DNA of 64,000 nucleotides, from sequence record MZ726793.1, one strand, 5' to 3'. The notes beneath the pieces are model-generated. The model did not search any database. It worked only from the letters and a program-made list of their open reading frames with translations, and had not been told where the DNA came from. Both the position numbers and the translations under genes were made by a program. Below are positions 1 to 64,000 of the stretch, piece after piece. This DNA comes from Escherichia phage vB_EcoM_ASO2A. Every line of letters begins with the position of its first letter. The first letter of the stretch is position 1.

Positions 1-26
1 GGGCGCACCAAGCGCCCTTTCTTTTT
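1..26 (+). terminator. Rho-independent terminator (GGGCGC-ACCAA-GCGCCC + T-run)
   Basis: GC hairpin followed by TTTCTTTTT; near-identical copies at 3983 and 5121. Confidence 0.6.
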
Positions 27-47
27 ACATGTAGAGGATAAACAAAA

Positions 48-233
48 ATGACTTTAAACGAGCTTAAAACAGCCTATAACGCAACATTAAAAATAGCCGT
101 GCGTTACCGTGACGAATACGGTTTTATTGCGCAGGGTGTGATCCTGGGCTTTTCTGACGATGGTTTGATCTATGTTGATGCACATCACAACAAGGTTAAA
201 CCTGAAAACGTCATTAGCATAAAATATCTTTAA
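48..233 (+). CDS. hypothetical protein
   Basis: 61-aa ORF; SD GAGGA upstream of ATG. Confidence 0.5.
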   Translation: MTLNELKTAYNATLKIAVRYRDEYGFIAQGVILGFSDDGLIYVDAHHNKVKPENVISIKYL

Positions 234-239
234 AAACGC

Positions 240-267
240 TTGACACCATAACCAGGTAGGATAAGAT
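240..267 (+). promoter_or_regulatory. sigma70-like early promoter with 5' hairpin
   Basis: TTGACA, 16-nt spacer, TAAGAT; then TAGGGCGG and hairpin 281-295. Confidence 0.55.
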
Positions 268-318
268 GTATCACATAGGGCGGGAATAGTTCCCGACCAC
301 ATAAAAGAGAAAAACATT

Positions 319-531
319 ATGACCACTATCACAACAAAACAAGAAAAAATTATTACAGACATTGCCGCAGTAGCCGCTATTGCTATTATCGGTACCTACT
401 ATGACACCGCGCGTCCTTCCTCCTTGCATGAGATCGCCGCCGTTGCATCAGTTGGCGTGCTGTTTTACGTTGGTAAACGTTATTTATCACCAATGATTAA
501 CAAGCTGACACCGTGGAAAAATAAAGGTTGA
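319..531 (+). CDS. hypothetical protein (hydrophobic)
   Basis: 70-aa ORF; A-rich RBS; hydrophobic stretch IAAVAAIAIIG. Confidence 0.5.
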   Translation: MTTITTKQEKIITDIAAVAAIAIIGTYYDTARPSSLHEIAAVASVGVLFYVGKRYLSPMINKLTPWKNKG

Positions 532-555
532 TCCTGTTTTACATTGTGTTATAGT
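528..555 (+). promoter_or_regulatory. sigma70-like early promoter with 5' hairpin
   Basis: TTGATC, 16 nt, TATAGT; TAGGGCGG; hairpin GCGGCA-ATGG-TGCCGC 567-582. Confidence 0.5.
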
Positions 556-602
556 TATCGTGTAGGGCGGCAATGGTGCCGCGCCCCTTTGAGGATGCAA
601 TC

Positions 603-887
603 ATGAGTAAAGCTAACACCGTGCTAATGTTTTCCCTGATTAATGATCCCGCTTACTTGTCCAACATGACGCAGGAGGGTAACACATTAACGGCAACATT
701 CACCAATAAGCTTGACCGAGTGATCATCATCTCACTGAAAACAGTTAGTAAAGGCTTTTACTCGTTAGCTTATCATTGGATCACTGATACCGACGAGACA
801 AGCCAGGACTATAGCGCCCCTTTCCCTGAATCAATGGCACGGGAGATCATCGCCGCCGTTGTAAATGATGGTTTGTTTACTGCATAA
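603..887 (+). CDS. hypothetical protein
   Basis: 94 aa; start moved from 573 to ATG 603 (SD GAGGA) because the 5' hairpin overlaps 573. Confidence 0.5.
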   Translation: MSKANTVLMFSLINDPAYLSNMTQEGNTLTATFTNKLDRVIIISLKTVSKGFYSLAYHWITDTDETSQDYSAPFPESMAREIIAAVVNDGLFTA

Positions 888-904
888 ATAATTTAGAAAA
901 AGGC

Positions 905-932
905 TTGCAATCATTTTGAGATAGTGTATATT
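905..932 (+). promoter_or_regulatory. sigma70-like early promoter with 5' hairpin
   Basis: TTGCAA, 16 nt, TATATT; TAGGGCGG; hairpin 949-961. Confidence 0.5.
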
Positions 933-984
933 TAATTCATAGGGCGGCGGGAATAGTTCCCAAAGCAAACGAGAGGATTACACG

Positions 985-1104
985 ATGAGCAAGTACACAG
1001 TAGAATACACGGTAGAGAATCCGGTAGTATCCGAAGGTAAAAAGATGACATTTGCCATCAGTATAATCGCTTTCGTTGTCACTATCTTATCAATCATCTT
1101 ATAA
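985..1104 (+). CDS. small membrane protein (39 aa)
   Basis: ORF below track cutoff; SD GAGAGGA; one hydrophobic helix. Confidence 0.45.
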   Translation: MSKYTVEYTVENPVVSEGKKMTFAISIIAFVVTILSIIL

Positions 1105-1114
1105 GGTGCACACC

Positions 1115-1276
1115 ATGAAAATAACAGACATTATCAAAGAGATCGCCCTTGCCGCTGGCGTTGAAGTCGAGGAAGTGATCGCGCTCAATCTTACAGAAAA
1201 CGATCTGCGCAACTATGAAGCGGAAAGCGTGAAAGCAAGCGGCGCGGTCCTGGCATATAATCCGGCTAACAAATAG
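1115..1276 (+). CDS. hypothetical protein
   Basis: 53 aa from internal ATG 1115 with SD AAGGTG (track ORF 1076..1276). Confidence 0.45.
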   Translation: MKITDIIKEIALAAGVEVEEVIALNLTENDLRNYEAESVKASGAVLAYNPANK

Positions 1277-1277
1277 T

Positions 1278-1305
1278 TTGACAAGCTGAATCAACCTGAT
1301 AAGAT
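1278..1305 (+). promoter_or_regulatory. sigma70-like early promoter with 5' hairpin
   Basis: TTGACA, 16 nt, TAAGAT; TAGGGGCG; hairpin GGGGCG-ACAAG-CGCCCC 1316-1332. Confidence 0.55.
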
Positions 1306-1356
1306 GTATCACATAGGGGCGACAAGCGCCCCGCCTAACAGAAGAGAGAAAAAATC

Positions 1357-1635
1357 ATGACCATCGTTAAATTAACAACCGAAGAAATGAAAACAATGTT
1401 AACCACTAATTTACAAAATTGGAAAATTGGTGTTGACGTTGAAACAGTGTGCAAGTTGAACGACAAACTAACACCGGACGACATTGAAACGATCATCCGT
1501 GCAGATTTCTATGATGCTTTATACGATGATTCCACAGTCCTTGAAACGATGTTGGATAACGCTTGGATCAATCCCGATTTGGCGGCTTATGGTCATCTTG
1601 CCTTTGAAGCCATCCATAATGTTTATAATCGTTAA
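1357..1635 (+). CDS. hypothetical protein
   Basis: 92-aa ORF; RBS GAGAGAAAAAATC-ATG. Confidence 0.55.
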   Translation: MTIVKLTTEEMKTMLTTNLQNWKIGVDVETVCKLNDKLTPDDIETIIRADFYDALYDDSTVLETMLDNAWINPDLAAYGHLAFEAIHNVYNR

Positions 1636-1645
1636 GGGGGATAAC

Positions 1646-1756
1646 ATGAATCCGAAAGATATGCAAGCATGGAAAGGGTACGACGATCTAAGCGCCTTGC
1701 GCAATAAGTCAAGCCGTAACTTTAGACGGTTGGAAGCAAAGAAAAAGAAAAAATAG
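1646..1756 (+). CDS. small basic protein (36 aa)
   Basis: SD AGGGGG 7 nt before ATG 1646; C-terminal part of track ORF 1484..1756. Confidence 0.4.
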   Translation: MNPKDMQAWKGYDDLSALRNKSSRNFRRLEAKKKKK

Positions 1757-1757
1757 T

Positions 1758-1785
1758 TTGACAAGTCCGCGTAGTCTGGTAATAT
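1758..1785 (+). promoter_or_regulatory. sigma70-like early promoter with 5' hairpin
   Basis: TTGACA, 16 nt, TAATAT; TAGGGCGG; hairpin 1798-1813. Confidence 0.55.
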
Positions 1786-1834
1786 GTATCTTGTAGGGCG
1801 GCAATGGTGCCGCTCACAAGAAGAGAGAAAAATC

Positions 1835-2119
1835 ATGAAAATTACAAAAAGCCTAACTAATTATGCAGCACGTCGCGGATTATGCTTAACCGTTGAAAAC
1901 TTAGGGAAAGAAGACTTTTTGTGTTTTTGGGAGCTTGAGAATGATTGCGAGTGGATGTTTTCTTATTCTATCTGCGAAGATCAAAACGGTTGTTTGTTAA
2001 CCTGGCGCGGTAATATCTATTTACCGGAAGAAATTAAAGAAGAGTTACCAGGTACGATCATGACAGAGAGACAGCTTAAAGAAGTGATCAATTTTGTAGG
2101 GCAAAACATTAAAAAATAA
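1835..2119 (+). CDS. hypothetical protein
   Basis: 94 aa from ATG 1835 downstream of the 5' hairpin. Confidence 0.5.
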   Translation: MKITKSLTNYAARRGLCLTVENLGKEDFLCFWELENDCEWMFSYSICEDQNGCLLTWRGNIYLPEEIKEELPGTIMTERQLKEVINFVGQNIKK

Positions 2120-2120
2120 T

Positions 2121-2149
2121 TTGACAGTAGGCAAACAACGTAGTAAAGT
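2121..2149 (+). promoter_or_regulatory. sigma70-like early promoter with 5' hairpin
   Basis: TTGACA, 17 nt, TAAAGT; TAGAGCGG; hairpin 2161-2182. Confidence 0.5.
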
Positions 2150-2204
2150 TTATTACATAGAGCGGCGGAATGGTCCACCGCTCACAACAGAAGAGAAACA
2201 AATC

Positions 2205-2375
2205 ATGATCCCGACTATGTTTTATGTATCGCGCAAAGGTCACAATATTTTTTGGTCTGAAGATTTAAATGAAGCTATGACGTTTGCCCATGATCGTGTT
2301 GCTATCGGTGGCGTTAACATCACTGTAACCGATGAAAACGGCATTGAATACTATAACGGCGACGATGAAGAATAA
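2205..2375 (+). CDS. hypothetical protein
   Basis: 56 aa from ATG 2205 downstream of the hairpin. Confidence 0.45.
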   Translation: MIPTMFYVSRKGHNIFWSEDLNEAMTFAHDRVAIGGVNITVTDENGIEYYNGDDEE

Positions 2376-2423
2376 TTAATGAGGCGGGGGGAGTATTCCC
2401 CGCCGTCAATAAAGAGGTAAATC

Positions 2424-2693
2424 ATGAAAATATCATTAGACGTTGCAATCAAGGCCATCGAATCCGGTTACATCCTGGTAAAAGATGATAAGGCTAAAAC
2501 CGTGCACCACGTTAACAAGGAAACAGGCGAAAGCATGATCACATATAAAGCCGCCTACTTTCTCCAATCAGTAGCAGATCCGCGCGTACAACGCCAGGTT
2601 ACAGCGGCTATTGCTAAAAAATTATGTGCTTTACAGGGCACAAGTTTTAACGAGATCGCCCCGTGTTTTGACTGGTCGAGCTTGAAAAAATAA
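2424..2693 (+). CDS. hypothetical protein
   Basis: 89-aa ORF; RBS AAGAGGTAAATC-ATG; GC hairpin 2383-2404 upstream. Confidence 0.55.
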   Translation: MKISLDVAIKAIESGYILVKDDKAKTVHHVNKETGESMITYKAAYFLQSVADPRVQRQVTAAIAKKLCALQGTSFNEIAPCFDWSSLKK

Positions 2694-2694
2694 T

Positions 2695-2722
2695 TTGACA
2701 ACAATTATAAATCGGGTAGAAT
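2695..2722 (+). promoter_or_regulatory. sigma70-like early promoter with 5' hairpin
   Basis: TTGACA, 16 nt, TAGAAT; TAGGGCGG; hairpin 2733-2756. Confidence 0.55.
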
Positions 2723-2774
2723 GTATTTCGTAGGGCGGGGCAATAAGGCAACGCCCATTAATGAGGGTAGAATC

Positions 2775-2879
2775 ATGTTAGAGAAAATTTTCACGGTCGT
2801 AGTAGTGGGCCTGGCGTTATCGGTTGGAGTGGTTGCAACTATGGCTAACATGATCCTATCTTCCCACGGTATTGGATAA
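2775..2879 (+). CDS. small membrane protein (34 aa)
   Basis: ORF below track cutoff; single hydrophobic helix. Confidence 0.45.
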   Translation: MLEKIFTVVVVGLALSVGVVATMANMILSSHGIG

Positions 2880-2889
2880 GGTGAATCAA

Positions 2890-3105
2890 ATGATCACGAA
2901 TAAGACAGGTAAAACAGAATTTTTACGCGCCTTGCAGATCGGCAAGCCTGAGATCTGGCATTGCACTAAATCCGCGCATAATGAAATGAAAGATTTTACC
3001 GCTACTTTACAACGTGTTAAAATATCTATCACACAGAAAAAAGCCTTGTTAGTAGTAGAAAACGAGATCCCGCAAACTATTATTATTGTCGAGCGTACAG
3101 CATGA
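2890..3105 (+). CDS. hypothetical protein
   Basis: 71 aa from ATG 2890 with SD AAGGTG. Confidence 0.5.
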   Translation: MITNKTGKTEFLRALQIGKPEIWHCTKSAHNEMKDFTATLQRVKISITQKKALLVVENEIPQTIIIVERTA

Positions 3106-3488
3106 AAACAGAAATCATTATTGAAATCATCAACGGTTATAAAGAAGCCTTTATTTTTGCTGAATCAGCAAGGGATCATGAAGGTAATTTTATTGATAAC
3201 TTAGACGATTATGATTTTTCTCCTAGCGCGGACGAACGGATCGCCCAGGATGTAACAGCCTTTATTAATGCTAATCTTGCCGCTATCTCTGAGGCAATGA
3301 GCGACGGCGCAACAGCCAACCAGATCGGGAATGATTTACATTTTACCCGTAACGGTCACGGCGCAGGCTTTTGGGATCGCCCTGAAATATACACCACTAA
3401 CACGGCGAACCGCCTAACCAATGCAGCTAAGTTTATGCCGAACGTGTCGGCTTACATTGGTGAAGATAATTTGATTTATATTGAATAA
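3102..3488 (+). CDS. hypothetical protein
   Basis: 128-aa ORF; ATGA start/stop overlap with upstream gene. Confidence 0.55.
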   Translation: MKTEIIIEIINGYKEAFIFAESARDHEGNFIDNLDDYDFSPSADERIAQDVTAFINANLAAISEAMSDGATANQIGNDLHFTRNGHGAGFWDRPEIYTTNTANRLTNAAKFMPNVSAYIGEDNLIYIE

Positions 3489-3494
3489 AAAGTA

Positions 3495-3522
3495 TTGACA
3501 CCGATCCCCAATATGGTACTAT
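3495..3522 (+). promoter_or_regulatory. sigma70-like early promoter with 5' hairpin
   Basis: TTGACA, 16 nt, TACTAT; TAGGCGGG; hairpin 3533-3553. Confidence 0.55.
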
Positions 3523-3576
3523 TTACCACGTAGGCGGGAAATGGTTTCCCGCCAGGTAATCAAAAAGGTAAATACT

Positions 3577-3966
3577 ATGCGCAACCTGGTTTCTGTTTCT
3601 AACGTTGAAAAATTTCAATCTTTACAGGGTATCGTTAACAACGTAGCGCCTTTTTTAGTCAACGGCTTGATTGCAAAGATGAAAAATAAACATCATGCGG
3701 CATGGTCTGCTTACTGCTTTGATAATGATGAAAAAGCGGCTGAAATGATGCTAAATATGCTGTTAGACAGTGTAGAATCATCTTTACCGGAAAACATCGC
3801 AGAAGAGATCACCTATCGTTATAATATGGCGATCACTTACCAGGAGGTTGCGCAATTTAATATGATGGACGATGACGAACAACAGGATCAGGAAATGTTT
3901 TGGGAGTATGCTGATCGTCAATCGGCTTTTGATGAAAAATTAGCGATGTATTATAACGAATATTAA
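3577..3966 (+). CDS. hypothetical protein
   Basis: 129 aa from ATG 3577 downstream of the hairpin. Confidence 0.55.
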   Translation: MRNLVSVSNVEKFQSLQGIVNNVAPFLVNGLIAKMKNKHHAAWSAYCFDNDEKAAEMMLNMLLDSVESSLPENIAEEITYRYNMAITYQEVAQFNMMDDDEQQDQEMFWEYADRQSAFDEKLAMYYNEY

Positions 3967-3982
3967 TACACGGTAAAAGAAA

Positions 3983-4006
3983 GGGGCGCACTAAGCGCCC
4001 TTTTTT
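3983..4006 (+). terminator. Rho-independent terminator
   Basis: GGGCGC-ACTAA-GCGCCC followed by TTTTTT. Confidence 0.65.
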
Positions 4007-4351
4007 GTATTCTTTTTTCACGATGGAAACAACACGTAAAGAATAGGCGTAAAGGTGGCGTAAAACCATCTAAAACCGACTGTAACCGCTTAAACAAGGT
4101 AGGAATGATTAATCACCTTACCAGGATGAAAAAGCCGTTATAAAGCTATCTAGAGCGTTTAAAGCACATAGGAAATAATTTGCTTTTTATCTTGCCTTTT
4201 ACCCTGCTTTTGATTATTATTATGGAACGGGCGGCACCTGGAAGCAGGGGAAGATAATCACCGGAAGACCCCGCTATATATTGATAGCTAACATCTATCA
4301 AACAACAAAACATCAAAGAGATAAACTATCAAATCTTTACAATCCTACCTA

Positions 4352-4380
4352 TTGACACCGGATCACGCTTACATTATCAT
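4352..4380 (+). promoter_or_regulatory. sigma70-like early promoter with 5' hairpin
   Basis: TTGACA, 17 nt, TATCAT; TAGGGCGG; hairpin 4392-4410. Confidence 0.55.
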
Positions 4381-4428
4381 TTATCACGTAGGGCGGGAAT
4401 GTTTCCCGCCTGATTTAGGAGTCATATC

Positions 4429-4662
4429 ATGATCGAACAAATTAAAAGCACTAAACCAAATGTTAACGGTAATGTTTCTCACTTTATCGGGGATAATGAA
4501 AGAGGTACACCGTACGCCGCCGTAACCGTTCAACCGAACGGGGATTATTGGTTTACCGTGTACGGATCTTACTCTTTTGGACGTTCGGCACATGATAAGA
4601 TCTTGCAAGTGGTTAAGCCTACTGGGAAGAATATCACAGCAGAAAAATTTTATAAAAAATAA
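4429..4662 (+). CDS. hypothetical protein
   Basis: 77-aa ORF; SD AGGAG 7 nt upstream. Confidence 0.55.
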   Translation: MIEQIKSTKPNVNGNVSHFIGDNERGTPYAAVTVQPNGDYWFTVYGSYSFGRSAHDKILQVVKPTGKNITAEKFYKK

Positions 4663-4663
4663 C

Positions 4664-4692
4664 TTGCTTTATAGCTCCTGTTAACTTATAGT
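4664..4692 (+). promoter_or_regulatory. sigma70-like early promoter
   Basis: TTGCTT, 17 nt, TATAGT; TAGGGCGA downstream. Confidence 0.45.
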
Positions 4693-4741
4693 TATTGCGT
4701 AGGGCGAGCAATACAGCAAGCCCACAAAGAGGAAAATAAAA

Positions 4742-5110
4742 ATGAGCAAATCAGCAATTAAAGCACTTGAAAAAGCACAAGAAGTGATCGCAACGTCAAC
4801 CACTGGCGCAAAGGTTAATCTTGTTGGTTATCTGACAGATGAAACTATCCGTAAAAATTGGCGTAATGCTGATTTACTGGCTTGCTTATTGATTAATAGT
4901 GTCGCTAATGCTTTCCAGTGCGAAACAGCCGAGAGCCTGGAGGAAAACTTGTTTGATAATATGGATCAAGCCATTGAAACCTATATACAATCAAACATGG
5001 ATAGCTGGAACAGTAAAACATGGCCCGACAATTTACGCGATACAACTGATCAACTGATCCGCCTTGCCCTGATGGTTGAACGCGATAACGTTCACAACCG
5101 CACAAAGTAA
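4742..5110 (+). CDS. hypothetical protein
   Basis: 122-aa ORF; RBS AAGAGGAAAATAAAA-ATG. Confidence 0.55.
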   Translation: MSKSAIKALEKAQEVIATSTTGAKVNLVGYLTDETIRKNWRNADLLACLLINSVANAFQCETAESLEENLFDNMDQAIETYIQSNMDSWNSKTWPDNLRDTTDQLIRLALMVERDNVHNRTK

Positions 5111-5120
5111 GATTATACAA

Positions 5121-5148
5121 GGGGCGCACTAAGCGCCCTTTCTTTTTG
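5121..5148 (+). terminator. Rho-independent terminator
   Basis: GGGCGC-ACTAA-GCGCCC followed by TTTCTTTTT. Confidence 0.65.
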
Positions 5149-6659
5149 CCTAAATAATGTTGATAGATTCCGCCTATGGAAAACCGACACAGAACAAAAC
5201 TGAATAAATAGCGGTATCGAGCTAATCAACCATTAAACGAATAACCATACCTCCCAGGGTAACAGGCTGTTAGAGAGCCATTTAGAGCGGTTAAAATCGA
5301 TCAACAACCAACAACAAACCATCAAAAACACCCTTTTACCTCCTTTCTAGTGCAATGATAACCATTATCATCTATCCATGTTTATCTATGCAATATAAGT
5401 GCATAACTATAATGTTGATAATAGTTCGCAACAACTAACTAACCAACAACCTAAAACAATAAGCAAACTAATCATAATCAAAGGAATAATAGCAAGATGA
5501 TTGATAACGACAAACAATCAAACTATGATGAATACTAAGCAAGATAACGATAATACGACAAAACAACCAACTAACGAACAATAACAAACGAAACCATTAA
5601 AATAATAACTATTAGCAAAATAGTGCCTGAATGAAATCATTACAAAACGAATCATTCACAGGATCATCATTAGCACGCTATGCCGGACACATAGCGAGCT
5701 AATAATAAGCCAACTACACCCCAACAATCATAACCATCGGTGATGGTTATTTCTTGTTACTGCGTAGCTTGCAATAATTGCAAGCGTAATACGCTTACAC
5801 TTATTGCGCTGGCTTATTATTAGCATTATATGTAATTACCAAGATCATAACATTAGCGCAATAACAATAATCATTGTGGTAATTACAAGATGAAATCATT
5901 AGCAAGATGAATAATTGCACGTAGCAACATGAGCGAATAGCGACAGGTTGCATAGTGTGCACATAGATGTACACGCAGTGTATAAACATACAAGAAAATA
6001 AAGGCTAATCTTTCGGGGGCGAATACTATCGCGTAGCGATATGTTGAGCATCTTCTCTTAAACGTAAATAAAATCAGAAAATTCTTGATTTATTTTAGTT
6101 TTTATGTTAATAAACGTTTAAATAATAATCATTCTCATATAAATAATAGTCTGCTTGTCATGAGCGGGATCAGTTGACAATGTTCCGTCATATGATGAAG
6201 TTGCCAAACCATTGATAAATAAGTGTTTGTGTGATTTATAATCAAGTGGCCCACCTTGTCGCTATGTTGGCATGAGCCTTGCATAAGTCCTTGAATACGA
6301 ATGATAATTATTCTCATTCTCATGATATTTGGGAATTGTCGCTGCGTGGACCTGACGGCCCGAAAATTCGCGTTAAGCACTTCTTACGTATGCGCCATGA
6401 TTTTTGCCATATGATATTGATTCTATTAGATATTCTTGCCATGATTGCCATGAAACAGGGTGTCCCGAAATAATCTCTCCCCGTAGATATTTTGGGTTAC
6501 TTTTTATACAAGAGTGGGGTGTCAAAAATAATCGGTATATATGGGATAATTGATAGGAATCCCCTATGATAATTCGATTGTAATTCCCTGAGATTGATCG
6601 TATGATGTTGGTGATTGATGATTGCCATGAAAGATGGCTAACGATGAGAGGAGATTATC
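5141..6659. repeat. 1.5 kb non-coding A-rich region with short direct repeats
   Basis: No ORF with RBS; top strand A-rich and G-poor; repeated ATTAGCAAGATGA, GATTGCCATGAAA and ATCATTCTCAT motifs. Confidence 0.5.
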
Positions 6660-7034
6660 ATGCAAGAGAGTAAAAATGTTCCGTTGAGTAGTGCAACATT
6701 GCTTCGCTTCTATAAAGCATGGATTGCCAACTATCCTGCAATGAATCGCACAACGAGTGGCTTATGTGGTTGTCTGGTGGATTATGTAGATGATTTTGTT
6801 GGTGAGACAACTAGAGAAGAAGATAGAAAATGGCGGGATAGTTTGTTGGACCGTTTGAAATATGAAATGAGGAAACAATTTACATGTGCAGGGCTGGACT
6901 ACAATCTTCCGTTCAATGCAGATTGCATGGATTACCTTTCAGAGTGTATAAACTTGGCGTGTCATACCAACACGTTACGTCTTCAATGGGTGAAAGACAG
7001 AATTGAAGATGCAAATAATGCTTGCATTGAATAA
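6660..7034 (+). CDS. hypothetical protein, paralog family A (GLC...WVKDR)
   Basis: 124 aa; SD GAGGAG; shares FY..W, GLCxxL, PF and R.xWVKDR motifs with five other ORFs. Confidence 0.6.
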   Translation: MQESKNVPLSSATLLRFYKAWIANYPAMNRTTSGLCGCLVDYVDDFVGETTREEDRKWRDSLLDRLKYEMRKQFTCAGLDYNLPFNADCMDYLSECINLACHTNTLRLQWVKDRIEDANNACIE

Positions 7035-7093
7035 AGATGTTTGTATAATGGTTTGCATACCGCGCATAACAGATAGCCAATGAGGAGATTGAA

Positions 7094-7303
7094 ATGTCAA
7101 ATATGAAAACTGTATCCTTGTATTTAGCTAACACTGATCGTGTGCACACCCTTGCTAACGCAAGTCGTGTACTCGTGCAGTTTCGAAACTTCGCACCGTC
7201 CGTTGTGACAGGTAGTGAAACGTGTGTTATCGATTTCATTAACGAATACTTCCGAGGGAATCCGGTTGGTCGTTATTTCATTAAGGGTCTGAAGGATGCA
7301 TAA
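7094..7303 (+). CDS. hypothetical protein
   Basis: 69-aa ORF; SD GAGGAG. Confidence 0.55.
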   Translation: MSNMKTVSLYLANTDRVHTLANASRVLVQFRNFAPSVVTGSETCVIDFINEYFRGNPVGRYFIKGLKDA

Positions 7304-7304
7304 T

Positions 7305-7526
7305 ATGAAACGCATGAAAATTCGTATTGAGAATGATGGTGGTTATAAAGGATTGGCACATGCAAAATTTCCACTTGTGCTGGAAGCTACGGTGGAATAC
7401 AGTGGGCTTGCTCATGTGCGATTCTCGAAGATGATGGAAGTGCAGGAATGGTTTTGGGACGAGATAGATGCACGAGAAGGAGAAGATTATGTTTTCTTTC
7501 CTCACGAATATGAAATTGTCTATTAA
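7305..7526 (+). CDS. hypothetical protein, paralog family B
   Basis: 73 aa; SD AAGGA; C-terminal EW..W..EG.DYVFF shared with 11243..11464. Confidence 0.55.
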   Translation: MKRMKIRIENDGGYKGLAHAKFPLVLEATVEYSGLAHVRFSKMMEVQEWFWDEIDAREGEDYVFFPHEYEIVY

Positions 7527-7538
7527 AGGTTGTGTGCA

Positions 7539-7778
7539 ATGATCACACCACAGCAAAACGAAGCAGCAATGGATCTTCTTGATAGTTTGTATTTCGATAA
7601 TTGGTATTCTGAATGTGAATGGATGAATATGCAAACTCTGAAAGAGAAGACAAAAGCGTTGATTACAGTAGATCAATTTCTTGCAGAGACGGAAAGAATG
7701 AATTATGATATGGCATCTCGCGCACGACGCGTTTCCATTTTCAATAAAATGTTAGCATTATGGGGAGGTAGAAAATGA
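7539..7778 (+). CDS. hypothetical protein
   Basis: 79 aa from ATG 7539. Confidence 0.5.
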   Translation: MITPQQNEAAMDLLDSLYFDNWYSECEWMNMQTLKEKTKALITVDQFLAETERMNYDMASRARRVSIFNKMLALWGGRK

Positions 7779-8236
7779 GACAATTCACTATACTGGCAGC
7801 TTATGTGCAATGTGTTCACGATTATGTTAGTGCTCATACAGGTTTGCTGGAAGTTAATAGTAAAATTGAAGGCAATATGGGTACTGTCTATGTGCAACAT
7901 ACTTTATCCAATGTGCCGTTTAAAGTGTTCACTGTTGTAGCTGCCGATTACAATCGTGTAGATGTACGTTTCTTGGATCATAATTTTCGTAACGCACTAG
8001 ATAATATCGAAGATTATCTTCCCGTGAAACCTTTGTCATTTCCACCAAGTCGTGCAAATAATGTAGTGACAAACCTTAATGAAAGGAATGTGGCTATGCA
8101 CAAAAAAGTCCGTCAACTGAAAACGCTGATGGAAATGCAAGAAGAGATTGAAAAAGAACTAAAAGAAGATTTTGGTATGCTTCCAAAAGACGCTTTGAAA
8201 TGGTATGATGAACTAAGAGGAGAAAGTTATGAATAA
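7775..8236 (+). CDS. hypothetical protein
   Basis: 153-aa ORF; SD GGAGG; overlaps neighbours by 4 and 8 nt. Confidence 0.55.
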   Translation: MRQFTILAAYVQCVHDYVSAHTGLLEVNSKIEGNMGTVYVQHTLSNVPFKVFTVVAADYNRVDVRFLDHNFRNALDNIEDYLPVKPLSFPPSRANNVVTNLNERNVAMHKKVRQLKTLMEMQEEIEKELKEDFGMLPKDALKWYDELRGESYE

Positions 8237-8423
8237 AGGAACTACTGTATATTTAGTAACAAAGAATACCCCAGGCTGGAGCCAATGCAGCACTGTCCCT
8301 TACAAGATCTGTGCAACATTAGAACTAGCACAACGTGCAGAAGCAGAAGTGGATGCCATGCAATACAGCTATGGTGAGATCATTCCTTTTACTCTTGAAC
8401 AAGAAGGAGCATACAATGTTTAA
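8229..8423 (+). CDS. hypothetical protein (tandem paralog D)
   Basis: 64 aa; SD AGAGGAG; shares a W.VV...F.S.EEA motif with the C-termini of the next two ORFs. Confidence 0.55.
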   Translation: MNKGTTVYLVTKNTPGWSQCSTVPYKICATLELAQRAEAEVDAMQYSYGEIIPFTLEQEGAYNV

Positions 8424-8871
8424 AGTAGGGATTACTTATAAATTCAAAAGCGTTGCTGACCAAGGAGATATGGCAACACATGACAAAGCAAATATTGCTG
8501 TTTGCCAAGCGATTGGAAACGAAGTTTTCAAAGTTATGAATACAGATGATAAGTATGGTCATGTTCTTGAGTTTTATATCAATGGTACCCTCTATACAGC
8601 AGGTGTTACCCCAGGGTTTAATTCGTATACTTATTTGATTGATAACGAAGAATTTAAATATTTTGAAGAAGTAAAGGAGGAAACAATGGGTAAAGCAGAA
8701 CCACAATGGCATGTTGTGATCGTAGGATCAGAGTGTGTAGATGTTTGTTCTAGTTTTGAAAAAGCTTCTGAAGTAGCTACAAAAGCTAAGAAGGATTATC
8801 CGTCGAAGACGGTTGAGATTTACGCTCGTGTTGCAGTAGCAAACGCCACAATCACTATTGATAAGGAGTAA
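8416..8871 (+). CDS. hypothetical protein (tandem paralog D)
   Basis: 151 aa from ATG 8416; N-terminal MFKVG..Y.FK shared with neighbours. Confidence 0.55.
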   Translation: MFKVGITYKFKSVADQGDMATHDKANIAVCQAIGNEVFKVMNTDDKYGHVLEFYINGTLYTAGVTPGFNSYTYLIDNEEFKYFEEVKEETMGKAEPQWHVVIVGSECVDVCSSFEKASEVATKAKKDYPSKTVEIYARVAVANATITIDKE

Positions 8872-8876
8872 AGCCA

Positions 8877-9332
8877 ATGTTCAAAGAAGGTCATGTCTAC
8901 CGTTTCCAGGATGAAGATTATATGCGACTATATTCTACCTTTGATAACAGTATTGCGGCTATCATCGGAGAGAATTTTTTCGAGGTGTTGAGCACTGATG
9001 CAAATGGTAATATCTTGTCAATTGTTGTGATAGGGAGAGACGGTATTATCACTGCTAGTGATGGGGATCGTTACATAATCAATTCTGCTCATATAGATTA
9101 TTTTGTTGACGGTGGTATTCGTGGTGGTCGTGGAAAACCCCAAGAAGAACCTGTTGATACAACAAAAGAAGAGTGGTATGTTGTAATGACTGATGACACC
9201 TGTATTTCTGGGTTTGAAAGTTATGAAGAAGCTTTGAAAGAGGCAGCAGAGCATAAAATGTCTAATCCTACAGAAGAGGTTGAAGTTTATAAACGTTTGG
9301 TTGTTGCTACCATCGGCGTATCTTTTGTTTAA
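8877..9332 (+). CDS. hypothetical protein (tandem paralog D)
   Basis: 151-aa ORF; SD AAGGAG. Confidence 0.55.
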   Translation: MFKEGHVYRFQDEDYMRLYSTFDNSIAAIIGENFFEVLSTDANGNILSIVVIGRDGIITASDGDRYIINSAHIDYFVDGGIRGGRGKPQEEPVDTTKEEWYVVMTDDTCISGFESYEEALKEAAEHKMSNPTEEVEVYKRLVVATIGVSFV

Positions 9333-9344
9333 AAGGGGAATGTT

Positions 9345-9782
9345 ATGTTTAAAGTTAATGCTGTTTATTGTTTCAAAAGTAAAGCTGCCTGTGAAGCTTT
9401 CTCTATGATCTCTGATGAAAATTTCAAAATGGCAGCTTTGATTGAAGGGTCTTGTTTCCGCGTCGAGGATGTTAGTGAATCAGGGTCTGTTTGCTCATTG
9501 ATTTTATTGGACAGCGGGGATATTATTGAAGCTGGACAGTATCCGTTCAGAAGTTGGGAGATATTGTTAGCTCGCGGAGAGCGTAACTTTTTTATGTGCG
9601 TGTCTGCGGGGGAAGTTGTGAAAGAAACTAAGGATGTTTCTGTTTACAATTCTGAATTTATAAGTTATAGTGAGTATCAACATCTGGAAGGCATTGTTGG
9701 TCACTTGTTATCTCTGATTGACATTGAATGTGACCTGCCTGAATCATTGAAAGAAGAGTTGAAAGCATTAGATTTGTTATAA
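9345..9782 (+). CDS. hypothetical protein (tandem paralog D)
   Basis: 145-aa ORF; N-terminal MFKVNAVYCFK. Confidence 0.55.
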   Translation: MFKVNAVYCFKSKAACEAFSMISDENFKMAALIEGSCFRVEDVSESGSVCSLILLDSGDIIEAGQYPFRSWEILLARGERNFFMCVSAGEVVKETKDVSVYNSEFISYSEYQHLEGIVGHLLSLIDIECDLPESLKEELKALDLL

Positions 9783-9809
9783 TGTTTCGCACAACGAAAG
9801 GAGAATAAG

Positions 9810-10109
9810 ATGAATCTGACCGAACAGTTACGCCGTATTGCAAAAGAAGCTTCCTTCAACTTCCCTGTTGAAGAAGTGATCGAGACATGTTTTGCTGAAG
9901 CACGAGCGGGGAATTCTTCAAGAAATTTCACACCATCTGATTTTGGTCTGGATAATTCCCCTACCCACCCAGGGGCGATCTACAATCAGGTGAAGTGGAT
10001 GGATGAAGCAGTAGCAATTCTTCGTGAGCGTGGGCTTATTGTTTATAAAGAAATGGATCTGAACGGGGCATACGAGTGGATCACTATTGATTGGTCCGAG
10101 GTGAAATGA
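9810..10109 (+). CDS. hypothetical protein
   Basis: 99-aa ORF; SD AAGGAG. Confidence 0.55.
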   Translation: MNLTEQLRRIAKEASFNFPVEEVIETCFAEARAGNSSRNFTPSDFGLDNSPTHPGAIYNQVKWMDEAVAILRERGLIVYKEMDLNGAYEWITIDWSEVK

Positions 10110-10342
10110 TGAAAGGTAACAAGATGAAAGTTAATCAAGTGCCGAGCGCATACACTTTGTGGCTTGCGCGAGCGTTACACCAGACGATCAAAGACCCTAA
10201 GAAGCCAATGAAGAGTGGGAAGAAGTTTATGTCTAAGGGCAAAACAACCTTTGGCTTCACTCGTATGTCTGTTAAGATGAAAAGGCTGGGGTACAAGCCA
10301 AACTACGCTCGTTACCCTTCTGAATACAACTGGTTTGACTAA
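10106..10342 (+). CDS. hypothetical basic protein
   Basis: 78 aa, lysine-rich; SD GAGGTG. Confidence 0.5.
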   Translation: MMKGNKMKVNQVPSAYTLWLARALHQTIKDPKKPMKSGKKFMSKGKTTFGFTRMSVKMKRLGYKPNYARYPSEYNWFD

Positions 10343-10355
10343 AAGGAGAAAGACT

Positions 10356-10532
10356 ATGGCTACTTTTCAACAACTGAAAGATGTTTCACGTTTAGTAAGA
10401 AAAATCCGAGAAGCAGACGCTGCTGTGCGGAATGCATTAACGCCAGCAGAGCGTGAAGATCTTGAAGAGGAGGTGAAAACAGCCGAGAATGCTTTTGCTG
10501 TGTATCTTTCAACACTGTATACAGGAGGTTAA
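10356..10532 (+). CDS. hypothetical protein
   Basis: 58 aa from ATG 10356; SD AAGGAG. Confidence 0.5.
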   Translation: MATFQQLKDVSRLVRKIREADAAVRNALTPAEREDLEEEVKTAENAFAVYLSTLYTGG

Positions 10533-10847
10533 ATGTCAGAAGAACTTAAAGAATTTTATCAAGCATATCATAACTGGCTGTTAGCTGGTGCTCCTGATAA
10601 TAATCCTTTCTGGCATGATAAAGGATTATGTAGTTGCCTCTACCTTTGGACTGGAGGTTATGATGATCTAAATTATGAAATGCAAATGCAATTCCGTGAG
10701 GCAGGATTGTCTGAAGAATACCCGTTTGATGACGGAGACTGGTTTAAATATGATTTTGCACAAAGAAACGGGCTGCTACATTTGAATGCTGCCCGTATAA
10801 AATGGGTAAAAGATCATGCTACACAGGAGGATGTGCAATGCCAATAG
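10533..10847 (+). CDS. hypothetical protein, paralog family A
   Basis: 104 aa; family A motifs (FY..W, GLC, PF, RIKWVKDH). Confidence 0.6.
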   Translation: MSEELKEFYQAYHNWLLAGAPDNNPFWHDKGLCSCLYLWTGGYDDLNYEMQMQFREAGLSEEYPFDDGDWFKYDFAQRNGLLHLNAARIKWVKDHATQEDVQCQ

Positions 10848-11038
10848 TGTTTAGTTTCTTGGTGATTGTTATGGTTGTTCTTTTCGCGGCATGGCTTTGG
10901 GATTTTGACCCAGGAGCAGCGCAGCAAAGAGCTACAGACTGGAAAGAACAATGTATTGTGCTCAAACATGAACGAAATGCGGAGAAATTTCTTGACCTGG
11001 AGTGTGATCGCCTTGTAAGATACAAGCAAGATAAATAA
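10838..11038 (+). CDS. small membrane protein
   Basis: 66 aa from ATG 10838; SD AGGAGG; one TM helix. Confidence 0.5.
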   Translation: MPIVFSFLVIVMVVLFAAWLWDFDPGAAQQRATDWKEQCIVLKHERNAEKFLDLECDRLVRYKQDK

Positions 11039-11052
11039 CCTTGAGGTGCAAA

Positions 11053-11241
11053 ATGGTAATTGAGATTAAACTTGAATATGCTGGGGCTGTTGCCCTGATC
11101 GCACAAATGTTGGGAGCAAAGATTGAAGAAGTGTGTATCAATGCCTGGAGTGTAGAGATTAATGTTCCTATGGATAACATTGCTAATCGCTTGCTGGTAG
11201 CAGAGTGTGAACGCACCAACATAATCTACAAAGGAGCATAA
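11053..11241 (+). CDS. hypothetical protein
   Basis: 62 aa; SD GAGGTG. Confidence 0.5.
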   Translation: MVIEIKLEYAGAVALIAQMLGAKIEEVCINAWSVEINVPMDNIANRLLVAECERTNIIYKGA

Positions 11242-11242
11242 T

Positions 11243-11464
11243 ATGAAAATTAGAGTTTGTGATGTATTGGGTTATGTTGGTTTTGAGAATGTTCAGATTC
11301 CTTTTGTTGTTGAAGCACATCTTGTTAGCGATGACATGACAACATTCTTTGTTACGATAGAAGAAATGTCCAAAGTTGAGGGATGGGAGTGGTTTGAAGA
11401 AGATGTTTGGGAAGGTTGTGATTACGTATTTTTCTCTGACGAAGTGAATATTCTTGCGGAGTAG
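11243..11464 (+). CDS. hypothetical protein, paralog family B
   Basis: 73 aa; SD AAAGGAG; C-terminal motif shared with 7305..7526. Confidence 0.55.
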   Translation: MKIRVCDVLGYVGFENVQIPFVVEAHLVSDDMTTFFVTIEEMSKVEGWEWFEEDVWEGCDYVFFSDEVNILAE

Positions 11465-11466
11465 GT

Positions 11467-11673
11467 ATGTCTTGTTTTACAAAAGCAGTGTCCATATGTA
11501 AGAAACAATATGAAAGTGATTACGGAATATTTAATATTCCAGTAGATCATACAGAGTATTGTTCATGTGGTGGCAGAATGAAGAAAACAGTGATTTATGC
11601 GGATAATGGAGATGAACTTGTTCCGGTTGTGGTTTGCAAAGCTTGTCATTCTGTTAAAACATTAAAAGCGTAA
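11467..11673 (+). CDS. putative zinc-ribbon protein
   Basis: 68 aa with CSCGG...CKAC cysteine pairs. Confidence 0.5.
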   Translation: MSCFTKAVSICKKQYESDYGIFNIPVDHTEYCSCGGRMKKTVIYADNGDELVPVVVCKACHSVKTLKA

Positions 11674-11768
11674 GGAGTCGGGACACCCGACGATTGGAGC
11701 TAAAAATTTTGCGTACAACCCTTTCCGCCCAACAGGGGCGCGTCGGGTAAGTAAAGAGGAGAGTTTAT

Positions 11769-12167
11769 ATGAAAAAGATCATCGTAGGTTTCTTGTTACT
11801 CATTGCATCACTTGGAACAGCAAATGCGTCTCAAGTTTATGAGTGTGTGTCAGATGTGGTTGTTAAAAATCTGAAAGGTGAAGTGATTTCTGGTCCTAAG
11901 AAAATGGCTTCTGTTGTCATTAATAAAGATAACTCCTTTATCCTTAAAAATTCAGGTGGTGCTTTGATGAGTGGCATTCTGCAATACACAGGAGAAAAAA
12001 GTAAAGATGGTAGTGCTATGTATGGTTCACAACAGTTTATTGGCACTACTGAAGTTGTGATGATGCGCACAGAGTATCGAGACACTTTAGCTTGGTTTGC
12101 ATTTCTAAAAAATGATAAAACAATAACGAATGTTCTTACTCTAGAAGCTGATTGTACGCAACGATAA
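11769..12167 (+). CDS. secreted protein with signal peptide
   Basis: 132 aa; N-terminal MKKIIVGFLLLIASLGTANA; SD AGAGGAG. Confidence 0.6.
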   Translation: MKKIIVGFLLLIASLGTANASQVYECVSDVVVKNLKGEVISGPKKMASVVINKDNSFILKNSGGALMSGILQYTGEKSKDGSAMYGSQQFIGTTEVVMMRTEYRDTLAWFAFLKNDKTITNVLTLEADCTQR

Positions 12168-12177
12168 GGGGGGATTT

Positions 12178-12633
12178 ATGACTAAAATGAGACATTACGC
12201 TGTAAACTGCAACGATGCTTGGCGTTTGTGTCCTGATGATCCGACAGAAGGCACATTTGTAAGATATGAGGATTATAAAGAGTTATCGGATGCTGTAATC
12301 GCATTGTTAACTGATATCCGTTCACGTTATCCAGGACAAGATTTCACTTGCCCTCACATCAAACTTCTTGCTTGCCTGGTAGAAGGTGAGAAAGAAGTGG
12401 AAGATGGCTTCAAGCGTGTAGAGTATCAAGGTGAAACTTTAGATGTTCCTGAATTTGTTAATTATATTGCAACAGATTCAAGTGGCGAGCGTTATGGTTA
12501 CACTCATAAACCGGAGATTCCAGATTTCGCTTATGCGTGGCGTATTCCTTATGAAGTTTTTAATGTTGCAGATTGCTGGTATTTAGGAGAAGGAAACAAC
12601 CTTAATTGGCGTGATTCCTTGTTTCAGGTTTAA
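12178..12633 (+). CDS. hypothetical protein
   Basis: 151-aa ORF; SD GGGGGG. Confidence 0.55.
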   Translation: MTKMRHYAVNCNDAWRLCPDDPTEGTFVRYEDYKELSDAVIALLTDIRSRYPGQDFTCPHIKLLACLVEGEKEVEDGFKRVEYQGETLDVPEFVNYIATDSSGERYGYTHKPEIPDFAYAWRIPYEVFNVADCWYLGEGNNLNWRDSLFQV

Positions 12634-12637
12634 CAAT

Positions 12638-12901
12638 ATGAAAGAGACATTGCCAGCAGCATACCGTTTGAATGATGAACGTATTTGGGAGTGGACCGAC
12701 GTTTCTTGTTTTTACCCTGAAATAGTTCAATATTGGCGAGCAAAAGGGTGTGTTGTAGTTATCAACCCATGTGGACCAGTCGATGAAGATTGCTTGTATC
12801 TCGATGGAAAGTGGCACAGTTATTGTCGCTGGCCTTTTGAGTGGATGTGTAAAGAAGATCTCCCAGAGGGTTGGGAGTATCCAAAAGCAAATAGGAGATA
12901 A
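12638..12901 (+). CDS. hypothetical protein
   Basis: 87 aa from internal ATG; weak RBS. Confidence 0.4.
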   Translation: MKETLPAAYRLNDERIWEWTDVSCFYPEIVQYWRAKGCVVVINPCGPVDEDCLYLDGKWHSYCRWPFEWMCKEDLPEGWEYPKANRR

Positions 12902-12902
12902 T

Positions 12903-13265
12903 ATGTCTAAAGATTTTGTTGAAATGTTTGTCAAAGATGAAGAAACTGGTTTAGGCACAGGTTTCATTTGTGAAGAAACCTTTAAACGTGAACAAGAAAA
13001 AGCTATTCTTATGCGAAACTATGATCACGCATTAGAACAATGGAAAAATGCAGAACAAAAATGCAAAAACCTTTATGCAGAAAATAGAAAACTACAAGAT
13101 CAAATGGAGTTGTTAGCTATCAGTTTACGATCTCTCATTTTGGCTGTAGAAGATGGTTTTAAAAATCCAGATGGTTTTCCTGTGAGCGATATTGAACATG
13201 ATTTGTATCTTGCTCGTGGTGCTTACTTCTATGTTAAACAGAAGTCTGTAGAAGGAGAGAAGTGA
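12903..13265 (+). CDS. hypothetical protein
   Basis: 120 aa from ATG 12903; SD AGGAG. Confidence 0.5.
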   Translation: MSKDFVEMFVKDEETGLGTGFICEETFKREQEKAILMRNYDHALEQWKNAEQKCKNLYAENRKLQDQMELLAISLRSLILAVEDGFKNPDGFPVSDIEHDLYLARGAYFYVKQKSVEGEK

Positions 13266-13462
13266 TGGAAGAAAAACTGGAACGTATTATCGAGTTAGCC
13301 ATGTCTATTGGCTACGACGATTGTTTTCTCCAAACTATTGGAGAAACAGAGAACGATTACGACTCTTGGGTGAAAGAGTTGGAAGAACTTAAAACTTCCT
13401 TGATTGCTGACTTTGCTAAAGCAGAGGATAAAGCAGATCGTTACAACTATCTGTGTCGATAA
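13262..13462 (+). CDS. hypothetical protein
   Basis: 66-aa ORF; ATGA overlap with upstream gene. Confidence 0.5.
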   Translation: MMEEKLERIIELAMSIGYDDCFLQTIGETENDYDSWVKELEELKTSLIADFAKAEDKADRYNYLCR

Positions 13463-13465
13463 ACC

Positions 13466-13494
13466 TTGACATTTATTTTATGTATGGTATACAT
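13466..13494 (+). promoter_or_regulatory. sigma70-like promoter overlapped by a palindrome
   Basis: TTGACA, 17 nt, ATACAT; inverted repeat ATGTATG-GTATA-CATACAT across the -10. Confidence 0.45.
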
Positions 13495-13524
13495 ACATTA
13501 TCAACGTGAGCAAGGTGGTGTAAT

Positions 13525-13797
13525 ATGAATAAAGATCGGTTTCTTTCTTTAGTCGCGGAAGCTCCTTTTGATGTTCTTGGGGTGAGATTATGGAAAGACA
13601 GAAACTATGGGTTAGATGTTCAAACATACTCTCTTTGGTTGGTTGGGGAGCACAGCTTAGATGAAAGCTTGTGCATGGGTAGGGATTCTCGTTCCCTCTG
13701 TTTAAAGTTCAGAAGCTTAGAACGCGCAAACAAAGAGCAAGAAAAACTAACGAGGTGGCTAAATGAAAACAAGCGCAAGGTTGATGGAGTTTTATAA
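13525..13797 (+). CDS. hypothetical protein
   Basis: 90-aa ORF; SD AAGGTGG. Confidence 0.55.
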   Translation: MNKDRFLSLVAEAPFDVLGVRLWKDRNYGLDVQTYSLWLVGEHSLDESLCMGRDSRSLCLKFRSLERANKEQEKLTRWLNENKRKVDGVL

Positions 13798-14089
13798 AAT
13801 TTATCTAGCATGGATTGATGTTGGTGCTCCTGATGGTAAACCTTTTCGGCGGGATTGCGGTTTGTGTGCCAACTTATTCGACTATGTGCACGCGGATGGC
13901 TACAATCCCCTTATAACAACCTTGTCAGATGAAATGCACGCACAGTTTTACCACAAAGGGTTAAGTCAAGAATTACCCTTCAATGAGAACTACGATGCAT
14001 ATGTCTTAGAATCAGATGCAGAGGTATGTCACCTGAATGTGGACAGGATTAATTGGGTAAGAGATCGTATTGCAGAGGAGGATGAATAA
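13763..14089 (+). CDS. hypothetical protein, paralog family A
   Basis: 108 aa; family A motifs; overlaps upstream gene. Confidence 0.55.
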   Translation: MKTSARLMEFYKIYLAWIDVGAPDGKPFRRDCGLCANLFDYVHADGYNPLITTLSDEMHAQFYHKGLSQELPFNENYDAYVLESDAEVCHLNVDRINWVRDRIAEEDE

Positions 14090-14316
14090 TGTCGGATTAT
14101 AACTGGTATGAACTTGAGGCTGTTTGTCAGTTTTATGACTCAATAGTTCTGCGTGATCCAATCTGTCAAGAATTGAGTCGCCGTGCAAGTGCATTGGCAA
14201 TCCGTGTTAAAATAAACGGTTGGAACGCAGATTTGGAAAAAGAGTTGGAATTTCTCTTAGAAAACACGCGGGTCTTCCGCAAAGTGTTCCCTGAATGGTT
14301 TGAGATGGAAGAATGA
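14089..14316 (+). CDS. hypothetical protein
   Basis: 75-aa ORF; start overlaps upstream stop. Confidence 0.5.
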   Translation: MSDYNWYELEAVCQFYDSIVLRDPICQELSRRASALAIRVKINGWNADLEKELEFLLENTRVFRKVFPEWFEMEE

Positions 14317-14531
14317 TCATGTGGATTGTGCGTCTTAAGTATGATGGCAAGTTTCCGTGGGAGAAAGATGTTTGTGCTTGTGATTCGGCAGCACATGCCA
14401 AAGCAGCGGGTCAGGCAGTAGTTGACATGTATAACAACACTTCCGTTGATCCAGAAATGGCAGGTGTTACAATGAGCATGTTCACTTACTATTCTTTTGA
14501 GGTTTACTATCATGAAGGAGAGTGGAAATGA
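14313..14531 (+). CDS. hypothetical protein
   Basis: 72-aa ORF; ATGA overlap. Confidence 0.5.
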   Translation: MIMWIVRLKYDGKFPWEKDVCACDSAAHAKAAGQAVVDMYNNTSVDPEMAGVTMSMFTYYSFEVYYHEGEWK

Positions 14532-14848
14532 GCGAAGAACTATTAACATTTTACCGCACGTATTTGGCATGGTTGGAAGCTGGTGCTCCTGAAGGCGAAC
14601 CGTTCACCCGTTGCACAGGTTTGTGCTCGAACCTCTATGATTTTTACGATATGGGTGAAAGCGAACGATACGAACCCGTACTGGATGAAATGCATGAGCA
14701 GTTCTACCGCAAAGGTTTGGTTATGGTGTTGCCTTTCAACAGTAATTTTGGAAAGTACACCTTAGAAGCGGAAAAAAGCCGCTGTCACTTGAATGTGGAT
14801 CGTGTGAACTGGGTAAAAGAACGTGTAGCAGAAGAAATAATTGGTTGA
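14522..14848 (+). CDS. hypothetical protein, paralog family A
   Basis: 108 aa; closest paralog of 13763..14089. Confidence 0.6.
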   Translation: MEMSEELLTFYRTYLAWLEAGAPEGEPFTRCTGLCSNLYDFYDMGESERYEPVLDEMHEQFYRKGLVMVLPFNSNFGKYTLEAEKSRCHLNVDRVNWVKERVAEEIIG

Positions 14849-14902
14849 CAGAGGGATCTATCTTTGTCATAATCATCTCATCGAAACAGAGAGGAGAGAA
14901 TC

Positions 14903-15316
14903 ATGAAAAAGTTTATTTGCACCCGTTCCACTAACAGTGATATCCTTGTAGGTAAGGTTATCAAAGGAGAACTCTTCCATGCAAACGGTAAGAAATATAT
15001 TCTGCTGAAAGATTCTTTCAACGGGGAATATCCGCGCTGCACTTTCTTCAATTACAACACTCCATTTGCTTTAGAAGGAGATGCTTGGGATTGGGCTGAA
15101 CTCAATCCTTGTTGTGAGGAAGAAGAATCTATGTTCTTAGGTTTAAACGTTTACCGTGTAGATTACACCATGTGCGGAGCGGAACATTCTGTTCGCGTAG
15201 AAGCCGAATCCAAGCTACAAGCACCTTTCAAGGCGGGATTGACTTTGGGTCATTGTTTGGCAAACATTGAAGATGTTGTGATCCAAAGAGTTGTTTTAGA
15301 GAAAGAGGCTATTTGA
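14903..15316 (+). CDS. hypothetical protein
   Basis: 137-aa ORF; SD GAGAGGAGAG. Confidence 0.55.
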   Translation: MKKFICTRSTNSDILVGKVIKGELFHANGKKYILLKDSFNGEYPRCTFFNYNTPFALEGDAWDWAELNPCCEEEESMFLGLNVYRVDYTMCGAEHSVRVEAESKLQAPFKAGLTLGHCLANIEDVVIQRVVLEKEAI

Positions 15317-15369
15317 CAGAAAACGGTGCAATATTTAAAATATAAAGATTAACCACAAAAGGAGAGAAA

Positions 15370-15669
15370 ATGCAAGTTGAAGACCTGATCCAGATTCTAA
15401 ATAAAGCCAAAGAGAAGGGTGCTATCAAAGACTGGAAACGTGAAACGAGTGAAGACCTATCTCACTGTTGCCGAGAATTTTACATCGAAGGTATTGCTGA
15501 CGATCATTATATTATCGAATGGTATATCAACTTAATGACTCTTAAGCACGGTTCGTTTGAGGTTTGGTTTGATGACATTGATGTAAATGGTTTTCATCCT
15601 GGCTATAAAATCGCTATGCAGTTATCTTATCGTAGAGAAGTTGTAGCACATTTGGGTTTACATAACTAA
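15370..15669 (+). CDS. hypothetical protein
   Basis: 99-aa ORF; SD AAAAGGAGAG. Confidence 0.55.
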   Translation: MQVEDLIQILNKAKEKGAIKDWKRETSEDLSHCCREFYIEGIADDHYIIEWYINLMTLKHGSFEVWFDDIDVNGFHPGYKIAMQLSYRREVVAHLGLHN

Positions 15670-15679
15670 GGAGAAAAGA

Positions 15680-16003
15680 ATGCAAGCAGTTGTTAACGAA
15701 GCTATTATGAACTTATCCTTCTTGTTAGCTGGTTTAGGAGGTGTTCTCATAGGTTTGGCTCTTATCTGGTGTATTCGTCGATTAGTCGGGTACCGACAAA
15801 AAGGTGTTTCATGTTTTGTATCTTACAATTTTACAACTGCTTACAGCAATGAGGTTGGATCTGGCAATGCTCAAGCATTTTTACCAACATATCCTCCTAC
15901 GGTGGAAGATATTCGAAACTTGGAAGTAGAACTTATGGGACTAAGTGATAACTATACATCTCTAGTTATTCAAAATATTTTTCGACTAAAACAGGGGGCG
16001 TGA
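15680..16003 (+). CDS. membrane protein
   Basis: 107 aa; SD AAGGAG; TM helix LLAGLGGVLIGLALIWCI. Confidence 0.55.
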   Translation: MQAVVNEAIMNLSFLLAGLGGVLIGLALIWCIRRLVGYRQKGVSCFVSYNFTTAYSNEVGSGNAQAFLPTYPPTVEDIRNLEVELMGLSDNYTSLVIQNIFRLKQGA

Positions 16004-16216
16004 ATGAAGGTACATTACCCTCATCCGTTTGATCCTAAAAACAAAGCCGTAATTCTTCGTCAGTGGCAACGGGTTTGTCGTACTAAATGTCCAATCAATA
16101 GCCCACACAATGTAGACAAGGACTATCTTGGGACATTTGTTGAATACACTTACATAGACAAAAACAAGCGTAAACAACATGTCGAGGAATACTGCTTAAG
16201 AGTAGAATGGCTGTAA
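16004..16216 (+). CDS. hypothetical protein
   Basis: 70-aa ORF immediately after upstream stop. Confidence 0.5.
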   Translation: MKVHYPHPFDPKNKAVILRQWQRVCRTKCPINSPHNVDKDYLGTFVEYTYIDKNKRKQHVEEYCLRVEWL

Positions 16217-16228
16217 ATAATAAATACC

Positions 16229-16257
16229 TTGACAAATGTTTATTCGTTTTGTAAAGT
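16229..16257 (+). promoter_or_regulatory. sigma70-like promoter upstream of recombinase
   Basis: TTGACA, 17 nt, TAAAGT; near-palindrome AATAAA..TTTATT around the -35. Confidence 0.45.
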
Positions 16258-16286
16258 GAGAATACAGCAATGGTTTAGGAGTGGTT

Positions 16287-16958
16287 ATGAAAAAGTTTGT
16301 TGTTTACAGTCGTCTTTCTAAACAGAAAAAAGGTGAGGCACAATATGGTATGGAGAGCCAAGAGAACGATATCCGTTACTTCTTAGACTCTGTACCTGAT
16401 GCGGAAGTTATTGGTCAATTTTCTGAATACTATTCGGGTAAGGGCGATTGGAAGCAACGTAAGGAACTGGTTAAAGCGGTTGAAATGTGTAAAGCTACCG
16501 GAGCAACTTTATTGGTAGCTAAAGTTGACCGCTTGGGTCGTAACAACGCCTCCGTAGCAACTCTTCTAGAAATGATCGATGTTAAGATAGCCATCATGCC
16601 AGACGCAGATAAAATGGTTATACAGCTTCTGTCTGTTCTGGCTGAACAAGAAGTTAGAGGTATTGCTGATCGTATTAAAAAGGGTCTTGCTGTAGCAAAA
16701 AGCAAAGGTGTTTTATTAGGCAGTGCTAATCCTAAAACTGCCGCTGCACGTAGAAAAGGAAAAATGGAATACAACTCTGTTAAAGCAGACGCTTTTGCAG
16801 AGACATTCCGTGAACGTTTGGAGATCCTTAGAGATTTAAATACACCTTACAAAACTATTGCTGAAAAATTCAATAGTAAGAAAATAGCAACAGCACGTGG
16901 TGGTAAATGGGATGCTAAAACTGTTTCTCGTTTGTGTGCCAGACTGAACATTAAATAG
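16287..16958 (+). CDS. serine recombinase (resolvase/invertase family)
   Basis: 223 aa from ATG 16287; N-terminal VVYSRLS...Q with LLVAKVDRLGRN, C-terminal HTH-like region. Confidence 0.7.
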   Translation: MKKFVVYSRLSKQKKGEAQYGMESQENDIRYFLDSVPDAEVIGQFSEYYSGKGDWKQRKELVKAVEMCKATGATLLVAKVDRLGRNNASVATLLEMIDVKIAIMPDADKMVIQLLSVLAEQEVRGIADRIKKGLAVAKSKGVLLGSANPKTAAARRKGKMEYNSVKADAFAETFRERLEILRDLNTPYKTIAEKFNSKKIATARGGKWDAKTVSRLCARLNIK

Positions 16959-16966
16959 GAGAGGAT

Positions 16967-17389
16967 ATGAAACAAGAAAATGAATCTGTAGATCACTTAA
17001 TCATGCTGTCAGCCCTTTTTGCCGGATGGGACGTATTTTTTGAAAATTTGTTCAATTCTGCTACAGATGGTTCCGATTTTATGCGCCAGTTTAAACGACG
17101 AACTGTTGAGGACTATGCTTTCTATTCAGGTCGGATTGAAAAAGGTTACGAAGATACAAATACAACACTCACCATTAAAGTTTTAGATGTGATGTTTAGT
17201 GTTATAGATGCTATCGACGAAAGTCTTCCGATCCTAGATAATTGTAATACGAAAGTCTATGTTTACAAAATAGCTCGTGCTTATGTGTCTGCAAACAGTT
17301 GTCTTCTTTCCACCCAGATTGCCGTGAACAATCTTGCCAACTTGTTTGATGAAGGAGAAACTTTTTATGACAATCGATTTGAAGTGTAA
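16967..17389 (+). CDS. hypothetical protein
   Basis: 140-aa ORF; SD AGGAGAGG. Confidence 0.55.
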   Translation: MKQENESVDHLIMLSALFAGWDVFFENLFNSATDGSDFMRQFKRRTVEDYAFYSGRIEKGYEDTNTTLTIKVLDVMFSVIDAIDESLPILDNCNTKVYVYKIARAYVSANSCLLSTQIAVNNLANLFDEGETFYDNRFEV

Positions 17390-17732
17390 GAGGATTCTTT
17401 TAGATTTCTATAATAATTGGTTAGAACACCTCCGGCTCTTTCCAAGAGAAAGTGGTTACGCTGATGTTGGCTTATGCCGAGGTCTACGTATGTATATAAG
17501 TGATGAATTTCGGGCCGAGCATTCTTTAGCATATTCTGTTTATGGTATGCAATTAGCCAGTTTTGAAAACGCTGGCTTAGATACAACTTTCCCATTTAAC
17601 ACAGCAAAATCTTTTGAGCAAGAGTGTAAGGAAAAACGTTGCATGTTTAATGAAAAACGTGTACAGTGGGTTAAGGATCGAGTTAAACAACTGGAACAAG
17701 AGTTGGATTTCTTCTATGATGAGGCAGAATAA
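17367..17732 (+). CDS. hypothetical protein, paralog family A
   Basis: 121 aa from ATG 17367; SD GAAGGAG; family A motifs. Confidence 0.55.
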   Translation: MTIDLKCKRILLDFYNNWLEHLRLFPRESGYADVGLCRGLRMYISDEFRAEHSLAYSVYGMQLASFENAGLDTTFPFNTAKSFEQECKEKRCMFNEKRVQWVKDRVKQLEQELDFFYDEAE

Positions 17733-18004
17733 TGGATAGACAAACCTTAAAAACAATGGCAGATGCCACTAATTCCCCGTACTTTGAAAAAGTAAGTAAA
17801 TTGGTAGCTCAAGCCGCAGAGGAAGGATATTATAACATAAACATCCACAACCCAAGTCTTATACTAGAAATGCCAAGTGATAAGAAGATACAAGAGAGTA
17901 TCTGTGAAGGTATTGTTAGTTACTGGCGCGAGCGTGGGTGTGGTGCAAACATGGCTTTAGACAGTGCAAACATTGTAAGATATATAAATATTTCTTGGGG
18001 GTGA
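17732..18004 (+). CDS. hypothetical protein
   Basis: 90-aa ORF. Confidence 0.5.
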   Translation: MDRQTLKTMADATNSPYFEKVSKLVAQAAEEGYYNINIHNPSLILEMPSDKKIQESICEGIVSYWRERGCGANMALDSANIVRYINISWG

Positions 18005-18008
18005 TTTT

Positions 18009-18620
18009 ATGATTCAATGCACTCATATCCAAATTACTTGGAGAGATGAACTTTACCATTTGGGACAATTTACTGTAGGGGAAACATACCCTGTCATTAA
18101 ACATAATCCTAACATCGCAAACTTTGATAGGATGGTTCTTGTTGAGGACGATCTGGGTCAAACTTATTCTTTAGATCTAAAATATCCGTTTTCTTACGGC
18201 TACGATTGGATCGTTACTTTTGAAGACGTGGAGGAAAATAAAACAATGAACGAAAAAAATTCTTGGTATTATCGTTGTGAACTGCCGCCAGTAGGTGAAA
18301 AGGTTATCTTTGTTCCTGATTTGGAAAGATATTCTTGGGACAGTTCTTATTCTGTTCCTAAAGAAGGCACCGAAGTTGAAGTTATTGCACATCGCACGAC
18401 TTCGCATGGTAACGATGTAGCAGTTGTTTTCTGGGATGATGAAGGCGCTGCTTGTGCAGGTGGCTTTGTTGCAGGTAACTTTGAACCCCTGCCAGATCCT
18501 TTGAAGGAGGCAATTTTAGGCGTAGCTTCTTTTGGACTCTCTTACACGTCTGCACAGGAGATCGTAGAAGGTATTTTAAACGGTACTGTTCCAAACGAAA
18601 TTTTCAAACAGATTAAGTAA
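18009..18620 (+). CDS. hypothetical protein
   Basis: 203-aa ORF; hairpin CACCCCG-TTCT-GCGGGGTG follows stop. Confidence 0.55.
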   Translation: MIQCTHIQITWRDELYHLGQFTVGETYPVIKHNPNIANFDRMVLVEDDLGQTYSLDLKYPFSYGYDWIVTFEDVEENKTMNEKNSWYYRCELPPVGEKVIFVPDLERYSWDSSYSVPKEGTEVEVIAHRTTSHGNDVAVVFWDDEGAACAGGFVAGNFEPLPDPLKEAILGVASFGLSYTSAQEIVEGILNGTVPNEIFKQIK

Positions 18621-18671
18621 CAGTTGCACCCCGTTCTGCGGGGTGTTATTGTATATGTAAAGGAGGCGCTA

Positions 18672-19010
18672 ATGTATTACACTGAAGACTACATATTGTA
18701 TAACTTTTTTAAAGGTTGGTTGAAATGGGCGGAACAAGCTCCTGTCGGAGATTGTGTTTTTCCTTGGGATTCTCGTCAAGGCTTGTGTCGTTGTTTGGAA
18801 GATTGGCTTATAACCACAAACTACAATTCAGAAACTAAGAAATCTACATCAAACAGATTAAAAATGTTGTTTGAAGAAGATGGTTTAGATCCAATTTATC
18901 CTTTCGGTGAGGAAAGTTTCCACAATGGTCTTTTCCTTGGCACTCAACATTATGATAAAGATCGTGTAGATTGGGTAAAAGAAAAGGTAGCACAGTATGA
19001 ATGGGGTTAA
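18672..19010 (+). CDS. hypothetical protein, paralog family A
   Basis: 112 aa from ATG 18672; SD AAAGGAGG; family A motifs. Confidence 0.55.
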   Translation: MYYTEDYILYNFFKGWLKWAEQAPVGDCVFPWDSRQGLCRCLEDWLITTNYNSETKKSTSNRLKMLFEEDGLDPIYPFGEESFHNGLFLGTQHYDKDRVDWVKEKVAQYEWG

Positions 19011-19200
19011 GAATTATCACCGCTGGTTAGAAAGCTATCTTAAGAAATGTGAACTTGGTGTTCCAGGTTATACTTACGACACGGACGAGATTCTTGATGA
19101 AATGGAAGTTTGGTTTAAAGAGCCTCGTGAACTATTGGAAAACATTCTAATGGCTTGGGATGGTACGGCACAAAGCATTGAAGGAGGTAGAAATGAGTAA
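18997..19200 (+). CDS. hypothetical protein
   Basis: 67-aa ORF. Confidence 0.5.
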   Translation: MNGVKNYHRWLESYLKKCELGVPGYTYDTDEILDEMEVWFKEPRELLENILMAWDGTAQSIEGGRNE

Positions 19201-19327
19201 GAAATTGTTTAATATTCGTGAGAACCGTGATGGATCGTTCTCTGTAGTCAATGAGTTTAACGTTTCGGTTGGGACTTTTATTACTAAACGTCAAGCAGAA
19301 CAAGTAAGAGATACTTTAAACAAGTAA
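19193..19327 (+). CDS. small protein (44 aa)
   Basis: ORF below track cutoff; SD GGAGG upstream. Confidence 0.4.
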   Translation: MSKKLFNIRENRDGSFSVVNEFNVSVGTFITKRQAEQVRDTLNK

Positions 19328-19345
19328 ATTTTTAAGGGGGGACTT

Positions 19346-19765
19346 ATGTTAGGTAAGATCAAAGCTTTTTTCAAACGTATTGTTGAAGGAAGTCCAACAG
19401 AAGGTGCATTAGGAAGATCTCTAACAGGAGAACCACTTGCCATAATTTCTATCAGTCGGTATGGTGGATATTCAATTAAACAAACACCTTTAGGTATAAA
19501 AGGTAGTATGCTTTCTTGGACAATATCTCAAGTTGGTGATAACAGACTTGCAGCTATAGCATTGCTTCGTGGGGAGTATGACTATTGTTTATCAGCATCT
19601 TGTAAAAAGCACCTCATAGAGCACATTAGAGACAGAGTAGAAAGAGAAGGCGGATACTTCTTCGAAACTAAGAGAAACGAACAAGGAACTCTTGACTTCA
19701 CTAAGGTTTACTGGGACAATCATACTCGTCAAACTGTTGAACAACTTCTGGAGGAAAGATGTTAA
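19346..19765 (+). CDS. hypothetical protein
   Basis: 139-aa ORF; SD AAGGGGGG. Confidence 0.55.
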   Translation: MLGKIKAFFKRIVEGSPTEGALGRSLTGEPLAIISISRYGGYSIKQTPLGIKGSMLSWTISQVGDNRLAAIALLRGEYDYCLSASCKKHLIEHIRDRVEREGGYFFETKRNEQGTLDFTKVYWDNHTRQTVEQLLEERC

Positions 19766-19968
19766 AAGCTTTTGCTGTATACTCTACTGTAGGATTCTTT
19801 TATTGGATTATAGTTGTTGTTGGATGTTGGTTGGGTTCTTCTGTTGTGATGGGAGAATGGTTAACATACAATGTATTTGAATGGGATGTAGTTTGTAGAT
19901 CATTACTTGTTATATGGACTGCTATTGTTTGTTGGATAACTGTTAGTCTAACATTAGATCTATATTGA
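19759..19968 (+). CDS. small membrane protein (two TM segments)
   Basis: 69 aa; two hydrophobic helices; last gene before the 360 bp gap. Confidence 0.5.
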   Translation: MLKAFAVYSTVGFFYWIIVVVGCWLGSSVVMGEWLTYNVFEWDVVCRSLLVIWTAIVCWITVSLTLDLY

Positions 19969-20261
19969 TTAATAGATGGTAGATAGATGATCATAGTTTA
20001 TCTACCTTCACTTACGTTTCATACCTCACTATCGTGAGTAACATGAAACATTATTATATAGAAATCTACTACTCGCTATCGCTCGTAAACATATGTTTAG
20101 GGTACCATATTTTTTTGAAAAAGTCAATGTTGATTCACCTATCAATTATCTGTTTAAGATAAATCTTACCTATCAATCTAACTCTTAACTAGTATTGCAC
20201 CTATAGTAAGACTATTCCTATAGTTATTAACCCTCTTCTTCTGTAGAATGTAATTAGATCC

Positions 20262-20290
20262 TTGACAAACTCACAAAGCTTGTGTTACAT
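20262..20290 (+). promoter_or_regulatory. sigma70-like promoter
   Basis: TTGACA, 17 nt, TTACAT; followed by SD AGGAGGAAG and ATG 20329. Confidence 0.5.
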
Positions 20291-20328
20291 TGTGTCTCAC
20301 AAGTGAATAATACCGAACAGGAGGAAGA

Positions 20329-20544
20329 ATGAGTTCCAATTTTCTATACAAAGCAAAAGATTCACGAGATGGAGAGAACCATTGGTGGTTGATCACAGAA
20401 GATGGTGTTATCATCCTACCGTGGGACGGAGAGACGAAAGTTCAAATACTAGAGAAAGTAAAAGGTGTTAGTTTTAATGTTAGTCATGATATAACAACTT
20501 TCAAAGCTTTTGCTATGAATCCTAGTCTTGTTGCTGAATGGTAA
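20329..20544 (+). CDS. hypothetical protein
   Basis: 71-aa ORF; SD CAGGAGGAAG. Confidence 0.55.
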   Translation: MSSNFLYKAKDSRDGENHWWLITEDGVIILPWDGETKVQILEKVKGVSFNVSHDITTFKAFAMNPSLVAEW

Positions 20545-20557
20545 TCCAGGAGAAGAT

Positions 20558-20776
20558 ATGACTAAAATGTATGCAGCCGTTGATAAGCTGGATGGGTCTG
20601 ATTCTGTTTTTATTTTGAATAAAATGGGTGTCTTAGTTTATGCCCGAACTTCTCAAAACATAGAGCACCAAGTGGAAGCAGCACAAATTTTAGAGCAAAT
20701 AACCCCTCCATACCTATACTCAAATGTTGAGCGTTTTAACGATGCACTTGGTTTGACGTTAATAGCGGAATGGTAA
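20558..20776 (+). CDS. hypothetical protein
   Basis: 72 aa from ATG 20558; SD AGGAG; C-terminal AEW like the preceding ORF. Confidence 0.5.
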   Translation: MTKMYAAVDKLDGSDSVFILNKMGVLVYARTSQNIEHQVEAAQILEQITPPYLYSNVERFNDALGLTLIAEW

Positions 20777-20976
20777 TAATGGCGAAAATGTTGAAAATTG
20801 ATAATGTCGTAACAATCACTACGTCCATACCTTGTCCTCCTATGCCTTGCCCCTATTGTGGTGGTGCAGGATATGTTATGGCGGATGTAGGTCAAATTTA
20901 CGAGTGTAACCCGTGCAAAACCACAGGTTATATCCAAATAGAATCAGAGGAGAAACACTATGAGCCAAAACGCTAA
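20770..20976 (+). CDS. putative zinc-finger protein
   Basis: 68 aa with CPYCGGAG and CNPCKTTG (CxxCxGxG-type). Confidence 0.5.
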   Translation: MVIMAKMLKIDNVVTITTSIPCPPMPCPYCGGAGYVMADVGQIYECNPCKTTGYIQIESEEKHYEPKR

Positions 20977-21409
20977 AGAAAAAGAAGTAATCACGGTAAT
21001 CCGTCAGATGGAAGGTGCCGAAAACAATGCTTTTGTTACTAAGATTCTTCTTAATATTTTTGAAGATGTTATTTTAAACAATCCTGGTCATAAAGATTAT
21101 CAGTATGATGTTATGATGGGTGCTTTGCTTGAGATTAACAAAAACACTTTTGCTGAATATGAGCAACACATGCTTTTACCAGAGGAAGATCAGGATTATT
21201 TGTTATCTGGTGCTTTAAGTGCACAAGAAAATTTCTACCACGTTCTTAATATGGCTTATGCAGATGAACTTGCTGTCTCCCTTGAAGAGCGGATTCAAAT
21301 GGTTCGTGACGTAATGAATGAACAAATCCAAGAAGTTGAAGATCTGGTAGCAGAGCCTTTAGCAGAAATTCGTGCAGCTATTGAAAAACAAAAAGGAACT
21401 CAATCATGA
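20960..21409 (+). CDS. hypothetical protein
   Basis: 149-aa ORF. Confidence 0.55.
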   Translation: MSQNAKEKEVITVIRQMEGAENNAFVTKILLNIFEDVILNNPGHKDYQYDVMMGALLEINKNTFAEYEQHMLLPEEDQDYLLSGALSAQENFYHVLNMAYADELAVSLEERIQMVRDVMNEQIQEVEDLVAEPLAEIRAAIEKQKGTQS

Positions 21410-21573
21410 TGCAAGTAGGTGATGTGGTTTGTCTTAAAGGTGCAAACAAACAAATGACAGTAATAGAAAGTTATGGTGAATCTTGTAAAGTAACTTGGTT
21501 TGATGAAAACGGGGATTTGCAACACGCTATATTCGATCAAAAAGCTTTGAGGAAGGTTGAAGAAAAAGAATGA
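21406..21573 (+). CDS. small protein (DUF2158-like)
   Basis: 55 aa, below track cutoff; MMQVGDVVCLKGANKQMTV resembles the small GDxVxLKSGGPxMTV family; ATGA overlap. Confidence 0.5.
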   Translation: MMQVGDVVCLKGANKQMTVIESYGESCKVTWFDENGDLQHAIFDQKALRKVEEKE

Positions 21574-21833
21574 GCCATCCGTCAATATTTTTCTGTTTTG
21601 TAGATCTTGAAAACGAGTCTTTAATCGTTGATAGTGAGGGTTACTTCACTTATTGGGAATCCGAGCACGAAACTATAAGTGTAGTGAAAGAAATTATGCA
21701 AACCAATCCAAACCTACCAGCGCATAAGTACGGTATTGCAAAAGTGTTTGTTACTAAAACAGAGTACACAAAAGAGCGAAGCACTTTGTACCATAATATT
21801 GAAGTGATTCACTATTTCAAAGATGTTATTTAG
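21570..21833 (+). CDS. hypothetical protein
   Basis: 87-aa ORF. Confidence 0.5.
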   Translation: MSHPSIFFCFVDLENESLIVDSEGYFTYWESEHETISVVKEIMQTNPNLPAHKYGIAKVFVTKTEYTKERSTLYHNIEVIHYFKDVI

Positions 21834-21841
21834 GAGGTTAT

Positions 21842-22450
21842 ATGGAAGAGAAGATTTGGGATGGTAAAGATCCTTTAGAAGTTGGACACGTAGCACGTGT
21901 CAAAAAATCTACTACAGGTCCTGGTTTTTCTGGTTTGTATCATATACCAGAAGAAGGTCAGCACGTTACAATTTTGGCTCGTGACAAACAAAACGGAGCA
22001 ACGCCTGTGTGGATTGTTCGTTGGTATGACAAAGATCTTAACATTTGCTTGTCACCTATTATGGCTCATTTGCTGGAAGCCCCTTGCTCTGAAGAAGCTC
22101 TAATTTTTGTTTCGGCTTTTCAGAAAGCCACAGGTTTAACATTAGATGCAAAAGATGTGCAAAAAGCATTTGACATTATTCAGGAAGACAACGATACTAC
22201 ATCTAACGACGAACTGGTTGAAGTTACAATCTTATCTTCAGCAGATATCCGAGAGATTGATAATTGTGATTTTCCAATCACATTTAAAATGTCGCAGAAA
22301 GACATGCAGTCATCTGGAAGTTGTTTTGGTATACCTCGTTGGTTTTTTGATTCTATCAAAAATTCTACTACAGAGGGATCAGACTATGATCAAGATGACA
22401 TGCTTTGGTTCTTAAAAAACCGAGAGATTGTTCTCTCACCACTTAAATAA
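21842..22450 (+). CDS. hypothetical protein
   Basis: 202-aa ORF; SD AGGAGG. Confidence 0.55.
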   Translation: MEEKIWDGKDPLEVGHVARVKKSTTGPGFSGLYHIPEEGQHVTILARDKQNGATPVWIVRWYDKDLNICLSPIMAHLLEAPCSEEALIFVSAFQKATGLTLDAKDVQKAFDIIQEDNDTTSNDELVEVTILSSADIREIDNCDFPITFKMSQKDMQSSGSCFGIPRWFFDSIKNSTTEGSDYDQDDMLWFLKNREIVLSPLK

Positions 22451-22459
22451 GGAGAAATA

Positions 22460-22561
22460 ATGGTTTCATTTATCGTAGGTGTAGTTGTAGGCTATCTTAT
22501 TAACAAATATCAAGACGTTATCACGGCAAAAGTAAAAGACATTTTAGACTCATCTAAATAA
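22460..22561 (+). CDS. small membrane protein (33 aa)
   Basis: ORF below track cutoff; SD AAGGAG; hydrophobic N-terminus. Confidence 0.45.
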   Translation: MVSFIVGVVVGYLINKYQDVITAKVKDILDSSK

Positions 22562-22613
22562 TCTATCAAAGCTGCATCTTCAATAGGTGCAGCCTTTTAA
22601 AAGGAGATATGGC

Positions 22614-22784
22614 ATGACTAAACGCACTGATTTTAAATGTATGCATTGTGGGAAATCTTTTGGGGATCATCAAGCTCGCACATTCAACTGTCCACGTAAA
22701 GGTCGCGGAAATTTTAAAGGTTTTAATCCCGCACATGTTTATTCTCCAGATTACGATAAGCCAGAAGAAAAATTTGTTATTTAA
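22614..22784 (+). CDS. small cysteine-rich protein
   Basis: 56 aa from ATG 22614; SD AAGGAG; CMHC...C. Confidence 0.5.
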   Translation: MTKRTDFKCMHCGKSFGDHQARTFNCPRKGRGNFKGFNPAHVYSPDYDKPEEKFVI

Positions 22785-22796
22785 TAAGGAGGTCAT

Positions 22797-23078
22797 ATGG
22801 AACTCGTTCAAGAATTGTATAATGCTTTAGGAGCAAAAGGAAAAGATTGGCCCGAACATGCGCTTATTGCTATAAGAGACTCCGATGGTGAGATTAAGTT
22901 TTCAAGCGTAAGTAAAGAGCACATCGTAGAAACAAAACTGGGTATTTACATGCGTGGAACTTATTGCTTATTCAACACTAGAATGGTAGAAGCCCCTGTT
23001 ATCGAGGATGGAACAAAAGGTTGCCCCACAATCGTAACAAAATCTGAATATGAGAAGTTTTTCTACGCTAAGGCTTGA
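22797..23078 (+). CDS. hypothetical protein
   Basis: 93-aa ORF; SD AAGGAGG. Confidence 0.55.
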   Translation: MELVQELYNALGAKGKDWPEHALIAIRDSDGEIKFSSVSKEHIVETKLGIYMRGTYCLFNTRMVEAPVIEDGTKGCPTIVTKSEYEKFFYAKA

Positions 23079-23122
23079 CACAGAAACAATACTATAGGAT
23101 AGTGATCCTATCGTAGCAATAG

Positions 23123-23145
23123 AACCCGCTTCGGCGGGTTTTTTC
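23123..23145 (+). terminator. Rho-independent terminator (UUCG loop)
   Basis: CCCGC-TTCG-GCGGG followed by TTTTTT. Confidence 0.65.
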
Positions 23146-23169
23146 ATATCTGTAGCAATAGGAGGTCGT

Positions 23170-23400
23170 GTGTTAAATAAAATCGAAGAAGGTTGTATGG
23201 CATTTTTGGTAGATAACCCGTTTCCCTTTATGGTTAAGGTCCATGTAGGAGAGTATTTAGGTTATGACGAATGGGATTGTAGTATCAATAGTGAAATGCA
23301 CCACTACCAACCAACAATACTTAAGACGGATCAAATGGCGCGTATTACAGTAGAGGATGAATTGATCATCGAGTTATACGAGAGAGCACTGCACAAGTAA
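23170..23400 (+). CDS. hypothetical protein
   Basis: 76-aa ORF with GTG start 4 nt after AGGAGG. Confidence 0.45.
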   Translation: MLNKIEEGCMAFLVDNPFPFMVKVHVGEYLGYDEWDCSINSEMHHYQPTILKTDQMARITVEDELIIELYERALHK

Positions 23401-23440
23401 GCTAGAACCCACCTAAATCGAACAGAGACGCTCTAAAATA

Positions 23441-23472
23441 GAAAAGGCACCCACTTGGGTGCCTTTGTTTTA
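23441..23472. terminator. Bidirectional rho-independent terminator
   Basis: GGCACCC-ACTT-GGGTGCC flanked by AAAA and TTTGTTTT, between converging gene blocks. Confidence 0.65.
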
Positions 23473-23742
23473 TTCTTCGTTAGATTGCGTCTCAGACGCG
23501 TTAAATTCGGTTTCAGTACAACTTGCTAGGTAACTTATATTTTGCATCACTACAACTACAGGTGTTTGAAGTTTATCTTCTAGCCCCGCAGCCACTTGAG
23601 CCAAGGCATTATCAATATTTGATTTCCTAACGCCTGTTCCATGTCCTGTTGCCAAGTAAAGATTACCTTCCCCTTTTTGTGTAGCATTAGCAAAGTAGTA
23701 AACGTAATGTGCAAGGTAGTAATCACGGATTTCTTCAGTCAT
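23470..23742 (-). CDS. hypothetical protein
   Basis: 90-aa ORF; SD AGGAG; last gene of the SIR2 operon. Confidence 0.5.
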   Translation of the reverse strand: MTEEIRDYYLAHYVYYFANATQKGEGNLYLATGHGTGVRKSNIDNALAQVAAGLEDKLQTPVVVVMQNISYLASCTETEFNASETQSNEE

Positions 23743-23785
23743 TTTATTCTCCTAATAAGAAAGGGGCCGAAGCCCCTTGAGTGGT

Positions 23786-24586
23786 TTATTTGTTTAAGTG
23801 GTCTTCGACCATTTTAATGAAACCTTCATTGCTGAAGGCTGTTGCAGCTTTTTCTCGGTAAACAAAAACTCCACGATCTTCATAGAGAAGTGTTTCTTCG
23901 TAATTAACTCCAGGGTTAACTACAACCATTTTTGTCCCGATATTAAGAGCAGGAAAAAGCTCCCAGTTAAAATTGATAACTTGATTAGAGCAACCCACTA
24001 CAATCACCATATCTTGAGCCGTCAAGCCGTCTAAGATGTGGTACATATCGTTATACAATGGGGCAGTCTCCCCAAAGAACACTACATTGGGCTTCACATA
24101 CTTGTAATCATCCACATCGATAGCAGCATAGCCAACATCTTTGATGATTCTATTGTCTACGATCACTTCAGGCAGGAAGCCGTGAACATGTAGAACATCT
24201 TCATGAACAACACCCGCTTGTTCCAGAAGATCATCTACGTTTGTCGTGATGTTGATAACACGATCACAGCCGTACTCTTGAAACCATTCCGCGATCTGGT
24301 AATGCGCAGCGTTAGGAGACACACTATCCATCTCTACGCGACGTTTATTGTAGAAGTCATGAGTTTTACGGTAGAGGTTGTATCCCTCTGCATCTAATCC
24401 ACCAACAGCGCCAGGAACACACTGTTCTTGCTGGTAGCCAGCACGGAAATTGAAAATGTCACACACTTCAGAAAGGTCGTATTCATCCCACAAAGCTTTA
24501 CCACTTTCTGTGTCAGTGCGGAAAGTACGAATACCGCTATCGGCGCTTAAGCCAGCGCCGCTAATCACTATTAATCGTCTTGGCAT
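23786..24586 (-). CDS. SIR2-family protein (sirtuin-like NAD-dependent enzyme)
   Basis: 266 aa; N-terminal VISGAGLSADSGIRTFR matches the sirtuin GAGIS..SGIP.FR motif. Confidence 0.65.
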   Translation of the reverse strand: MPRRLIVISGAGLSADSGIRTFRTDTESGKALWDEYDLSEVCDIFNFRAGYQQEQCVPGAVGGLDAEGYNLYRKTHDFYNKRRVEMDSVSPNAAHYQIAEWFQEYGCDRVINITTNVDDLLEQAGVVHEDVLHVHGFLPEVIVDNRIIKDVGYAAIDVDDYKYVKPNVVFFGETAPLYNDMYHILDGLTAQDMVIVVGCSNQVINFNWELFPALNIGTKMVVVNPGVNYEETLLYEDRGVFVYREKAATAFSNEGFIKMVEDHLNK

Positions 24587-25056
24587 TCTTCCTCCTCAAA
24601 TGGATCATAAGAATCGTACTCGTAAGTATCATCTTCTGAAAATTCTACTTCGAAATAAATATCAAACTCTGCAAACAGACGTAGGATGTTAGACATGCTG
24701 TAATAATTATCGTAGGCAGATTCAGCTTCATAGTAAACATAAAGCAAATGGTTAGCCTTATCATCTTCCAAATATTTCCCGTCTGCATACGCATAGTCTG
24801 CATATGCTTTACCTGCATCTTCCACAAGAGAACGATCAAGCAGAGTAGGAAATGGTTTCTCTTTTTCTTTTAGTTTGCTCACCAACCAATGTGCAATATC
24901 ATTCCATTCTGCATCCATACCACTAAAGCAACTTGCTTCTTCTCCAAAAGAAGCTTCTCCTAAATCGCCACTAATACGAACAACATTAGATGAACTATAG
25001 CCACACGTTTCACAATCAGAGTAACTATTATGCACATTGACATTTACTTGAAACAT
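24571..25056 (-). CDS. hypothetical acidic protein
   Basis: 161 aa, strongly acidic C-terminus. Confidence 0.5.
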   Translation of the reverse strand: MFQVNVNVHNSYSDCETCGYSSSNVVRISGDLGEASFGEEASCFSGMDAEWNDIAHWLVSKLKEKEKPFPTLLDRSLVEDAGKAYADYAYADGKYLEDDKANHLLYVYYEAESAYDNYYSMSNILRLFAEFDIYFEVEFSEDDTYEYDSYDPFEEEECQDD

Positions 25057-25114
25057 ATTCCCTCCTATAAAAGAAAAGCCCCCTGAAACAGGAGGCTTTG
25101 TTCAGATATCGGCA

Positions 25115-25768
25115 CTATACCAGACTTTGAAGGTATTTGTCAAGTGCTTCTTGATCACCTTGACAAACATAGCAACGGAAGTCTTGAGCAGAAGGTTCTT
25201 TGTCCTCGTCCCAATCCCAATAGACAGTACCTTTATAGCGTGAGCCTGGGAACTCGAAGTATGCCACATGAGTAATATGGTGTGGGCCACCCCAAAACTC
25301 TGTAAAAGTAAATTGAGGATACGCTGCTTTAACTGTATTTTCAAACCAAGTTTTACGATCTAATGCTTCGTTTATAAAATAAGCATGGCGTTCCATTTCA
25401 TCCCACGTTTTCCAGACACTTCTCTCATCAGGAGAAAAGACAAGCCATTCTGGAAGGTAGAGAGTGTCATAGTAATCATCATATTCGATCTCGGAGACGC
25501 ACGAAGCTGACTCCTCCAGTTTTGAGTAATCAAAAGCAGAATATACCCACCAACCATCTTCCAGTAACGCTTTGATAGGGACGAAGCCTTTATCAGCATA
25601 TTGATCGAATTGTTTGACACGGTGGCTTGTGCAGTCTTCAAACTCACATTCTAAACGATATGCACCTTTTCGACGAGCCTCAAGACCGTGTGCACTGAAA
25701 ATAACAACACTTCCTTCACCATCATTACGATCTACTTGATAAGCAACTACTTGTTTTGAATTTGACAT
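25115..25768 (-). CDS. hypothetical protein
   Basis: 217-aa ORF. Confidence 0.5.
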   Translation of the reverse strand: MSNSKQVVAYQVDRNDGEGSVVIFSAHGLEARRKGAYRLECEFEDCTSHRVKQFDQYADKGFVPIKALLEDGWWVYSAFDYSKLEESASCVSEIEYDDYYDTLYLPEWLVFSPDERSVWKTWDEMERHAYFINEALDRKTWFENTVKAAYPQFTFTEFWGGPHHITHVAYFEFPGSRYKGTVYWDWDEDKEPSAQDFRCYVCQGDQEALDKYLQSLV

Positions 25769-26451
25769 TATTTCTCCTTATCTAGAAGATTGTTAGACAA
25801 AAACACTGCACGAGCAAAACCACGTGCGGTTAAGGATCTAAGTTGTTTTGTTTTTGCACTAGCTCCACCTAAGCTTTTCCAACCCCAGAAGCAGCCTATA
25901 TGATCTACTGGTTTCTTCACTGGTTGAACAAAACCATTGCCGTGCCAAATACAAGTTTTCTTTGTATACCCATCACGGGTAGGCATTTTAGGATGAAAGC
26001 TTCCTTCCTCTTCAAACAAATACCCACCATACTCATAAGGATCAAAGTAAAAATCGGGTTTACGCCATAAGGTTGAAAGTTTACCTACTGGGTTCTCAAT
26101 CATCCAAGGAACATTATATTTGTTACCCAAAGCTTCCACTACACGAATATTAGCTAAAGCTTCATCTAGTTCCTCTGTGCTACGTTCGTGTTTGCTACCA
26201 CTACCTGCTAACATAGTGCAAGGTGGAAATCCAAAAATAATATCGGGTTTAGGTATCCCATGATCTTCAGGGTTGAATGTAGAATCTATCCAGGCATTCA
26301 CATAGGTTATGTTTGGGTGCTCCATCCTAACCTCGTATTTACCGTGATCCCCTTCATCAGCGTTTACACAAAAACACTTGTGACCTGCTTCGGCATAACG
26401 TAACACCATAATCCCAGATCCGTCAAACATAGACAAAACTGTTTTACTCAT
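25768..26451 (-). CDS. C5-cytosine methyltransferase-like protein (compact)
   Basis: 228 aa from ATG 26451; motifs FDGSG, GFPPC and ENPVG in canonical order. Confidence 0.5.
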   Translation of the reverse strand: MSKTVLSMFDGSGIMVLRYAEAGHKCFCVNADEGDHGKYEVRMEHPNITYVNAWIDSTFNPEDHGIPKPDIIFGFPPCTMLAGSGSKHERSTEELDEALANIRVVEALGNKYNVPWMIENPVGKLSTLWRKPDFYFDPYEYGGYLFEEEGSFHPKMPTRDGYTKKTCIWHGNGFVQPVKKPVDHIGCFWGWKSLGGASAKTKQLRSLTARGFARAVFLSNNLLDKEK

Positions 26452-26857
26452 TACCCCTCCATTCAAGACAAGCCATAACTTTACGCCAATCACTTTCTGT
26501 AAGAAAAATCTCGTTTGCTTTCTTCCACAAATCTAAATCGTGAAGGGTTGGAATACGATATGTTAGTTCACAGAATCTATGCTCTTCTTCTGTAATATAA
26601 CCAAAATGCAGAGCCACATCGTGAAACCAACACCAACCATGCATCTCTCGAACAACATGGTCATGCTGAGACATTGTTTTATGCCGTAAACCTAACCAAC
26701 AAGGAACAGATACTTTAGTAGTCTTTAATCTGTGATCAACAGTATTAGAGTATTCAATAATAGCTGTCAGTTTCAATCGTGCTTTTTCTAAATCCTCATG
26801 GGTCACTTTGAAATAACTTTCTGAAAGATATCCACACATATTAATAACCTCCTTCAA
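26444..26857 (-). CDS. hypothetical protein
   Basis: 137-aa ORF. Confidence 0.5.
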   Translation of the reverse strand: MKEVINMCGYLSESYFKVTHEDLEKARLKLTAIIEYSNTVDHRLKTTKVSVPCWLGLRHKTMSQHDHVVREMHGWCWFHDVALHFGYITEEEHRFCELTYRIPTLHDLDLWKKANEIFLTESDWRKVMACLEWRGNE

Positions 26858-27782
26858 AAGGCTTAACTACATGTTGATTAGCTTTAAAACGTTCAACATA
26901 GTCGTTTTCGCCCATGTTTTCATATAGCTTAGTAACAACATAAAAGTTTTCCCAAGCATATTCCCTAAACCAACCACTAGTGATGGATGTGCAGACTTTA
27001 GATAAAGCCATTATAAAACTTTGCTTAGGGGTTGGACCTCCGATCTCTTCACCGAAAGGAATTTGTGAACGTTCCAAAGCCAAAACACACGCTTCTTCAT
27101 AAACACCTAACAGGCGCACATGTTTTGGTTGAGCAAAAAACTTTTCTTTGCTGGTCATAACTTCACTTCCATCTTTCATATAAGATTTATATGCTGGAGC
27201 ATCCATTAACGCGATTGCTTCATGGATAGAATCATGATCATAAACATAGGGAACCTCGTCACCTTTAAAGAAGTCTTTACTTTTTACGTTTAAGTTCGGA
27301 TGAGAGTAAGTGTATGTTTCTTTCTCACGTAACTCATAAATACTCTTAAGATTTTCTGGGATCTTTGCGCCCAGTGACCGCATGAAATGAATATCTTTCA
27401 TAGTTTTAAAGAAGTGAGGACTATCCTTTTTAAAACGATGACTCATTTTAAGAAGGTAGAGCACATCTAAAGGAGCAACAACATGTCCAGCGTAAGTTCG
27501 ACGAACATCATCAGAATCTTCACAATAACTAATCAAAGCTTCTGTGCTATCTCCTTGAGAAGCAATATCATATTCCAAATGTGCACCAGCTATCATTTTG
27601 ACGTGGCCTTTGTTCCTTTTACGTTCTACAAGTTCAACAAACTCGTCTTGAGAGAACATTTTTGATAATTCTTCCCACTCTTGTTCTGTACACAGGTAAT
27701 CTAAATCTACACAAGGGCGATACAAGTCTTTTCCCATGTCCATAGCATGAATTTGTAATGCACGGCTACCAATTAACACCAT
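26841..27782 (-). CDS. hypothetical protein (possible nucleotidyltransferase fold)
   Basis: 313 aa; weak N-terminal GS...DLD pattern; first gene of the operon. Confidence 0.45.
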   Translation of the reverse strand: MVLIGSRALQIHAMDMGKDLYRPCVDLDYLCTEQEWEELSKMFSQDEFVELVERKRNKGHVKMIAGAHLEYDIASQGDSTEALISYCEDSDDVRRTYAGHVVAPLDVLYLLKMSHRFKKDSPHFFKTMKDIHFMRSLGAKIPENLKSIYELREKETYTYSHPNLNVKSKDFFKGDEVPYVYDHDSIHEAIALMDAPAYKSYMKDGSEVMTSKEKFFAQPKHVRLLGVYEEACVLALERSQIPFGEEIGGPTPKQSFIMALSKVCTSITSGWFREYAWENFYVVTKLYENMGENDYVERFKANQHVVKPFEGGY

Positions 27783-27840
27783 AATATTTCTCCTCTATTG
27801 GTTGATAGGTTAAGTTTATCAAGCTTCCAGATTCCTGTCA

Positions 27841-27864
27841 ATAAAAAACCCGCCGAAGCGGGTT
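27841..27864 (-). terminator. Rho-independent terminator (UUCG loop)
   Basis: On minus strand CCCGC-UUCG-GCGGG then UUUUUU; the T-run overlaps the -35 of the SIR2-operon promoter. Confidence 0.6.
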
Positions 27865-27872
27865 ATTATTTA

Positions 27873-28145
27873 CTAACACATTGAGGAAGAAGAGATCCAA
27901 ACACCTCTTGTGGTTAAACCATTTTCATCCAACTCTACACCATAATCTTCACAAATGAAATCAATATAGTGATCTGCGGCTGGCGTTCCTGTAGGGTAAT
28001 AAGTTTCTCCGTTACCGTAGTCACCTATCCAAGCTTGTTCCTGAAACTGTTCACAGAGTTCTTCAATTTCCTTACGAAACTTTCTTTGTGCTTGTTCCAT
28101 CTCTTTAACTTTCTTTTTTATCAGCAGTTCGCCTTCAGACTCCAC
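27873..28145 (-). CDS. acidic small protein, paralog family C (C-terminal W-SSS-C)
   Basis: 90 aa, GTG start after SD AAGGAG; ends GVWISSSSMC. Confidence 0.5.
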   Translation of the reverse strand: MESEGELLIKKKVKEMEQAQRKFRKEIEELCEQFQEQAWIGDYGNGETYYPTGTPAADHYIDFICEDYGVELDENGLTTRGVWISSSSMC

Positions 28146-28154
28146 AATCTCTCC

Positions 28155-28373
28155 TTAACAGCTACTACTGTGCCAAACGCCTTGAGAATTAACGACGAAA
28201 CCATCATCACCTTCACCATAACAAGAAGAGGATTGCCAATCTTCAAAACAGATTGCGTCATCTTCTAAGCTAAGACCAAAACCAGCATCTTCGGCTTCTT
28301 TTGTAAGTTCGTCCACTAAAGCCATAATAGCTTGGGCTTTTTCAGTTAATTCTTCAATGTTACGATAACTCAT
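28155..28373 (-). CDS. acidic small protein, paralog family C
   Basis: 72 aa from ATG 28373; SD GAGGAG; ends GVWHSSSC with an internal WQSSSC. Confidence 0.55.
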   Translation of the reverse strand: MSYRNIEELTEKAQAIMALVDELTKEAEDAGFGLSLEDDAICFEDWQSSSCYGEGDDGFVVNSQGVWHSSSC

Positions 28374-28642
28374 TAGTATTTCTCCTCTGGTTGGAAAACG
28401 GAACGACAGGCCCACATAGAAGCTTCTTTCAACTTAGTCTTTGCTATTGAAATTTGGTCAAGGCGGGTGGATATATTGGTAGACTCTTCCAAATCTTCAC
28501 AATCATCCAGTTCAGCCCACAATTCAGACATTAGAGCATCAAAGATTAATCCTAATCGAACTTCAGCATCTTTAATAGCATTCACTTTACCAATTTTGTC
28601 ATCGGTATGCGGTTTATAACCTTTGATATCTTCGATTCCCAC
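28373..28642 (-). CDS. hypothetical protein
   Basis: 89 aa with GTG start 4 nt after AGGAGG. Confidence 0.45.
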   Translation of the reverse strand: MGIEDIKGYKPHTDDKIGKVNAIKDAEVRLGLIFDALMSELWAELDDCEDLEESTNISTRLDQISIAKTKLKEASMWACRSVFQPEEKY

Positions 28643-28653
28643 TTTACCTCCTA

Positions 28654-28851
28654 TTAACAACTTAAAGAAGATGGATGCCAATTTGTTCCAGTATTCTCAT
28701 TTTCATCTTCTGGATCATAATAACCACCCATCCCATATTCAGGAGAGAAACTGAAACCTTCACCAGTCTCGTCTGCTAACTGTTCTGCTTCCGCTAAAGC
28801 CTCATAAGCTGCTTTTACGGCTTCTTCTACTGTTTTAAACTTGGTCGTCAT
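28654..28851 (-). CDS. acidic small protein, paralog family C
   Basis: 65 aa; ends NWHPSSLSC. Confidence 0.55.
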   Translation of the reverse strand: MTTKFKTVEEAVKAAYEALAEAEQLADETGEGFSFSPEYGMGGYYDPEDENENTGTNWHPSSLSC

Positions 28852-29125
28852 AAAATTTCTCCTCTCCTAAAGACATGTTGACATGAAATGCGCGGTATGT
28901 AAATTCGTTGTCCGTTGTGTTAGAATAAAACTCAAATTGAACAACACCGTCTTGAGAAGACAAATACATGCCAATTTGAACTGTTCCTTCTGGTACCAGG
29001 TAAGCATACTCTGGACGTAGTGTTACATTGTAAAAATAAAGTTCCCCAACACCCATTTCATCCCAAGCTTCCCAAGCGGTAACGAAGTTACTTTCAAAAC
29101 TTGTTACTGATCCGAACTCTGCCAT
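28835..29125 (-). CDS. hypothetical protein
   Basis: 96-aa ORF. Confidence 0.5.
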   Translation of the reverse strand: MAEFGSVTSFESNFVTAWEAWDEMGVGELYFYNVTLRPEYAYLVPEGTVQIGMYLSSQDGVVQFEFYSNTTDNEFTYRAFHVNMSLGEEKFYDDQV

Positions 29126-29616
29126 AAAACCTCCTCAATCTTGTAGTTTGACTCCATCTCCAACACATTTCCACGAACATCTCTCCGAAGAAAGGCATAA
29201 GCTTTATTAGGTATTGTAGACTCATATTTAACCATATCTGGCACAGCAAAAGATACTACTACTCCTGCTGGGCTTCTGTCAAGAGCCTTATTAATATTTC
29301 TAAGGATATCGTTAGCCAAGATTTCTGCCAATTCTCCAAGAACAGTTTCGGTTATATCTTTATATCCCATTAAATATTTGTTGATATCTTTCATCTCTGT
29401 ATTGTTCAGAGTATAGTCTAAAGGATAAAAATTCAAAGAGGAGTCACTTTTATGTGTCCACATGAAATGCACCCGATCCGAGCAGAATCGTAACCCTCTA
29501 CGAAGAATATCTTCTACAACAGGGAGAATTTCTTTTGTCACATCATTAACCATGTTGTAATCTAAGATTTCTGCCAAGTTTGTTCTTTGTTCACCACGTT
29601 TACGTCTAGGAATCAC
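29104..29616 (-). CDS. hypothetical protein
   Basis: 170-aa ORF. Confidence 0.5.
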   Translation of the reverse strand: MIPRRKRGEQRTNLAEILDYNMVNDVTKEILPVVEDILRRGLRFCSDRVHFMWTHKSDSSLNFYPLDYTLNNTEMKDINKYLMGYKDITETVLGELAEILANDILRNINKALDRSPAGVVVSFAVPDMVKYESTIPNKAYAFLRRDVRGNVLEMESNYKIEEVLWQSSDQ

Positions 29617-30187
29617 TTGTTATTGCCCTCATTACCAAAGGTCGTAGAAAATCGTAAATCTCTTGTTTTGTTTTCCCACGAATGTTTAAACAAGGAACAT
29701 TATTGGCTTTAGCTATCTTCCAAGCCGTAGCTGTTCCACCTTTTGCATCTCCATGTTTATCAGTATTAGTACAAGCCAACAAGAAACATGATGGAGCAGG
29801 ATTCTCCAAATCTCTGCCTAACACTTGATGCACATTACGTTGGTGCAATTTTCTAGCACCCTGCTTAAGCTTTTCATAAGCTGGGTGAACATCTTTGATC
29901 CATTGCACAGAGATAGCATAGTTCATTGTATCTGGTTTTGCAAGAACAATAACATCACCTGGAATCTGATTACCTTTGAAATTTTCCCAAGGAACATAAA
30001 TTTCCTTGTTAGTAGGATTTTCAGACTCTTGGACACCTGTTTCAAAAGCAGAATCACTACCCTCTGCCTTACCAGACCGTAATTTAAACCCAAGGTTTGA
30101 AAGCCATTTCCCTATGCCTACCATCAAAGCCCACTCTTCTTCAGATATGTCCCTACTTCCAACTCCCGTATAGAACAGTTCTGCCAT
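29606..30187 (-). CDS. DprA/Smf-like Rossmann-fold protein (putative)
   Basis: 193 aa from ATG 30187; YTGVGSRD and SGKAEGSDSA resemble DprA motifs. Confidence 0.4.
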   Translation of the reverse strand: MAELFYTGVGSRDISEEEWALMVGIGKWLSNLGFKLRSGKAEGSDSAFETGVQESENPTNKEIYVPWENFKGNQIPGDVIVLAKPDTMNYAISVQWIKDVHPAYEKLKQGARKLHQRNVHQVLGRDLENPAPSCFLLACTNTDKHGDAKGGTATAWKIAKANNVPCLNIRGKTKQEIYDFLRPLVMRAITSDS

Positions 30188-30194
30188 AATCACC

Positions 30195-30503
30195 TCAACA
30201 AGTAATTTCAAAAGGTGTATAGGGTTCCGTATTTCTCATAATCCAAGGACTGCTAGGATTGCTCGGATCATAAGGACCAAAAGGTTTTATGGTAGGTTGT
30301 GTTTCTTTCTTCTGAATCTCTTCAAAAATACGACGAAGTTCAGAATATTCTTGATCCACCATAAGATTCGGTGCATCTGATTCTACAGTTTGCAGGTTAT
30401 CTTCCTTAAGAACAATCTCACGAACAAGATTAACATCTTCTGTTTCTAAGATAACTTCTTTACGGATATTACCTACACTTTGAATAATTGTAATTTTATA
30501 CAT
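30195..30503 (-). CDS. hypothetical protein
   Basis: 102-aa ORF. Confidence 0.5.
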   Translation of the reverse strand: MYKITIIQSVGNIRKEVILETEDVNLVREIVLKEDNLQTVESDAPNLMVDQEYSELRRIFEEIQKKETQPTIKPFGPYDPSNPSSPWIMRNTEPYTPFEITC

Positions 30504-31246
30504 TAATCCTCCTCAAGAGTTGAATAAAATTGAAGACCACCATCCATATCGAAATAAGCAAATGTTAAGTTATTATTGAACACAGATCCAGTATCCATAT
30601 AAACACGATTCGCATTGATAATAGGTGTTTTTACATAAGAGTGTCCATGAAACACATAATCCACACCCATCACAACAGGAAGTTTCATTCCCTCTTTAGC
30701 ACAGTCTACCATATCTCTGTCCCACATAAGTGCTTCAGCAAAACGGTTTTCCTGTGTTTTTGTCATCTTCGAAATGTATTCTGGAAGATCTGTTACAGGG
30801 AGATATTCCAAAGAAGATGGATACCCACCATGAATAAACGCAAGTTTCATGCCTCTGTAGTTAACAATGAGAACAACAGGTAAATCTTCTGTCATCATTG
30901 CTAAGGCTGTAGCTCCTTCTTCACCACATTCTTCAAATACCGTATATCCTCCATTTTGATACCAACACTCGTAGTAGCTACGATCTCCTTCCAGCATACC
31001 TTTAATCATCATGTCTTCATGATTGCCACGAATAGCGTAGCGATTGTGTTTACGAGTAAATTCTAAAACACAACGAAAGTTTTGCTTTCCACGATCAGTA
31101 AGATCTCCTAAAGATACAACTACATCTGTATCTCGGATACCTAACTTTGCCTTTCCTTTTTCATACAGATTATAACAACCATGTAGATCTCCAATTATAA
31201 AAAGGTCTTGATCGCTTTTAACAGTAATTTCTCTATGTATGATCAC
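30503..31246 (-). CDS. Ser/Thr protein phosphatase (metallophosphatase)
   Basis: 247 aa; motifs GDLHGC, GDLTDRG, GNHE. Confidence 0.8.
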   Translation of the reverse strand: MIIHREITVKSDQDLFIIGDLHGCYNLYEKGKAKLGIRDTDVVVSLGDLTDRGKQNFRCVLEFTRKHNRYAIRGNHEDMMIKGMLEGDRSYYECWYQNGGYTVFEECGEEGATALAMMTEDLPVVLIVNYRGMKLAFIHGGYPSSLEYLPVTDLPEYISKMTKTQENRFAEALMWDRDMVDCAKEGMKLPVVMGVDYVFHGHSYVKTPIINANRVYMDTGSVFNNNLTFAYFDMDGGLQFYSTLEED

Positions 31247-31572
31247 TTATCCTCCTCAAAATCTAAGAAAATAAAAATATTCACCTTTCCTTCAATCTCT
31301 TGTTCTAAAACAAGATCGGCAAATTCTGCATAAGCTTTCTCTTCAACTTTTTCAATATGCTCTGCGGCATCTTTAAAAGGCGTATCCCCATCCACCTTTA
31401 CTAATAAGAAAAGAGATCGCATTTCTACGCTTTTACTGTTACGAGGAAGGAAATCTACAGCTTCAACAATTCTCCAACCCAAATAGCCAGGGGTTTTATG
31501 AATCTCTCCTAAATACTTTTCTAAGATTTTACGACCCTCGTCGATAAGGGCTTGTTCTGTAGTAATTTCCAT
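31243..31572 (-). CDS. hypothetical protein
   Basis: 109-aa ORF. Confidence 0.5.
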   Translation of the reverse strand: MEITTEQALIDEGRKILEKYLGEIHKTPGYLGWRIVEAVDFLPRNSKSVEMRSLFLLVKVDGDTPFKDAAEHIEKVEEKAYAEFADLVLEQEIEGKVNIFIFLDFEEDK

Positions 31573-31582
31573 TCCTTCCTCC

Positions 31583-32173
31583 TCAAATTATTAACGAAAC
31601 CGCATGACTAAATCTTGGTTCAGATATAACCTCTGCTACAGTAACATATGTATCGTGCAGCCAAAAAGATTCTACTCTACAAACACAAATACCGTTGATA
31701 ATGAAATCTACACAGGCTTTATTATTTTCGCACACTTGTTGACTATAAACAACCCCTAAAGAGTCATAAAGTGATCTCACTGTTGCTACCATTTCATCTG
31801 TTTCGTCTTCCTGTGAAACAAAGAAAACGAATACAGACAAGTTATTAGCGAAAGTATTGCTATTCTCTACTTCAACCGACTTACAAGGTAAAAAGGAGTA
31901 ATATTTACCATTAGGTATCAATTTCGCCTCAACCTGGTTAAGTATGCTTTGAGATGGTTTTGTTACATAAAAAAGATTTTCTGTTGGGTTTTCAACATTA
32001 CTCCTTACTATGCAACGAGTGGGGTTCGAAGGATCAAAAACATGATCGAAATCGACACACACAGGTAAGTTAACAACTTTAAACTTTTTGCTAAGAATGC
32101 TTACTGCTGTAAAAATCAAACCAGCATTTATTTTGCCAGTGAAAGTTGAACGCATAACTACTCCTCGGATCAT
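31583..32173 (-). CDS. hypothetical protein
   Basis: 196-aa ORF; ATGA overlap with upstream gene. Confidence 0.5.
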   Translation of the reverse strand: MIRGVVMRSTFTGKINAGLIFTAVSILSKKFKVVNLPVCVDFDHVFDPSNPTRCIVRSNVENPTENLFYVTKPSQSILNQVEAKLIPNGKYYSFLPCKSVEVENSNTFANNLSVFVFFVSQEDETDEMVATVRSLYDSLGVVYSQQVCENNKACVDFIINGICVCRVESFWLHDTYVTVAEVISEPRFSHAVSLII

Positions 32174-32364
32174 TCTACCAAAGAGAATTCCGCCTCTTCC
32201 AGGTAGATTACAGACCTTGTTGCATGATATTTAACGCTCCAGAAATTACCTTCGCGCCGTAAAAGTATCTCATTCACATCAAGATTGCTTAGAAAAACCA
32301 TATAACTTAAAGCTTGTTGACGCGTTGAGAATTGTTTCTCTAAAAGTTCTTCTCCGCTCTGCAT
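32170..32364 (-). CDS. hypothetical protein
   Basis: 64-aa ORF. Confidence 0.45.
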   Translation of the reverse strand: MQSGEELLEKQFSTRQQALSYMVFLSNLDVNEILLRREGNFWSVKYHATRSVIYLEEAEFSLVE

Positions 32365-32409
32365 AATCCCTCCTTAAAATACTCCCTCCGAAAAGGGAGT
32401 ATAAGTATA

Positions 32410-32613
32410 TCACGTAGTTGTTATGTTGTCTTCTTGGATTCTAGAATCCACTTCTGCAAACATATCTTCTGCACTGTAATTATTTCCAGTCCAGCGTGAT
32501 AAAAGGATAGCACCAATCTCTTTTGCATGAGATTCGGACTCCGCATAAACGTTAGTCCCAGTGTCACCTTTTTTCTTTTCATGTGCATAAATGCAGTAAT
32601 AATTGTAAGCCAT
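32410..32613 (-). CDS. hypothetical protein
   Basis: 67-aa ORF. Confidence 0.45.
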   Translation of the reverse strand: MAYNYYCIYAHEKKKGDTGTNVYAESESHAKEIGAILLSRWTGNNYSAEDMFAEVDSRIQEDNITTT

Positions 32614-32849
32614 TAGTCTTCCCAGTCATTGCCCTCGGTAGAGTGAACCAAAGCTCGCACGATACCGCCGTAATCTACTGCCTGATTTGCAGCATGTTCG
32701 GCATAAACTTCAATGGCTTTTTTGAAGAAAAGAGCAGTAGCTGCTTCAATATTATCCATTTCGCCATCTACGTCAGTAGAAAGTGAAAGGTTGAGGCTTT
32801 CATCTACTTCATCAAAATCAATAGCCACTGTCATAATTAGTTTACCCAT
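32613..32849 (-). CDS. hypothetical protein
   Basis: 78-aa ORF. Confidence 0.5.
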   Translation of the reverse strand: MGKLIMTVAIDFDEVDESLNLSLSTDVDGEMDNIEAATALFFKKAIEVYAEHAANQAVDYGGIVRALVHSTEGNDWED

Positions 32850-32861
32850 AGTTCACACTCC

Positions 32862-33371
32862 TTAAACAAAATAAAATGGTTGAGAGAGGCCCAAACGATT
32901 CTTTGGGTCGTATACATACCAAGCGTATGCTGTCTTATCTGTTCCACCTGCAACAAACGAAGGCCGTTCTGAAAGGACTATAAGGTTTGTTGGTGGATTC
33001 TTTTGATGGAACTCTCGTCGTTTCTTTGACTCCAAGAAGCCCAACCGAAGAAGATAAATACAAACATCCGCCTCTTTTAAGCTCTTTTCCAAGAACTCCA
33101 TTGCTAACTTAAATGGAGGATTTGTGATTATAATATCGGGACGATTTTCCCATTTATGACTAAAATAATCTTTACCTTCTTCAAGTTCGCAATATTCTGA
33201 ACCTTCAGGAAAATGGCGATAAATCGCTTCAGCTTCACCTCTACAAGGTTCTGCAAAAACCCAACCTTCTTCCTTTAGATTTTTGAAATCTATAACACTA
33301 AACAAACTATTGATTGCTTTTTGCGGTGTCGGATAATAATCGCTCGTTGGGCGATCATAATCTAATGCCAT
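32862..33371 (-). CDS. N6-adenine DNA methyltransferase-like protein (small phage Dam type)
   Basis: 169 aa; DYYPTP near the N-terminus and IITNPPF catalytic motif. Confidence 0.5.
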   Translation of the reverse strand: MALDYDRPTSDYYPTPQKAINSLFSVIDFKNLKEEGWVFAEPCRGEAEAIYRHFPEGSEYCELEEGKDYFSHKWENRPDIIITNPPFKLAMEFLEKSLKEADVCIYLLRLGFLESKKRREFHQKNPPTNLIVLSERPSFVAGGTDKTAYAWYVYDPKNRLGLSQPFYFV

Positions 33372-33789
33372 CTAAAATCTCCTCTTTTGTAATATTATCC
33401 AACTCTTTAAAGGATGAAATCTCGTTTAATAATCCTATTTGATCAGCCTCTAGAGGATAAGTGTTTTTATCTGTTTTTCTAGACAGAATATCTTCAACAA
33501 ACTTATCAATAGCCAAAGAAGAATCATAAAATTTTAAAAGTTGGTAATCCATAGGAGATATTTTGTCATCTCTTAGAAATATTTCTAACATGTTTTCAGT
33601 AGTATCGTGGTTTAGTGTATGTTCACCAAAAATATTAACTTCGTAAACATCTTTGCCAAACCAACGTTTCTTCTTTTCAACAGTATAGGTTTTTGCCACC
33701 AGACCATCTAAACAGTTTCTTGCCCTCTTACATGTTTGACGGTAAGAGTGGATAGCGCCTTCAACAAACTTAGCAGGAACTTGTAACAT
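33355..33789 (-). CDS. hypothetical protein
   Basis: 144-aa ORF. Confidence 0.5.
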   Translation of the reverse strand: MLQVPAKFVEGAIHSYRQTCKRARNCLDGLVAKTYTVEKKKRWFGKDVYEVNIFGEHTLNHDTTENMLEIFLRDDKISPMDYQLLKFYDSSLAIDKFVEDILSRKTDKNTYPLEADQIGLLNEISSFKELDNITKEEILDGIRL

Positions 33790-33834
33790 TATTAATCTCC
33801 TATGTTTAAGAAATGCCCCCGAAGGGGCAGTTTG

Positions 33835-34527
33835 TTAAATAGCGGTTCCTTCGAAATCCGCCACATTTACGAGATTAATATTTTCAGATTTAGAAGTCAA
33901 GTTGTTTTCTGCAACAGATTTTTCTTCAGTATCCGCCTCGTTACCTGCCACGTTACGAGGTTCTTCTTCACCGTAGGGATTACCGAATTTCAAAAGATTG
34001 ATCAATTCTTCTTTGGAGAAGTTTTCTAAATCATCGTCTGTTAATTCAATAATCTCGTCTTGTTCTTCAATAAATGTTTCACCACCAGAAAAAGCATCTC
34101 GCTTTTTAGCTACTTCCATAGCTTGTTCTGGTGTTGCCCCTGCGTCAAGAGCAGCTAAAGCAAAGTCTGACCCACTTCCTACTGCATAATATTCTTCATC
34201 AATCGGATATGCACGTGTTGGGTTGTTACCTTCGTGCAAGAAAATACGTCCGTCTGGATGAACAACAAGTGCAATAAACTCTTCATCTTCTTTATCTGGA
34301 TCAGAGTGAATCATCAAACCAGGGACAGCATCACGTGCTGCTTCGCACTGTAGATTTTGTTCAAACCATTGAAAGAAAGAAAGCACGGAGGTCAGACGAC
34401 CAGCACCACCTACAAGGTAATCTCCAATTTTTCGGACCTTTTTGAAATTAATAGAATCTACACGTCCACCAAAAGTTACCTTACCGTCACTCAAAATCTT
34501 ATTTTTGGTTGCAATAATTGTCGTCAC
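33835..34527 (-). CDS. HslV-like (proteasome beta-type) threonine peptidase homolog
   Basis: 230 aa; N-terminal MTTI, LVGGAG and AVGSGSDFALAA resemble HslV; long acidic C-terminal extension. Confidence 0.45.
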   Translation of the reverse strand: MTTIIATKNKILSDGKVTFGGRVDSINFKKVRKIGDYLVGGAGRLTSVLSFFQWFEQNLQCEAARDAVPGLMIHSDPDKEDEEFIALVVHPDGRIFLHEGNNPTRAYPIDEEYYAVGSGSDFALAALDAGATPEQAMEVAKKRDAFSGGETFIEEQDEIIELTDDDLENFSKEELINLLKFGNPYGEEEPRNVAGNEADTEEKSVAENNLTSKSENINLVNVADFEGTAI

Positions 34528-35030
34528 TATTCTTCCTCCTCTGTTAATGTTTTAAGAACCGCTTTCCCGCCATTCACATATTTGCAGATGTATTCTATCG
34601 CACGTAGTGTCTCTTTGTCAACAAAAATTTGATCAGACGTTGCGAGCGGGTTATTAAGAAGATCACTGCAATCACGAACAAGCAGTGCTTTCTTATTAAA
34701 CAAATTACTTAAGAACAGTAACTTCGCCTCTTCTTCTGTTATGTGCAGAAGGCTAGGATCGGAGCCAGCTATTCCTATTATACAATCAAACAAGCTTTCT
34801 TTACTATCAGAAAGTTCTTGAAAATGGTTTAAAAGCCAATCTTCTCCTAGACACCAACATTTAAACATTTCCAGTTTATCTCGGAGGGTCATATTCTCTA
34901 AAGTAAGAGCAATCTCTTTTTCAATATGGTTTACACAAATTTGACGAAATTCGTTAGGTTTTACGAGTCCCGTTTGATAGCACTCATCTATACCGCTTCT
35001 TCCGATAGCTATTGTTGCTACACCCATCAA
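34527..35030 (-). CDS. hypothetical protein
   Basis: 167-aa ORF. Confidence 0.5.
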   Translation of the reverse strand: MMGVATIAIGRSGIDECYQTGLVKPNEFRQICVNHIEKEIALTLENMTLRDKLEMFKCWCLGEDWLLNHFQELSDSKESLFDCIIGIAGSDPSLLHITEEEAKLLFLSNLFNKKALLVRDCSDLLNNPLATSDQIFVDKETLRAIEYICKYVNGGKAVLKTLTEEEE

Positions 35031-35062
35031 TCCTCCTTATAAATGGCTTCCCTGCCATGTCA

Positions 35063-35872
35063 TTAAATAAACACTTCAGTAATCAGTTTAGACAAACGTC
35101 CACGTTTATTATCGTCCGTTGTCAGTTCAACGTATCCAATAAAATCTACAATTGGCTCACGAACACCTTCTTCATTTTCTGGATATAAAAGTTCCAAAAT
35201 TTGATGCAGACCATTGCTACGTTTTTTAATTGCATATGTCTGGCGAACATCGCCTAATACAATAACATGCGTATTAATACCTGCACGTTCAATAAGAAGT
35301 TTAAGTGTTTCTGTTGACATAAGTTGTGCTTCGTCAATAATGACGATTGTATTATCCAGGGTGGCCCCCAACAAATAGTTAGGAATATTCAATTCGATCT
35401 TACCTGATCCAATATCGTTTTCCAATTTGTTGGCTGTCATGAATTGCTGGAAAATACGTTTTGTAGATTCATAGTGTGCTGCTAGTTTATCTGTTTTATC
35501 TCCAGACAAGAAACCAATCTGGTCATCTCCGACTTCAGTAGGGTTCTTGATAAAAAGTAGTTTACGGAAGTCTCCTGAACGAAGCATCTGCAAAGCTTTC
35601 CATAAAGCAACAGAGGTTTTACCAGTCCCTGCCGGAGCATTTACAACAGTCAGATCATTCCAAATCATGCTTTGAACAATCTTATTTTGGTCCCCTTCAG
35701 GCATAAATTCATCTAAACGGTAATCGTCATTACCTACCGCTTTTGCTGCATAACGGCTTTCAATCTTTGCTGAATTAGCCAGTTTCTGCCGTTGTGTTTT
35801 AGCTGCGGTTTTATTTCCCATAGTAGCACTCCTTTTAGAAGGGGCCGAAGCCCCTTTATTAGTTGTAAGCAT
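35063..35872 (-). CDS. phoH: PhoH-like ATPase
   Basis: 269 aa; Walker A APAGTGKTS; overall PhoH layout. Confidence 0.8.
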   Translation of the reverse strand: MLTTNKGASAPSKRSATMGNKTAAKTQRQKLANSAKIESRYAAKAVGNDDYRLDEFMPEGDQNKIVQSMIWNDLTVVNAPAGTGKTSVALWKALQMLRSGDFRKLLFIKNPTEVGDDQIGFLSGDKTDKLAAHYESTKRIFQQFMTANKLENDIGSGKIELNIPNYLLGATLDNTIVIIDEAQLMSTETLKLLIERAGINTHVIVLGDVRQTYAIKKRSNGLHQILELLYPENEEGVREPIVDFIGYVELTTDDNKRGRLSKLITEVFI

Positions 35873-36359
35873 CTAAAGTTCCAGAAGTCAGAACTTTAAT
35901 TACTCGTTCAGCACGGTTTGGCGTCTGGCTATACCATCGGCTTTTACGCATGTTTTTACCTGCTTGAGTATAATATGCATTGCTGATTAAAGTCAAGCTA
36001 TTTTGAAACCCTTCAGCACCTTTTAACCCCAACTGGAAAACCATGTTGATTATTCCCAATTTACGAGTATCACTAACCTTATCATAGATTGGTGATAAGA
36101 TAGCACTGTTTTTTATGTCTCTCTTCACTTTTGCAACATCGTCAGCAAAGATTTGACGGGCTTCTTTTTCTGTGATAACTCCATTAGTCTTACGACCAAG
36201 AAGATTATCTAAGATTTGAATAGCCTTTGCTTTATCTTTTATTTTAGTCAGAAGGTGTCCTATGCCGACTGTCCAATAACCAAGATGGTCTTGATAAACA
36301 GTAAGCTTCAGTCCTTCATCGACTCGTAGCATATCAAACTCATCTACTACTTTAGCCAT
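35859..36359 (-). CDS. T4-type lysozyme (endolysin)
   Basis: 166 aa; MLRVDEGLKLTVYQDHLGYWTVGIGHLLTK closely matches the T4 lysozyme N-terminus including catalytic E, D and T. Confidence 0.9.
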   Translation of the reverse strand: MAKVVDEFDMLRVDEGLKLTVYQDHLGYWTVGIGHLLTKIKDKAKAIQILDNLLGRKTNGVITEKEARQIFADDVAKVKRDIKNSAILSPIYDKVSDTRKLGIINMVFQLGLKGAEGFQNSLTLISNAYYTQAGKNMRKSRWYSQTPNRAERVIKVLTSGTLDAYN

Positions 36360-36366
36360 TTACTTC

Positions 36367-36516
36367 CTATTCGTCGTCTCCTACTCCGTGATCCAACTCG
36401 TTAAACAACAGATGTTCTGGAGAAGTTTCACGTTTTGGTTTCGTTTTCTTTATGTTGGACTTCAGCTCATTTGCCAAAGCACGAGAAAAGATCTTACGTT
36501 TCTGTTTACTTTTCAT
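36367..36516 (-). CDS. small basic protein (49 aa)
   Basis: ORF below track cutoff filling the lysozyme-glutaredoxin gap; weak SD. Confidence 0.3.
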   Translation of the reverse strand: MKSKQKRKIFSRALANELKSNIKKTKPKRETSPEHLLFNELDHGVGDDE

Positions 36517-36521
36517 AATTG

Positions 36522-36782
36522 TTACTCCGCAATTTGAGCCATGAGATCACGCAGTTCGGTAAAACCGCCTACGTATGTTACCTCCCCGTTCACTTCGGAC
36601 AGAATTTGTGGAAATGTGCGTGGAGGAACTCCGGTAAGATCAACAACTGTTTTAGTCATTGATTCTAAATCATAGTCTTGATCAAGACTTAAATATTCAA
36701 ACTGTTTATTGCGCATGGTTAATAGTTGTTTTGACATTTCACAAAATTGACAGTTAGGTTTACCAAAAATTACAAATTCCAT
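36522..36782 (-). CDS. glutaredoxin/thioredoxin-like protein
   Basis: 86 aa; N-terminal CQFC redox motif; next to the rml and nrd genes. Confidence 0.65.
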   Translation of the reverse strand: MEFVIFGKPNCQFCEMSKQLLTMRNKQFEYLSLDQDYDLESMTKTVVDLTGVPPRTFPQILSEVNGEVTYVGGFTELRDLMAQIAE

Positions 36783-37624
36783 TACCTCTCCTTATTAAGT
36801 AATACTGCTAAAGACTGTTCAATACCTTTATTTAAATCTGATTTTGTAAGATAGTGACTGGTTACTAGTTGTGACTTCACCGGACGTGCTGCTGGAGCAT
36901 TATAGGTTGAAGCTGATACCGCCGATATCTTAACAGGTTCTGGCATCTGTGTCAAGATCTTTTCCGCAAACTCCGCCCAAGAAATAAGATGGCTTCCTGC
37001 AAAATGGTAAGTCTTAACAGACCTTGACCAACCTGTTTTTAATACTTCAAAAATAGCTTCTGCTAAATCTGGAGCATATGTTGGACAAGAGAACTGATCA
37101 GCAACAATAATAAAATCACGTTGTCCATCATTATAGCGAGACAACATGGTTTTTAGAAAGTTATTTCCAAATTCGCTATATACCGAGGCTGTTCGAATAA
37201 TATATGCATTTGGGTTAACTCCTCGCACCATTTTTTCACCAAGTTCTTTCGTATACCCATAATTGTTTATTGGGTTAGGTGTAGTATCTTCAAAAATAGG
37301 ATGAGAATAATTAAAAATATAGTCTGTAGAAATATGCACAAAATCAATTTTAAGTTTGCTGCACACTGCCGCAATATTTGCAGGTCCATACGCATTAACA
37401 GCCAAAGCAGTAGCAAAATCATGTTCTGCTTTATCTACAGCCGTATAAGCGGCGCAATTAATAACACCATCTACATAATCTTCAATAATAGCGTTTCGCA
37501 CAGCTTCAAAATTTGTAATATCTACACGTTCTTTAGGATAAATTAAAGATACATTTGAAGGAGCCACTTTACGTAAAGCTTGTCCCAGTTGTCCATTACC
37601 GCCCAATACCAGATATGTTAGCAT
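36782..37624 (-). CDS. rmlD: dTDP-4-dehydrorhamnose reductase
   Basis: 280 aa; N-terminal LVLGGNGQLGQAL Rossmann motif; last gene of the rml operon. Confidence 0.8.
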   Translation of the reverse strand: MLTYLVLGGNGQLGQALRKVAPSNVSLIYPKERVDITNFEAVRNAIIEDYVDGVINCAAYTAVDKAEHDFATALAVNAYGPANIAAVCSKLKIDFVHISTDYIFNYSHPIFEDTTPNPINNYGYTKELGEKMVRGVNPNAYIIRTASVYSEFGNNFLKTMLSRYNDGQRDFIIVADQFSCPTYAPDLAEAIFEVLKTGWSRSVKTYHFAGSHLISWAEFAEKILTQMPEPVKISAVSASTYNAPAARPVKSQLVTSHYLTKSDLNKGIEQSLAVLLNKER

Positions 37625-38184
37625 ACACCCTCGCTACGTAACTGTTGAAAAGATTTAGCCATTGCATCTTTTGTTGATAGAATAGGTTTAAAACCTTCGT
37701 CAAAAATCATATCGAAGCCCCAATCGATCCCTATATCAGGATCATCCCAACGTAAACTTTGTTCACTAGAAGGGTCGTATGGAGTTGTGCATTTGTATTC
37801 AAAGATAGCATCCATACTCAAAACTATAAAACCATGAGCCAAACCAGGCGGAAGCCAAAACTGCGTATGGTGTCGTGCACGAAGAACAACACCGTCCCAA
37901 GCACCGTAAGTTGGACTATCTTTACGTAAATCTACAGCGAAATCCAATACTTCCCCACTTACACAACGAACTAGCTTACCTTGCGGGTTATTTGTTTGAA
38001 AGTGCATTCCTCGCAAAACACCGAAGTTTGATTTAGACATGTTATCTTGAACGAAAGTTTGTCTACCAATAATATCTTCGTATTTTTGTTCATTATATGT
38101 TTCTAGAAAGAAACCACGATCATCTTTATAAACGTCTGGTTTGATAATTACCGCACCTTCAATTTTTGTTTTTTCTACTTTCAT
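37618..38184 (-). CDS. rmlC: dTDP-4-dehydrorhamnose 3,5-epimerase
   Basis: 188 aa from ATG 38184 (ATGA overlap with rmlA stop); cupin-type RmlC motifs DDRGFF and RGMHFQ. Confidence 0.8.
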
Positions 38185-39059
38185 TTTCTCTCCGCTAATT
38201 TGAGTAGGTATTGCCCGTACTCTGTTTTCTTCAGTGAGTTTCCATGATACACCAAAGTCTCTAAAGAAATCCACCCTTTTTTGAAAGCAATTTCTTCCAG
38301 GCACGCAATCTTCAATCCTTGACAGTTCTCAATAGTCTGCACGAATTGACCAGCTTCCATCAGACTGGCGTGTGTTCCTGTGTCAAGCCAAGTAAATCCT
38401 CGTCCGAGAACTTCCACTTGTAACTTCCTGTCTTCTAGGTAGCTGCGATTGATATCAGTGATCTCCAGTTCTCCACGCGCGGAAGGGGTTACTTCTAATG
38501 CACGTTGAATAACAGAGTTATCATAGAAATACAAACCTGTGACAGCATAATCTGATTTAGGATTTTCAGGTTTCTCTTCAATAGAAATAGCTTGACGATT
38601 ACTCCCAAATTCAACCACACCGAATCGTTCAGGATCTTTCACCAAATACCCGAAAATACAAGCTCCGCCCCAAACATCTACCATCTCACTGGCGTTAATC
38701 AGTAGTTTACCAAAGCTTTGTCCGAAGAATAGGTTGTCACCTAAAATAAGAGCAACAGAGTCTTCTCCGATAAAATCTTTACCTATGATGAAAGCTTCCG
38801 CAAGACCTCGTGGCTCGGATTGGATTGCGTAAGTGAGTTTTATCCCAAACATAGACCCATCTCCGAGAAGATACTCAAAGTCTTCCTGATCACCTGGTGT
38901 GGTGATGATTAAAATATCCTTAATGTCAGCCAACATCAATACCGATAAAGGGTAGTAGATCATGGGTTTGTCATACACAGGGAGCAATTGCTTGCTCACA
39001 CTGCGTGTTACCGGATGAAGGCGGGTTCCGCTTCCTCCCGCCAAAATAATACCTTTCAT
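38181..39059 (-). CDS. rmlA: glucose-1-phosphate thymidylyltransferase
   Basis: 292 aa; [18 protein letters not shown]...[17 protein letters not shown] is the RmlA signature. Confidence 0.9.
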
Positions 39060-39067
39060 AACCCTCC

Positions 39068-40060
39068 TTAAATTTTCTCACTCCACCATTGAGGGTTGTT
39101 TAAGTACCATTCAATCGTTGAGTAGAGATCTTGTTCAAATGTAGAGTTTGCACTCCAGCCCAGTTCAGACTCTATCTTAGAAGGATTGATTTCATAACGC
39201 AAGTCATGTCCTTTACGATCTTCAACAAAAGTTATCAAGTTGGAAGAAGGGTAGGTTACTGCTTCTGGATGTACAGTATCCATATAGTCACAAACCATAT
39301 AGATGATCTCCATATTGGTTTTGGGATTACGTGTTCCAACATTATACGTTTGACCTGGTTCTCCACCTGTTGCCACTTGAAGAATAGCTCGCGCATGATC
39401 CTCAACAAAAAGCCAGTCTCGCACCTGGTCGCCTTTACCATACACCGGAATCTCTTTATTCGTCAAGATACTTGTGATGATTTTTGGGATCAGCTTTTCT
39501 GGATGTTGATAAGGCCCAAAGTTATTGGAGCAGTTGGTTATCACAACAGGCAAATCGTAGGTGCGGTGCCAAGCTTTCACAAGATGGTCAGATGCCGCCT
39601 TAGACGCACTGTATGGGCTTGAAGGGGCATAAGCTGTCTCTTCGGTAAAAGGAACGCCAGAGTCTGCCATATCGCCGTACACTTCGTCTGTGGAGACGTG
39701 TACGAACATCTTCAGTTTATTTTTTGGGAGGAGCCTTGCAGCTTCCAATAAATTGTATGTACCAATAATATTGGAGTCAATGAAAACTCGTGGATTCTTG
39801 ATAGAATTATCCACATGACTCTCTGCCGCTAAGTGAATGATGAAATCGGGATTGCACTCTACTACTAAACTTTTGACCTGGGTTTCGTTTGCCAAATCTG
39901 TCATGCTTAGTTTAATGTGAGTGATATCGCCTACATTCTCAATATCTGCTGCATAGCCCATCTTATCAACGACAAAAACTTCGTTATTAGGATCTTGACA
40001 AAGAGAGCGCACCACGGCACTCCCAATAAAACCAAGACCACCTGTTACCAGATAGCGCAT
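39068..40060 (-). CDS. rmlB: dTDP-glucose 4,6-dehydratase
   Basis: 330 aa; [21 protein letters not shown]-binding N-terminus typical of RmlB. Confidence 0.9.
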
Positions 40061-40069
40061 CAGTTCTCC

Positions 40070-40396
40070 TTACCAGACATGTTGAGAAATAATAGTTTCC
40101 GTTTTAATGTTATATTTTTCAAGTAGTTTTGCATAGGCTTCTTTTGCATTCTCATTCAATTGCTCAAGATCTACAGCTATGCTTCCCTCTCCGCCTTCTA
40201 AATCAAGGCCATATATGCAATAAGACTCATCCGCATCGTAGAAAGGAGAGATGCGGCTTAAGTCCAGACCTTCTTGTAAGAACCAGTTAAAATCTCCATC
40301 AAATTCTTCTTCAATTCTAGGATCTTCTCCTACAGCCTCTTCCCATTTATTAAAAGGTGCACCCTGTAACATACGCCATGCAATATCAACTCCCAC
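40070..40396 (-). CDS. hypothetical acidic protein
   Basis: 108-aa ORF. Confidence 0.5.
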   Translation of the reverse strand: MGVDIAWRMLQGAPFNKWEEAVGEDPRIEEEFDGDFNWFLQEGLDLSRISPFYDADESYCIYGLDLEGGEGSIAVDLEQLNENAKEAYAKLLEKYNIKTETIISQHVW

Positions 40397-40532
40397 TATC
40401 TTCCTCCTCTTCTTTTTCTTCTGTATGAACGAAACCTAAGCCGTTACAATTCCAACAAGGAATAAATTGTTCCATACTAACAATAAAATTCCCAGTGCCG
40501 CCGCAGATAGGACAAATACTTACATCATCCAT
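40386..40532 (-). CDS. small zinc-ribbon protein (48 aa)
   Basis: ORF below track cutoff; CPICGG...CWNC. Confidence 0.45.
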   Translation of the reverse strand: MDDVSICPICGGTGNFIVSMEQFIPCWNCNGLGFVHTEEKEEEEDSGS

Positions 40533-40534
40533 TA

Positions 40535-40741
40535 TTAAAGCTCCTCAATCTTTTCTAACATCTGTTTTAACTCATTCTCTGTTAACAGAATTTCTGTGAT
40601 ACCATCATAAGTTTCTACCATCAGAGTAAAACATTTTTCCCCATCTGAACACACAAAAGCGCCACCTTCATCTTCTGTTAAGTCAGAATTAATATCTACA
40701 TCACCAAAATCAATCATCTTTTTCTCCTTTGATAATTTCAA
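40535..40741 (-). CDS. hypothetical protein
   Basis: 68-aa ORF. Confidence 0.5.
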   Translation of the reverse strand: MKLSKEKKMIDFGDVDINSDLTEDEGGAFVCSDGEKCFTLMVETYDGITEILLTENELKQMLEKIEEL

Positions 40742-40928
40742 ACTTGGCTACACCATTAACTATAATGTGACCACAAGACATAACTCCTAGCCAAGGATCG
40801 CCGTTTTTCTTCAGGCGTTTACCGAATACATCACAAAAACCATTCTTCATTTCGGAGGCTTCATAAGAAGCCCCTTTATCAAAAACGTCTTTGAATGTGT
40901 CGATTATACCAACACATCTCAAAATCAT
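40710..40928 (-). CDS. hypothetical protein
   Basis: 72-aa ORF. Confidence 0.45.
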   Translation of the reverse strand: MILRCVGIIDTFKDVFDKGASYEASEMKNGFCDVFGKRLKKNGDPWLGVMSCGHIIVNGVAKFEIIKGEKDD

Positions 40929-42013
40929 TAGAAGTCAAGCTCCTCATCATCAGAGAGATCTTTGTTAGCTGAATTCAATTTGTAATTAGTTAACTGAATC
41001 TCTTGGGCTGCTGACTGAATCAAATCAGGATTCAACCATTTTTCCATCCAAGCTAAAGGACTATGTTTAGGTGCTTTAAACTTGGCTTTCATTTTCAATC
41101 GACGATAAATAGGAGCAGCATTGAAATAAACCCACTGTTTAGACAATTCGGCGTTAAGACCTACAATAAAACGACCTTCACTAAACAGGTAGTCACACCA
41201 CTGTTCCTCTTGTTCAACAACAGTGTCGAGGATCAAAGTCAACTCTTCAATATTGTCTTCGTAAATTTTACGCCAAATTGGGTCATGCATCAATGCATCA
41301 ATTACAGCATAATCCATCTTAACATGCAAGATTTCATCTAGCATAATTTTCTGGATCAGTTTACAAGCCCCAACAAACAGTTGTTGTTCTGCCATAGCAA
41401 AAGTAGCAGAGAAGGAAGATATAAACTGAATACCTTCTAATCCAATCAGGGCTACCATCCCTTTAAGAATCAGCAGTCGAAGTTCATCGTTAGCTTCAAT
41501 CAATCCTAGAGCATACTTATGACCAGCTTCTTCCAACTGACCCATGATATCAGCAATGATACCCATACGATTGAAAATTTTATCATTAATCATAATCTGA
41601 TTGATGACTTCAATTGGATCTGGAGTACATTGACGGATTATTTCAGAATACGTTAACGCATGGAGAACTTCCATTTCACTCTGCTTCATCATCATAGCAC
41701 AGGCTTCATTGTTACTCAAGAATGGAGAGAACAAAGTGATGATTGATTTTGCAAGAGAATCATTTTCCCATTGGAACGATAAGTTTTTAATCATAACATC
41801 ATAGTTGTTTTTAGAACAAGCTACGAAATCTTTACGTGTCTGATCCAGATTAACTTCGTTTTCATCCCAATCTTGTGCTTTTTGAAGTTTGTAGAGTTTG
41901 TGCATTTCAGGGTAAGTCACGTTGATAGAATCAAAAATCCCCAACTGTTCCCCCATGAAAACTGGATATTTACCTGTTTTGTAAGTCTCGTTATGTAAAT
42001 TAATTGCTGCCAT
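40928..42013 (-). CDS. nrdB: ribonucleotide reductase class Ia beta subunit
   Basis: 361 aa; R2 di-iron/ferritin-like architecture; adjacent to nrdA. Confidence 0.85.
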   Translation of the reverse strand: MAAINLHNETYKTGKYPVFMGEQLGIFDSINVTYPEMHKLYKLQKAQDWDENEVNLDQTRKDFVACSKNNYDVMIKNLSFQWENDSLAKSIITLFSPFLSNNEACAMMMKQSEMEVLHALTYSEIIRQCTPDPIEVINQIMINDKIFNRMGIIADIMGQLEEAGHKYALGLIEANDELRLLILKGMVALIGLEGIQFISSFSATFAMAEQQLFVGACKLIQKIMLDEILHVKMDYAVIDALMHDPIWRKIYEDNIEELTLILDTVVEQEEQWCDYLFSEGRFIVGLNAELSKQWVYFNAAPIYRRLKMKAKFKAPKHSPLAWMEKWLNPDLIQSAAQEIQLTNYKLNSANKDLSDDEELDF

Positions 42014-42338
42014 TTAAATCCTCCACTATTTCACAAAAACCTCTTAAGCTTAAAATATCTTCTTCCTCAAAATCATTGCTCCGGTAGAAAGCTTCCAGTG
42101 CTTCCCATACGCTTCTACCAAGTATAACAGTCACTGTTTCTTCACTTCTTGCCCTTGTTATTGCGTAAGCCGTGGCTTCTGGATAAAAAGATTCCCAAAT
42201 CTGCATGTTAGCTATTTCAAGACCGCCAAGATAATGGTGACACCAAGTAGGGGTAAAATCTTCAGGGCGAATCAACAGAGGCTTAAACCCAGGTCGGTAG
42301 ATTGGGGTTACTCCAGGTAAAACTATAATTGTGCTCAT
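42000..42338 (-). CDS. hypothetical protein
   Basis: 112 aa from ATG 42338, downstream of hairpin 42357-42370 and SD GAGGAGG. Confidence 0.5.
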   Translation of the reverse strand: MSTIIVLPGVTPIYRPGFKPLLIRPEDFTPTWCHHYLGGLEIANMQIWESFYPEATAYAITRARSEETVTVILGRSVWEALEAFYRSNDFEEEDILSLRGFCEIVEDLNGSN

Positions 42339-42378
42339 AATCCTCCTCAATAAAAAGGGGCTGAAGCCCCTAGTTTCA

Positions 42379-44619
42379 TCACATTTTGCAAGCTTCACAA
42401 CCACCATCAGAATCTTCTTGTGCTAAAGAGTCTGCTGATTTTGTTCTACTGTTAAGGTAATACAATGACTTGCCACCCAGTCTAGCAAAATTCAGAATAA
42501 ACTGCATCTCAGCTTTCACTGATAAACGTCCACCTACCAATTTAGAATAATCTAGCCAAGAATCACAAGAAATTCCTTGGTCCGTAAACTTGGTAAAGAT
42601 ACCATACATTTCTGCAAGATCTTTAGCCGGAGTGTCCCAGGCAGACTGGTAGAACATTTTCAGTTTTTCATAGTCTGGAACAATAAATAATACACTACCT
42701 TTCTGACTTTGTTTATACATAATAGTATCACGAACAGGATACAGAGAGTTAGTAGTATTGCTTACCAAACTGCTGGACTCATTAGGTGCAATAGCAGCCA
42801 AGACACTGTTACGGATACCACCTTGTTCAATGATTTCAGCACGTAAGCCTTCCCAGTCCATTTTAAGATCAAAATTACCGATACTATCTACTGTTTTAGC
42901 ATAAGTGTCAATTGGTAGCCAACCTTGAGGCCATTTGGTCTTATCGATCCATTCTGCATTACCTTTTTCCTTAGCCAGACGCAGAGAGGCTTTTGCCAAC
43001 CAAAAGTAATGACGTTCTGCAAGTTCATGCATTAATTTTTTAGCATAAGCGTCTGAATAATTTACAAAATTACTTGCCAAATAATGCGCTAAGTTTGTAA
43101 TGCCTACACCAATAGATCTACGTGCTTTAGCAGTTATTTCGTTATGTTTAAATGGATAATCCATTGTTTCAATAACGTTGTCAATTGTCAATACAGTGTA
43201 GTATGCAACATCCTCATATTCTTCAGGTAAGACACGACCAGCAACAATAGAAGATAAGAAGCATAAAGCCAATTCTTGATTTTCTGTATTCTCACCAGTA
43301 AAGAGATCCGGCATACTGTGGAAAGCTTTAGTTGGTAAGAAGATCTCTTGACACAGGTTTGATTGATACACCGTATCCAGGAAAGGTGTATGGTTGTTAA
43401 CGTTGTCAGCAAAGAACATGTAAATACGTCCTGTTTCTGCACGTTGAACAATAATCTCTGTCAGAAGATCACGAGCCTTAACAAATTTTTTCTTAATGCG
43501 ACGACGGCTTACTTTGTCATAAACTGCATCAAACTCTTCTTCACTTTTATACAAAGCTTCATAAAGTTCAGGAGCATCATCACAACTAACTAACATCCAA
43601 TCTTCGTTTTTTGCTGCTCGACGCAAGAACGAACGGTTAACAACAATAGAATAATCCAGTTTGTCTACTCGTTTATCTATAGGTGTTGTTGGATTCTTCA
43701 GTCGAATCAGATCGTCGAAGTCTGGTTCAAGTATGGTAAAGGTAACTGTAGCACTACCTCCACGGCTTGCTTGCTTCGAAGCTCCAACACTATCTTCCAT
43801 CCATTTCAGATACGGAAGAAGACCACCATGAATAATACGATTATTCTTAACACCTTGACCTGTGGCACGAGTTTGAAGATTAACACCAATACCTGCGTTA
43901 TTCAACGTATACTCATGAGCTAAGTAATTAGCAATGGCTAAAGACTCTGCCGTATCGTCTGCACGGAACAAACAACAAGACGCACTTCCTTTGATTGGAG
44001 TTCGTAGAGTTGTCAGATACGGCGATGGCAGATTAATCTTAAGATCGCTAACATAAGTATAAAGTTTTTTAATATCTTCTATACGGCGTTCTTTTGGTTG
44101 GATCTCCATAACCTTCATTGCGATACCAATGAAAAGAAACTGTGGAGACTCATGCACCACATCGTTTACTGCATCTCGAATAAGATATTTATCTACCATC
44201 TGACGTAAAACAGAATAACCATAAGTTAGATTTTTATTATGCTTTACAATCTTACCGATTTCTTTGATCTCTTCATCAGTATAATCCATTTTAGCCCAAT
44301 GTCCACGTTCTACCATATCATGATAAAAGGTATTCAGTGAAGGGATACTGTGGTATCCCCCATGAGCCTGTTTGTAAATCATACCCAGAAGAAGTCTTCC
44401 TGCCATATCACTGTAAGCTTGTGTTTTCTTGTCAATACACGCTGCAATCATTGCTTTATGCAGATCACGTGTAGACACACCGTCATAACACCGCTTCACA
44501 GCTTCTAATTCAATTTCAGACCAGTTTAGTTTACCTGCTGCAAATTCAGACCACTTGCGAAGTTTTTCTGGATTAAACTCCTCTGTCTTACCGTTAGATT
44601 TAGTTACAAAACGAATCAA
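42379..44619 (-). CDS. nrdA: ribonucleotide reductase class Ia alpha subunit
   Basis: 746 aa; NLCQEIFLPT active-site region and C-terminal CxxC tail. Confidence 0.9.
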   Translation of the reverse strand: MIRFVTKSNGKTEEFNPEKLRKWSEFAAGKLNWSEIELEAVKRCYDGVSTRDLHKAMIAACIDKKTQAYSDMAGRLLLGMIYKQAHGGYHSIPSLNTFYHDMVERGHWAKMDYTDEEIKEIGKIVKHNKNLTYGYSVLRQMVDKYLIRDAVNDVVHESPQFLFIGIAMKVMEIQPKERRIEDIKKLYTYVSDLKINLPSPYLTTLRTPIKGSASCCLFRADDTAESLAIANYLAHEYTLNNAGIGVNLQTRATGQGVKNNRIIHGGLLPYLKWMEDSVGASKQASRGGSATVTFTILEPDFDDLIRLKNPTTPIDKRVDKLDYSIVVNRSFLRRAAKNEDWMLVSCDDAPELYEALYKSEEEFDAVYDKVSRRRIKKKFVKARDLLTEIIVQRAETGRIYMFFADNVNNHTPFLDTVYQSNLCQEIFLPTKAFHSMPDLFTGENTENQELALCFLSSIVAGRVLPEEYEDVAYYTVLTIDNVIETMDYPFKHNEITAKARRSIGVGITNLAHYLASNFVNYSDAYAKKLMHELAERHYFWLAKASLRLAKEKGNAEWIDKTKWPQGWLPIDTYAKTVDSIGNFDLKMDWEGLRAEIIEQGGIRNSVLAAIAPNESSSLVSNTTNSLYPVRDTIMYKQSQKGSVLFIVPDYEKLKMFYQSAWDTPAKDLAEMYGIFTKFTDQGISCDSWLDYSKLVGGRLSVKAEMQFILNFARLGGKSLYYLNSRTKSADSLAQEDSDGGCEACKM

Positions 44620-44635
44620 CTTCTCCTCCCTATTA

Positions 44636-44890
44636 TTAATGCATATTCAAAACATCTACATCATAACCGAACTTCATTTCATTAAAAAGTCCATTAGCAT
44701 ATAGAAAACCTTCAAAATGAGTTATGTCATCAAACCCTTTTGCTTTTGCTCGACGGTCTGCTTCTTGTCTTTTAGGAGATAAACGTTTTGAAGTGTCTAG
44801 AATTACAGTTACATTACAACCAACAGTTTCATCAAAATAGACTTCGATTTCACAGCCTTCATATTTATTATCAGTCATTGTCCCTCTCAT
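44636..44890 (-). CDS. hypothetical protein
   Basis: 84-aa ORF. Confidence 0.5.
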   Translation of the reverse strand: MRGTMTDNKYEGCEIEVYFDETVGCNVTVILDTSKRLSPKRQEADRRAKAKGFDDITHFEGFLYANGLFNEMKFGYDVDVLNMH

Positions 44891-45297
44891 TGATTAGTAT
44901 CATCTGCTTTCGCAGGATCATAAGAGTTACCGAAATCATCCATCTTAATATGTGACGCACCCCAACCTGTAAATTCTTCATCACCAAAATGAAAAATATC
45001 ATTTTCTTGATAGATTCGTTTAAAACCACAATTAGGTGAAACAGGGAAAGTGAAAAGCGTTGTATTTGAAAACACTACTCGCTTATCGTTATTGCTTCGG
45101 ATATTCACATTACGCTCAACAGAATAGTGTGAATCTTCAGCCATACCCAGCATTACAAGCGACGCTCTAATAACAGCATTTTGTTTCTCGTGTGGGATAT
45201 TGCCATTGTGTTTATTTGATTCTAGTTTCCAGATAGGGGTAGACATTACAGTAGACATGCTTACGGTAGCCCAAGTTGTAGTATTTACTAATGACAT
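44887..45297 (-). CDS. hypothetical protein
   Basis: 136 aa from ATG 45297; SD AAGGAG. Confidence 0.5.
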   Translation of the reverse strand: MSLVNTTTWATVSMSTVMSTPIWKLESNKHNGNIPHEKQNAVIRASLVMLGMAEDSHYSVERNVNIRSNNDKRVVFSNTTLFTFPVSPNCGFKRIYQENDIFHFGDEEFTGWGASHIKMDDFGNSYDPAKADDTNQ

Positions 45298-45395
45298 ATT
45301 TTCTCCTTCATTTTGAATGGGAGGACTCACCTCCTCCCAGTATTGTGCTATATTATACTAAAACTAATACTAAAGTCAATAACTATTTAAACAGA

Positions 45396-46394
45396 TCACC
45401 ATTTAGTATGATTTGTTAAAAGTTGACGATGTTGAATCCAGCCTTTGAAATTGCCAGACCAAAACTTACCATTACGATCTACATGGGTAATACCTGGTTC
45501 CCAAGAGTTAAAATCCCAAGGAGCATTGATAAACAAATCTTCAAAACAGTTCTCTCCATATTGTTCGCATGTTTCTTGAATTGGAGTGGCTTGATGTTCA
45601 AACGGAGAAGCATGAACCTTGCGCCCAGTCAGCAAACGACCATAGATATCTAAAGCTTTATCTTTAGTTGCATTTAAACGACGATAGCTAACCTGTGCAC
45701 AACATGAAGCTGAAATAGCTTTGGCTTCTTCCAAGGTAAGCACAACAACTTCTCCAGATTCATCTTGAACGTAGTATCCACCAAAAACAAAATGATCGTC
45801 ACCTTCTGTGCCAATATTATCGTAGAAATGGTCTACATAAGGTGTGTGCCATTGCCCTGGTTTCAGCACTTCTGGTGTAGATCCTTCATACTCTTTGTGC
45901 ATCTCTTTAGCCAAAGCTTCGATAGTAGGATCGGCTTCTTTGTCATCACGTAGCCACCAGAAATTTTCATATTCTGTTGCTGTCAGAACTGTTTTAATTC
46001 GTTGGAAAGGTTCCAGAAGACGGTTTGCAACTTGTTTGTGGTACCCTGCCAAAGAGAATTCTTCTGCAAAACGTGCTGCACTAAGCGCGGCAAGATCCCA
46101 CCACTCTTGAGCAGTATAACCTGCATCAATAAGAGCGTCATGATCAACACCTTTATCCTGCATACCAGGTTGGTTAGCCCCAAAACGATAAGGACGAGCA
46201 GGTTGATTTCGCACCATTTCAATCAGTGTTTTAACAGGTATAGCACGGCTAGAAGCAGCATTACGACTGAACAGGCGGTGAGTCATCAATTCTGAATGAA
46301 TAATACGTGGATATTCTAGTTCAAAAGTTACAATCTCTTTTCCGTCTTCAGTGATGGAATGCGCAATAATACTAGCCGAAATCTGTTTTGTCAT
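45396..46394 (-). CDS. thyX: flavin-dependent thymidylate synthase
   Basis: 332 aa; ThyX RHR...S.R signature in MTHRLFSRNAASSRAIP. Confidence 0.8.
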   Translation of the reverse strand: MTKQISASIIAHSITEDGKEIVTFELEYPRIIHSELMTHRLFSRNAASSRAIPVKTLIEMVRNQPARPYRFGANQPGMQDKGVDHDALIDAGYTAQEWWDLAALSAARFAEEFSLAGYHKQVANRLLEPFQRIKTVLTATEYENFWWLRDDKEADPTIEALAKEMHKEYEGSTPEVLKPGQWHTPYVDHFYDNIGTEGDDHFVFGGYYVQDESGEVVVLTLEEAKAISASCCAQVSYRRLNATKDKALDIYGRLLTGRKVHASPFEHQATPIQETCEQYGENCFEDLFINAPWDFNSWEPGITHVDRNGKFWSGNFKGWIQHRQLLTNHTKW

Positions 46395-46403
46395 TTTTTC
46401 TCC

Positions 46404-47012
46404 TTAGTTTTTAAAATTGTTCAAAGTGTTAAAAACATCCAAACATGTTAGCCACTGATCTTCTAAACCTGTGATCACAACATTTGGTTTTTTCTTTAGT
46501 TCTTCTAGATGGTTATCTTTATAAGGCGTATTAAAATATATTTTAACCACTTCATCTGGAAAATATAGTAGGTTATCAGCCCTGTCATCTATTGCTATAT
46601 CACAAGGCAATAAGTATTTTTCTTTCGTAGCAAAAAAGCCGTTACCAGATCCTTTGCTAAAATCAATCGTATCTAACGTTCTTAAAACATGCTTATGTTT
46701 AGAACTTAAGTGACCACCTTTTGTCACACTTGCGATCAAAAGATTGCTACCTTTCCTTGAAACATACTTTAAGAAATCTGGCATACCTGGAACAAAACCC
46801 ATTGTATCATAGAGATGAGGATTATCCAGAAATCCGTAAGGATCTATATTGAACTCCTCCCTGAAACCAGGAAAGTAGTTGGTAAGATCATAGTCTGCAT
46901 TTTTTGTGAATGTGTCTATCTTAACACCAAGTCCACTAATCTTATTCAACCATTCTAACCAAGCAACATCTAATGGAGCCACAACTAAATCCCAATCACA
47001 TACTATCTGCAT
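46404..47012 (-). CDS. HAD-family 5'(3')-deoxyribonucleotidase-like protein
   Basis: 202 aa; N-terminal DWD (HAD motif I); nucleotide-metabolism neighbourhood. Confidence 0.5.
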   Translation of the reverse strand: MQIVCDWDLVVAPLDVAWLEWLNKISGLGVKIDTFTKNADYDLTNYFPGFREEFNIDPYGFLDNPHLYDTMGFVPGMPDFLKYVSRKGSNLLIASVTKGGHLSSKHKHVLRTLDTIDFSKGSGNGFFATKEKYLLPCDIAIDDRADNLLYFPDEVVKIYFNTPYKDNHLEELKKKPNVVITGLEDQWLTCLDVFNTLNNFKN

Positions 47013-47048
47013 AAAACCTCCTCTCTCTTTTAGTATAGTTATCTTATA

Positions 47049-47624
47049 CTAACTTTCAATTTCCTGCAATAGGATTTTGACTATTTGTTTGCGGCGTTTC
47101 GCTACTGTGCTTTCAGGTTCTATTTTACGCTTCTTCAACCAAGCTTTATCTTTCTTAGCTCTACACAAAGCTATTGCTTCTTTTTCAGCTTTCGCTTCTT
47201 CAAAAGATATACCTTGTTTATCTGCATAAGCAAGAATAGAGTTGCACAATTTACAAACCATTCGCAAATCTTCTTCTTTCACATAGATCAAACGGAAAAC
47301 AAAAAGGGGAATATCCTCAAAACATTGAAGTTGTTTTGCTGCGTGAATATGATCCACTTGGAAGTCTTTCATTCCTCCTCTGTGTCCACATATTTCGCAC
47401 TCACAATTCCAAACTTGTTTTGGTTTTCCAGTTTTCTTGTCTATCATCACATTGCCGTCTTTATCTACACGATCAACTTTAAAACGCCTTGCATTGATAA
47501 CCTTAATTTTATTAGGGTGTCTCATCCATGCTTTTCTAAAACATCCCCTAAGATAAGTATAAAATTCAGCTTGTGTTTTCCAGGGTGTTCCTTCACCCCA
47601 CATTATTTTTGGTTCACCTGCCAA
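47049..47624 (-). CDS. HNH / endonuclease VII-like nuclease
   Basis: 191 aa; CECEICGHRG...DFQVDHIHA zinc-binding HNH-like core. Confidence 0.55.
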   Translation of the reverse strand: MAGEPKIMWGEGTPWKTQAEFYTYLRGCFRKAWMRHPNKIKVINARRFKVDRVDKDGNVMIDKKTGKPKQVWNCECEICGHRGGMKDFQVDHIHAAKQLQCFEDIPLFVFRLIYVKEEDLRMVCKLCNSILAYADKQGISFEEAKAEKEAIALCRAKKDKAWLKKRKIEPESTVAKRRKQIVKILLQEIES

Positions 47625-47667
47625 TATTGCTCACCTTTTTAGCTGTATATTCCCCTGGTGGGATATT

Positions 47668-47703
47668 GTGTTTAAAAAACAAAAGGCGGTCTAACCCCGC
47701 CTT
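47668..47703 (-). terminator. Rho-independent terminator
   Basis: On minus strand AAGGCGG-GGUUAGA-CCGCCUU followed by a U-run. Confidence 0.5.
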
Positions 47704-47791
47704 GCACATTGTTTCTGGAATAGTCAAAGTTAGTAAAAGTTTATCACCTTTTCGGTTGAATATTTTATAAACTTCTCCTGCTCCATATTGT

Positions 47792-48193
47792 TTAGTATTG
47801 CTCGCCACTAATACGTTCCTTAAGTTGTTTAATAGCTTCGATTGCATCTAAATAAGAAGAGTTATACATGTGTTTCAGTGCTACTCGTACTAAAGGATCT
47901 TTTGTGAAGAAATCAATAAGAAGCATAGCTTGATCATGTTTAGCTGCATTTGTCATAGATGGATAATTTTCACGAACCATATACGTGCTATTTTGCATAA
48001 GGGTTCTTTCTAGTTCAATACAATGAATAGCTTTATCTAGGTTAATCTGACGTTCACCTTTAATACGTGTTGCGTATTTTGCCAATTTGCAAAAACAAGG
48101 TGTGCCACCAACCAAATAAGCTAGTTCAATAGGTTGCATTGCCATTTTTGTGTAGTGATCACCGTCAACCTGATTATCAAAAGCATTAGACAT
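47792..48193 (-). CDS. DUF3310-like protein
   Basis: 133 aa; GDHY...IE motif near the N-terminus, as in the phage DUF3310 family. Confidence 0.45.
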   Translation of the reverse strand: MSNAFDNQVDGDHYTKMAMQPIELAYLVGGTPCFCKLAKYATRIKGERQINLDKAIHCIELERTLMQNSTYMVRENYPSMTNAAKHDQAMLLIDFFTKDPLVRVALKHMYNSSYLDAIEAIKQLKERISGEQY

Positions 48194-48413
48194 AATTTTC
48201 CTCCTGAATTCCTACTGCACCTTCTTCTGGGTAGTCTGCATAATAAGCTACCCTACCTTGATAGATAACATCACCATCATTATTGTAGATTGCTGTATCT
48301 TCTTGAATTGTTATTTCAACATCAAGTAAATCTGGGTCTTTCTCGATGGTATAGTTCAAACCTAACATTTCAAACAGTTCGAAAATTTCGTTACCTGTTA
48401 ATGTAATGCTCAT
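48186..48413 (-). CDS. hypothetical protein
   Basis: 75 aa from ATG 48413; SD AAGGAGG. Confidence 0.5.
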   Translation of the reverse strand: MSITLTGNEIFELFEMLGLNYTIEKDPDLLDVEITIQEDTAIYNNDGDVIYQGRVAYYADYPEEGAVGIQEENYV

Positions 48414-48499
48414 ATTTCCTCCTTTTATTGTGGTTAGCAGAGTATACACTAATATAAAATTTTTGTCAATAAAAAAGGGAGCAATAAGCTCCCTGATTA

Positions 48500-49459
48500 T
48501 TAGATTCCAATAATAGTTGCTGCTCGTTTATCCTTGGATCTGGTGTTTGCTCTACTACGTGACAAACCGCCGCAAGATTCACAACGAATGATATCGAAAG
48601 AACTTACCGCAGTGTGGTATTGTTTACCAGTAACAACGTGAACGTGATCACTGCCACAACGAGAACAACGGACCTTCTCATCTGGGTAATAAGCGGATAA
48701 GTTAGGATGCTGTGGAATCCACGGAAGGATTTTCATATACAAATCACGGAGTGAAACAACATCACCATCATTGTAAATCTGCATACGTTCAAAAGCATCA
48801 CGATCACCTTCACAACATGCTTTCCATAAAGGGAATCCCTCGTTATCCAGTTTTTCACTTTCTGTTTCGAAATATGCTCCCATTTCTTTAAGGGAGTTGG
48901 AAGGAAGTGCAAATTGTTTCTTAGCTGCCTTCAATGTATCAACAACTACATAATTAGAAGGAGGAGCCATATCGTGATATGCAAATCGTTGGTTAATGTA
49001 TGCACGGTCAAACTTATACCCGTTGTGTGCCACAACTACATCTGCCTCATTCAGAAGGTTCCAAAGATCTTGGCAAAGCTCCCAATCATCTGTATGATCA
49101 ATATCAAAAAGAGGATAAGAAGACAAGTTCTTACCTTCCACTTCACCAGTATACAGGTCAGCAGAAGAGTAAGATAACAAATAACCCCTACGAATTACTT
49201 GATCTGGAGAAATGAAGGCTTTGAATCGACGGAAAGTATATGCAATCTCTGGTGCAGTTTCAACATCAATAATTTTAATAACGGGTTGTTTCTTTTTAAC
49301 TGGCTCTTGTTTACTTGCTCCAAATCGTGCAAGGAAATCGTTCACTGTGCTTTTTCTTGTTGGACTACCTAAAACAATTGCTGCAATATTACGAGAAGAC
49401 ATACCCTCTGCACTCATACTAAGGATATCTGCTTTCTGCTCTTCTGTTAATCTGCTCAC
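48500..49459 (-). CDS. DnaQ-like (DEDD) 3'-5' exonuclease
   Basis: 319 aa; Exo I motif IIDVETAP, VVAHNGYKFD, C-terminal Cys cluster. Confidence 0.6.
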   Translation of the reverse strand: MSRLTEEQKADILSMSAEGMSSRNIAAIVLGSPTRKSTVNDFLARFGASKQEPVKKKQPVIKIIDVETAPEIAYTFRRFKAFISPDQVIRRGYLLSYSSADLYTGEVEGKNLSSYPLFDIDHTDDWELCQDLWNLLNEADVVVAHNGYKFDRAYINQRFAYHDMAPPSNYVVVDTLKAAKKQFALPSNSLKEMGAYFETESEKLDNEGFPLWKACCEGDRDAFERMQIYNDGDVVSLRDLYMKILPWIPQHPNLSAYYPDEKVRCSRCGSDHVHVVTGKQYHTAVSSFDIIRCESCGGLSRSRANTRSKDKRAATIIGI

Positions 49460-50574
49460 TCTGCCTCCTGTTGTGAGATGTATGACTGAAGCATACTCTC
49501 AAATGTTGTATCGTCATTATCCCAGCGTTTCATGTATACCAACTGGAAAATTGTTTCTATCCATTCATCTGTTGTCATATGGACTTCTTCTCCATCCCAA
49601 GAAGTAAAATTAACACCATCTGGGAACCATGAGTAGTAAGTATCTTTAACTGTTTGGAAAAGTTCTGCTTGAGTTTTACAAGCTGAAAGAAGATTAAAAC
49701 AAGTAATATCTCCGAACTTAATATCAAAATCTTGATAAGGTCGGATACTATCTGTTTTATCTCCCATTAGCATCTGATATGCTAACCAGTAACTGCCCCA
49801 ACCTTTAACTTCTTTCTTTTTACCTTTATCTACGATCCATATATCGCCAATAGACTCGTCAATAAGAATTATATCTGGATTTTTAAATACTCCATCCTCT
49901 TTGTAGAAATTAAAAAGGATACTAGGAGTATGTAAACTATCTTTATCTATAGATACTACGATATAAGAAAATTTACCCGTCCTTTTATAATCTTTATAAC
50001 CTTGGAAACCATACTTCTCTAACTCATCATCAGCTTCTATTACAGTAACAACATCACCATTGTGGAACTCCACAAGATAATCTTTGGTTTCTGAAAGCTG
50101 AAGTGGTTTGATATCTAATCGTTCAGATTTATATTCTACAGGCATTTTGAAGGCGTGTCTGAAAGTTTTTCCTACGCCAATAACTCCGCAATATTTTTCT
50201 AAACGTAGATGTTTTAGAATACCTAAGACTTTTGTTTTAGCTGCTTGGAAGGTGTGTCCGATATCTTCTGGCGGGTATTGCTTATCAATGATTTCGAACT
50301 CTTCCTTTGTGAAGGGACGTTTGTTTTTGGAGGATCTTTCTGCATTTGTATCTCCTAGCCAACCTCCAATTTTAGTCTTGCTTTTACCCCAAAACTCTGT
50401 CTTATTTTTAAATTCCTTTTGAGCACCTGAAGGGATGTGCTTCGCAATGATTGTTCTTTTCTCTAATGCAGACGCTGCTTGGAAAGCGATCTGATCATAA
50501 TCAATTGCAGCTATTGTTTCTTCATTGACATATAAATGAAGATCTTCAGGTTTAATTAAAATATAACCGCTAAT
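49456..50574 (-). CDS. FEN / RNase H-like 5'-3' exonuclease (start codon uncertain)
   Basis: Frame open from 50586 to 49456; IDYDQIA and GDKTDSI resemble T4 RNase H; no in-frame ATG/GTG/TTG before 50145; ATT at 50574 follows AGGGGG. Confidence 0.5.
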   Translation of the reverse strand: MSGYILIKPEDLHLYVNEETIAAIDYDQIAFQAASALEKRTIIAKHIPSGAQKEFKNKTEFWGKSKTKIGGWLGDTNAERSSKNKRPFTKEEFEIIDKQYPPEDIGHTFQAAKTKVLGILKHLRLEKYCGVIGVGKTFRHAFKMPVEYKSERLDIKPLQLSETKDYLVEFHNGDVVTVIEADDELEKYGFQGYKDYKRTGKFSYIVVSIDKDSLHTPSILFNFYKEDGVFKNPDIILIDESIGDIWIVDKGKKKEVKGWGSYWLAYQMLMGDKTDSIRPYQDFDIKFGDITCFNLLSACKTQAELFQTVKDTYYSWFPDGVNFTSWDGEEVHMTTDEWIETIFQLVYMKRWDNDDTTFESMLQSYISQQEAE

Positions 50575-50586
50575 ATTTCCCCCTAG

Positions 50587-50796
50587 TTATTCATCGTCAT
50601 CCTCTGTTGAGAATGTTTTAGTATACGGACATTGACGACTTTTCGGGATTGCTATAACTTCATCTTGGTTAGCGTTAGAATAGTAGCAATATTTTGTATT
50701 GCCATTAACTTCAGAATCAGACAAGATTAAAGTAATTTGACCTGCTGCTACTGTGAAACTAAAAGCTAAAAGAACGACTGTCAGAATCTTTTTCAT
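50587..50796 (-). CDS. small secreted protein with signal peptide
   Basis: 69 aa; MKKILTVVLLAFSFTVAAG signal-like N-terminus; SD AGGAGG. Confidence 0.55.
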   Translation of the reverse strand: MKKILTVVLLAFSFTVAAGQITLILSDSEVNGNTKYCYYSNANQDEVIAIPKSRQCPYTKTFSTEDDDE

Positions 50797-50802
50797 AACG
50801 CC

Positions 50803-50835
50803 TCCTAAAAAGCCTACCTCATTAAGTAGGTAGGC
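50803..50835 (-). terminator. Rho-independent terminator (partial)
   Basis: On minus strand GCCUACC hairpin followed by UUUUU, just upstream of the next SD. Confidence 0.45.
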
Positions 50836-50868
50836 ATAATATCATAACTAATCCCGCAAGTCAAGAAC

Positions 50869-51747
50869 TTATTTAAGGATTGTTGCTTTGGTTAAATCTT
50901 CCATCAGACCTCGAATCTCATTGAAGCACAGAAGGACTGAAGCTTCAATACTGCCTTCTTCGTCTGCAAAATATTTCGGAAAACGTAGTTTAGAAAGTTT
51001 AAACTCTTTATCCACTACGAAATCTACAACACCGTCATATTCAAGACCGATTGCAACAACATCTTTACCATCTTCTTTTAGTTCGACAGCTTTAGACTCG
51101 TATAGGGATTCTTTACTCCAAACAACAACGCCCTCGCTATCCTCCATTTTGATATAATTTCCGAGAGTAATACGATCTGCTTCGTGATTCTCCAGCAATT
51201 CACCAAAACCTTTTACAATAGCTTCTTCATGCACACTAAAACCTACCGAAGGGAAAGTCCCCAGAACGGAACGGAGGAAAGAAGTAATCTCTTCTGCAAC
51301 CTTTTTACTTCCATTAAGAACATAAAGAAGATTCGTAGTTTTATCCAAGACAACATAGTTAAAGAAATCTTCAGGTTCTGTTTCAGGCAATAGTGCAAAT
51401 TCAATATCTTCCTTCATTGCTTTTACTACTTCTTTATCGACATAAAACTCTTTACCTTCGCTCTCCATGTCCTGACGCATTTCTTCTAGACGTTCATTCA
51501 GAATACGTTTAACTTTCTTTTTATCTACCTTCTTCACAGATTGACCTACATTAAGCAGTTCAAGATCTGAAAACTCTTTTACAAATTTAGAGTCATCTTC
51601 GAAACGAACAAGACCGATAGTGTGTGACTGGGAGCCTTCTGCTGTTACAAATTCCAGAGGAATATCTGTAATGTTGTTAAGGGATGCTACAGAAGCATTG
51701 TCACCAACAACCATAGGCAGAGCGGATTTAAAAGATTTTACAAACAT
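50869..51747 (-). CDS. RdgC-like recombination-associated protein
   Basis: 292 aa; central LLP...VVLD...NLLYVLNGSKKVAEEI...FLRSVLGTFP aligns with the E. coli RdgC core. Confidence 0.5.
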   Translation of the reverse strand: MFVKSFKSALPMVVGDNASVASLNNITDIPLEFVTAEGSQSHTIGLVRFEDDSKFVKEFSDLELLNVGQSVKKVDKKKVKRILNERLEEMRQDMESEGKEFYVDKEVVKAMKEDIEFALLPETEPEDFFNYVVLDKTTNLLYVLNGSKKVAEEITSFLRSVLGTFPSVGFSVHEEAIVKGFGELLENHEADRITLGNYIKMEDSEGVVVWSKESLYESKAVELKEDGKDVVAIGLEYDGVVDFVVDKEFKLSKLRFPKYFADEEGSIEASVLLCFNEIRGLMEDLTKATILK

Positions 51748-51803
51748 GTTTCCTCCTATTTAATACATCTCACATTACCGCCCGTAAAGGGCGGCTTACA
51801 ACA

Positions 51804-52529
51804 TTACTTGTTAATAATACCTGCAATATTAGGTTTGACAAAGGTCGATGGTTTCATGATCTTACCTTTATCATCAAAGAACACATACACTTTCTGTTTT
51901 TCATTATAAACAGCATGAACACCAGTGTATGCCCCTTCTGGACGATTGGCATTTCGTTCTTCAATTGCAGCGCATTCTTGTGCAATGGCTGAATCGATAT
52001 CCGAAGTTTTCCAAGTTTTCAGCAACTGTTGTTTAGTTGGATACTTGGAATCATTACTTTTCAATACCTCTTTAATAACTTTCTTTTCTGGATATTTTGA
52101 ACGGATTAGAGTGTCACGAGACATACGCATAATACCAGCAGCCATTAGTGCCATTTGAACTGGCTCTGTAAATGTTTGTTCCAAAGCATCAAAATCAGTA
52201 TACACAGTTGGAGTAAAAACATCGCCTACAGCATAGTCCAAGAAATTCATCGTATGTTCTTCACCAAAGAACATGTAAGTCAGATAACTGGATACTACAA
52301 AAATATCCGCTGCTGCATCCAAGAGTTCTACATGATCGTTTACTTTCGCGGCTGTTTCATACTCTTTAAGCTCTTCACGAACGAACCCGATTTGGGACAT
52401 AAATAACTCTTGAGTGAATTCAGGTTGTTCACCACCTCGTGCTTTGGCATTCCAATCAATTACGTGCTTTGCTGCATTTTTGAAAAATTCAGTATCGAAT
52501 TTAATATCTTTAAAAAAATTCTCGATCAT
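51804..52529 (-). CDS. hypothetical protein
   Basis: 241-aa ORF. Confidence 0.5.
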   Translation of the reverse strand: MIENFFKDIKFDTEFFKNAAKHVIDWNAKARGGEQPEFTQELFMSQIGFVREELKEYETAAKVNDHVELLDAAADIFVVSSYLTYMFFGEEHTMNFLDYAVGDVFTPTVYTDFDALEQTFTEPVQMALMAAGIMRMSRDTLIRSKYPEKKVIKEVLKSNDSKYPTKQQLLKTWKTSDIDSAIAQECAAIEERNANRPEGAYTGVHAVYNEKQKVYVFFDDKGKIMKPSTFVKPNIAGIINK

Positions 52530-52538
52530 TATAACTCC

Positions 52539-52721
52539 TTATTTAAAATAGCTTTCTAGAAAGTTGCTAATATTTACTACAGACTCACCCATGTAAATCC
52601 CTGCGAAACCGAAAACAAGCATACGTGGAATATTGAAATACCATTTATCTGCCGGAAAAGATGCCAGAATTACAATAGCAATTGCTATCAACATCATAAG
52701 AATTGTTGCTAAAATTATCAT
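52539..52721 (-). CDS. small membrane protein
   Basis: 60 aa; two hydrophobic segments. Confidence 0.45.
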   Translation of the reverse strand: MIILATILMMLIAIAIVILASFPADKWYFNIPRMLVFGFAGIYMGESVVNISNFLESYFK

Positions 52722-52774
52722 AAAAATGCCTCCAGGTATTTTTCACAATGATAAGCTAAGAACATTTTTCCTCC

Positions 52775-53902
52775 TTATTCTGCTGGTTCCCAAGTGCCTG
52801 GGATCATTTCTCGAATACGAACACCAACAGGTTTTGTTGGAATACCTTCATCTGAAAATTCTTCATACTCTATTTCAACGAACTGATTAATCAAGGTAGA
52901 AGCATTCTCTGCTTTACGATAATTGATAGTCTCATGAGCATCTTTACGCATTAAGAATTCGACTACTTTACCATTTTCCATCTCGCCTGTCAACACTCCA
53001 TCACCATTTTTATCACTTTTTGAATTTATTACTTTAACTTCAAGCGTATGACGAGGCTTACGTTTAATAACATCATAAGAACGTTTATCAAATTCGTAAA
53101 CTCCGTGAGCATTACGATATACTACACCTTCAGCTTTCTCAAGTAAAGCTTTTTCATAGAAAGCATCAAACTGTTCTTGGTTTTCAATATACTCTGTATG
53201 AACTACACAAATAAGCTCATCAAGACCATAATCCTCCACTACTGCCTTAAGAGCAGTAAGAACATCAACACGTTTTTCAAACGGTAGATCTGGAACTGGA
53301 ATATCGTATACGTAATAGTTCAGCAAAGGTGTATTTGCATTATGCTTCTTCCAGGCACTGTTAATTTGTTGTAGACTAAGGACACCTAACCCAGCAAACA
53401 CTTCACCATCAAGAGGATGACCAACAACTTCACTAATAAAGTTTGGAATACCTTTCCAATGAGGTGGCAGGTTATACACTTCCCCAGCTTTTGATAAACA
53501 CTCCCCTTTCATGTTAATCATAGAACGTAACCCGTTCAGTTTGTATTGTGCATAACCAGGGAACACAACCCTTTCAGGATAATCTTTATAATCCTGGCAT
53601 TTCATTGGTGTGGAAGGAACATGGTTTTCAGCTTCTTCTTTTGTTTTATAATAGCCATTCTTTAACTGTTTTGTCCATTTGGCAAAAGCTTCAAGTTCAG
53701 CTTGTTCTTCCGGTGTTGTTTCATTGGAACGACCAATGTTTTTTGCTTCTGCTGTATAAGATTTTTCTGTGATTTTTCCACCTACCCTTCCATGAGCTAC
53801 AGTAACAACTGCACCATCTGTATACACTGTCCACTGTTTAAGTTTTCCTTTTGAATCTTTACCATACAGCGTTTGATTTGTTTGTTGCATTAGTCCTCCC
53901 AT
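52775..53902 (-). CDS. ATP-dependent DNA ligase
   Basis: 375 aa; nucleotidyltransferase motifs KLNGLR, LDGEVF, EGVVYR and a downstream KxK. Confidence 0.65.
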   Translation of the reverse strand: MGGLMQQTNQTLYGKDSKGKLKQWTVYTDGAVVTVAHGRVGGKITEKSYTAEAKNIGRSNETTPEEQAELEAFAKWTKQLKNGYYKTKEEAENHVPSTPMKCQDYKDYPERVVFPGYAQYKLNGLRSMINMKGECLSKAGEVYNLPPHWKGIPNFISEVVGHPLDGEVFAGLGVLSLQQINSAWKKHNANTPLLNYYVYDIPVPDLPFEKRVDVLTALKAVVEDYGLDELICVVHTEYIENQEQFDAFYEKALLEKAEGVVYRNAHGVYEFDKRSYDVIKRKPRHTLEVKVINSKSDKNGDGVLTGEMENGKVVEFLMRKDAHETINYRKAENASTLINQFVEIEYEEFSDEGIPTKPVGVRIREMIPGTWEPAE

Positions 53903-54111
53903 TTAAAAACTGAAATTTTCAATCTGTTACACACTTCATCCAAATCTGCGTCGAGTAACGTTGTAGATGTTGCCAACATATAATCAATGCTTGTGAAACC
54001 TTGCCCTTTGGCATAGTCAAACATATCTTCATACATATCTTCAAGATCACCGTCATCAAAAGTAGCTAGAAAATCCTCGTCCCCACTACGAACATAAAAT
54101 GCAGTACTCAT
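53890..54111 (-). CDS. hypothetical protein
   Basis: 73-aa ORF. Confidence 0.5.
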   Translation of the reverse strand: MSTAFYVRSGDEDFLATFDDGDLEDMYEDMFDYAKGQGFTSIDYMLATSTTLLDADLDEVCNRLKISVFKWED

Positions 54112-54296
54112 TCATCTTCATCCCAAGATTCAAAAACGCAGCAATCATCGGTTTCTATAATACCAACACGTCCGCAGGTATTGCAAGTGATTTTATCACC
54201 GTAGAATAAATAATTTTTATCACCCTCTGTGTTTACAGAGATTTCATGACTGCCACAAGGACAAGTCAGCCAATCAACAACGATATCTTTTTTCAT
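54108..54296 (-). CDS. zinc-ribbon protein
   Basis: 62 aa; CPCG...CNTCG. Confidence 0.5.
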   Translation of the reverse strand: MKKDIVVDWLTCPCGSHEISVNTEGDKNYLFYGDKITCNTCGRVGIIETDDCCVFESWDEDE

Positions 54297-54305
54297 AATC
54301 CCTCC

Positions 54306-54632
54306 TTAAGCGTTCAGTTCGTTGTTGAGTTCGTAAATCTCTTCTTGAAGAGCATCAATCTCTTCCTCCAAACGGGAGATCTCTTCTTTTAGATATACCA
54401 TTTCTGATTCTTTCTCTTCTAACTCATTTTCAAATTTTACTTTATTCGCCTCATTTTCATAATGGAGTTCAGCGTAATCATCGCGCATTTGTTCAATAAG
54501 ATGAATCAGAGACAAGATGTAATTATCTCCCGTTTCATCACGCCATTCTTCACCGTGGCGGAGAACGGTAATTCGTCCAGTATCTTCATCTAAAATTGTC
54601 TCATATTTACGATCATCTGTATAAATCTGCAT
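54306..54632 (-). CDS. hypothetical coiled-coil protein
   Basis: 108 aa; E/L-rich heptad-like C-terminus. Confidence 0.5.
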   Translation of the reverse strand: MQIYTDDRKYETILDEDTGRITVLRHGEEWRDETGDNYILSLIHLIEQMRDDYAELHYENEANKVKFENELEEKESEMVYLKEEISRLEEEIDALQEEIYELNNELNA

Positions 54633-54641
54633 TATTACTCC

Positions 54642-55046
54642 TTATTGAAGTTTAAGTGAACCACGAAGACGTTTCTCTTGCTGATCACGAATATATTGTG
54701 GAACCTCGTGAATTGAATCATTACCGTGCCTATTTTCAACAACTAAAGAGATAACTTGATAACCAAACTCTTCAGCAAGAGTTAGATAAGGTTTAAGTTC
54801 TTTCTCTGTGGTTGAAGTGTTAGAAACAATAATCTTGTTAAGATTAGATGCCATAGCATCACGAACAATACTCTGACACCATGCGTGTGCTTTACCTACG
54901 TTTTCTGGCTTCCAATCGTAAACACCACTTTCTGTGTAATGATATTGATCTGCCTCACAGATAGGCCAATAACCTTCAGAAATAATTTCTGCTACTGTAG
55001 ATTTACCAGCACCTGAAACGCCACGTAAAATGATAAGTTGTTTCAT
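54642..55046 (-). CDS. P-loop polynucleotide kinase-like protein
   Basis: 134 aa; Walker A GVSGAGKST; directly downstream of the RNA ligase. Confidence 0.55.
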   Translation of the reverse strand: MKQLIILRGVSGAGKSTVAEIISEGYWPICEADQYHYTESGVYDWKPENVGKAHAWCQSIVRDAMASNLNKIIVSNTSTTEKELKPYLTLAEEFGYQVISLVVENRHGNDSIHEVPQYIRDQQEKRLRGSLKLQ

Positions 55047-55979
55047 TTATCCTCCAAAGAAGTTTTCGATTTTTTCACGTCGCTCCTGCTGATTTAAAGC
55101 AGCCCATTGAGTCTTCGTAAAATTATTTCGAATCCATTCTAACAAAGCGTAATATTCTTCGTCAACAATTTGTTTGGCATTTTTTGGATTATCCCAAATC
55201 AGATCCCACTTTTTATCTCCACCACGCATAAGAAACTTCTTAGTAAGATAGTGTGGTGATTTAATTTTTAAAAGTAAGTTGAACGGATAGTTTGTTTCAC
55301 GAACTACAAATCCTTCGTGTTTACAATGTTTAGACATTTCAACAACATCTGAAAACTTAACCATTGGATGAACTTCAGGACGCTTAAATTTGGTGACAGA
55401 AGCAATTCCATCAAGAGCACCTTCAGGTAACATAAAACTTGTCCCATCAGGATTTTGAATTCTGGCACCAATTAAGTATGCACCTGGTTCTTCTTCGACA
55501 ATATGCGGATCAGAAGGATCACAGATTTCAAAAAGGAAAGTTGCTTTTGCACTCTCTATCCATTTGATGAAATGTTCTATGTCATCACACTCTGAAATAA
55601 TATGATTCTTTGCAATACTTGCAAAATCTGATTCAAGGCTTCCTGTTGTCGATACAATAAGTTGACCTTTATATACACCTACAGAGGCCATAAAACCATT
55701 TACTTTACGAACCACATCTACAAATTCATCCGCTGGTAGATCTGTGCCATTCTCAAAACGATTAAAAATCTTAGTGAAAGGCCAAATAACAACATTGTCA
55801 TCATCGTCAACAACGATTCCGCGACATTCTAGAAGACGAGAATCAATGTTCCACAGGTTATCCCAGAAAACTTTGTTCTTATACTTAAGAACAGATAGAC
55901 CAGAATACTCTCCTTCTTTATATGTTTTCTTATGAACTAAACCTTTTTCAACCAAATCGTCGCAATTAAATTTAGCCAC
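55047..55979 (-). CDS. RNA ligase (T4 Rnl1-like)
   Basis: 310 aa; LECRGIVV, KIFN and KVNGF...STTGS align with T4 RnlA ALECRGIMF, KFFN and KEDGSL...SKGS. Confidence 0.65.
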   Translation of the reverse strand: MAKFNCDDLVEKGLVHKKTYKEGEYSGLSVLKYKNKVFWDNLWNIDSRLLECRGIVVDDDDNVVIWPFTKIFNRFENGTDLPADEFVDVVRKVNGFMASVGVYKGQLIVSTTGSLESDFASIAKNHIISECDDIEHFIKWIESAKATFLFEICDPSDPHIVEEEPGAYLIGARIQNPDGTSFMLPEGALDGIASVTKFKRPEVHPMVKFSDVVEMSKHCKHEGFVVRETNYPFNLLLKIKSPHYLTKKFLMRGGDKKWDLIWDNPKNAKQIVDEEYYALLEWIRNNFTKTQWAALNQQERREKIENFFGG

Positions 55980-55980
55980 A

Positions 55981-56532
55981 TTACTCTCCTTTGATTATTT
56001 TGTGATGGTCTACAGTTACGATATCTCGTTTACTCATCATAGAAATTATCTCATCAAAATGTAAGATTTTTCCGTGTGCATCCCAACCCACATCTAACAT
56101 TTTACCATAAGCTTCATCAGGGAAAGATCCGTGGGAATGCCCGTGTAGCATGATTGATCCACGACCTTGCTTATTCCAGGAGGCCATAGGGTAATGGCTT
56201 AAGACGAAGAACAGCTTCTGATATTTCACTTCGTCATAATACACCACTTCTCCATACTCTGCAAGCACTTCTCGGTGTTTGCTGTAATCATGGTTCCCAA
56301 CACAATAAGTGATATCCCCTTGGAGGCGGGAAGCAATCTTACGGGTATCTTCTTCAGTCCCGAAACAGAAGTCACCCAAATGCCACATCTTGACACCTGG
56401 ACTCGTAGCGCATTTATTCCATGCTTCGATCAGTGCTTCTGTCATGTGGTCCATATCTTCCCACGGTCGATATTCAGGAGCAAACTCTCGTATACGTTTG
56501 TGCATAAAATGCAAATCACTTGTAATAAACAT
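55981..56532 (-). CDS. calcineurin-like metallophosphoesterase
   Basis: 183 aa; motifs DLHF, GDFCFG, GNHD, HGHSH. Confidence 0.7.
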   Translation of the reverse strand: MFITSDLHFMHKRIREFAPEYRPWEDMDHMTEALIEAWNKCATSPGVKMWHLGDFCFGTEEDTRKIASRLQGDITYCVGNHDYSKHREVLAEYGEVVYYDEVKYQKLFFVLSHYPMASWNKQGRGSIMLHGHSHGSFPDEAYGKMLDVGWDAHGKILHFDEIISMMSKRDIVTVDHHKIIKGE

Positions 56533-56888
56533 TAGTATAATCCCTCGCTAAATAGGTCACGATCATGACCATTACGTTCGTAGTCAATCTGGTCTGCGTG
56601 TTTTGCAATAATGTATGCATCTTCACGACTCCACCAATTGTAGTATTGATCAATAAAACCTTGATTGTTTGGAAGACAATGCACTTTATCAAGCACACCT
56701 GCTTCTTTCAATACATTCAATTGTGCTGATAATATAGGATTTGCATGTCGAACACAAGGAATAATTAACTCTTCACCATTTTTCAGAATATATTTATTCG
56801 CAGCACAGACGATAACACGTTGCGCATAATGACCCTCACCAATCCAGGTAAGAGGTTGGTAACAAATATTGTTTTCAATACCACTCAT
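56532..56888 (-). CDS. hypothetical protein
   Basis: 118-aa ORF. Confidence 0.5.
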   Translation of the reverse strand: MSGIENNICYQPLTWIGEGHYAQRVIVCAANKYILKNGEELIIPCVRHANPILSAQLNVLKEAGVLDKVHCLPNNQGFIDQYYNWWSREDAYIIAKHADQIDYERNGHDRDLFSEGLY

Positions 56889-56894
56889 TGTTTC

Positions 56895-57038
56895 CTAATC
56901 CTCCTCTCTTAAGTTATCCTCGATAAAACTAGTATCTGGAAGTAAAAGATCATTACTTGTGTCGGGCCAATCCTCTTCTTCTCGGTAGATAAAATAACCT
57001 TCGTCCTCTTCTTGTTCCGACCAAACCGAATGATGCAT
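56895..57038 (-). CDS. small acidic protein (47 aa)
   Basis: ORF below track cutoff; SD AAGGAGAG; its stop lies next to the SD of the following gene. Confidence 0.45.
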   Translation of the reverse strand: MHHSVWSEQEEDEGYFIYREEEDWPDTSNDLLLPDTSFIEDNLREED

Positions 57039-57047
57039 GTTCTCTCC

Positions 57048-57404
57048 TTAATAGTGCACACGAATCATTTTAATACCATAACGCAGCATGGATTCTTTTG
57101 CAAGCATGAATTTATCCCCAGCGGCTGGATTAGAAGTATGCACGAAAATGGTAGGTGAACCAAAGCAAGGTTTACCAAACGCCAGAAGTTCTTCCAGGCA
57201 CAGGAAAACATCATACCCATCTTGGTCAGAATCTTCACCCAAATCGTTGTCAAAATGCCACTCGTCTACAAAACGATAACCCTTCTGCACCTCATTCATG
57301 TAGCGAGAGGCAAGAAGTTCCTGTGATGTTTTAAACCAGATTGCATCTGGACAACCATAATCTTTTGGATCACGTAAATCATCAAGCCAAATAATAGTAC
57401 CCAT
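57048..57404 (-). CDS. hypothetical protein
   Basis: 118-aa ORF. Confidence 0.5.
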   Translation of the reverse strand: MGTIIWLDDLRDPKDYGCPDAIWFKTSQELLASRYMNEVQKGYRFVDEWHFDNDLGEDSDQDGYDVFLCLEELLAFGKPCFGSPTIFVHTSNPAAGDKFMLAKESMLRYGIKMIRVHY

Positions 57405-57414
57405 ATAACCTCCT

Positions 57415-57885
57415 CTAAGCTGGCATGATTAAAAAAGAACTCTCCACTTCAAAATGCCAATCATCTACAAGCCCTGATTCCCAATCCTTCTCTTCATGGA
57501 AAGAGCAAATCCAACGGTACATACCTGGCGGTGTATTCTCAACATCTTCTGGCAACCCGTAATCCAAAGCTGTCAAACCGTTCTCTGTAAAACTAGAATG
57601 GAGATTAGGAGCTTTCAATACAGAAACCCTGCCTCCAACATCTACAGCCACAATCCACTCTGTCATGTATGGGCTGTCATATTGAGGCTCATCAGAACCT
57701 ACCTCAACAGCCTCTGTGCGTAAGATGATAAGAGGCTGCTCTGTGATTGGGGCTTTGACAATATACCCGTGATCCTCAAAAAGATCGATAACCTCGAACT
57801 CATCGCCGTTTTCGACACCATAACTCTTATTCAAAGAGATAAACTTCGGGTTATCATCGTAAGCTTTAGTTACTTTAATTCTCAT
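57415..57885 (-). CDS. hypothetical protein
   Basis: 156-aa ORF. Confidence 0.5.
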   Translation of the reverse strand: MRIKVTKAYDDNPKFISLNKSYGVENGDEFEVIDLFEDHGYIVKAPITEQPLIILRTEAVEVGSDEPQYDSPYMTEWIVAVDVGGRVSVLKAPNLHSSFTENGLTALDYGLPEDVENTPPGMYRWICSFHEEKDWESGLVDDWHFEVESSFLIMPA

Positions 57886-58106
57886 TTTTCCTCCTTCACT
57901 TTAACCTCAAATTCTACAGGCTTACCCTCAATGTAAAAACACTGATACTCTGCCTTATCATCCTCATCACGAGGCCAAGTTACCAAGGAGTTATAGCAAT
58001 CTTCTGGTGTTTTGAAGATGTTTTTAGTCTCCACAGTAACATTCCCATTAAGTGTTGCCAATACCACCCACCCAGCTACAGGGATCATAGTGCCTCCACT
58101 TTCCAC
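57882..58106 (-). CDS. hypothetical protein
   Basis: 74-aa ORF. Confidence 0.45.
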   Translation of the reverse strand: MESGGTMIPVAGWVVLATLNGNVTVETKNIFKTPEDCYNSLVTWPRDEDDKAEYQCFYIEGKPVEFEVKVKEEK

Positions 58107-58267
58107 GTTTTACCCTTATCAACCAAGGTCTTTGCTACAGCATACTCCTTCCCATTAACAAGGAAATAATAAACGATAAAAGATTTCCCGATTGTTACTG
58201 TCTTAGTAACCTCTACACGTTTAACACCTTGCATGTATTTTGCCTTACCGGAATAGAGTAAAATCAT
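58085..58267 (-). CDS. hypothetical protein
   Basis: 60-aa ORF. Confidence 0.4.
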   Translation of the reverse strand: MILLYSGKAKYMQGVKRVEVTKTVTIGKSFIVYYFLVNGKEYAVAKTLVDKGKTWKVEAL

Positions 58268-58545
58268 TTTGCATTCCTCTTGTTGTTGATAACATCCATA
58301 GCAGTATATGGTTTATTAGTGCCATGATACTCCAGAATCATTGGAGAGCCTTCTTGCACTACTTCAAAGATACCATAAACAGAACTTTCAGCAAATACCA
58401 TTTGCTTCGTGCCTTCATCGTTTACAACGAGAGAAAACTTCTTGCCTGTCCCGTTGAGGATCTCGTATTTCTTGCCAGCAGTGAATAATCCAGAGTACCA
58501 CTCATTATCTGTTGCTTTTACACACTTCAGGAAAGTCTTGATCAT
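58264..58545 (-). CDS. hypothetical protein
   Basis: 93-aa ORF. Confidence 0.5.
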   Translation of the reverse strand: MIKTFLKCVKATDNEWYSGLFTAGKKYEILNGTGKKFSLVVNDEGTKQMVFAESSVYGIFEVVQEGSPMILEYHGTNKPYTAMDVINNKRNAK

Positions 58546-58895
58546 TTCTTTTTGCTCCTCTTTTTAGATTTCTCATACAAACCTAACACAGCCGCTTCTT
58601 TTGCACAAGTAGGAACTGAAGTCATCCCTCTTCTTTTTGCTTCTGGTAGTTGCAAAGTCCATATTCCCCACCAATAAATTTGGTCTGCCGTGAGTGGTTC
58701 AGCCATTGGATCTGCCTCCTGCTCCTCAAGACGTTGCAACGCTTCTTCAATCTTCTCGATTGGTGTGTCAAAGACGAATGCCTCCGTATCAAATTTATCT
58801 TTCTTAGGAACTGATTTGGCTACTTTGAGAACCTCGTTTTTCGGTTTCTTAGTAACGTTCTTTGGCTTTGATAACTTCTTCGGTGTTTTCGCCAC
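58542..58895 (-). CDS. lysine-rich protein (possible nucleic-acid binding)
   Basis: 117 aa; K-rich N- and C-termini. Confidence 0.5.
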   Translation of the reverse strand: MAKTPKKLSKPKNVTKKPKNEVLKVAKSVPKKDKFDTEAFVFDTPIEKIEEALQRLEEQEADPMAEPLTADQIYWWGIWTLQLPEAKRRGMTSVPTCAKEAAVLGLYEKSKKRSKKK

Positions 58896-59088
58896 TTACT
58901 ACCTCCATACGATCTAAAAAGTCATTCACAAATCTCCAGTAACGTTGACCTGTTCTAAGATCTTCATAGATAACCACAGGATCAAACACTTTAGATATTC
59001 CGGCAGGTTTTGGAAATTCCACTACTGTATATAAACCACCTTTTGCTACACAAGAATAGGTTACGCCTGTAATTGGATAGTTGCTCAT
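58849..59088 (-). CDS. hypothetical protein
   Basis: 79-aa ORF. Confidence 0.45.
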   Translation of the reverse strand: MSNYPITGVTYSCVAKGGLYTVVEFPKPAGISKVFDPVVIYEDLRTGQRYWRFVNDFLDRMEVVSGENTEEVIKAKERY

Positions 59089-59279
59089 TTCTTTACGTAC
59101 TCCATGATTGGGGTATGGTCGCCAGTAAGCGTAACACGGCTGTAGGACACATCTTGTGTCTTCAACGTATCAATCCACTCTAAGAAGTGTTCTTTAGCTT
59201 CTGTGTAGTTCTGTGTGCCTTTAACAACGTGTATACCATCTAGCGTTACACGGAATACCATTTGAATAACGTCTTTCAT
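59085..59279 (-). CDS. hypothetical protein
   Basis: 64-aa ORF. Confidence 0.5.
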   Translation of the reverse strand: MKDVIQMVFRVTLDGIHVVKGTQNYTEAKEHFLEWIDTLKTQDVSYSRVTLTGDHTPIMEYVKK

Positions 59280-59392
59280 TTCTTACCTCCTTTGTTGTCA
59301 AAGTAGCTTACCAGAACATCGTGAACCACACACATGGCAAAAATCAGAACAATTGTTGCCAGGATTGGGTTCTCACTAATTAGTGCTATCAT
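59276..59392 (-). CDS. small membrane protein (38 aa)
   Basis: ORF below track cutoff; SD GGAGG; ATGA overlap with next gene. Confidence 0.4.
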   Translation of the reverse strand: MIALISENPILATIVLIFAMCVVHDVLVSYFDNKGGKK

Positions 59393-59699
59393 CTTTAACC
59401 ACCTCCAATTGCCTTTCTAGTTTGACTCTGTTTGAGAACTGATAATGACACAACTTACATTGCATGTCAACAATCTGATCGTGATTTAACCCTACAATTT
59501 TAACTTCCTTTGCACCATCCCACTCCAAATACTCAAAGCCATCCAAATGATTACTCTTGTACAACAGGAATGCTATCTGCTTCCATTCAATCTGAATATC
59601 ATTTAAATGATATGCTGCACAGAAGATATCCTCATAGTAAAAGACGATCATTGTCATTGCTTCGTCAAGTACAACTACCTCTTGTCTTGTAAATCTCAT
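59376..59699 (-). CDS. hypothetical protein
   Basis: 107-aa ORF; first gene of the leftward block; SD AGGAGG; GCGTC-AGA-GACGC hairpin in its 5' leader. Confidence 0.5.
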   Translation of the reverse strand: MRFTRQEVVVLDEAMTMIVFYYEDIFCAAYHLNDIQIEWKQIAFLLYKSNHLDGFEYLEWDGAKEVKIVGLNHDQIVDMQCKLCHYQFSNRVKLERQLEVVKDDSTN

Positions 59700-59952
59700 T
59701 CTAGCCTCCTAAACGCGTCTCTGACGCACTTTTATATATAAGATGATAAATCACCTTACCTAGTAAGTAAACTTGCTCTACAGCCTCTTATGAAGCTTAT
59801 GTTATAGGCTATACTATTGCTACCTGTTTAAGCAAGGTTTTTGCACACAGAAAATAATTTTTAATAAAACTCTTGACTTTTGTGTTCGAAGTATGCTACC
59901 CTAGAAATCTATTAACGAGCGCAGCGAGTTAAGGTTTTAGGTTGGTGATGTA

Positions 59953-59985
59953 GTACTCTGTACTCAAGTACTGTACTCCGTACTA
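59953..59985. repeat. Five tandem GTACT(C) iteron-like repeats
   Basis: GTACTC, GTACTC, GTACT, GTACTCC, GTACTA within 33 bp. Confidence 0.6.
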
Positions 59986-60030
59986 GATTAATAATTATTA
60001 AATATTAATAATAAATAATTATTAGATCTA
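59986..60030. repeat. AT-rich palindromic tract
   Basis: TTAATAATTATTAA palindrome and TAATAATAAATAATTATTA, essentially pure A/T. Confidence 0.55.
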
Positions 60031-60117
60031 ACAAACAGGTACAGTGTATCAGAACTGGTACGTACAGATCAACTTCTATCAATTAAAAATAAAATAATAA
60101 ATTATTATAAATAATAC

Positions 60118-60146
60118 TTGATCTATAGATTAGTATGAAGTACAGT
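60118..60146 (+). promoter_or_regulatory. sigma70-like promoter
   Basis: TTGATC, 17 nt, TACAGT; then SD GGAGGTG and ATG 60179. Confidence 0.45.
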
Positions 60147-60178
60147 ACGAAACATCTTAACAAGAATGGAGGTGTGCA

Positions 60179-60364
60179 ATGATTAGTGAGAATCCGTGCA
60201 AATGGCATCATGTGCCTATTAAAGATTGTATGTCTTGTAATCCACGTTCTATTTATAACATTGCATCTTATGATGATGACAATGTGTTAGACGATGATGA
60301 AGGCTGGGAGGATTTAGATTGGACTGGTTATGAAACCAAAAAGGATAAAATTATTCCTAGTTGA
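60179..60364 (+). CDS. hypothetical protein
   Basis: 61-aa ORF; SD GGAGGTG. Confidence 0.5.
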   Translation: MISENPCKWHHVPIKDCMSCNPRSIYNIASYDDDNVLDDDEGWEDLDWTGYETKKDKIIPS

Positions 60365-60401
60365 CTTAAGATATCCTTCGTGCTAAACTAGAAGTGAGGA
60401 G

Positions 60402-60653
60402 ATGCCGATCACTCCCCATTTGGGGTTCGAAGGATATATGCAAAATAGCTTTTATTTTAGGTGCCGTGCTTGTAATAGGCATTTGACAAACCACTCCAGA
60501 CGTGATAAAAATGGAGTCATCAAGGAATCAGACCTCTGTTCTATTTGCACAGGTTTGGCTTTTGATGATAGTCCCGAAAGGGTTTATCAGCATCAATGTA
60601 TAACAGACGTTCTCGTGTCAAACTTGGTAGAGGACGAACAACTAACAGATTAG
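60402..60653 (+). CDS. cysteine-rich protein (zinc-finger-like)
   Basis: 83 aa; CRACNRH...CSIC; SD GAGGAG. Confidence 0.5.
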   Translation: MPITPHLGFEGYMQNSFYFRCRACNRHLTNHSRRDKNGVIKESDLCSICTGLAFDDSPERVYQHQCITDVLVSNLVEDEQLTD

Positions 60654-60661
60654 GAGGAACA

Positions 60662-60910
60662 ATGTCTCTATTAGAAAAACACGTGTTTGAAGATGGTAAC
60701 GGCAATGCAGTTTTTCTTTTCCATCCAGAAAAATACACATCTGAAAACAATGGTACAACTTCTATTGTAATCACTAAAGATGTTAAAGTTATTGATTTCT
60801 TGGCTCTGATGCGAGAGATGGATCTTGAAATTAATACTTTTAACGCAGAAGCTTTGGTTGTTGCTCTTCTGGAAAAGAAAGATAGTGAAGAAGTAGCAGA
60901 ATATGCTTAA
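60662..60910 (+). CDS. hypothetical protein
   Basis: 82 aa from ATG 60662; SD AGGAGG. Confidence 0.5.
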   Translation: MSLLEKHVFEDGNGNAVFLFHPEKYTSENNGTTSIVITKDVKVIDFLALMREMDLEINTFNAEALVVALLEKKDSEEVAEYA

Positions 60911-60917
60911 ATAACTA

Positions 60918-60947
60918 TTGACAAACGTATCCTTCATATGTTAGGAT
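60918..60947 (+). promoter_or_regulatory. sigma70-like promoter (conserved ACTATTGACAA box)
   Basis: AACTATTGACAA recurs at 61501 and 62471; -10-like TTAGGAT. Confidence 0.5.
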
Positions 60948-60961
60948 ACGTTCATCAAGTG

Positions 60962-61148
60962 TGGTAACAGGGTCGTTGACTTTTGTTAAGAGGGGCTTGC
61001 ACTGCGGTAGTGTTAGAGACTACTTCTTCAGAGGTTAGCTACCAAAGAGGAAAAGGAATAGTCTCGGCTCAAGAACTTTTACGCTGAAAGTTGGGCTTGG
61101 TCTTAGAGAATGTAGCGGTTCTCTACAATCGTCAGCGTCTCTGTTACC
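60962..61148 (+). ncRNA. Candidate structured small RNA upstream of the tRNAs
   Basis: 187 nt closed by GGTAACAG...CTGTTACC with nested stems (GAGACTA..TAGTCTC; TAGAGAA..TTCTCTA); no ORF. Confidence 0.3.
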
Positions 61149-61156
61149 ACATTTAT

Positions 61157-61231
61157 GGCCCTGTAGCTCAATGGGAGAGCTGTCGGCTCATAACCGATAG
61201 GTAGCTGGATCGAAACCAGCCAGGGCCACCA
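61157..61231 (+). tRNA. tRNA-Met (anticodon CAT)
   Basis: Manual cloverleaf: acceptor GGCCCTG/CAGGGCC, D-stem GCTC/GAGC, loop CTCATAA, T-arm GCTGG/CCAGC, encoded CCA. Confidence 0.8.
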
Positions 61232-61233
61232 AC

Positions 61234-61308
61234 GTCTTTATGGTGTAATGGATAGCACAGGAGTCTTCTAAACTCTTAGTCAAGGTTCGATTCCTTGTAA
61301 AGACACCA
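61234..61308 (+). tRNA. tRNA-Arg (anticodon TCT)
   Basis: Acceptor GTCTTTA/TAAAGAC, loop CTTCTAA, T-arm CAAGG-TTCGATT-CCTTG, CCA. Confidence 0.8.
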
Positions 61309-61503
61309 GAACATTTTAACATGAATTAGCTCAAGTGATTTGAACCCACTACTGATCATGGTGGCAGAGAATGAGGCAAGTATGTCAGACATTATAAACA
61401 AAGGCCACGGTTATATTAGAAGACATAAATGCTCGAAGAGCACCGTTCGTGGAGAACGGGGTTGGTGGAGTCACCATTCATGGTAAAATGTTTTAAAAAA
61501 CTA

Positions 61504-61533
61504 TTGACAACTAACATTATTTTATGTTAGATT
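61504..61533 (+). promoter_or_regulatory. sigma70-like promoter (ACTATTGACAA box) for tRNA transcription
   Basis: TTGACA, 17 nt, TTAGATT; tRNA-Ser begins about 9 nt downstream. Confidence 0.5.
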
Positions 61534-61541
61534 ATAAGTAT

Positions 61542-61632
61542 GGAAGGGCAAATCGACGTGGCGACGAAAACGGTCTTGAAAACCGCCGAGCTTGAAAGAG
61601 CCTTGGGAGTTCGACTCTCCCTCCTTCCGCCA
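61542..61632 (+). tRNA. tRNA-Ser (anticodon TGA), long variable arm
   Basis: Acceptor GGAAGGG/TCCTTCC, loop CTTGAAA, T-arm GGGAG-TTCGACT-CTCCC, CCA; D-arm atypical. Confidence 0.7.
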
Positions 61633-61637
61633 GATTA

Positions 61638-61723
61638 GGTAGATTGGTGAAATGGTAGCCACGACAGTTTGCTAAACTGTAGTCGGAAACGGCGTGTAGG
61701 TTCGAGTCCTACATCTACCGCCA
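61638..61723 (+). tRNA. tRNA-Ser (anticodon GCT), long variable arm
   Basis: Acceptor GGTAGAT/ATCTACC, arm ACAGT-TTGCTAA-ACTGT, 15-nt variable arm, CCA. Confidence 0.8.
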
Positions 61724-61853
61724 AGTTCTTTTTAATATAGCTTACTTTAGCAGAGTAAATCTTCGGCAAGTGGCGGTAACCACTTTACCGATAACTCATA
61801 GTTAGTGGTGTGAACACTGGCTATTTTAAAAAGAATTTAAATATTAGTATTTA

Positions 61854-61941
61854 GGTGAGTTAATTCCGTAGGGGTAGCGGGGCAGACTGTAAATCTGTTA
61901 TCATTGCGATTCGGGTGGTTCGACTCCATCACTCACCACCA
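61854..61941 (+). tRNA. tRNA-Tyr (anticodon GTA), long variable arm
   Basis: Acceptor GGTGAGT/ACTCACC, GCAGA-CTGTAAA-TCTGT as in E. coli tRNA-Tyr, CCA. Confidence 0.8.
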
Positions 61942-61947
61942 AATTAA

Positions 61948-62033
61948 GATGAGTTGGCTGAATGGTTTAAGCGGCGGACTGTTAATCCGTGTTCGAAAGA
62001 ACGATATAGGTTCAAATCCTATACTCATCGCCA
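61948..62033 (+). tRNA. tRNA with anticodon GTT (Asn by position) and an atypical long variable arm
   Basis: Acceptor GATGAGT/ACTCATC, arm GCGGA-CTGTTAA-TCCGT, 15-nt variable arm (GTTC-GAAA-GAAC), CCA. Confidence 0.5.
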
Positions 62034-62040
62034 GAATTAT

Positions 62041-62117
62041 GGACTTGTAGAGTTAAGGTAAACCCCCAGTCGCCAAGAGGCTTCTGGAATTGCAGGTATC
62101 GAATCCTGCCGAGTCCC
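62041..62117 (+). ncRNA. tRNA-like element (degenerate, no canonical anticodon arm)
   Basis: Acceptor-like GGACTTG/CGAGTCC and T-arm-like GCAGG-TATCGAAT-CCTGC (8-nt loop); no 5-7-5 anticodon arm; no CCA. Confidence 0.2.
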
Positions 62118-62123
62118 AGCTTT

Positions 62124-62198
62124 GCTCCTATAGTATAATGGCTATTACAACGGTTTTGTAATCCGTGGATCTCTGTTCGATTCAGAGTGGGAGCACCA
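62124..62198 (+). tRNA. tRNA-Thr (anticodon TGT)
   Basis: Acceptor GCTCCTA/TGGGAGC, loop TTTGTAA, T-arm CTCTG-TTCGATT-CAGAG, CCA. Confidence 0.75.
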
Positions 62199-62473
62199 AC
62201 ACAACATTAAGGGCACTGTGATTGATCGTCGTATCCTGTGCACAAGGTCTGTTCGAAAGACAGTGTTCTTAGTATTGTGTTGATCACACAAAAAGAGTTA
62301 CCTGAAACTTGACCGGAGTAGGGTTGGATGGGGCAAAAGAAGAAGCGGCTCTCCCATCGACAGCAACGAAGAATAATATTTGACTTTGGTTTTGTATTAT
62401 TTTAAGTTAGCTTACCGAACGTAGGGCTAGTCACCCAACGGGATACTCGTCACTGTCCCACTCAATAAAACTA

Positions 62474-62503
62474 TTGACAACCAATAGTAAAATGTAGTAT
62501 AGT
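62474..62503 (+). promoter_or_regulatory. sigma70-like promoter (ACTATTGACAA box) upstream of tRNA-Gly
   Basis: TTGACA, 18 nt, TATAGT; then GTAGGGCG and tRNA-Gly. Confidence 0.5.
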
Positions 62504-62514
62504 AAAGATGTAGG

Positions 62515-62588
62515 GCGTTCTTGGTGTAGCGGTAGCATTCCGTCCTTCCAAGTCGGCGGCACGAGTTCGATCCTCGTAGAACGCTCCA
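62515..62588 (+). tRNA. tRNA-Gly (anticodon TCC)
   Basis: Acceptor GCGTTCT/AGAACGC, loop CTTCCAA (stem has one U-U mismatch), T-arm ACGAG-TTCGATC-CTCGT, CCA. Confidence 0.65.
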
Positions 62589-62686
62589 AATTATTTAATA
62601 AAGGGTTGCCAGAAAACTTTCTCTTTTACTCATGGTTTTCTCCTTCTCTCACACCTCTTCTGGTTGCCCTTCATTAAATGATTTAT

Positions 62687-62762
62687 TGGTTTGTAGTGTA
62701 GTCCGGTAGCACACGACACTTTGACTGTCGTAGGTTTGGTTCAAATCCAGACAGACCAGCCA
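62687..62762 (+). tRNA. tRNA-Gln (anticodon TTG)
   Basis: Starts with U like E. coli tRNA-Gln; acceptor TGGTTTG/CAGACCA, arm CGACA-CTTTGAC-TGTCG, CCA. Confidence 0.75.
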
Positions 62763-62855
62763 TATAACAAAGGTGAGTCACTACCTCAAGTGTGAAGTTA
62801 AAAACGAGGAGCCGCCGAACACTTTCTTTTGCGGTGTACCTTTAGAATGTTATGA

Positions 62856-62932
62856 CGGAATTTAGCTCAGTTTGGTAGAGTGTACGCTTTGGGAGCGTAT
62901 TGTCGCAGGTTCGAATCCTGCAATTCCGACCA
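62856..62932 (+). tRNA. tRNA-Pro (anticodon TGG)
   Basis: Starts with C like E. coli tRNA-Pro; acceptor CGGAATT/AATTCCG, arm TACGC-TTTGGGA-GCGTA, T-arm GCAGG-TTCGAAT-CCTGC, CCA. Confidence 0.8.
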
Positions 62933-62938
62933 ATTAAA

Positions 62939-63012
62939 TGTTTCGTAGTTCAATGGTAGAACCCACGACTGATAATCGTGAGATACAAGTTCGATTCTTG
63001 TCGAAACAACCA
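62939..63012 (+). tRNA. tRNA-Ile (anticodon GAT)
   Basis: Acceptor TGTTTCG/CGAAACA, D-stem GTTC/GAAC, arm CACGA-CTGATAA-TCGTG, CCA. Confidence 0.75.
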
Positions 63013-63014
63013 GT

Positions 63015-63084
63015 TTCCCGTTAGACTTACAGGATAAGAGTTCCACAATTTATTGTGACGCTGGTTCGAATCCAGCACGGGATA
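63015..63084 (+). ncRNA. tRNA-like element with aberrant anticodon arm (possible pseudo-tRNA)
   Basis: Canonical T-arm GCTGG-TTCGAAT-CCAGC and 6-bp acceptor, but the anticodon region folds as CACAA-TTTA-TTGTG; no CCA. Confidence 0.25.
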
Positions 63085-63090
63085 CATAAT

Positions 63091-63169
63091 AGCGGGATAG
63101 AGGAGTCTGGTCGTCCTCGCCAGTTTCATATGCTGGAGATCATTGGTTCAAATCCAATTCCCGCCTCCA
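63091..63169 (+). tRNA. tRNA with anticodon CAT (Met, or Ile2 if modified)
   Basis: Acceptor AGCGGGA/TCCCGCC (1:72 mismatch), 11-nt D-loop, arm CCAGT-TTCATAT-GCTGG, CCA. Confidence 0.7.
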
Positions 63170-63285
63170 AATATCGCTTGCCAGCGGTATCTTTGAAGAC
63201 CTTGCCTGGTTCCTTCTAAGATGGAGGGGTGCGACTCCTTAACGCACAATTATAATAAAGCATTTCAAATTAACAGTATTTATTA

Positions 63286-63308
63286 GCCTCCTTATTGGAG
63301 GCTTTTTG
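63286..63308 (+). terminator. Rho-independent terminator after the tRNA cluster
   Basis: GCCTCC-TTATT-GGAGGC followed by TTTTT. Confidence 0.65.
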
Positions 63309-63326
63309 CTATCTATTGAATAAAAC

Positions 63327-63355
63327 TTGACTTATTATTTTTTATATGTTAAGAT
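63327..63355 (+). promoter_or_regulatory. sigma70-like promoter
   Basis: TTGACT, 17 nt, TAAGAT (same -10 as the early cassettes). Confidence 0.5.
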
Positions 63356-63376
63356 AAAGTTTAGGAGGATTTTATT

Positions 63377-63673
63377 ATGCCTAAACTAAAACGTGGTCGT
63401 GGAAGACCAACAGCCGAAATGCAACAGATTTACGCAATGGATGCGGCGCAAGCAAGTGTAAAAGAATTATTTGCAGAGCATTATTTAGAAGCTATGCGGT
63501 ATATTGTTGAACTTGTTAATGATAAGGATGCAGCAAAACCTCTCCGCTTCCAAGCAGCTAAAGCTATTAAAGAGCAAGTAGAAGAATGGTTAGAAGAACA
63601 TTATGAAGCTATGGAAGAAGAAACCCCTGCCGTGCAGAATACAGATGACGTTCCTAAAAAGATCGTAATCTAA
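63377..63673 (+). CDS. hypothetical protein with AT-hook-like motif
   Basis: 98 aa; N-terminal KRGRGRP; SD AGGAGG. Confidence 0.55.
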   Translation: MPKLKRGRGRPTAEMQQIYAMDAAQASVKELFAEHYLEAMRYIVELVNDKDAAKPLRFQAAKAIKEQVEEWLEEHYEAMEEETPAVQNTDDVPKKIVI

Positions 63674-63722
63674 TCCCTCTCCTCTCTTGGGGCTTTGCCC
63701 CTCCTCCTTGTTATTTTTAACA

Positions 63723-63752
63723 CCCCTCTCCGAAAGGTTAGGGGCTTTTTTA
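63723..63752 (+). terminator. Rho-independent terminator
   Basis: CCCCT...AGGGG hairpin followed by TTTTTT. Confidence 0.5.
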
Positions 63753-63762
63753 TTTTTAATGC

Positions 63763-63792
63763 TTGCAATTATATATCATTTTGTGATAAGAT
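63763..63792 (+). promoter_or_regulatory. sigma70-like promoter
   Basis: TTGCAA, 18 nt, TAAGAT; then SD GAGGAGG. Confidence 0.45.
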
Positions 63793-63813
63793 CAGATATG
63801 AGGAGGATAAAAT

Positions 63814-63984
63814 ATGCGCAATTTTGTAGTTAAAAATGATTTTAACCGTTCTTCTTATCATAAAGATAAAAAGAATGATTACACACGGGCTTGGAACTTG
63901 GAGGAAGAACTTTATGATGACAGAGAAGACTTGGGAAGAGATCCTAGCGGAGGCTCAACCAATGGAAGTGAAGAAGATAGTTAA
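63814..63984 (+). CDS. small protein (56 aa)
   Basis: ORF below track cutoff; SD GAGGAGG 7 nt upstream. Confidence 0.4.
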   Translation: MRNFVVKNDFNRSSYHKDKKNDYTRAWNLEEELYDDREDLGRDPSGGSTNGSEEDS

Positions 63985-64000
63985 CAACGCCCCTTCTCTT

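Follow-up and report, generated by a model that had tools for sequence, protein, structure and literature searches.

The open reading frame on the minus strand at positions 33835..34527 of the stretch of DNA analysed (the window, 64,000 nucleotides from Escherichia phage vB_EcoM_ASO2A, MZ726793.1) is predicted to encode a homologue of the N-terminal-threonine peptidases in the HslV/proteasome-beta superfamily, made without a propeptide. Sequence comparison and structure prediction set the protein apart from canonical HslV and place it in the phage branch PPH/RPC of this superfamily. On balance we think it probable that the protein is a catalytically competent threonine peptidase of this branch, which would act independently of HslU and would be accessory for lytic growth.

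Identification of the gene and its genomic context

The predicted 230-aa protein matches phrog_1040 ('peptidase HslV family') over its full length (residues 1-229, E = 1.6e-63) and scores above the gathering cut-off of the Pfam family PF00227 (Proteasome; 25.6 bits, cut-off 22.4), and 88 homologues were found, the best at E = 2e-146. From these matches the gene is real and not a chance ORF. The gene, its flanking signals and its neighbours are located as follows:

33835..34527, minus strand: coding sequence of the 230-aa proteasome-like threonine peptidase (putatively of the PPH/RPC class), based on the ORF and its start, phrog_1040, PF00227, HslV structures and conserved residues
34527-34525, minus strand: GTG start codon of the peptidase, read from the sequence
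34524-34522, minus strand: codon of the putative nucleophile threonine (Thr2 before and Thr1 after removal of the Met)
33835-33837, minus strand: stop codon of the peptidase, counted within the coding sequence
34535..34541, minus strand: Shine-Dalgarno sequence GAGGAGG, 7 nt 5' of the GTG start, from the 40 nt upstream
33814..33829, minus strand: G+C-rich hairpin resembling a terminator, TGCCCCTTCGGGGGCA and then TTTCTT, 5 nt past the peptidase stop codon, from a consensus scan only
34527..35030, minus strand: upstream ORF of 166-167 aa, phrog_14834, a possible partner; the RefSeq start is one codon later (ATG)
35063..35872, minus strand: gene of a PhoH-like P-loop ATPase, phrog_170 (PF02562, 1.2e-36), syntenic
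33355..33789, minus strand: downstream ORF of 144 aa, phrog_15078, syntenic in the close group

Bases 33000-36000 of the window have 100 % identity with Escherichia phage PNJ1809-36 and 99.5 % identity with phAPEC8, the source phage group being the genus Phapecoctavirus, subfamily Stephanstirmvirinae. The peptidase gene is part of a minus-strand block of early/middle-type genes, including those for a lysozyme, the PhoH-like ATPase, the 167-aa ORF, the peptidase, the 144-aa ORF and a DNA methyltransferase and, farther along, genes for ribonucleotide reductase, thymidylate synthase and sugar-nucleotide enzymes.

In the RefSeq record of phAPEC8 the peptidase is gp175, labelled 'peptidase HslV family', and the labels in other records include 'ATP-dependent protease subunit HslV' and 'putative proteasome component'. 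Dozens of deposited genomes already carried an annotation of the gene, and the phage family had also been described, so that the gene as such adds little as a finding. The original prediction that a phage proteasome-like subunit without a partner HslU is unusual was overstated, since, besides this wide annotation, Fuchs, Alva and Lupas (2021, PMC8665760) had already reported proteasome homologues of phages that lack an ATPase partner, and other phage genome papers remark on HslV without HslU. The additions made here are modest and consist of a motif in the C-terminal tail, the acidity of this tail, an acidic stretch at the position of the pore loop, a co-conserved upstream ORF and a deletion in phage VEcB.

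Conserved active site and predicted fold

The protein starts with MTTI (residues 1-4) and contains GGAG at residues 40-43 and GSGS at residues 117-120, in agreement with the original reading of the 230-aa ORF. In an alignment of 28 homologues, reaching down to 27 % identity, residues M1, T2, T3, I4, D14, K30, G43, G117, S118, G119 and D144 were invariant, and G40/G43 and G117-S118-G119 were invariant or nearly so. The proteasome-type catalytic set (Thr2, Asp14, Lys30, Gly40, Ser118, Asp144 and Ser147) is complete and conserved family-wide, with equivalents in HslV and the proteasome at Thr1, Asp17, Lys33, the Gly45/48 region, Ser124/129 and Asp166. The N-terminal threonine predicted to be catalytic is also conserved beyond this alignment: the N-terminus MTT was present in 135 of the 150 best library representatives, most of the others having MST, MTS, MTV or LTT or being apparently truncated. 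When 1.84 billion representative proteins were searched exhaustively with the profile, 58 had E ≤ 1e-30 and 4815 had E ≤ 1e-10.

The motif at residues 143-149, RDxxSGG, has the form typical of proteasome beta subunits, HslV having AG[DE]IC instead. Proteasome beta5 chains match the peptidase best on residues 109-160.

Among proteins of solved structure, HslV is the closest relative (Thermotoga maritima, 1M4Y, E = 4.9e-9). The AlphaFold2 model of the monomer has a mean pLDDT of 81.7, with values mostly above 90 in the core, which is folded to about residue 155. With this model, Foldseek retrieved HslV, BPH and 20S proteasome beta subunits at E values of about 1e-10 and a probability of 1.00; the best fold matches are these proteins and not Ntn hydrolases of another class. 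The predicted fold is an alpha-beta-beta-alpha Ntn fold, superposing on HslV and proteasome beta.

34063..34527, minus strand: catalytic core, residues 1-155, from the AlphaFold2 model, Foldseek and the alignment, with a single helix H1 and predicted to lack H2

Relationship to HslV and to the PPH/RPC branch

The original description of the protein as an HslV-like peptidase holds for its HslV/proteasome-beta fold and is overstated as a class name. PF00227 was matched above its cut-off, and the NCBIfam HslV equivalogs NF003964 and TIGR03692 gave 32.2 and 31.4 bits, below their cut-offs of 137 and 157.75. Identity with E. coli HslV is about 22 % in the Foldseek comparison, and about 22-28 % with HslV overall.

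In the AlphaFold2 model one long helix (residues 45-67) is followed by a loop (residues 68-83), where HslV has the helices H1 and H2. The pLDDT is about 76 around the region of the absent H2, the loss of which is read from the predicted model. Strand S7 is preceded by the acidic stretch DPDKEDEEF (residues 76-84, HSDPDKEDEEF in the query), in which D-E-[ED]-F is conserved across the family.

The family profile gave 100-117 bits for phage-type proteins of about 140 aa (137-160 aa), as against 44-56 bits for HslV proteins in the PDB. Among the best non-self relatives, those of about 140 aa include proteins of Caulobacter and Rhizobium phages. A homologue is present in 233 phage records, 137 viral contig stretches encode a relative, and the BFVD matches are also from phages. 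PPH and RPC, with WP_042125023 and WP_140207863 as their respective reference sequences, were described as two new group-I proteasome homologues lacking H2 and a propeptide (Fuchs, Alva and Lupas 2021, Bioinformatics 37:4694; PMC8665760). By the published description and the profile scores, the peptidase is assigned to the PPH/RPC branch as a whole.

Acidic C-terminal tail

An acidic C-terminal extension of about 80 residues had been predicted, which is correct to within a few residues, as the core ends at about residue 155 and is followed by a tail of about 75 residues. Residues 150-230 include 23 Asp/Glu and 5 Lys/Arg (net charge -18, pI 4.05), the net charge of residues 161-230 is -13 and the pI of the whole protein is 4.35. 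Two regions can be distinguished:

33979..34047, minus strand: conserved tail start, residues 161-183 (ELTDDDLENFSKEELINLLKFGN), from the alignment, AlphaFold2 pLDDT (about 83-85) and a motif
33838..33978, minus strand: distal tail, residues 184-230, acidic, variable and predicted to be disordered

The tail start is predicted to form a helix (residues 164-169), a turn and a second helix (residues 172-181). Its motif, [TS]xExxxx(hydrophobic)[ST][KR]E[EQ]L, is kept in homologues from Aeromonas and Vibrio phages with about 35 % identity, and a simple pattern for it was found in 38 of the 150 best representatives. Across 22 tailed homologues the mean identity was 40 % in the tail start and 12 % in the distal tail, for which the AlphaFold2 model has pLDDT values below 50 (residues 189-229). 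In the distal tails of 103 tailed homologues a median of 23 % of the residues were acidic and 7 % basic, and the 40 residues past the motif were net acidic in 98 % of these proteins. Some relatives carry extra C-terminal domains, up to a total length of 379 aa. A Pfam search with six of the tails gave no significant domain match. C-termini in the proteasome superfamily mostly point off the ring and are possible interaction sites (Fuchs et al., PMC8665760).

The tail also contains the sequence DDDLENF, which resembles the C-terminal activating peptide of E. coli HslU, EDLSRFIL, with the common pattern [DE]-D-L-x-x-[FY]. This likeness fades in distant relatives, in which Leu is replaced by Ala, and the motif is internal, whereas that of HslU is at a free C-terminus.

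Relationship to host HslU and search for an unfoldase

No HslU gene had been seen in the window, and this holds also for the full genome of the near-identical phAPEC8, across which no HslU, ClpX or ClpA gene is annotated. PhoH and the AAA ATPase gp014 were the partners looked for within 6 kb of the peptidase gene in 80 related viral loci, and no unfoldase was found. Co-occurrence with an AAA+ partner was likewise not observed for the new proteasome homologues (Fuchs et al., PMC8665760).

The sole AAA ATPase of phAPEC8, gp014 (PF00004), was considered as an unfoldase partner and rejected. It is encoded about 105 kb away by the coordinates of the record, its C-terminus (...LGSVF) is neither an HbYX nor an HslU-type tail, and its homologues are mostly from Firmicutes phages and often labelled as clamp loader or replication proteins, a distribution unlike that of the peptidase.

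It had been suggested that the phage protein might hijack host HslU or ClpYQ. In this alternative it would dock on the host HslU (ClpY) hexamer, replacing or competing with HslV, and steer ATP-dependent degradation towards proteins whose loss benefits the phage. HslV is indeed the nearest sequence family with solved structures, the phage encodes no unfoldase, and the hosts of phages with homologues (Escherichia, Klebsiella, Vibrio, Aeromonas, Caulobacter and Rhizobium), like all known hosts of the tailed subfamily, are Proteobacteria, which possess HslUV. Against docking are the identity of only about 22 % with E. coli HslV, the scores far under the equivalog cut-offs, and most of the residues at which HslU would be bound. 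[quoted passage not shown] By alignment, Phe54 and Phe57 in H1 correspond to Leu49 and Phe52 of the peptidase, which is compatible with docking, but Gln114 corresponds to Pro108 and is not conserved, and Ala79 and Lys80 fall in the missing H2. HslV also requires a basic pore cluster (Arg86/Arg89/Lys90), and the segment matching it here is acidic, a correspondence that is approximate because the sequence alignment over residues 66-84 is not structurally reliable. An acidic pore loop is also found in BPH, which has no partner unfoldase; BPH is a descendant of HslV with similar changes, and it failed to pull down HslU. Finally, Lys28 of HslV presumably binds the C-terminal carboxylate of HslU, and the aligned position in the family is a variable Ser, Thr, Gln or Asp.

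The hijack thus found no positive evidence and appears unsupported, and we regard docking on host HslU as unlikely. The missing pocket helix, the acidic stretch before S7 and the lack of a co-occurring AAA+ partner favour independence from HslU, and the peptidase would most likely work without the host protein.

Neighbouring genes and a natural deletion

The order lysozyme, PhoH, upstream ORF, peptidase and downstream ORF was found in 17 of 17 close IMG/VR loci (peptidase identity ≥ 59 %) and in the metagenomic contig L012, the peptidase of which is about 50 % identical to the query. In the Aeromonas type, PhoH is about 3 kb upstream of the peptidase. Neither PhoH nor the upstream ORF nor other genes of the block were found near the peptidase gene in the loci of 60 more distant short homologues. 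The synteny is lineage-specific, since the block is confined to the close loci and absent near the 60 distant homologues. PhoH was rejected as a general partner, because only the close lineage and the Aeromonas and Vibrio types have it as a neighbour of the peptidase and the 60 distant loci do not.

The upstream ORF family is well conserved and its product is modelled as all-helical (pLDDT 91), a model for which fold and family searches gave no informative match. A PADLOC search for defence systems with the peptidase and its two small neighbours also gave no match. The upstream product is a candidate partner of the peptidase by position alone.

The isolated phage VEcB, which has a complete Justusliebigvirus genome, contains a single gene of 804 nt between the lysozyme gene and the downstream ORF, where its relatives have three genes. 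The gene encodes a fusion in which PhoH residues 1-113 are joined to the peptidase from about residue 65, without Thr1, the Asp, the Lys, the Gly motif and the entire upstream ORF. Provided that its genome was assembled correctly, VEcB represents a naturally occurring deletion mutant that is viable, and the peptidase module is dispensable for laboratory lytic growth, so that the peptidase would be accessory to lytic growth rather than essential.

These observations bear on a second alternative, in which the peptidase is half of a phage two-component system together with the upstream helical protein (as an adaptor, gate, inhibitor or substrate) or, less likely, with PhoH. The stop codon of the upstream ORF overlaps the start of the peptidase by 1 nt here (TAGTG) and by 4 nt in phage PD06, the ORF is directly 5' of the peptidase in all of the close IMG/VR loci and in L012, that is, down to about 50 % peptidase identity, and its product is well conserved with a confident predicted fold. 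In VEcB a portion of PhoH, the upstream ORF and the N-terminus of the peptidase are lost together, and the ORF that takes the place of the upstream ORF in Vibrio phage VnaP has a weak C-terminal likeness to the upstream protein (E = 0.006, with 15 sequences searched). However, the co-occurrence is limited to a single phage lineage and may be a matter of common descent only, both genes are missing around the peptidase in the 60 distant loci, the upstream protein is without an informative fold or family match, and PhoH belongs to a helicase-like P-loop family and is not an AAA+ unfoldase. We consider a two-component system quite unlikely.

Proposed mode of action

As a catalytically competent, HslU-independent peptidase, the phage protein would be matured by host methionine aminopeptidase, which would remove the Met and expose Thr1. 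Threonine is a permissive second residue for Met removal, and E. coli HslV matures in the same way. Thr1 would then act as the nucleophile with Lys30 and Asp14. The subunits may come together as a self-compartmentalising ring, from which the tails would point outward, the structural model being of the monomer only. Such a particle could act without HslU, like BPH or the uncapped 20S proteasome, on unstructured proteins or on specific host or phage proteins, with cleavage presumably timed to early-to-middle infection. The tail, possibly with the coupled upstream helical protein, might recruit substrates or partners or regulate access.

BPH and the uncapped 20S proteasome have been proposed as models for such homologues, some of which may not form rings (Fuchs et al., PMC8665760). 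We can only infer proteolysis by the peptidase, because the standalone homologues BPH and Anbu are inert in standard peptidase assays. This inertness is also compatible with a third alternative, a monomeric or otherwise non-ring Ntn enzyme with another chemistry, such as a site-specific protease (as Rrp), a ligase or transpeptidase (as connectase) or a small-molecule amidase. Connectase, which is a monomeric ligase, and the site-specific protease Rrp are indeed proteasome homologues, and the loss of H2 together with the added tail could alter the assembly of subunits. On the other hand, the full proteasome-type catalytic set is kept, including GSG and RDxxSGG, and the nearest folds are those of the ring-forming HslV and BPH, so that a non-degradative enzyme of this kind seems improbable.

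A more speculative extension, which we think very improbable, is that the tailed subfamily is a self-sufficient phage proteolytic module in which HslU has been replaced by built-in or co-encoded parts, namely the tail motif and the upstream protein. The tail motif might then lodge between subunits, whether in cis or in trans, and keep the ring active, and the acidic tails and the upstream helical protein would pick substrates such as defence or stress proteins of the host. Extremely improbable is a decoy or poison subunit that joins host HslV, or sequesters HslU by its acidic tail, to inhibit HslVU and spare phage proteins: in its favour are only the general homology with HslV and the absence of a phage HslU gene, whereas an inhibitor would not need every catalytic residue to be strictly conserved, and the identity of about 22 % and the missing helix make mixed rings unlikely.

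If the peptidase does act without an unfoldase on specific host targets, it would represent a new kind of phage tool for takeover or counter-defence. Phage-borne proteasome homologues are widespread, with the 233 phage records and thousands of relatives in metagenomes, and the version from the E. coli phage is a handy entry point to them, having a tractable host, hslU and hslV knockouts and the natural deletion in VEcB.

Comparison with known systems

The peptidase shares with HslV the Ntn fold, the predicted Thr1 nucleophile exposed by Met removal and the equivalents of Asp17, Lys33, Gly45 and Ser124. The two differ in that HslV has H2 and the basic residues Arg86/Arg89/Lys90, whereas the phage peptidase has an acidic region before S7, a tail of 75 residues and no adjacent hslU.

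BPH, the Betaproteobacteria proteasome homologue (PDB 5OVS/5OVT), is one of the top structural matches and is similar in its acidic pore region, in the loss of HslU interface residues and in having no known unfoldase. It differs in keeping H2, in its long acidic pore loop, in forming double rings of 14 subunits and in being a cellular, stress-linked protein, whereas the peptidase gene is viral.

The literature found on the function of phage HslV-like or proteasome-like proteins consisted of annotation-level mentions, Fuchs et al. and a preprint on Rrp, so that Rrp is the sole experimental precedent found for a role of such proteins. Rrp (SP_1145 of Streptococcus pneumoniae TIGR4) processes the ribosomal protein bL27 without an unfoldase (bioRxiv 10.64898/2026.08.10.744006). 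Compared by description, Rrp resembles the peptidase in being a proteasome-like Ntn protease, in its carriage by a mobile element, in having relatives in phages and in lacking an unfoldase, and differs, again by description only, in being Anbu-like (group II), in its extra domains and in its Firmicute origin.

The closest correspondence is with PPH/RPC. PPH proper differs from the peptidase in being about 140 aa long and tail-less, the phage protein having 230 aa and a tail, and RPC has been reported only from Proteobacteria and not from phages, whereas the peptidase is phage-borne. The paper on PPH/RPC, in which these proteins are described as lacking the S12/H5 elements (PMC8665760), does not mention the helix-turn-helix with which the tail begins or the conserved acidity of its remainder, both seen here. 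The peptidase shares with PPH/RPC a compact core without a propeptide, the predicted absence of H2, carriage by Caudovirales and the lack of a co-occurring AAA+ partner, and with RPC a C-terminal extension of unknown fold, represented here by the tail of residues 156-230.

The ORF preceding the peptidase gene

Within the Phapecoctavirus-type phage group to which the window belongs, the gene encoding the proteasome/HslV-related threonine peptidase is always directly preceded by a small open reading frame, hereafter called the upstream ORF. This ORF and the signals predicted around the peptidase gene are:

Window 34527..35030, minus strand: upstream ORF, 167 amino acids, phrog_14834, stop codon overlapping the peptidase start
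Window 34592..34621, minus strand: near-consensus sigma-70-like site (TTGACA, 18-nt spacer, TAGAAT; 11/12 matches)
Window 33814..33829, minus strand: terminator-like hairpin, 5 nt 3' of the peptidase stop codon

The predicted product of the upstream ORF contains the conserved motifs GLVKPNEFRQ, LVRDCSD and VDKETLRA and was confidently modelled with AF2 as all-helical (pLDDT 91); comparison of its fold and family gave no match. The sigma-70-like site is found within this ORF, approximately 65 nt 5' of the peptidase start, and the total count of promoter-like sites across the region was not above chance.

A natural deletion of approximately 1.1 kb in Escherichia phage VEcB has removed the upstream ORF together with the catalytic N-terminus of the peptidase, so that residues 1-113 of the PhoH-like ATPase now run on, in the same reading frame, into the C-terminal portion of the peptidase:

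L093 (VEcB) 2501-3304 = NC_052663.1 21495-22298: PhoH-peptidase fusion gene

The RefSeq label of the fusion gene remains 'peptidase HslV family'.

Other genes and annotations

The near-identical phage phAPEC8, two stretches of which are L001 and L010, carries the following genes or gene sets:

L001 15783-19061 = phAPEC8 37131-40409, approximately window 36780-40060, and L010 11319-14466: dTDP-sugar gene set and glycosyltransferase genes
L010 40706-43105 = phAPEC8 139005-141404, outside the window: classical AAA ATPase, PF00004, phrog_2376
Window 31583..32173, minus strand: ORF of 196 amino acids, RefSeq 'histidyl tRNA synthetase' (phAPEC8 gp181)

The dTDP-sugar set includes genes for glucose-1-phosphate thymidylyltransferase, dTDP-4-dehydrorhamnose 3,5-epimerase and two nucleotide-sugar epimerases; in addition, the phage has genes for four glycosyltransferases at other positions in its genome. 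Adjacent to the gene for the AAA ATPase, whose family is widespread in phages of Firmicutes, lies that of an endonuclease containing CapR-homology and treble-clef zinc-finger domains. At 196 amino acids, the ORF labelled 'histidyl tRNA synthetase' is far below the length of a complete histidyl-tRNA synthetase, so its label is probably due to a partial domain or was inherited from another record; a second gene elsewhere in the phage genome carries the same label.

In the peptidase region, phages named in GenBank as Campylobacter phages (A145, A150 and B15), Acinetobacter phage ABPW7 and one Pseudomonas phage have at least 99 % identity with Phapecoctavirus/Justusliebigvirus phages of E. coli, and the host names on these records look doubtful.

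Variant loci in Vibrio and Aeromonas phages

Vibrio phage 1.193.O (L003) and Aeromonas phage 2L372D (L002) carry variant loci:

L003 2767-3867: IS605 OrfB/TnpB-type gene (PF01385, PF07282)
L002 3432-3983 and 4001-4885: two adjacent HslV-family genes

The IS605 OrfB/TnpB-type gene is inserted between the PhoH and peptidase genes. It occupies the slot held by the small upstream ORF in other phages. The Aeromonas phage encodes a paralogue of 183 amino acids, starting MTCIIA and having GCG in place of GSG, followed by a tailed homologue of 294 amino acids, and the pair may form a two-subunit particle.

Follow-up and report, generated by a model that had tools for sequence, protein, structure and literature searches.

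Two questions are raised by positions 36782-40060 of the DNA analysed here, a stretch of 64,000 nucleotides from Escherichia phage vB_EcoM_ASO2A (sequence record MZ726793.1) that is referred to below as the window: whether the four dTDP-L-rhamnose pathway (rml) genes found there within a nucleotide-metabolism block belong to the phage, and what the phage would use their product for. The presence of the pathway is a rediscovery, because it is already contained in the literature and in GenBank annotation. Annotation of the rml genes in these phages dates from 2012 and their discussion in print from 2020, when Olsen et al. 2020 reported the complete pathway and called it "peculiar" (PMC7552041; the feature is also discussed in PMC8594841). 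What is added here is the distinction between an rmlCD core and an exchanged rmlBA cassette, the proposed completion of the pathway from host rffG/rffH, and a distant cluster of glycosyltransferases as its candidate partner.

The rml genes and their neighbours

Four ORFs in the window ORF list, rmlB, rmlA, rmlC and rmlD, exactly fill positions 36782-40060 on the minus strand, with all four pathway steps contiguous and co-oriented. The features of the locus are as follows.

36522..36782, minus strand: glutaredoxin (grx), 86 aa (PF00462, E 1.8e-9); 1-nt overlap with the rmlD stop codon
36782..37624, minus strand: rmlD, dTDP-4-dehydrorhamnose reductase, 280 aa; conserved core
37618..38184, minus strand: rmlC, dTDP-4-dehydrorhamnose 3,5-epimerase, 188 aa, ATG at 38184; conserved core
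38181..39059, minus strand: rmlA, glucose-1-phosphate thymidylyltransferase, 292 aa; second gene of the optional rmlBA cassette
38189..38193, minus strand: GGAGA ribosome-binding site before rmlC; downstream end of the rmlBA cassette
39068..40060, minus strand: rmlB, dTDP-glucose 4,6-dehydratase, 330 aa; first gene of the optional rmlBA cassette
40065..40069, minus strand: GGAGA ribosome-binding site before rmlB; upstream end of the 1,876-bp rmlBA cassette
40070..40396, minus strand: conserved 108-aa ORF, homolog of phAPEC8 gp165, directly upstream of rmlB
40928-42013, minus strand: nrdB, aerobic ribonucleotide reductase (from the ORFs and the annotation of the 99.6%-identical phAPEC8)
42000-42407, minus strand: 135-aa ORF between nrdB and nrdA
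42379-44619, minus strand: nrdA, aerobic ribonucleotide reductase (from the ORFs and the phAPEC8 annotation)
45396..46394, minus strand: ThyX-type thymidylate synthase, 332 aa (putative thymidylate synthase in the phAPEC8 annotation)

The length of RmlC is counted from its ATG; the mechanical ORF list opens the gene at an upstream GTG, at 38304. The first-pass annotation had described four overlapping genes, which holds for rmlA/rmlC (4 nt) and rmlC/rmlD (7 nt) but not for rmlB/rmlA, where there is an 8-nt gap. Its placement of the block between a glutaredoxin gene and nrdB/nrdA is borne out. The glutaredoxin gene is the conserved downstream neighbour of rml in all lineages examined. On the other side, small ORFs such as the one at 40070-40396 separate rmlB from nrdB; this 108-aa ORF has no match in Pfam or NCBIfam and keeps its position in phi92, ESCO37, KP2025 and phiWec179. 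Thy1 (PF02511, E 5.4e-8) is the sole thymidylate-synthase-type family matched in the batch scan of the window, and the match, for which the batch scan gave no ORF, was assigned to the ORF at 45396-46394 via the phAPEC8 annotation. No convincing terminator was found inside the rml block, and the rml genes appear to form one transcription unit with their thyX, nrdAB and grx neighbours.

Enzyme identity was judged by curated NCBIfam equivalog cut-offs, and all four proteins score above theirs. RmlB reaches 431.7 bits against TIGR01181 (cut-off 365.1), with S. enterica RmlB as its top solved match (1g1a, E 1.5e-110), and contains the motifs GLGFIG (Rossmann GxGxxG), TDEVYG (catalytic Thr-Asp-Glu) and YSASK (YxxxK). 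RmlA reaches 464.5 bits against TIGR01207 (cut-off 360.65), with residues 2-289 aligned to positions 1-285 of the 286-position profile; its solved matches include 4ho0 (E 4.8e-125) and E. coli RffH (1mc3, E 2e-118), and the N-terminal G-G-x-G-T-R-L nucleotide-binding motif is present as GGSGTRL at residue 8. RmlC scores 225 bits against TIGR01221 (cut-off 155.75), and its RGMHFQ, GKLV, FEYK and TKDA match up with residues of its top solved match, S. enterica RmlC (1dzr, E 4e-56), the catalytic His, Lys, Tyr and Asp of the cupin epimerase being kept. RmlD scores 237.6 bits against TIGR01214, a narrow margin over the cut-off of 224.05, and contains GGNGQLG, STDY and YGYTK (the SDR Ser/Thr and YxxxK triad). 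Its top solved match is B. anthracis RmlD (3sc6, E 7e-44), and the phage protein is nearer to Firmicute RmlD (3sc6, 1vl0) than to Salmonella RmlD (1kbz).

As judged by these scores and motifs, the four proteins are shown to be bona fide RmlB, RmlA, RmlC and RmlD with their catalytic motifs intact, and they match the Rml equivalogs rather than other SDR, cupin or nucleotidyltransferase subfamilies. Equivalog scores, motifs and coordinates agree with the original claim of a complete dTDP-L-rhamnose pathway in a phage nucleotide-metabolism block. Because RmlD passes its cut-off by a narrow margin, and talose-forming homologs cannot surely be separated by sequence, its product may conceivably be the C4 epimer, 6-deoxy-L-talose.

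Descent of the block and exchange of the rmlBA cassette

The rml region of the window is 99.6-99.8% identical to that of phAPEC8-type coliphages (Phapecoctavirus, Stephanstirmvirinae) carrying annotated rml genes. The closest record is PNJ1809-36 (99.8%), and phAPEC8 itself (JX561091 / NC_020079, gp166-gp169) is 99.6% identical over 36500-40400. phAPEC8 and other Phapecoctavirus have the same sequence type, gene order and flanks, with no difference of substance, and the window represents another isolate of this phage type. The block lies at one syntenic locus in >100 independently sequenced phage genomes, and the order nrdB, small ORFs, rml, grx is kept throughout Stephanstirmvirinae, with phi92, ESCO37, KP2025 and phiWec179 having a common rml locus. 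For example, phi92 and other Justusliebigvirus (gp067-gp064) share the rmlBACD order, the nrdB-grx locus and the catalytic motifs of the window, but in phi92 an additional small ORF precedes rmlB, and the Rml proteins of this phage are 55-72% identical in amino acids to those of the window (flanking core genes, 56-85%). Between these two, pN for the rml genes (0.21-0.30) is far under pS (0.65-0.82); likewise, rmlC of the window and of ESCO37 differ at 15 synonymous sites and 1 non-synonymous site. By the measure of these sequence comparisons, the rml genes are shown to have descended vertically under purifying selection.

That the block is an artefact, either host DNA joined in by chimeric assembly or a segment taken up very recently from E. 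coli that serves no function in the phage, is vanishingly improbable: host or chimeric DNA is ruled out by the synteny among phage genomes and by comparison with E. coli genomes, of which 0/5,426 cover at least 80% of the block and the best matches 63.6% over 45% of its length in a different order (rfbB-D-A-C), while in GC content the block (0.405) differs little from the window (0.387) and the nearest bacterial RmlA is just ~71% identical to that of the window. All four enzyme families of the block, with their chemistry, recur in bacterial rfbBDAC/rmlBDAC clusters and in the E. coli enterobacterial-common-antigen (ECA) genes rffG/rffH; however, the E. coli rfb genes share at best ~64% nucleotide identity with the phage genes and are ordered differently. 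Unlike the bacterial genes, those of the phage have no linked O-antigen glycosyltransferases or wzx/wzy and lie in a nucleotide-metabolism operon.

The two halves of the block differ in their distribution. Among Phapecoctavirus-type matches, rmlCD DNA is found in 70 records (rmlC in 70/70 of those matched) and rmlBA DNA in 47; at the protein level, RmlC is present at ≥95% identity in 64 records and RmlA in 46. The rmlBA pair is missing from ~28% of Phapecoctavirus-type records and from one Klebsiella-phage lineage. In phages without it, the 108-aa gp165-type ORF lies directly upstream of rmlC, and the junction in the rmlCD-only phage ESCO37 (TAAGGAGAGAAAATG) falls at the shared GGAGA sites. 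In these genome comparisons, rmlC-rmlD is shown to be a constant core and rmlB-rmlA a discrete 1,876-bp (1.9-kb) optional cassette between two GGAGA sites.

RmlB and RmlA of the window are 94% and 97% identical to those of phiWec179 (97.3% for RmlA); beside the cassette, gp165, RmlC and RmlD are 54-66% identical. Nucleotide identity to phiWec179 rises from ~61% to ~89% at the upstream cassette edge (40065..40069) and falls from ~92% to ~72% at the downstream edge (38189..38193). With such steps in identity, the rmlBA cassette is shown, as far as these alignments go, to have been exchanged between phage lineages. The GC3 of rmlB is 0.405, compared with 0.22-0.35 for its neighbours. In phi92 the GC3 of rmlBA equals that of the neighbouring genes, whereas in the window it does not.

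The host offers a substitute for the cassette. Among E. coli genomes, 5,426/5,426 match rffG/rffH (median, one locus each), and host RffH and RffG of the ECA pathway would make dTDP-4-keto-6-deoxy-D-glucose. Since rffG/rffH are in every E. coli genome, RmlC and RmlD alone could finish the pathway in any host, with RmlA and RmlB serving as an optional flux booster. We infer that this would explain how rmlCD alone may suffice in any enterobacterial host.

A glycosyltransferase cluster and possible uses of dTDP-L-rhamnose

The first-pass annotation had recognised no glycosyltransferase near the block. This stands within the window, where 107 further ORFs (≥70 aa) scanned against Pfam yielded none, but not for the genome as a whole: in phAPEC8-type genomes, four soluble glycosyltransferases (gp071-gp074; two GT-A and two GT4-type GT-B) are encoded ~70 kb from rml, outside the window. 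The DxD motif is conserved in this cluster, the GT-A and GT4 models are confident, and none of the four proteins has a hydrophobic segment (maximum 19-residue Kyte-Doolittle mean ≤1.65). Both gp074 and gp072 occur in the same phages as RmlC and are absent from Vequintavirus, and the rmlCD-only phage ESCO37 retains the cluster. No lineage was found that had lost either rml or the cluster but not the other, and shared ancestry alone could explain this co-occurrence. Neither glycosyltransferase fold is specific for dTDP-rhamnose; of the solved GT4 enzymes, those nearest take UDP-, GDP- or ADP-sugars as donors, and the match to the rhamnosyltransferase RmlT in the fold search is weak.

The most likely explanation, which we give about an even chance of being correct, is that a functional, phage-owned pathway feeds the phage's own glycosyltransferases, acting on an acceptor other than DNA. 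The block would make dTDP-L-rhamnose in the infected cell whatever the O-antigen genotype of the host, and this would be the donor from which the gp071-gp074-type cluster builds a rhamnose-containing glycan, either on a virion protein or on an envelope glycoconjugate.

Alternatively, the pathway may remodel the host envelope with no dedicated phage acceptor, altering the ECA or LPS of the infected cell and thereby, for instance, preventing superinfection or keeping progeny from adsorbing to debris; we regard this as unlikely. RmlC and RmlD would draw off dTDP-4-keto-6-deoxyglucose, the precursor at the branch point towards the ECA sugar Fuc4NAc, and the dTDP-rhamnose formed may also serve host rhamnosyltransferases (WbbL or WaaS, for instance). 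The conserved unit, rmlCD, acts exactly at the ECA branch point, rffG/rffH are present in all E. coli, and the K-12 LPS core can reportedly bear rhamnose (Klein et al. 2011, as cited in PMC12548472), all of which would suit such a role. However, the rmlBA carried by most genomes raises the supply of the shared precursor, the opposite of depletion, and the co-inherited cluster of four glycosyltransferases is left unexplained. These enzymes are without membrane segments and no Gtr-type flippase was seen; the Pfam families of a Gtr-type set (GtrA flippase, GtrB bactoprenol glycosyltransferase, serotype-specific GtrC) were absent from the scans of window and phAPEC8 ORFs. The receptors of related phages, which are surface glycans and LPS core (PMC8594841, PMC11990801), again favour the envelope.

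DNA hypermodification, in which rhamnose would be moved from dTDP-rhamnose onto hydroxymethylated bases of the phage DNA, as in the glucosyl-hmC of T4, has been speculated on in print (Olsen et al. 2020, PMC7552041; repeated in PMC10844046) and was among the uses first proposed for this locus. The rml genes do sit in a DNA-metabolism block, with grx on one side and nrdAB/thyX on the other, and gp072 shows weak similarity to TET-associated glycosyltransferases (PF20691, with an E of 1e-3 that falls short of the cut-off) and to the PHROG of the T-even beta-glucosyl-HMC alpha-glucosyltransferase (E 7.6e-6). T-even DNA glucosylation (dCMP hydroxymethylase and alpha/beta-glucosyltransferase with host UDP-glucose) is likewise dependent on a sugar nucleotide and encoded among DNA-metabolism genes; here, by contrast, there is no hydroxymethylase, the phages are restriction-sensitive (PMC8594841) and the donor would be a phage-made dTDP-deoxyhexose. 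Broad resistance to restriction would be expected, and the BASEL study reports the opposite, describing these phages as "exceptionally susceptible" to restriction-modification despite a "putative dTDP glycosylation machinery" (PMC8594841). Scans of 107 window and 55 phAPEC8 ORFs revealed neither a ThyA-type hydroxymethylase (PF00303) nor a TET/JBP dioxygenase (Tet_JBP), nor is either annotated elsewhere in the genome; ThyX is the one enzyme of thymidylate-synthase type found. In addition, a fold search with gp072 returned generic GT-A enzymes, with no DNA glycosyltransferase among the matches listed. Because the phages are restriction-sensitive and a hydroxymethylase or TET enzyme was not found in these scans, DNA glycosylation is an improbable role for rml, the one among the four uses first proposed against which the present evidence counts.

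A role in the thymidine-nucleotide pool is more doubtful still. RmlA-type enzymes are known to be under allosteric feedback inhibition by dTDP-L-rhamnose, and accumulation of this sugar nucleotide would shut off host RffH and RfbA, sparing dTTP for phage DNA synthesis; in an alternative form, the pathway would buffer dTTP. Such a role requires no glycosyltransferase and would fit both the embedding of rml among thyX, nrdAB and grx with no convincing internal terminator and the rml genes of jumbo phage PAU, which also adjoin thymidylate synthase. On the other hand, the dTDP released by glycosyl transfer is recycled (established biochemistry), so that host use of dTDP-sugars is no net drain on dTTP; rmlBA itself uses up dTTP, four steps to one particular sugar exceed the needs of a sink or regulator, and the conserved glycosyltransferase cluster is left with no donor-supply rationale. 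Synechococcus phage S-B05 and Sphingomonas phage PAU likewise carry rmlB and rmlC, whether or not joined by rmlA and rmlD. In S-B05, an unrelated cyanophage, rml adjoins a glycosyltransferase, in keeping with the glycosyltransferase partner of the preferred explanation, and in PAU it lies near thymidylate synthase. Unlike the window, these phages have other gene sets and orders, with RmlC ~41% identical, and represent independent acquisitions.

Within the preferred reading, in which the pathway supplies the phage's own glycosyltransferases, a narrower proposal is put forward tentatively and is unlikely to be right: that rml and the four-glycosyltransferase cluster of Stephanstirmvirinae glycosylate virion proteins with a rhamnose-containing glycan, and that gp071/gp072/gp074 form a portable module also found in temperate phages. 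A Serratia prophage contig contains the same three-glycosyltransferase module with no rml genes in sight, which speaks against the pairing of the cluster with rml. If true, this virion glycosylation would be the first described for phages of Gram-negative bacteria in the literature searchable here, and a glycan coat could affect the immune recognition of widely used therapeutic phages. Coliphages of the phAPEC8 and phi92 types, which have broad host ranges and are frequent candidates for therapy and biocontrol, devote ~3.3 kb to the sugar pathway and ~3.1 kb to glycosyltransferases. If virions are decorated with the product, their recognition by antibodies and their pharmacokinetics could be affected, as has been reported for mycobacteriophages, and a product that remodels the infected-cell envelope would amount to a novel way of masking receptors. 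For experiments, handles are provided by the invariant rmlCD core, by phages that naturally have or lack rmlBA and by a defined cluster of partner genes.

A parallel can be drawn with mycobacteriophage Che8, in which gp108-gp110 are reported to act in virion glycosylation (Freeman et al. 2023, via PMC12363180). As far as that account goes, both systems have a lytic-cycle set of several phage-encoded soluble glycosyltransferases, predicted ones in the case of the coliphages. Both gp072 and Che8 gp108 have a GT-A domain with DxD, although their match is weak (E 4e-4, only 23% identity); gp072, the sole query, showed no similarity to gp110, the essential glycosyltransferase of the Che8 capsid (E 2.2), or to gp109 (E 0.41). 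The annotated right arm of Che8 has no nucleotide-sugar pathway genes. As a point against the preferred explanation, Ser/Thr-rich C-terminal tails like those on glycosylated mycobacteriophage virions are absent from the phAPEC8 major capsid, decoration and tube proteins, whose C-termini are ordinary.

As a separate observation, the C-terminal tail of the phAPEC8 portal protein is modestly Ser/Thr-rich.

Identity and origin of the rml operon

From the sequences of their products, the four rml genes can be assigned with near-certainty to the enzymes of the dTDP-L-rhamnose pathway. The first-pass annotation had placed a complete rmlB-rmlA-rmlC-rmlD pathway at 36782-40060 (the rml block) and proposed profile searches to confirm the enzymes. 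These bear out the claim: scoring above the curated NCBIfam equivalog cut-off was taken as the identity criterion, 4/4 proteins exceed it, and Pfam results are consistent with the NCBIfam assignments of RmlB, RmlA, RmlC and RmlD.

Genes of the rml block and one flank, with NCBIfam scores
39068-40060, minus strand: rmlB, transcribed first of the four; TIGR01181, 431.7 bits vs cut-off 365.1
38181-39059, minus strand: rmlA, second in transcription order; TIGR01207, 464.5 bits vs 360.65
37618-38184, minus strand: rmlC, third, ATG start (the mechanical ORF list runs on to an upstream GTG); TIGR01221, 225 bits vs 155.75
36782-37624, minus strand: rmlD, fourth in transcription order; TIGR01214, 237.6 bits vs 224.05
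36522-36782: glutaredoxin gene (grx), one flank of the block

Catalytic signatures are intact in RmlB (GLGFIG, TDEVYG, YSASK) and RmlC (RGMHFQ, GKLV, FEYK), as are the signatures of RmlA (GGSGTRL) and RmlD (GGNGQLG, STDY, YGYTK). A search of solved structures gave end-to-end alignments of RmlB with S. enterica RmlB (1g1a, E 1.5e-110), RmlA with Aneurinibacillus RmlA (4ho0, E 4.8e-125) and E. coli RffH (1mc3, E 2e-118), RmlC with S. enterica RmlC (1dzr, E 4e-56), and RmlD with B. anthracis RmlD (3sc6, E 7e-44). The description of the genes as overlapping is approximately right, holding for rmlA/rmlC (4 nt) and rmlC/rmlD (7 nt) but not for rmlB/rmlA, which are separated by an 8-nt gap; rmlD also overlaps grx by 1 nt. 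Their reported placement between a glutaredoxin gene and nrdB/nrdA is accurate, with nrdB, nrdA and a ThyX-type thymidylate synthase on the other flank. The locus order nrdB, small ORFs, rml, grx, lysozyme, phoH is conserved in phi92 (Justusliebigvirus), ESCO37 (Phapecoctavirus type), KP2025 (a Klebsiella phage) and phiWec179 (Wec-type). A promoter and terminator scan gave counts close to those of shuffled sequence.

The possibility that the block is host or chimeric DNA, raised in the first-pass annotation as a refutation, is excluded, and the chance of an artefact is effectively nil. The block has 99.8% nucleotide identity to Escherichia phage PNJ1809-36 and 99.6% to phAPEC8 (both genus Phapecoctavirus, subfamily Stephanstirmvirinae), and 80% of its length is covered in 0/5,426 E. 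coli genomes. The best E. coli match reaches 63.6% identity over 45% of the length, in rfb genes that are arranged differently (rfbB-D-A-C). Among bacterial RmlA proteins, the closest (from Vibrio and Pseudoalteromonas) share ~71% identity, which does not exceed the 72-74% seen with sister phage genera. The GC content of the block (0.405) is near that of the window (0.387).

The pathway was already known. All four rml genes have been annotated in the phAPEC8 record since deposition, and its presence in the DNA-metabolism region was termed "peculiar" by Olsen et al. (PMC7552041); given this annotation and published discussion, the finding as stated is a correct rediscovery. A literature search for experimental work on rml function in these phages found none. 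Five GenBank "Campylobacter phage" records (host given as C. jejuni) also match these coliphage genes, among them MG065650 (B15), MG065645 (A145) and MG065656 (C3). B15 DNA is 98% identical to the window, and A145 and C3 carry Justusliebigvirus-type versions (RmlC 62% identity; gp074, a phAPEC8 glycosyltransferase, 76%). Single "Acinetobacter", "Pseudomonas" and "Dompiswa" records likewise match, and the host labels of all such records look doubtful.

Conserved core and mobile cassette

The rml operon is composed of two units, an rmlC-rmlD core and an rmlB-rmlA cassette. DNA of rmlC-rmlD occurs in 70 phage records and that of rmlB-rmlA in 47. At the protein level (at least 95% identity), 64 records have RmlC and 46 have RmlA, from which about 28% of Phapecoctavirus-type genomes are rmlCD-only; absence of rmlA and rmlB from ESCO37 has been published (PMC10269720). 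The Klebsiella-phage lineage KP2025/FKP3 likewise has rmlCD alone at this locus. Where the cassette is missing, rmlC begins 9 nt past the upstream 108-aa gene, and the junction coincides with a GGAGA ribosome-binding site that is found at both positions in the window, before rmlB (40065-40069) and before rmlC (38189-38193), 1,876 bp apart. The rmlC of ESCO37 differs from that of the window by 15 synonymous changes and 1 non-synonymous change, and is still strongly constrained. The Rml proteins of phi92 share 55-72% identity with those of the window, which falls inside the span of the flanking core genes (56-85%). Synonymous divergence of the Rml genes is saturated, and non-synonymous divergence is far lower, as would fit a long history of vertical inheritance with purifying selection.

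Relative to phiWec179, identity is 94.2% for RmlB and 97.3% for RmlA, versus 53.7% for gp165 (the phAPEC8 homolog of the 108-aa ORF before rmlB), 64.3% for RmlC and 65.8% for RmlD on the sides abutting the cassette. Nucleotide identity rises from ~61% to ~89% at the rmlB start and falls from ~92% to ~72% at the rmlA/rmlC junction. These sharp steps indicate that rmlBA is a discrete cassette moved between phage lineages, and the end points of the exchange are those of the rmlBA presence/absence polymorphism. Third-position GC (GC3) in the window is ~0.40 for rmlB and rmlA, 0.22-0.26 for rmlC and rmlD, and 0.27-0.35 for the other neighbours; the Wec-type background (0.34-0.46) matches the cassette, and phi92 has no such contrast between rmlBA and its neighbours. 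The high GC3 of rmlBA likely reflects cassette exchange with Wec-type phages, and its value suggests transfer into Phapecoctavirus.

An independent bacterial origin of Phapecoctavirus rmlA was also considered. A neighbour-joining tree recovers all phage RmlA as monophyletic in only 125/200 bootstraps. This origin was not adopted; cassette exchange with Wec-type phages fits the anomalous composition better.

Glycosyltransferases and the proposed role of the pathway

As had been noted, no glycosyltransferase is recognisable near the operon: none turned up in the window when 107 further ORFs were scanned against Pfam. The suggested genome-wide search located four consecutive genes in phAPEC8, outside the window.

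phAPEC8 109618-112765: glycosyltransferase cluster gp071-gp074, four consecutive genes, ~70 kb from rml

The gp073 and gp074 genes are paralogs. The AlphaFold model of gp074 is a confident GT4-type GT-B fold (pLDDT 93.3; best Foldseek folds BshA, PglA, MshA, PimA, GtfC, SdgB). The gp072 product is a GT-A enzyme in which the motifs FIFDDD and YGxED are conserved (pLDDT 88.9; best folds STIV A197, vaccinia H3 and TarP, with RmlT weakly), and gp071 is a small GT-A-like protein. No membrane segment was found in gp071-gp074, and sequence searches of gp071, gp072 and gp074 against solved structures returned nothing meaningful. Assignment of an acceptor by homology was abandoned, since Foldseek gave generic GT-A and GT4 folds only, from which no acceptor can be inferred.

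Carriers of gp072 and gp074 are the carriers of RmlC, namely all Phapecoctavirus, Wec-type, Justusliebigvirus and KP2025/FKP3-type phages; none of the three was found in Vequintavirus. The rmlCD-only ESCO37 retains the cluster. This co-inheritance suggests a functional link, although shared ancestry would yield the same pattern. In cyanophage S-B05, rml-type genes adjoin a glycosyltransferase. Homologs of gp071, gp072 and gp074 (41%, 36% and 39% identity) also occur in Serratia sp. M24T3 (AJHJ01000054; 5589-7670 of the extracted locus L009), in the late region of an unrelated HK97-type prophage between a lysis cassette and HNH/terminase (packaging) genes, showing that the module is portable; no rml genes are seen on this 16.8-kb contig. 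A tblastn match extended to 327 mycobacteriophages, with similarity confined to the GT-A domain of gp108 of mycobacteriophage Che8. As Che8 gp110 has no counterpart match, a link to mycobacteriophage-type virion glycosylation was rejected. No convincing Ser/Thr-rich tails were found on structural proteins.

Ter-type genes (TerD, vWA-TerF-like, TelA, TerC, ComF-like PRTase, HAD hydrolases) adjoin the cluster in phAPEC8 (NC_020079 113,000-125,000; ~7000-17800 of locus L006), and NADAR and Macro domain proteins were among the ORFs scanned in the same part of the genome. The order TerC...TelA...vWA-TerF...TerD beside glycosyltransferases is kept in a divergent soil-metagenome phage contig (L008 453-8061). 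The set resembles bacterial systems that have been predicted under the name "Ter-linked nucleoside-like metabolite".

The product of RmlA and RmlB is dTDP-4-keto-6-deoxy-D-glucose, which enterobacteria produce by RffH and RffG for enterobacterial common antigen (ECA). Searched with rmlA-rmlB, 5,426/5,426 E. coli genomes gave a match at the rffG/rffH locus (median one locus per genome), so this intermediate should be available in every host. A DNA search for rfbC/rfbD detected only 204 genomes, these sequences being too diverged for such counting. Hosts without rfb rml genes miss exactly the RmlC and RmlD steps, which would explain a constant core and an optional booster. We infer that rmlCD suffices, with host RffH/RffG providing steps one and two; this points to the final sugar nucleotide (or to loss of the intermediate), rather than dTDP-glucose, as what selection favours.

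The best-supported mechanism, in which we place about as much confidence as doubt, has the pathway supplying dTDP-L-rhamnose, independently of the host, to the glycosyltransferase cluster of the phage itself, with a non-DNA acceptor. Here rmlCD would form the essential core, drawing on the host ECA intermediate, rmlBA would act as a mobile booster cassette, and gp071-gp074 would transfer the sugar to the non-DNA acceptor. Envelope remodelling or diversion of ECA, whose intermediate the core may consume, is possible but unlikely. DNA modification is improbable. Olsen et al. (PMC7552041) speculated on glycosylation of hydroxymethylated nucleotides. The similarity of gp072 to TAGT lies below the Pfam cut-off and spans ~37 residues of the nucleotide-sugar-binding region. 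The BASEL study (PMC8594841) reports restriction sensitivity, the phages being "exceptionally susceptible" to restriction-modification "despite ... a putative dTDP glycosylation machinery". Moreover, Pfam detected no ThyA-type enzyme/hydroxymethylase or TET/JBP dioxygenase in 107 window ORFs, 55 further ORFs (phAPEC8 107000-147737) yielded neither a hydroxymethylase nor TET/JBP, and none is annotated in the remaining phAPEC8 regions. Thymidine-pool control via feedback inhibition, which the position of the operon in a nucleotide-metabolism block might bring to mind, is more improbable still.

Thymidylate synthase and other genes of the window

The thymidylate synthase at 45396-46394 is a long ThyX (332 aa); the sole Thy1 match of the batch scan is weak (E 5.4e-8) and was assigned to this ORF via the phAPEC8 annotation. 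ThyX is also present in rV5 and PVP-SE1, both without rml, and hence has no specific tie to the rhamnose genes. Sphingomonas phage PAU, an unrelated jumbo phage, carries rmlB-rmlC-rmlA (rmlD not annotated) with a thymidylate synthase two genes upstream (JQ362498 135221-140302, locus L011), a second instance of rml genes close to thymidylate metabolism.

A 135-aa ORF with no assigned function lies between nrdA and nrdB (42000-42407), with a terminator-like hairpin on the minus strand at 42371-42356. This position is variable among these phages, holding an HNH homing endonuclease in EF1-1 and phi92 versus nothing annotated in ESCO37. Among 69 ORFs at 87-33371, one has a hit to the Acb2/Tad1 hairpin domain (PF24729, E 1.9e-19), whose family consists of signal sponges directed against CBASS and Thoeris. 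That half of the window also encodes a SIR2-family protein and a resolvase, along with three DUF72xx families. Batch Pfam searches of 47000-58000 identified a T4-type RNA ligase, a cREC_REC domain (cyclic-phosphate processing), RdgC, an NT5C deoxynucleotidase and a MazG-like PRA-PH domain, which suggests RNA-repair and nucleotide-sanitising functions.

Follow-up and report, generated by a model that had tools for sequence, protein, structure and literature searches.

A nuclease gene of Escherichia phage vB_EcoM_ASO2A (sequence record MZ726793.1), on the minus strand at 49456..50574 of the window (the whole 64-kb stretch of DNA that was analysed), is very probably translated from an AUU codon at 50574..50572, directed by the Shine-Dalgarno (SD) sequence AGGGGG, at a low level and probably in a manner coupled to the small open reading frame (ORF) upstream. 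A preliminary description of the locus had proposed non-AUG initiation, stop-codon readthrough or a sequence error for a nuclease whose N-terminal part lacks a canonical start codon. Among these, initiation at the ATT following AGGGGG is strongly supported by our comparative data, and it matches a curated coding sequence (CDS) in a related phage, ESCO13.

The locus and its start-less reading frame

The nuclease gene sits in a replication-recombination module of the phage, with an RdgC-like gene (50869..51747, minus strand) on one side and a DnaQ-like 3'-5' exonuclease gene (48500..49459, minus strand) on the other; neighbouring genes homologous to the latter carry PF13482 (RNase_H_2). Across the surrounding region (49300..51000), 64 phage records match at 95-100% identity, nearly all of them from the genus Phapecoctavirus (phAPEC8-like, subfamily Stephanstirmvirinae). 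Next to the RdgC-like gene lies a 69-aa ORF (50587..50796, minus strand), which starts as AGGAGG-CGTT-ATG, ends with a TAA at 50589..50587 and has a signal-peptide-like N-terminus, as read from the sequence by eye rather than by a predictor. Upstream of this small ORF, a consensus scan recovered a promoter-like, TG-extended TTGACT-17-TATTAT element (50812..50864, minus strand). A terminator-like hairpin with a T-run is also seen directly after this element.

As described previously, the nuclease frame opens right after the TAA of the small ORF and in frame with it, running on as CTA GGG GGA AAT ATT AGC GGT TAT, with AGGGGG (50584..50579, minus strand) positioned 4 nt upstream of an in-frame ATT. 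The complete minus-strand frame (49456..50586) stays open for 376 codons until the TGA at 49458..49456, with no ATG, GTG or TTG before codon 147, which is the ATG at 50145. The start-less extension, earlier given as about 145 codons, thus measures 147 codons to the preceding stop and 143 to the ATT. These three triplets constitute 5.6% of the internal codons in the long ORFs of the window, yielding a probability of ~2e-4 for 147 codons without any of them, and a start-less leader of this kind is the sole case among the long frames of the 64-kb window.

Most GenBank records place the gene at the ATG, as a 229-aa ORF (49456..50145, minus strand) that represents the C-terminal 61% of the 372-aa gene. 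The N-terminal 142 codons (50146..50571, minus strand), encompassing IDYD (D25/D27) and a family-specific insertion, are absent from nearly all database annotations. Two nuclease motifs had been attributed to the extension: IDYDQIA (50505..50485), reminiscent of 'IDFSQIA' in T4 RNase H, is indeed located there, whereas GDKTDSI (49764..49744) resides inside the annotated ORF, as do EADD (50037..50026) and DKD (49947..49939), all on the minus strand.

Family, fold and coding character of the N-terminal part

The 372-aa protein is predicted to be a flap endonuclease (FEN) / 5'-3' exonuclease with the fold shared by T5 D15, T4 RNase H and ExoIX. The original reading as a FEN/RNase H-like nuclease is upheld by a match to phrog_107, by conserved motifs and by a predicted PIN-like fold. 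AlphaFold2, supplied with a 70-sequence alignment, models a single confident domain that spans all 372 residues (mean pLDDT 96.3, pTM 0.90); residues 5-25 contribute strands and a helix to its core, and the model contains the PIN-like alpha/beta core common to solved FENs. Structure comparison of the predicted fold gave values of 16.7 for a plastid 5'-3' exonuclease (9l55), 15.0 for the flap endonuclease of M. smegmatis, 14.6 for E. coli ExoIX, 14.3 for the T5 exonuclease and 13.8 for T4 RNase H. Foldseek likewise ranked T5 D15 and ExoIX highest.

The acidic metal-binding clusters of the family (N-terminal Asp, E-x-D-D, D-x-D and G-D-x-x-D) are all present, with E180, D182, D183, D210, D212, D272 and D275 invariant among 70 homologues. 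Alignment to T4 RNase H using hhalign superposes YK..R, EADD, DKD/DGD and GD..D, although weakly (E=0.004, probability 8.7%), and stops short of the N-terminus because of the family-specific insertion. The equivalence of D25/D27 to Asp19 of T4 RNase H, a metal ligand, hence rests on local motif likeness and fold rather than on a scored alignment; the N-terminal IAAIDYDQIAF resembles ICLIDFSQIAL of the T4 protein. The T4 RNase H sequence employed is 99.7% identical to T4-like 'ribonuclease H' genes.

The window protein represents a divergent branch of the FEN / 5'-3' exonuclease family. It gave no hit to PF02739 (5_3_exonuc_N), distant homologues reached 24-28 bits against its gathering cut-off of 34.3, and neither the full translation nor its N-terminal or C-terminal part had a significant match in Pfam. 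Similarly, a PDB profile search by sequence with the 70-sequence alignment found no match, making a fold search necessary. Compared to T5 D15, T4 RNase H and ExoIX, the protein has an insertion of ~90 aa that separates the first strand from the remainder of the core, and too little sequence similarity for detection through PF02739 or a PDB sequence search. The position of the second Asp cluster of T4 RNase H (D71) is moreover Gly in most members. The genes of these three enzymes start with ATG, unlike the near-cognate codon proposed here.

Several lines of evidence establish the N-terminal extension as coding and under purifying selection. The 147-aa extension alone matches phrog_107 ('exonuclease') with E=5e-7, and the full frame does so with E=8e-56 across residues 14-371. 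A search of 5.8 billion proteins recovered 84 homologues, most of them 340-373 aa long and covering 94-97% of the full-length query, and the extension is conserved down to ~30% identity among them. Its strongly conserved positions (372-aa numbering) are D25, D27, H46, G50 and R139, the two aspartates being at least 90% conserved among 70 homologues. Between lineages dN is 0.18-0.47 and far below dS, which is near or past saturation; as it is saturated in most lineage pairs, substitutions were instead counted among near-identical genomes. Six close relatives (98-99.9% identical) display 10 distinct substitutions in the extension, 9 synonymous at third positions and 1 non-synonymous, the latter being the window-specific S81, which is alanine in the other six. 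Conserved coding sequence consequently reaches upstream of any canonical start codon. The 229-aa ORF is left without ~140 residues of the fold, the first acidic pair and the first strand, and can hardly be the functional unit; the annotated 229-aa or 344-aa products would, if expressed, probably be inactive fragments.

The start codon in relatives and competing explanations

To locate the N-terminus, the beginnings of the open frames were lined up for 58 viral contigs, several GenBank phages and three metagenomic contigs. Within the clade of the window (IDYD motif, 50-100% protein identity), the start regions fall into 15 distinct sequences, whose homologous codon is ATT in eight, ATC in five, ATA in one (L017) and CTG in one (L018). 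In all 15 it is found 3-5 nt after AGGAGG, AGGGGG or AAGGAGGT (duplex energies between -9.3 and -12.9 kcal/mol), and the first conserved Asp follows 23-25 codons later; thus AUU, AUC, AUA or CUG is placed at proper SD spacing where homologues start. The rV5-like homologues begin with 'MGYP' (ATG, GTG or TTG after a Shine-Dalgarno), aligning with 'ISGY' of the window. Alignment to related phage nucleases, the check that had been suggested, accordingly positions the expected N-terminus at the ATT. Homologues in a KPP10-like Pseudomonas phage and a Pectobacterium phage have ordinary ATG starts.

Upstream of the codon the translation is not conserved, except for a Gly-Gly encoded incidentally by the Shine-Dalgarno, while downstream the protein is conserved and its codons vary synonymously. 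L009 carries an in-frame TAA immediately before its ATC, and its N-terminus can therefore be no further upstream. The AGGGGG of the window forms a duplex of -9.3 kcal/mol with the 3' end of 16S rRNA, on a par with the -9.1 that is the median for gene starts in the window, and an SD this strong precedes just 0.9% of the near-cognate triplets in the window; the spacing of 4 nt equals that of the neighbouring small ORF. Base-by-base comparison with the six close relatives revealed ATT and AGGGGG unchanged in 6/6, the one difference upstream of the ATT being C>T at 50586, just 5' of the SD, in five of the six.

By sequence comparison, the position and context of the start are hence conserved, and that ribosomes use AUU itself is what this context suggests. 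Ile or Leu at a conserved hydrophobic position could be ordinary sense codons, and for this reason the argument is carried by the context, namely the SD, its spacing, the stop in L009 and the loss of protein conservation upstream. In some relatives an alternative in-frame TTG, GTG or ATG 9-32 codons downstream, such as TTG at codon 16 in L005 and ATG nine codons after the ATT in L066, could also be used. In E. coli, AUA, AUC, AUU and CUG initiate at 1-2% of AUG and the remaining 57 codons at 0.1-1%, and infC and pcnB are confirmed to start at AUU (Hecht et al., bioRxiv 10.1101/063800). The four start codons of the clade are exactly these four near-cognates.

We weighed this assignment against other readings of the locus. 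Perhaps the real gene is the annotated 229-aa ORF, with the upstream frame a decaying remnant or non-coding; the ATG at 50145 is after all a canonical codon that nearly all GenBank records use. However, this ATG has no SD-like sequence before it, and in relatives there is either no ATG at its position or the first canonical codon falls anywhere between codons 16 and 200. The upstream part is under purifying selection, matches phrog_107 by itself, contains the conserved D25/D27 and R139 and folds within the same confident domain, leaving this reading very improbable. The notion that the nuclease domain begins at 50145, which would have overturned the earlier description, is contradicted by homology, which puts the N-terminus of the family at the ATT. 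Even less credence can be given to readthrough of the small ORF's TAA, or frameshifting, that would generate a fusion of signal peptide and nuclease. The two frames do coincide in the window with one TAA between them, and the protein collection does include a 'fusion' protein of 444 aa (P0005). P0005 is nevertheless an artefact of gene calling: its contig carries TAG where the caller inserted Gln, and the fusion is thus not translatable from that locus. The small ORF occupies another frame in L005, L006, L062 and L063, two in-frame stops intervene in L009, tandem stops are present in L017 and L018, and in L066, where a DNA methyltransferase gene stands in place of the small ORF, AGGAGG-AAAG-ATT persists nonetheless. 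The conserved frame relationship and single leaky stop typical of programmed readthrough are accordingly missing among the relatives, and the shared frame in the window, although real, is incidental. A secretion signal on a replication nuclease would also make no functional sense.

A sequencing or assembly error that conceals a canonical start or an indel has nothing in its favour beyond the absent start codon itself, and its likelihood is close to negligible. Identity over the region is at least 95% for 64 phage records that were sequenced independently, the start region is the same in 6/6 base-compared relatives with synonymous-dominated substitutions, and divergent lineages retain the same architecture with other near-cognates. 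Finally, initiation could occur at another non-canonical codon, such as the next ATTs (50562..50560 and 50556..50554), or by SD-independent reinitiation after the small ORF. Several in-frame ATT codons are indeed found within 7 codons, and in relatives an ORF invariably terminates 8-21 nt ahead of the start, as termination-reinitiation predicts. The conserved SD spacing of 3-5 nt is on the other hand held by the first ATT alone in all lineages, the later ones vary between ATT, ATC and ATA like plain Ile codons, and the SGY in between is conserved as protein. SD-directed initiation at the first ATT does not, moreover, preclude coupling. We consider this alternative unlikely, and retain AUU 50574..50572 as the start.

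Annotation, expression and comparison to known systems

An exact-sequence look-up showed that the 372-aa protein, beginning Met-Ser-Gly-Tyr, already exists in NCBI, RefSeq and UniProt as 'putative exonuclease [Escherichia phage ESCO13]' (AQM50955.1, YP_009786567.1; UniRef100_A0A1Q1N971, a cluster of 12). The ESCO13 record has a CDS from the same ATT with an annotated ribosome-binding site; it shares 98.5% nucleotide identity with the window in the N-terminal part, and the proteins differ by one residue (S81A). This start is annotation only, as the genome announcement is silent on the start codon. Of the 60 records listed, just two, both ESCO13, contain the ATT-start CDS, which the sister record ESCO5 does not. 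A literature search retrieved neither a discussion of this start codon nor proteomics or ribosome profiling on this N-terminus.

Every other record inspected has the gene truncated, with an annotated start that varies. It is an ATG at codon 147 of the open frame in phAPEC8, iGC_PHA_EC001, ev052, REC and other phAPEC8-likes, an ATG at codon 145 of its own open frame in Klebsiella phage phi1_175008 and an ATG at codon 123 in Citrobacter phage Tr1. A GTG at codon 32 is used for Justusliebigvirus arall and the BASEL phage PaulScherrer (phi92 gp085 has the same length of 344 aa), and a TTG at codon 16 for phiWec188 and PsgM04F. The N-terminal part has no annotated feature in most records, and in RefSeq phAPEC8 the gap holds a spurious CDS of 40 aa that is read in a different frame. 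Since the start codons admitted by standard gene callers are ATG, GTG and TTG alone, the nuclease is shortened by its first 15-143 residues in nearly all records, so that many lack the first catalytic Asp pair and some contain spurious small ORFs. Among the records checked, Phapecoctavirus, Justusliebigvirus and related phages are affected, including RefSeq phAPEC8, phi92 gp085 and a phage of the BASEL collection. The extent of this mis-annotation is new, and since these phages are therapy candidates, correct gene models matter.

How the gene is expressed can be outlined provisionally. The small ORF, the nuclease and the DnaQ-like gene would likely be transcribed as one unit from the promoter-like element. 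Their packing is tight, with the stop of the small ORF 12 nt before the ATT and the nuclease stop overlapping the GTG start of the next gene (GTGA), suggesting that the three are probably co-transcribed and translationally coupled. The strong SD would direct ribosomes to the AUU, where initiator fMet-tRNA is expected to read the codon and provide Met as first residue, by analogy with known AUU starts. Ribosomes terminating on the small ORF probably assist; an ORF ends 8-21 nt before the near-cognate start in every relative, fitting a supply of terminating ribosomes to a weak start. RNA folding around the start gave z = -0.06 and no structure, and an Rfam scan only chance-level hits, hence no riboregulator is indicated.

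Being near-cognate, the AUU is expected to support initiation at ~1-2% of AUG and to hold the nuclease low. FEN-type nucleases such as T5 D15 are harmful when over-produced. That the whole phAPEC8/phi92-like clade keeps a near-cognate (AUU, AUC, AUA or CUG) argues that weak initiation is selected rather than accidental. We put forward tentatively, at somewhat less than even chances, that the start is a selected limiter, in which a strong SD combined with a codon discriminated by IF3 keeps a potentially toxic nuclease at about one hundredth of the AUG level. The start codon would then drift freely among AUU, AUC, AUA and CUG, canonical start codons would be purged from the first third of the gene, and the amount of protein made may vary with IF3 status in the infected cell and with translational coupling to the ORF upstream. 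The share of ATG, GTG and TTG is 2.0% of codons in the first third and 3.9% in the rest, as compared to 5.2-6.1% in the clade with canonical starts. If true, this would constitute a natural, evolutionarily replicated tuning of a start codon in a virus. The low level, the coupling and the reason for the weak start are inferred.

Near-cognate initiation as such is known, and on comparative grounds the present gene is a further putative case, annotated once before. To our knowledge, confirmed AUU starts are limited to a handful of bacterial genes, for example infC (encoding IF3) and pcnB of E. coli, to which the gene would contribute a case from a phage, backed by comparative evidence of unusual strength. 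As in infC and pcnB, an AUU is located behind a Shine-Dalgarno, implying low, IF3-discriminated translation. The infC gene is autoregulated through its near-cognate start, whereas the gene described here encodes a phage replication nuclease rather than a host regulator, with no feedback loop known or inferred. Furthermore, the starts of infC and pcnB are confirmed, while the present one is proposed from sequence comparison and alternates between AUU, AUC, AUA and CUG across the clade. Another close counterpart is the orthologous 'putative exodeoxyribonuclease' of rV5-like phages (Vequintavirinae; Salmonella phage SSBI34, P0037), which is 40-47% identical over its full length and has its N-terminus at the same position, but starts with ATG, GTG or TTG, in contrast to the ATT of the window. 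The other new aspect is the interchange of four near-cognates at one start site over evolution, set against canonical codons in the sister clade.

Start codons within the nuclease N-terminal part

The nuclease gene (49456..50574, minus strand) is proposed to start at an ATT. Across the near-cognate-start clade, the phAPEC8/phi92-like relatives with ATT, ATC, ATA or CTG at this position, ATG, GTG and TTG make up 40 of 2044 codons (2.0%) within the first 146 nuclease codons (window 50146..50571, minus strand, and homologous parts of the related loci L005-L067) and 3.9% in the remainder of the same genes; the rV5-like canonical-start clade displays 5.2% and 6.1% in the N- and C-parts, respectively. 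As the sequences are mutually related, this contrast is only suggestive; the low frequency in the N-part of the near-cognate-start clade could reflect selection against competing internal starts.

Annotation of the nuclease region and of related records

A 444-residue homologue, P0005, which would represent a fusion of the upstream small ORF and the nuclease, was rejected as a gene-caller artefact, with an in-frame TAG read as Gln; the DNA of its 4.4-kb contig (L065, 1380..1440) holds an ordinary TAG, followed by GGAGGG-TAAT-ATC. Within the unannotated N-part, RefSeq phAPEC8 lists the 40-residue hypothetical protein G377_gp266 in another frame (window 50223..50345, minus strand), which is almost certainly spurious, and 'hypothetical protein' calls occupy this gap in several further records. 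Separately, genomes near-identical to this coliphage are deposited under Campylobacter, Acinetobacter, Klebsiella, Pseudomonas and 'Dompiswa' phage labels, some flagged UNVERIFIED, and these host labels look unreliable.

The small ORF and its upstream region

The 69-residue small ORF (50587..50796, minus strand) combines a signal-peptide-like N-terminus, two cysteines and an acidic C-terminus (..TEDDDE). Its position is kept across the clade, its stop often overlapping the nuclease Shine-Dalgarno sequence (TAGGAGG). In one uncultured relative, L066, a DNA methyltransferase takes its place. Shortly 5' of the ORF's own Shine-Dalgarno sequence lie a promoter-like site (TTGACT-17-TATTAT with TG) and, directly 3' of this site, a terminator-like hairpin (GCCTACC..GGTAGGC) with a T-run (together 50812..50864, minus strand). 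The predicted transcript 5' end would fall within the 5' arm of the hairpin, and thus the hairpin would halt only read-through coming from the RdgC-like gene (50869..51747, minus strand).

Two CAT-anticodon tRNAs

Ten tRNA genes are clustered at 61157..63169 (plus strand), two with anticodon CAT. The first (61157..61231, plus strand) resembles tRNAs of the elongator or Ile2 type. The second (79 nucleotides; 63091..63169, plus strand) shares with bacterial initiator tRNAs the A1/C72 mismatch and the purine11:pyrimidine24 pair, but not the three G:C pairs of their anticodon stem.
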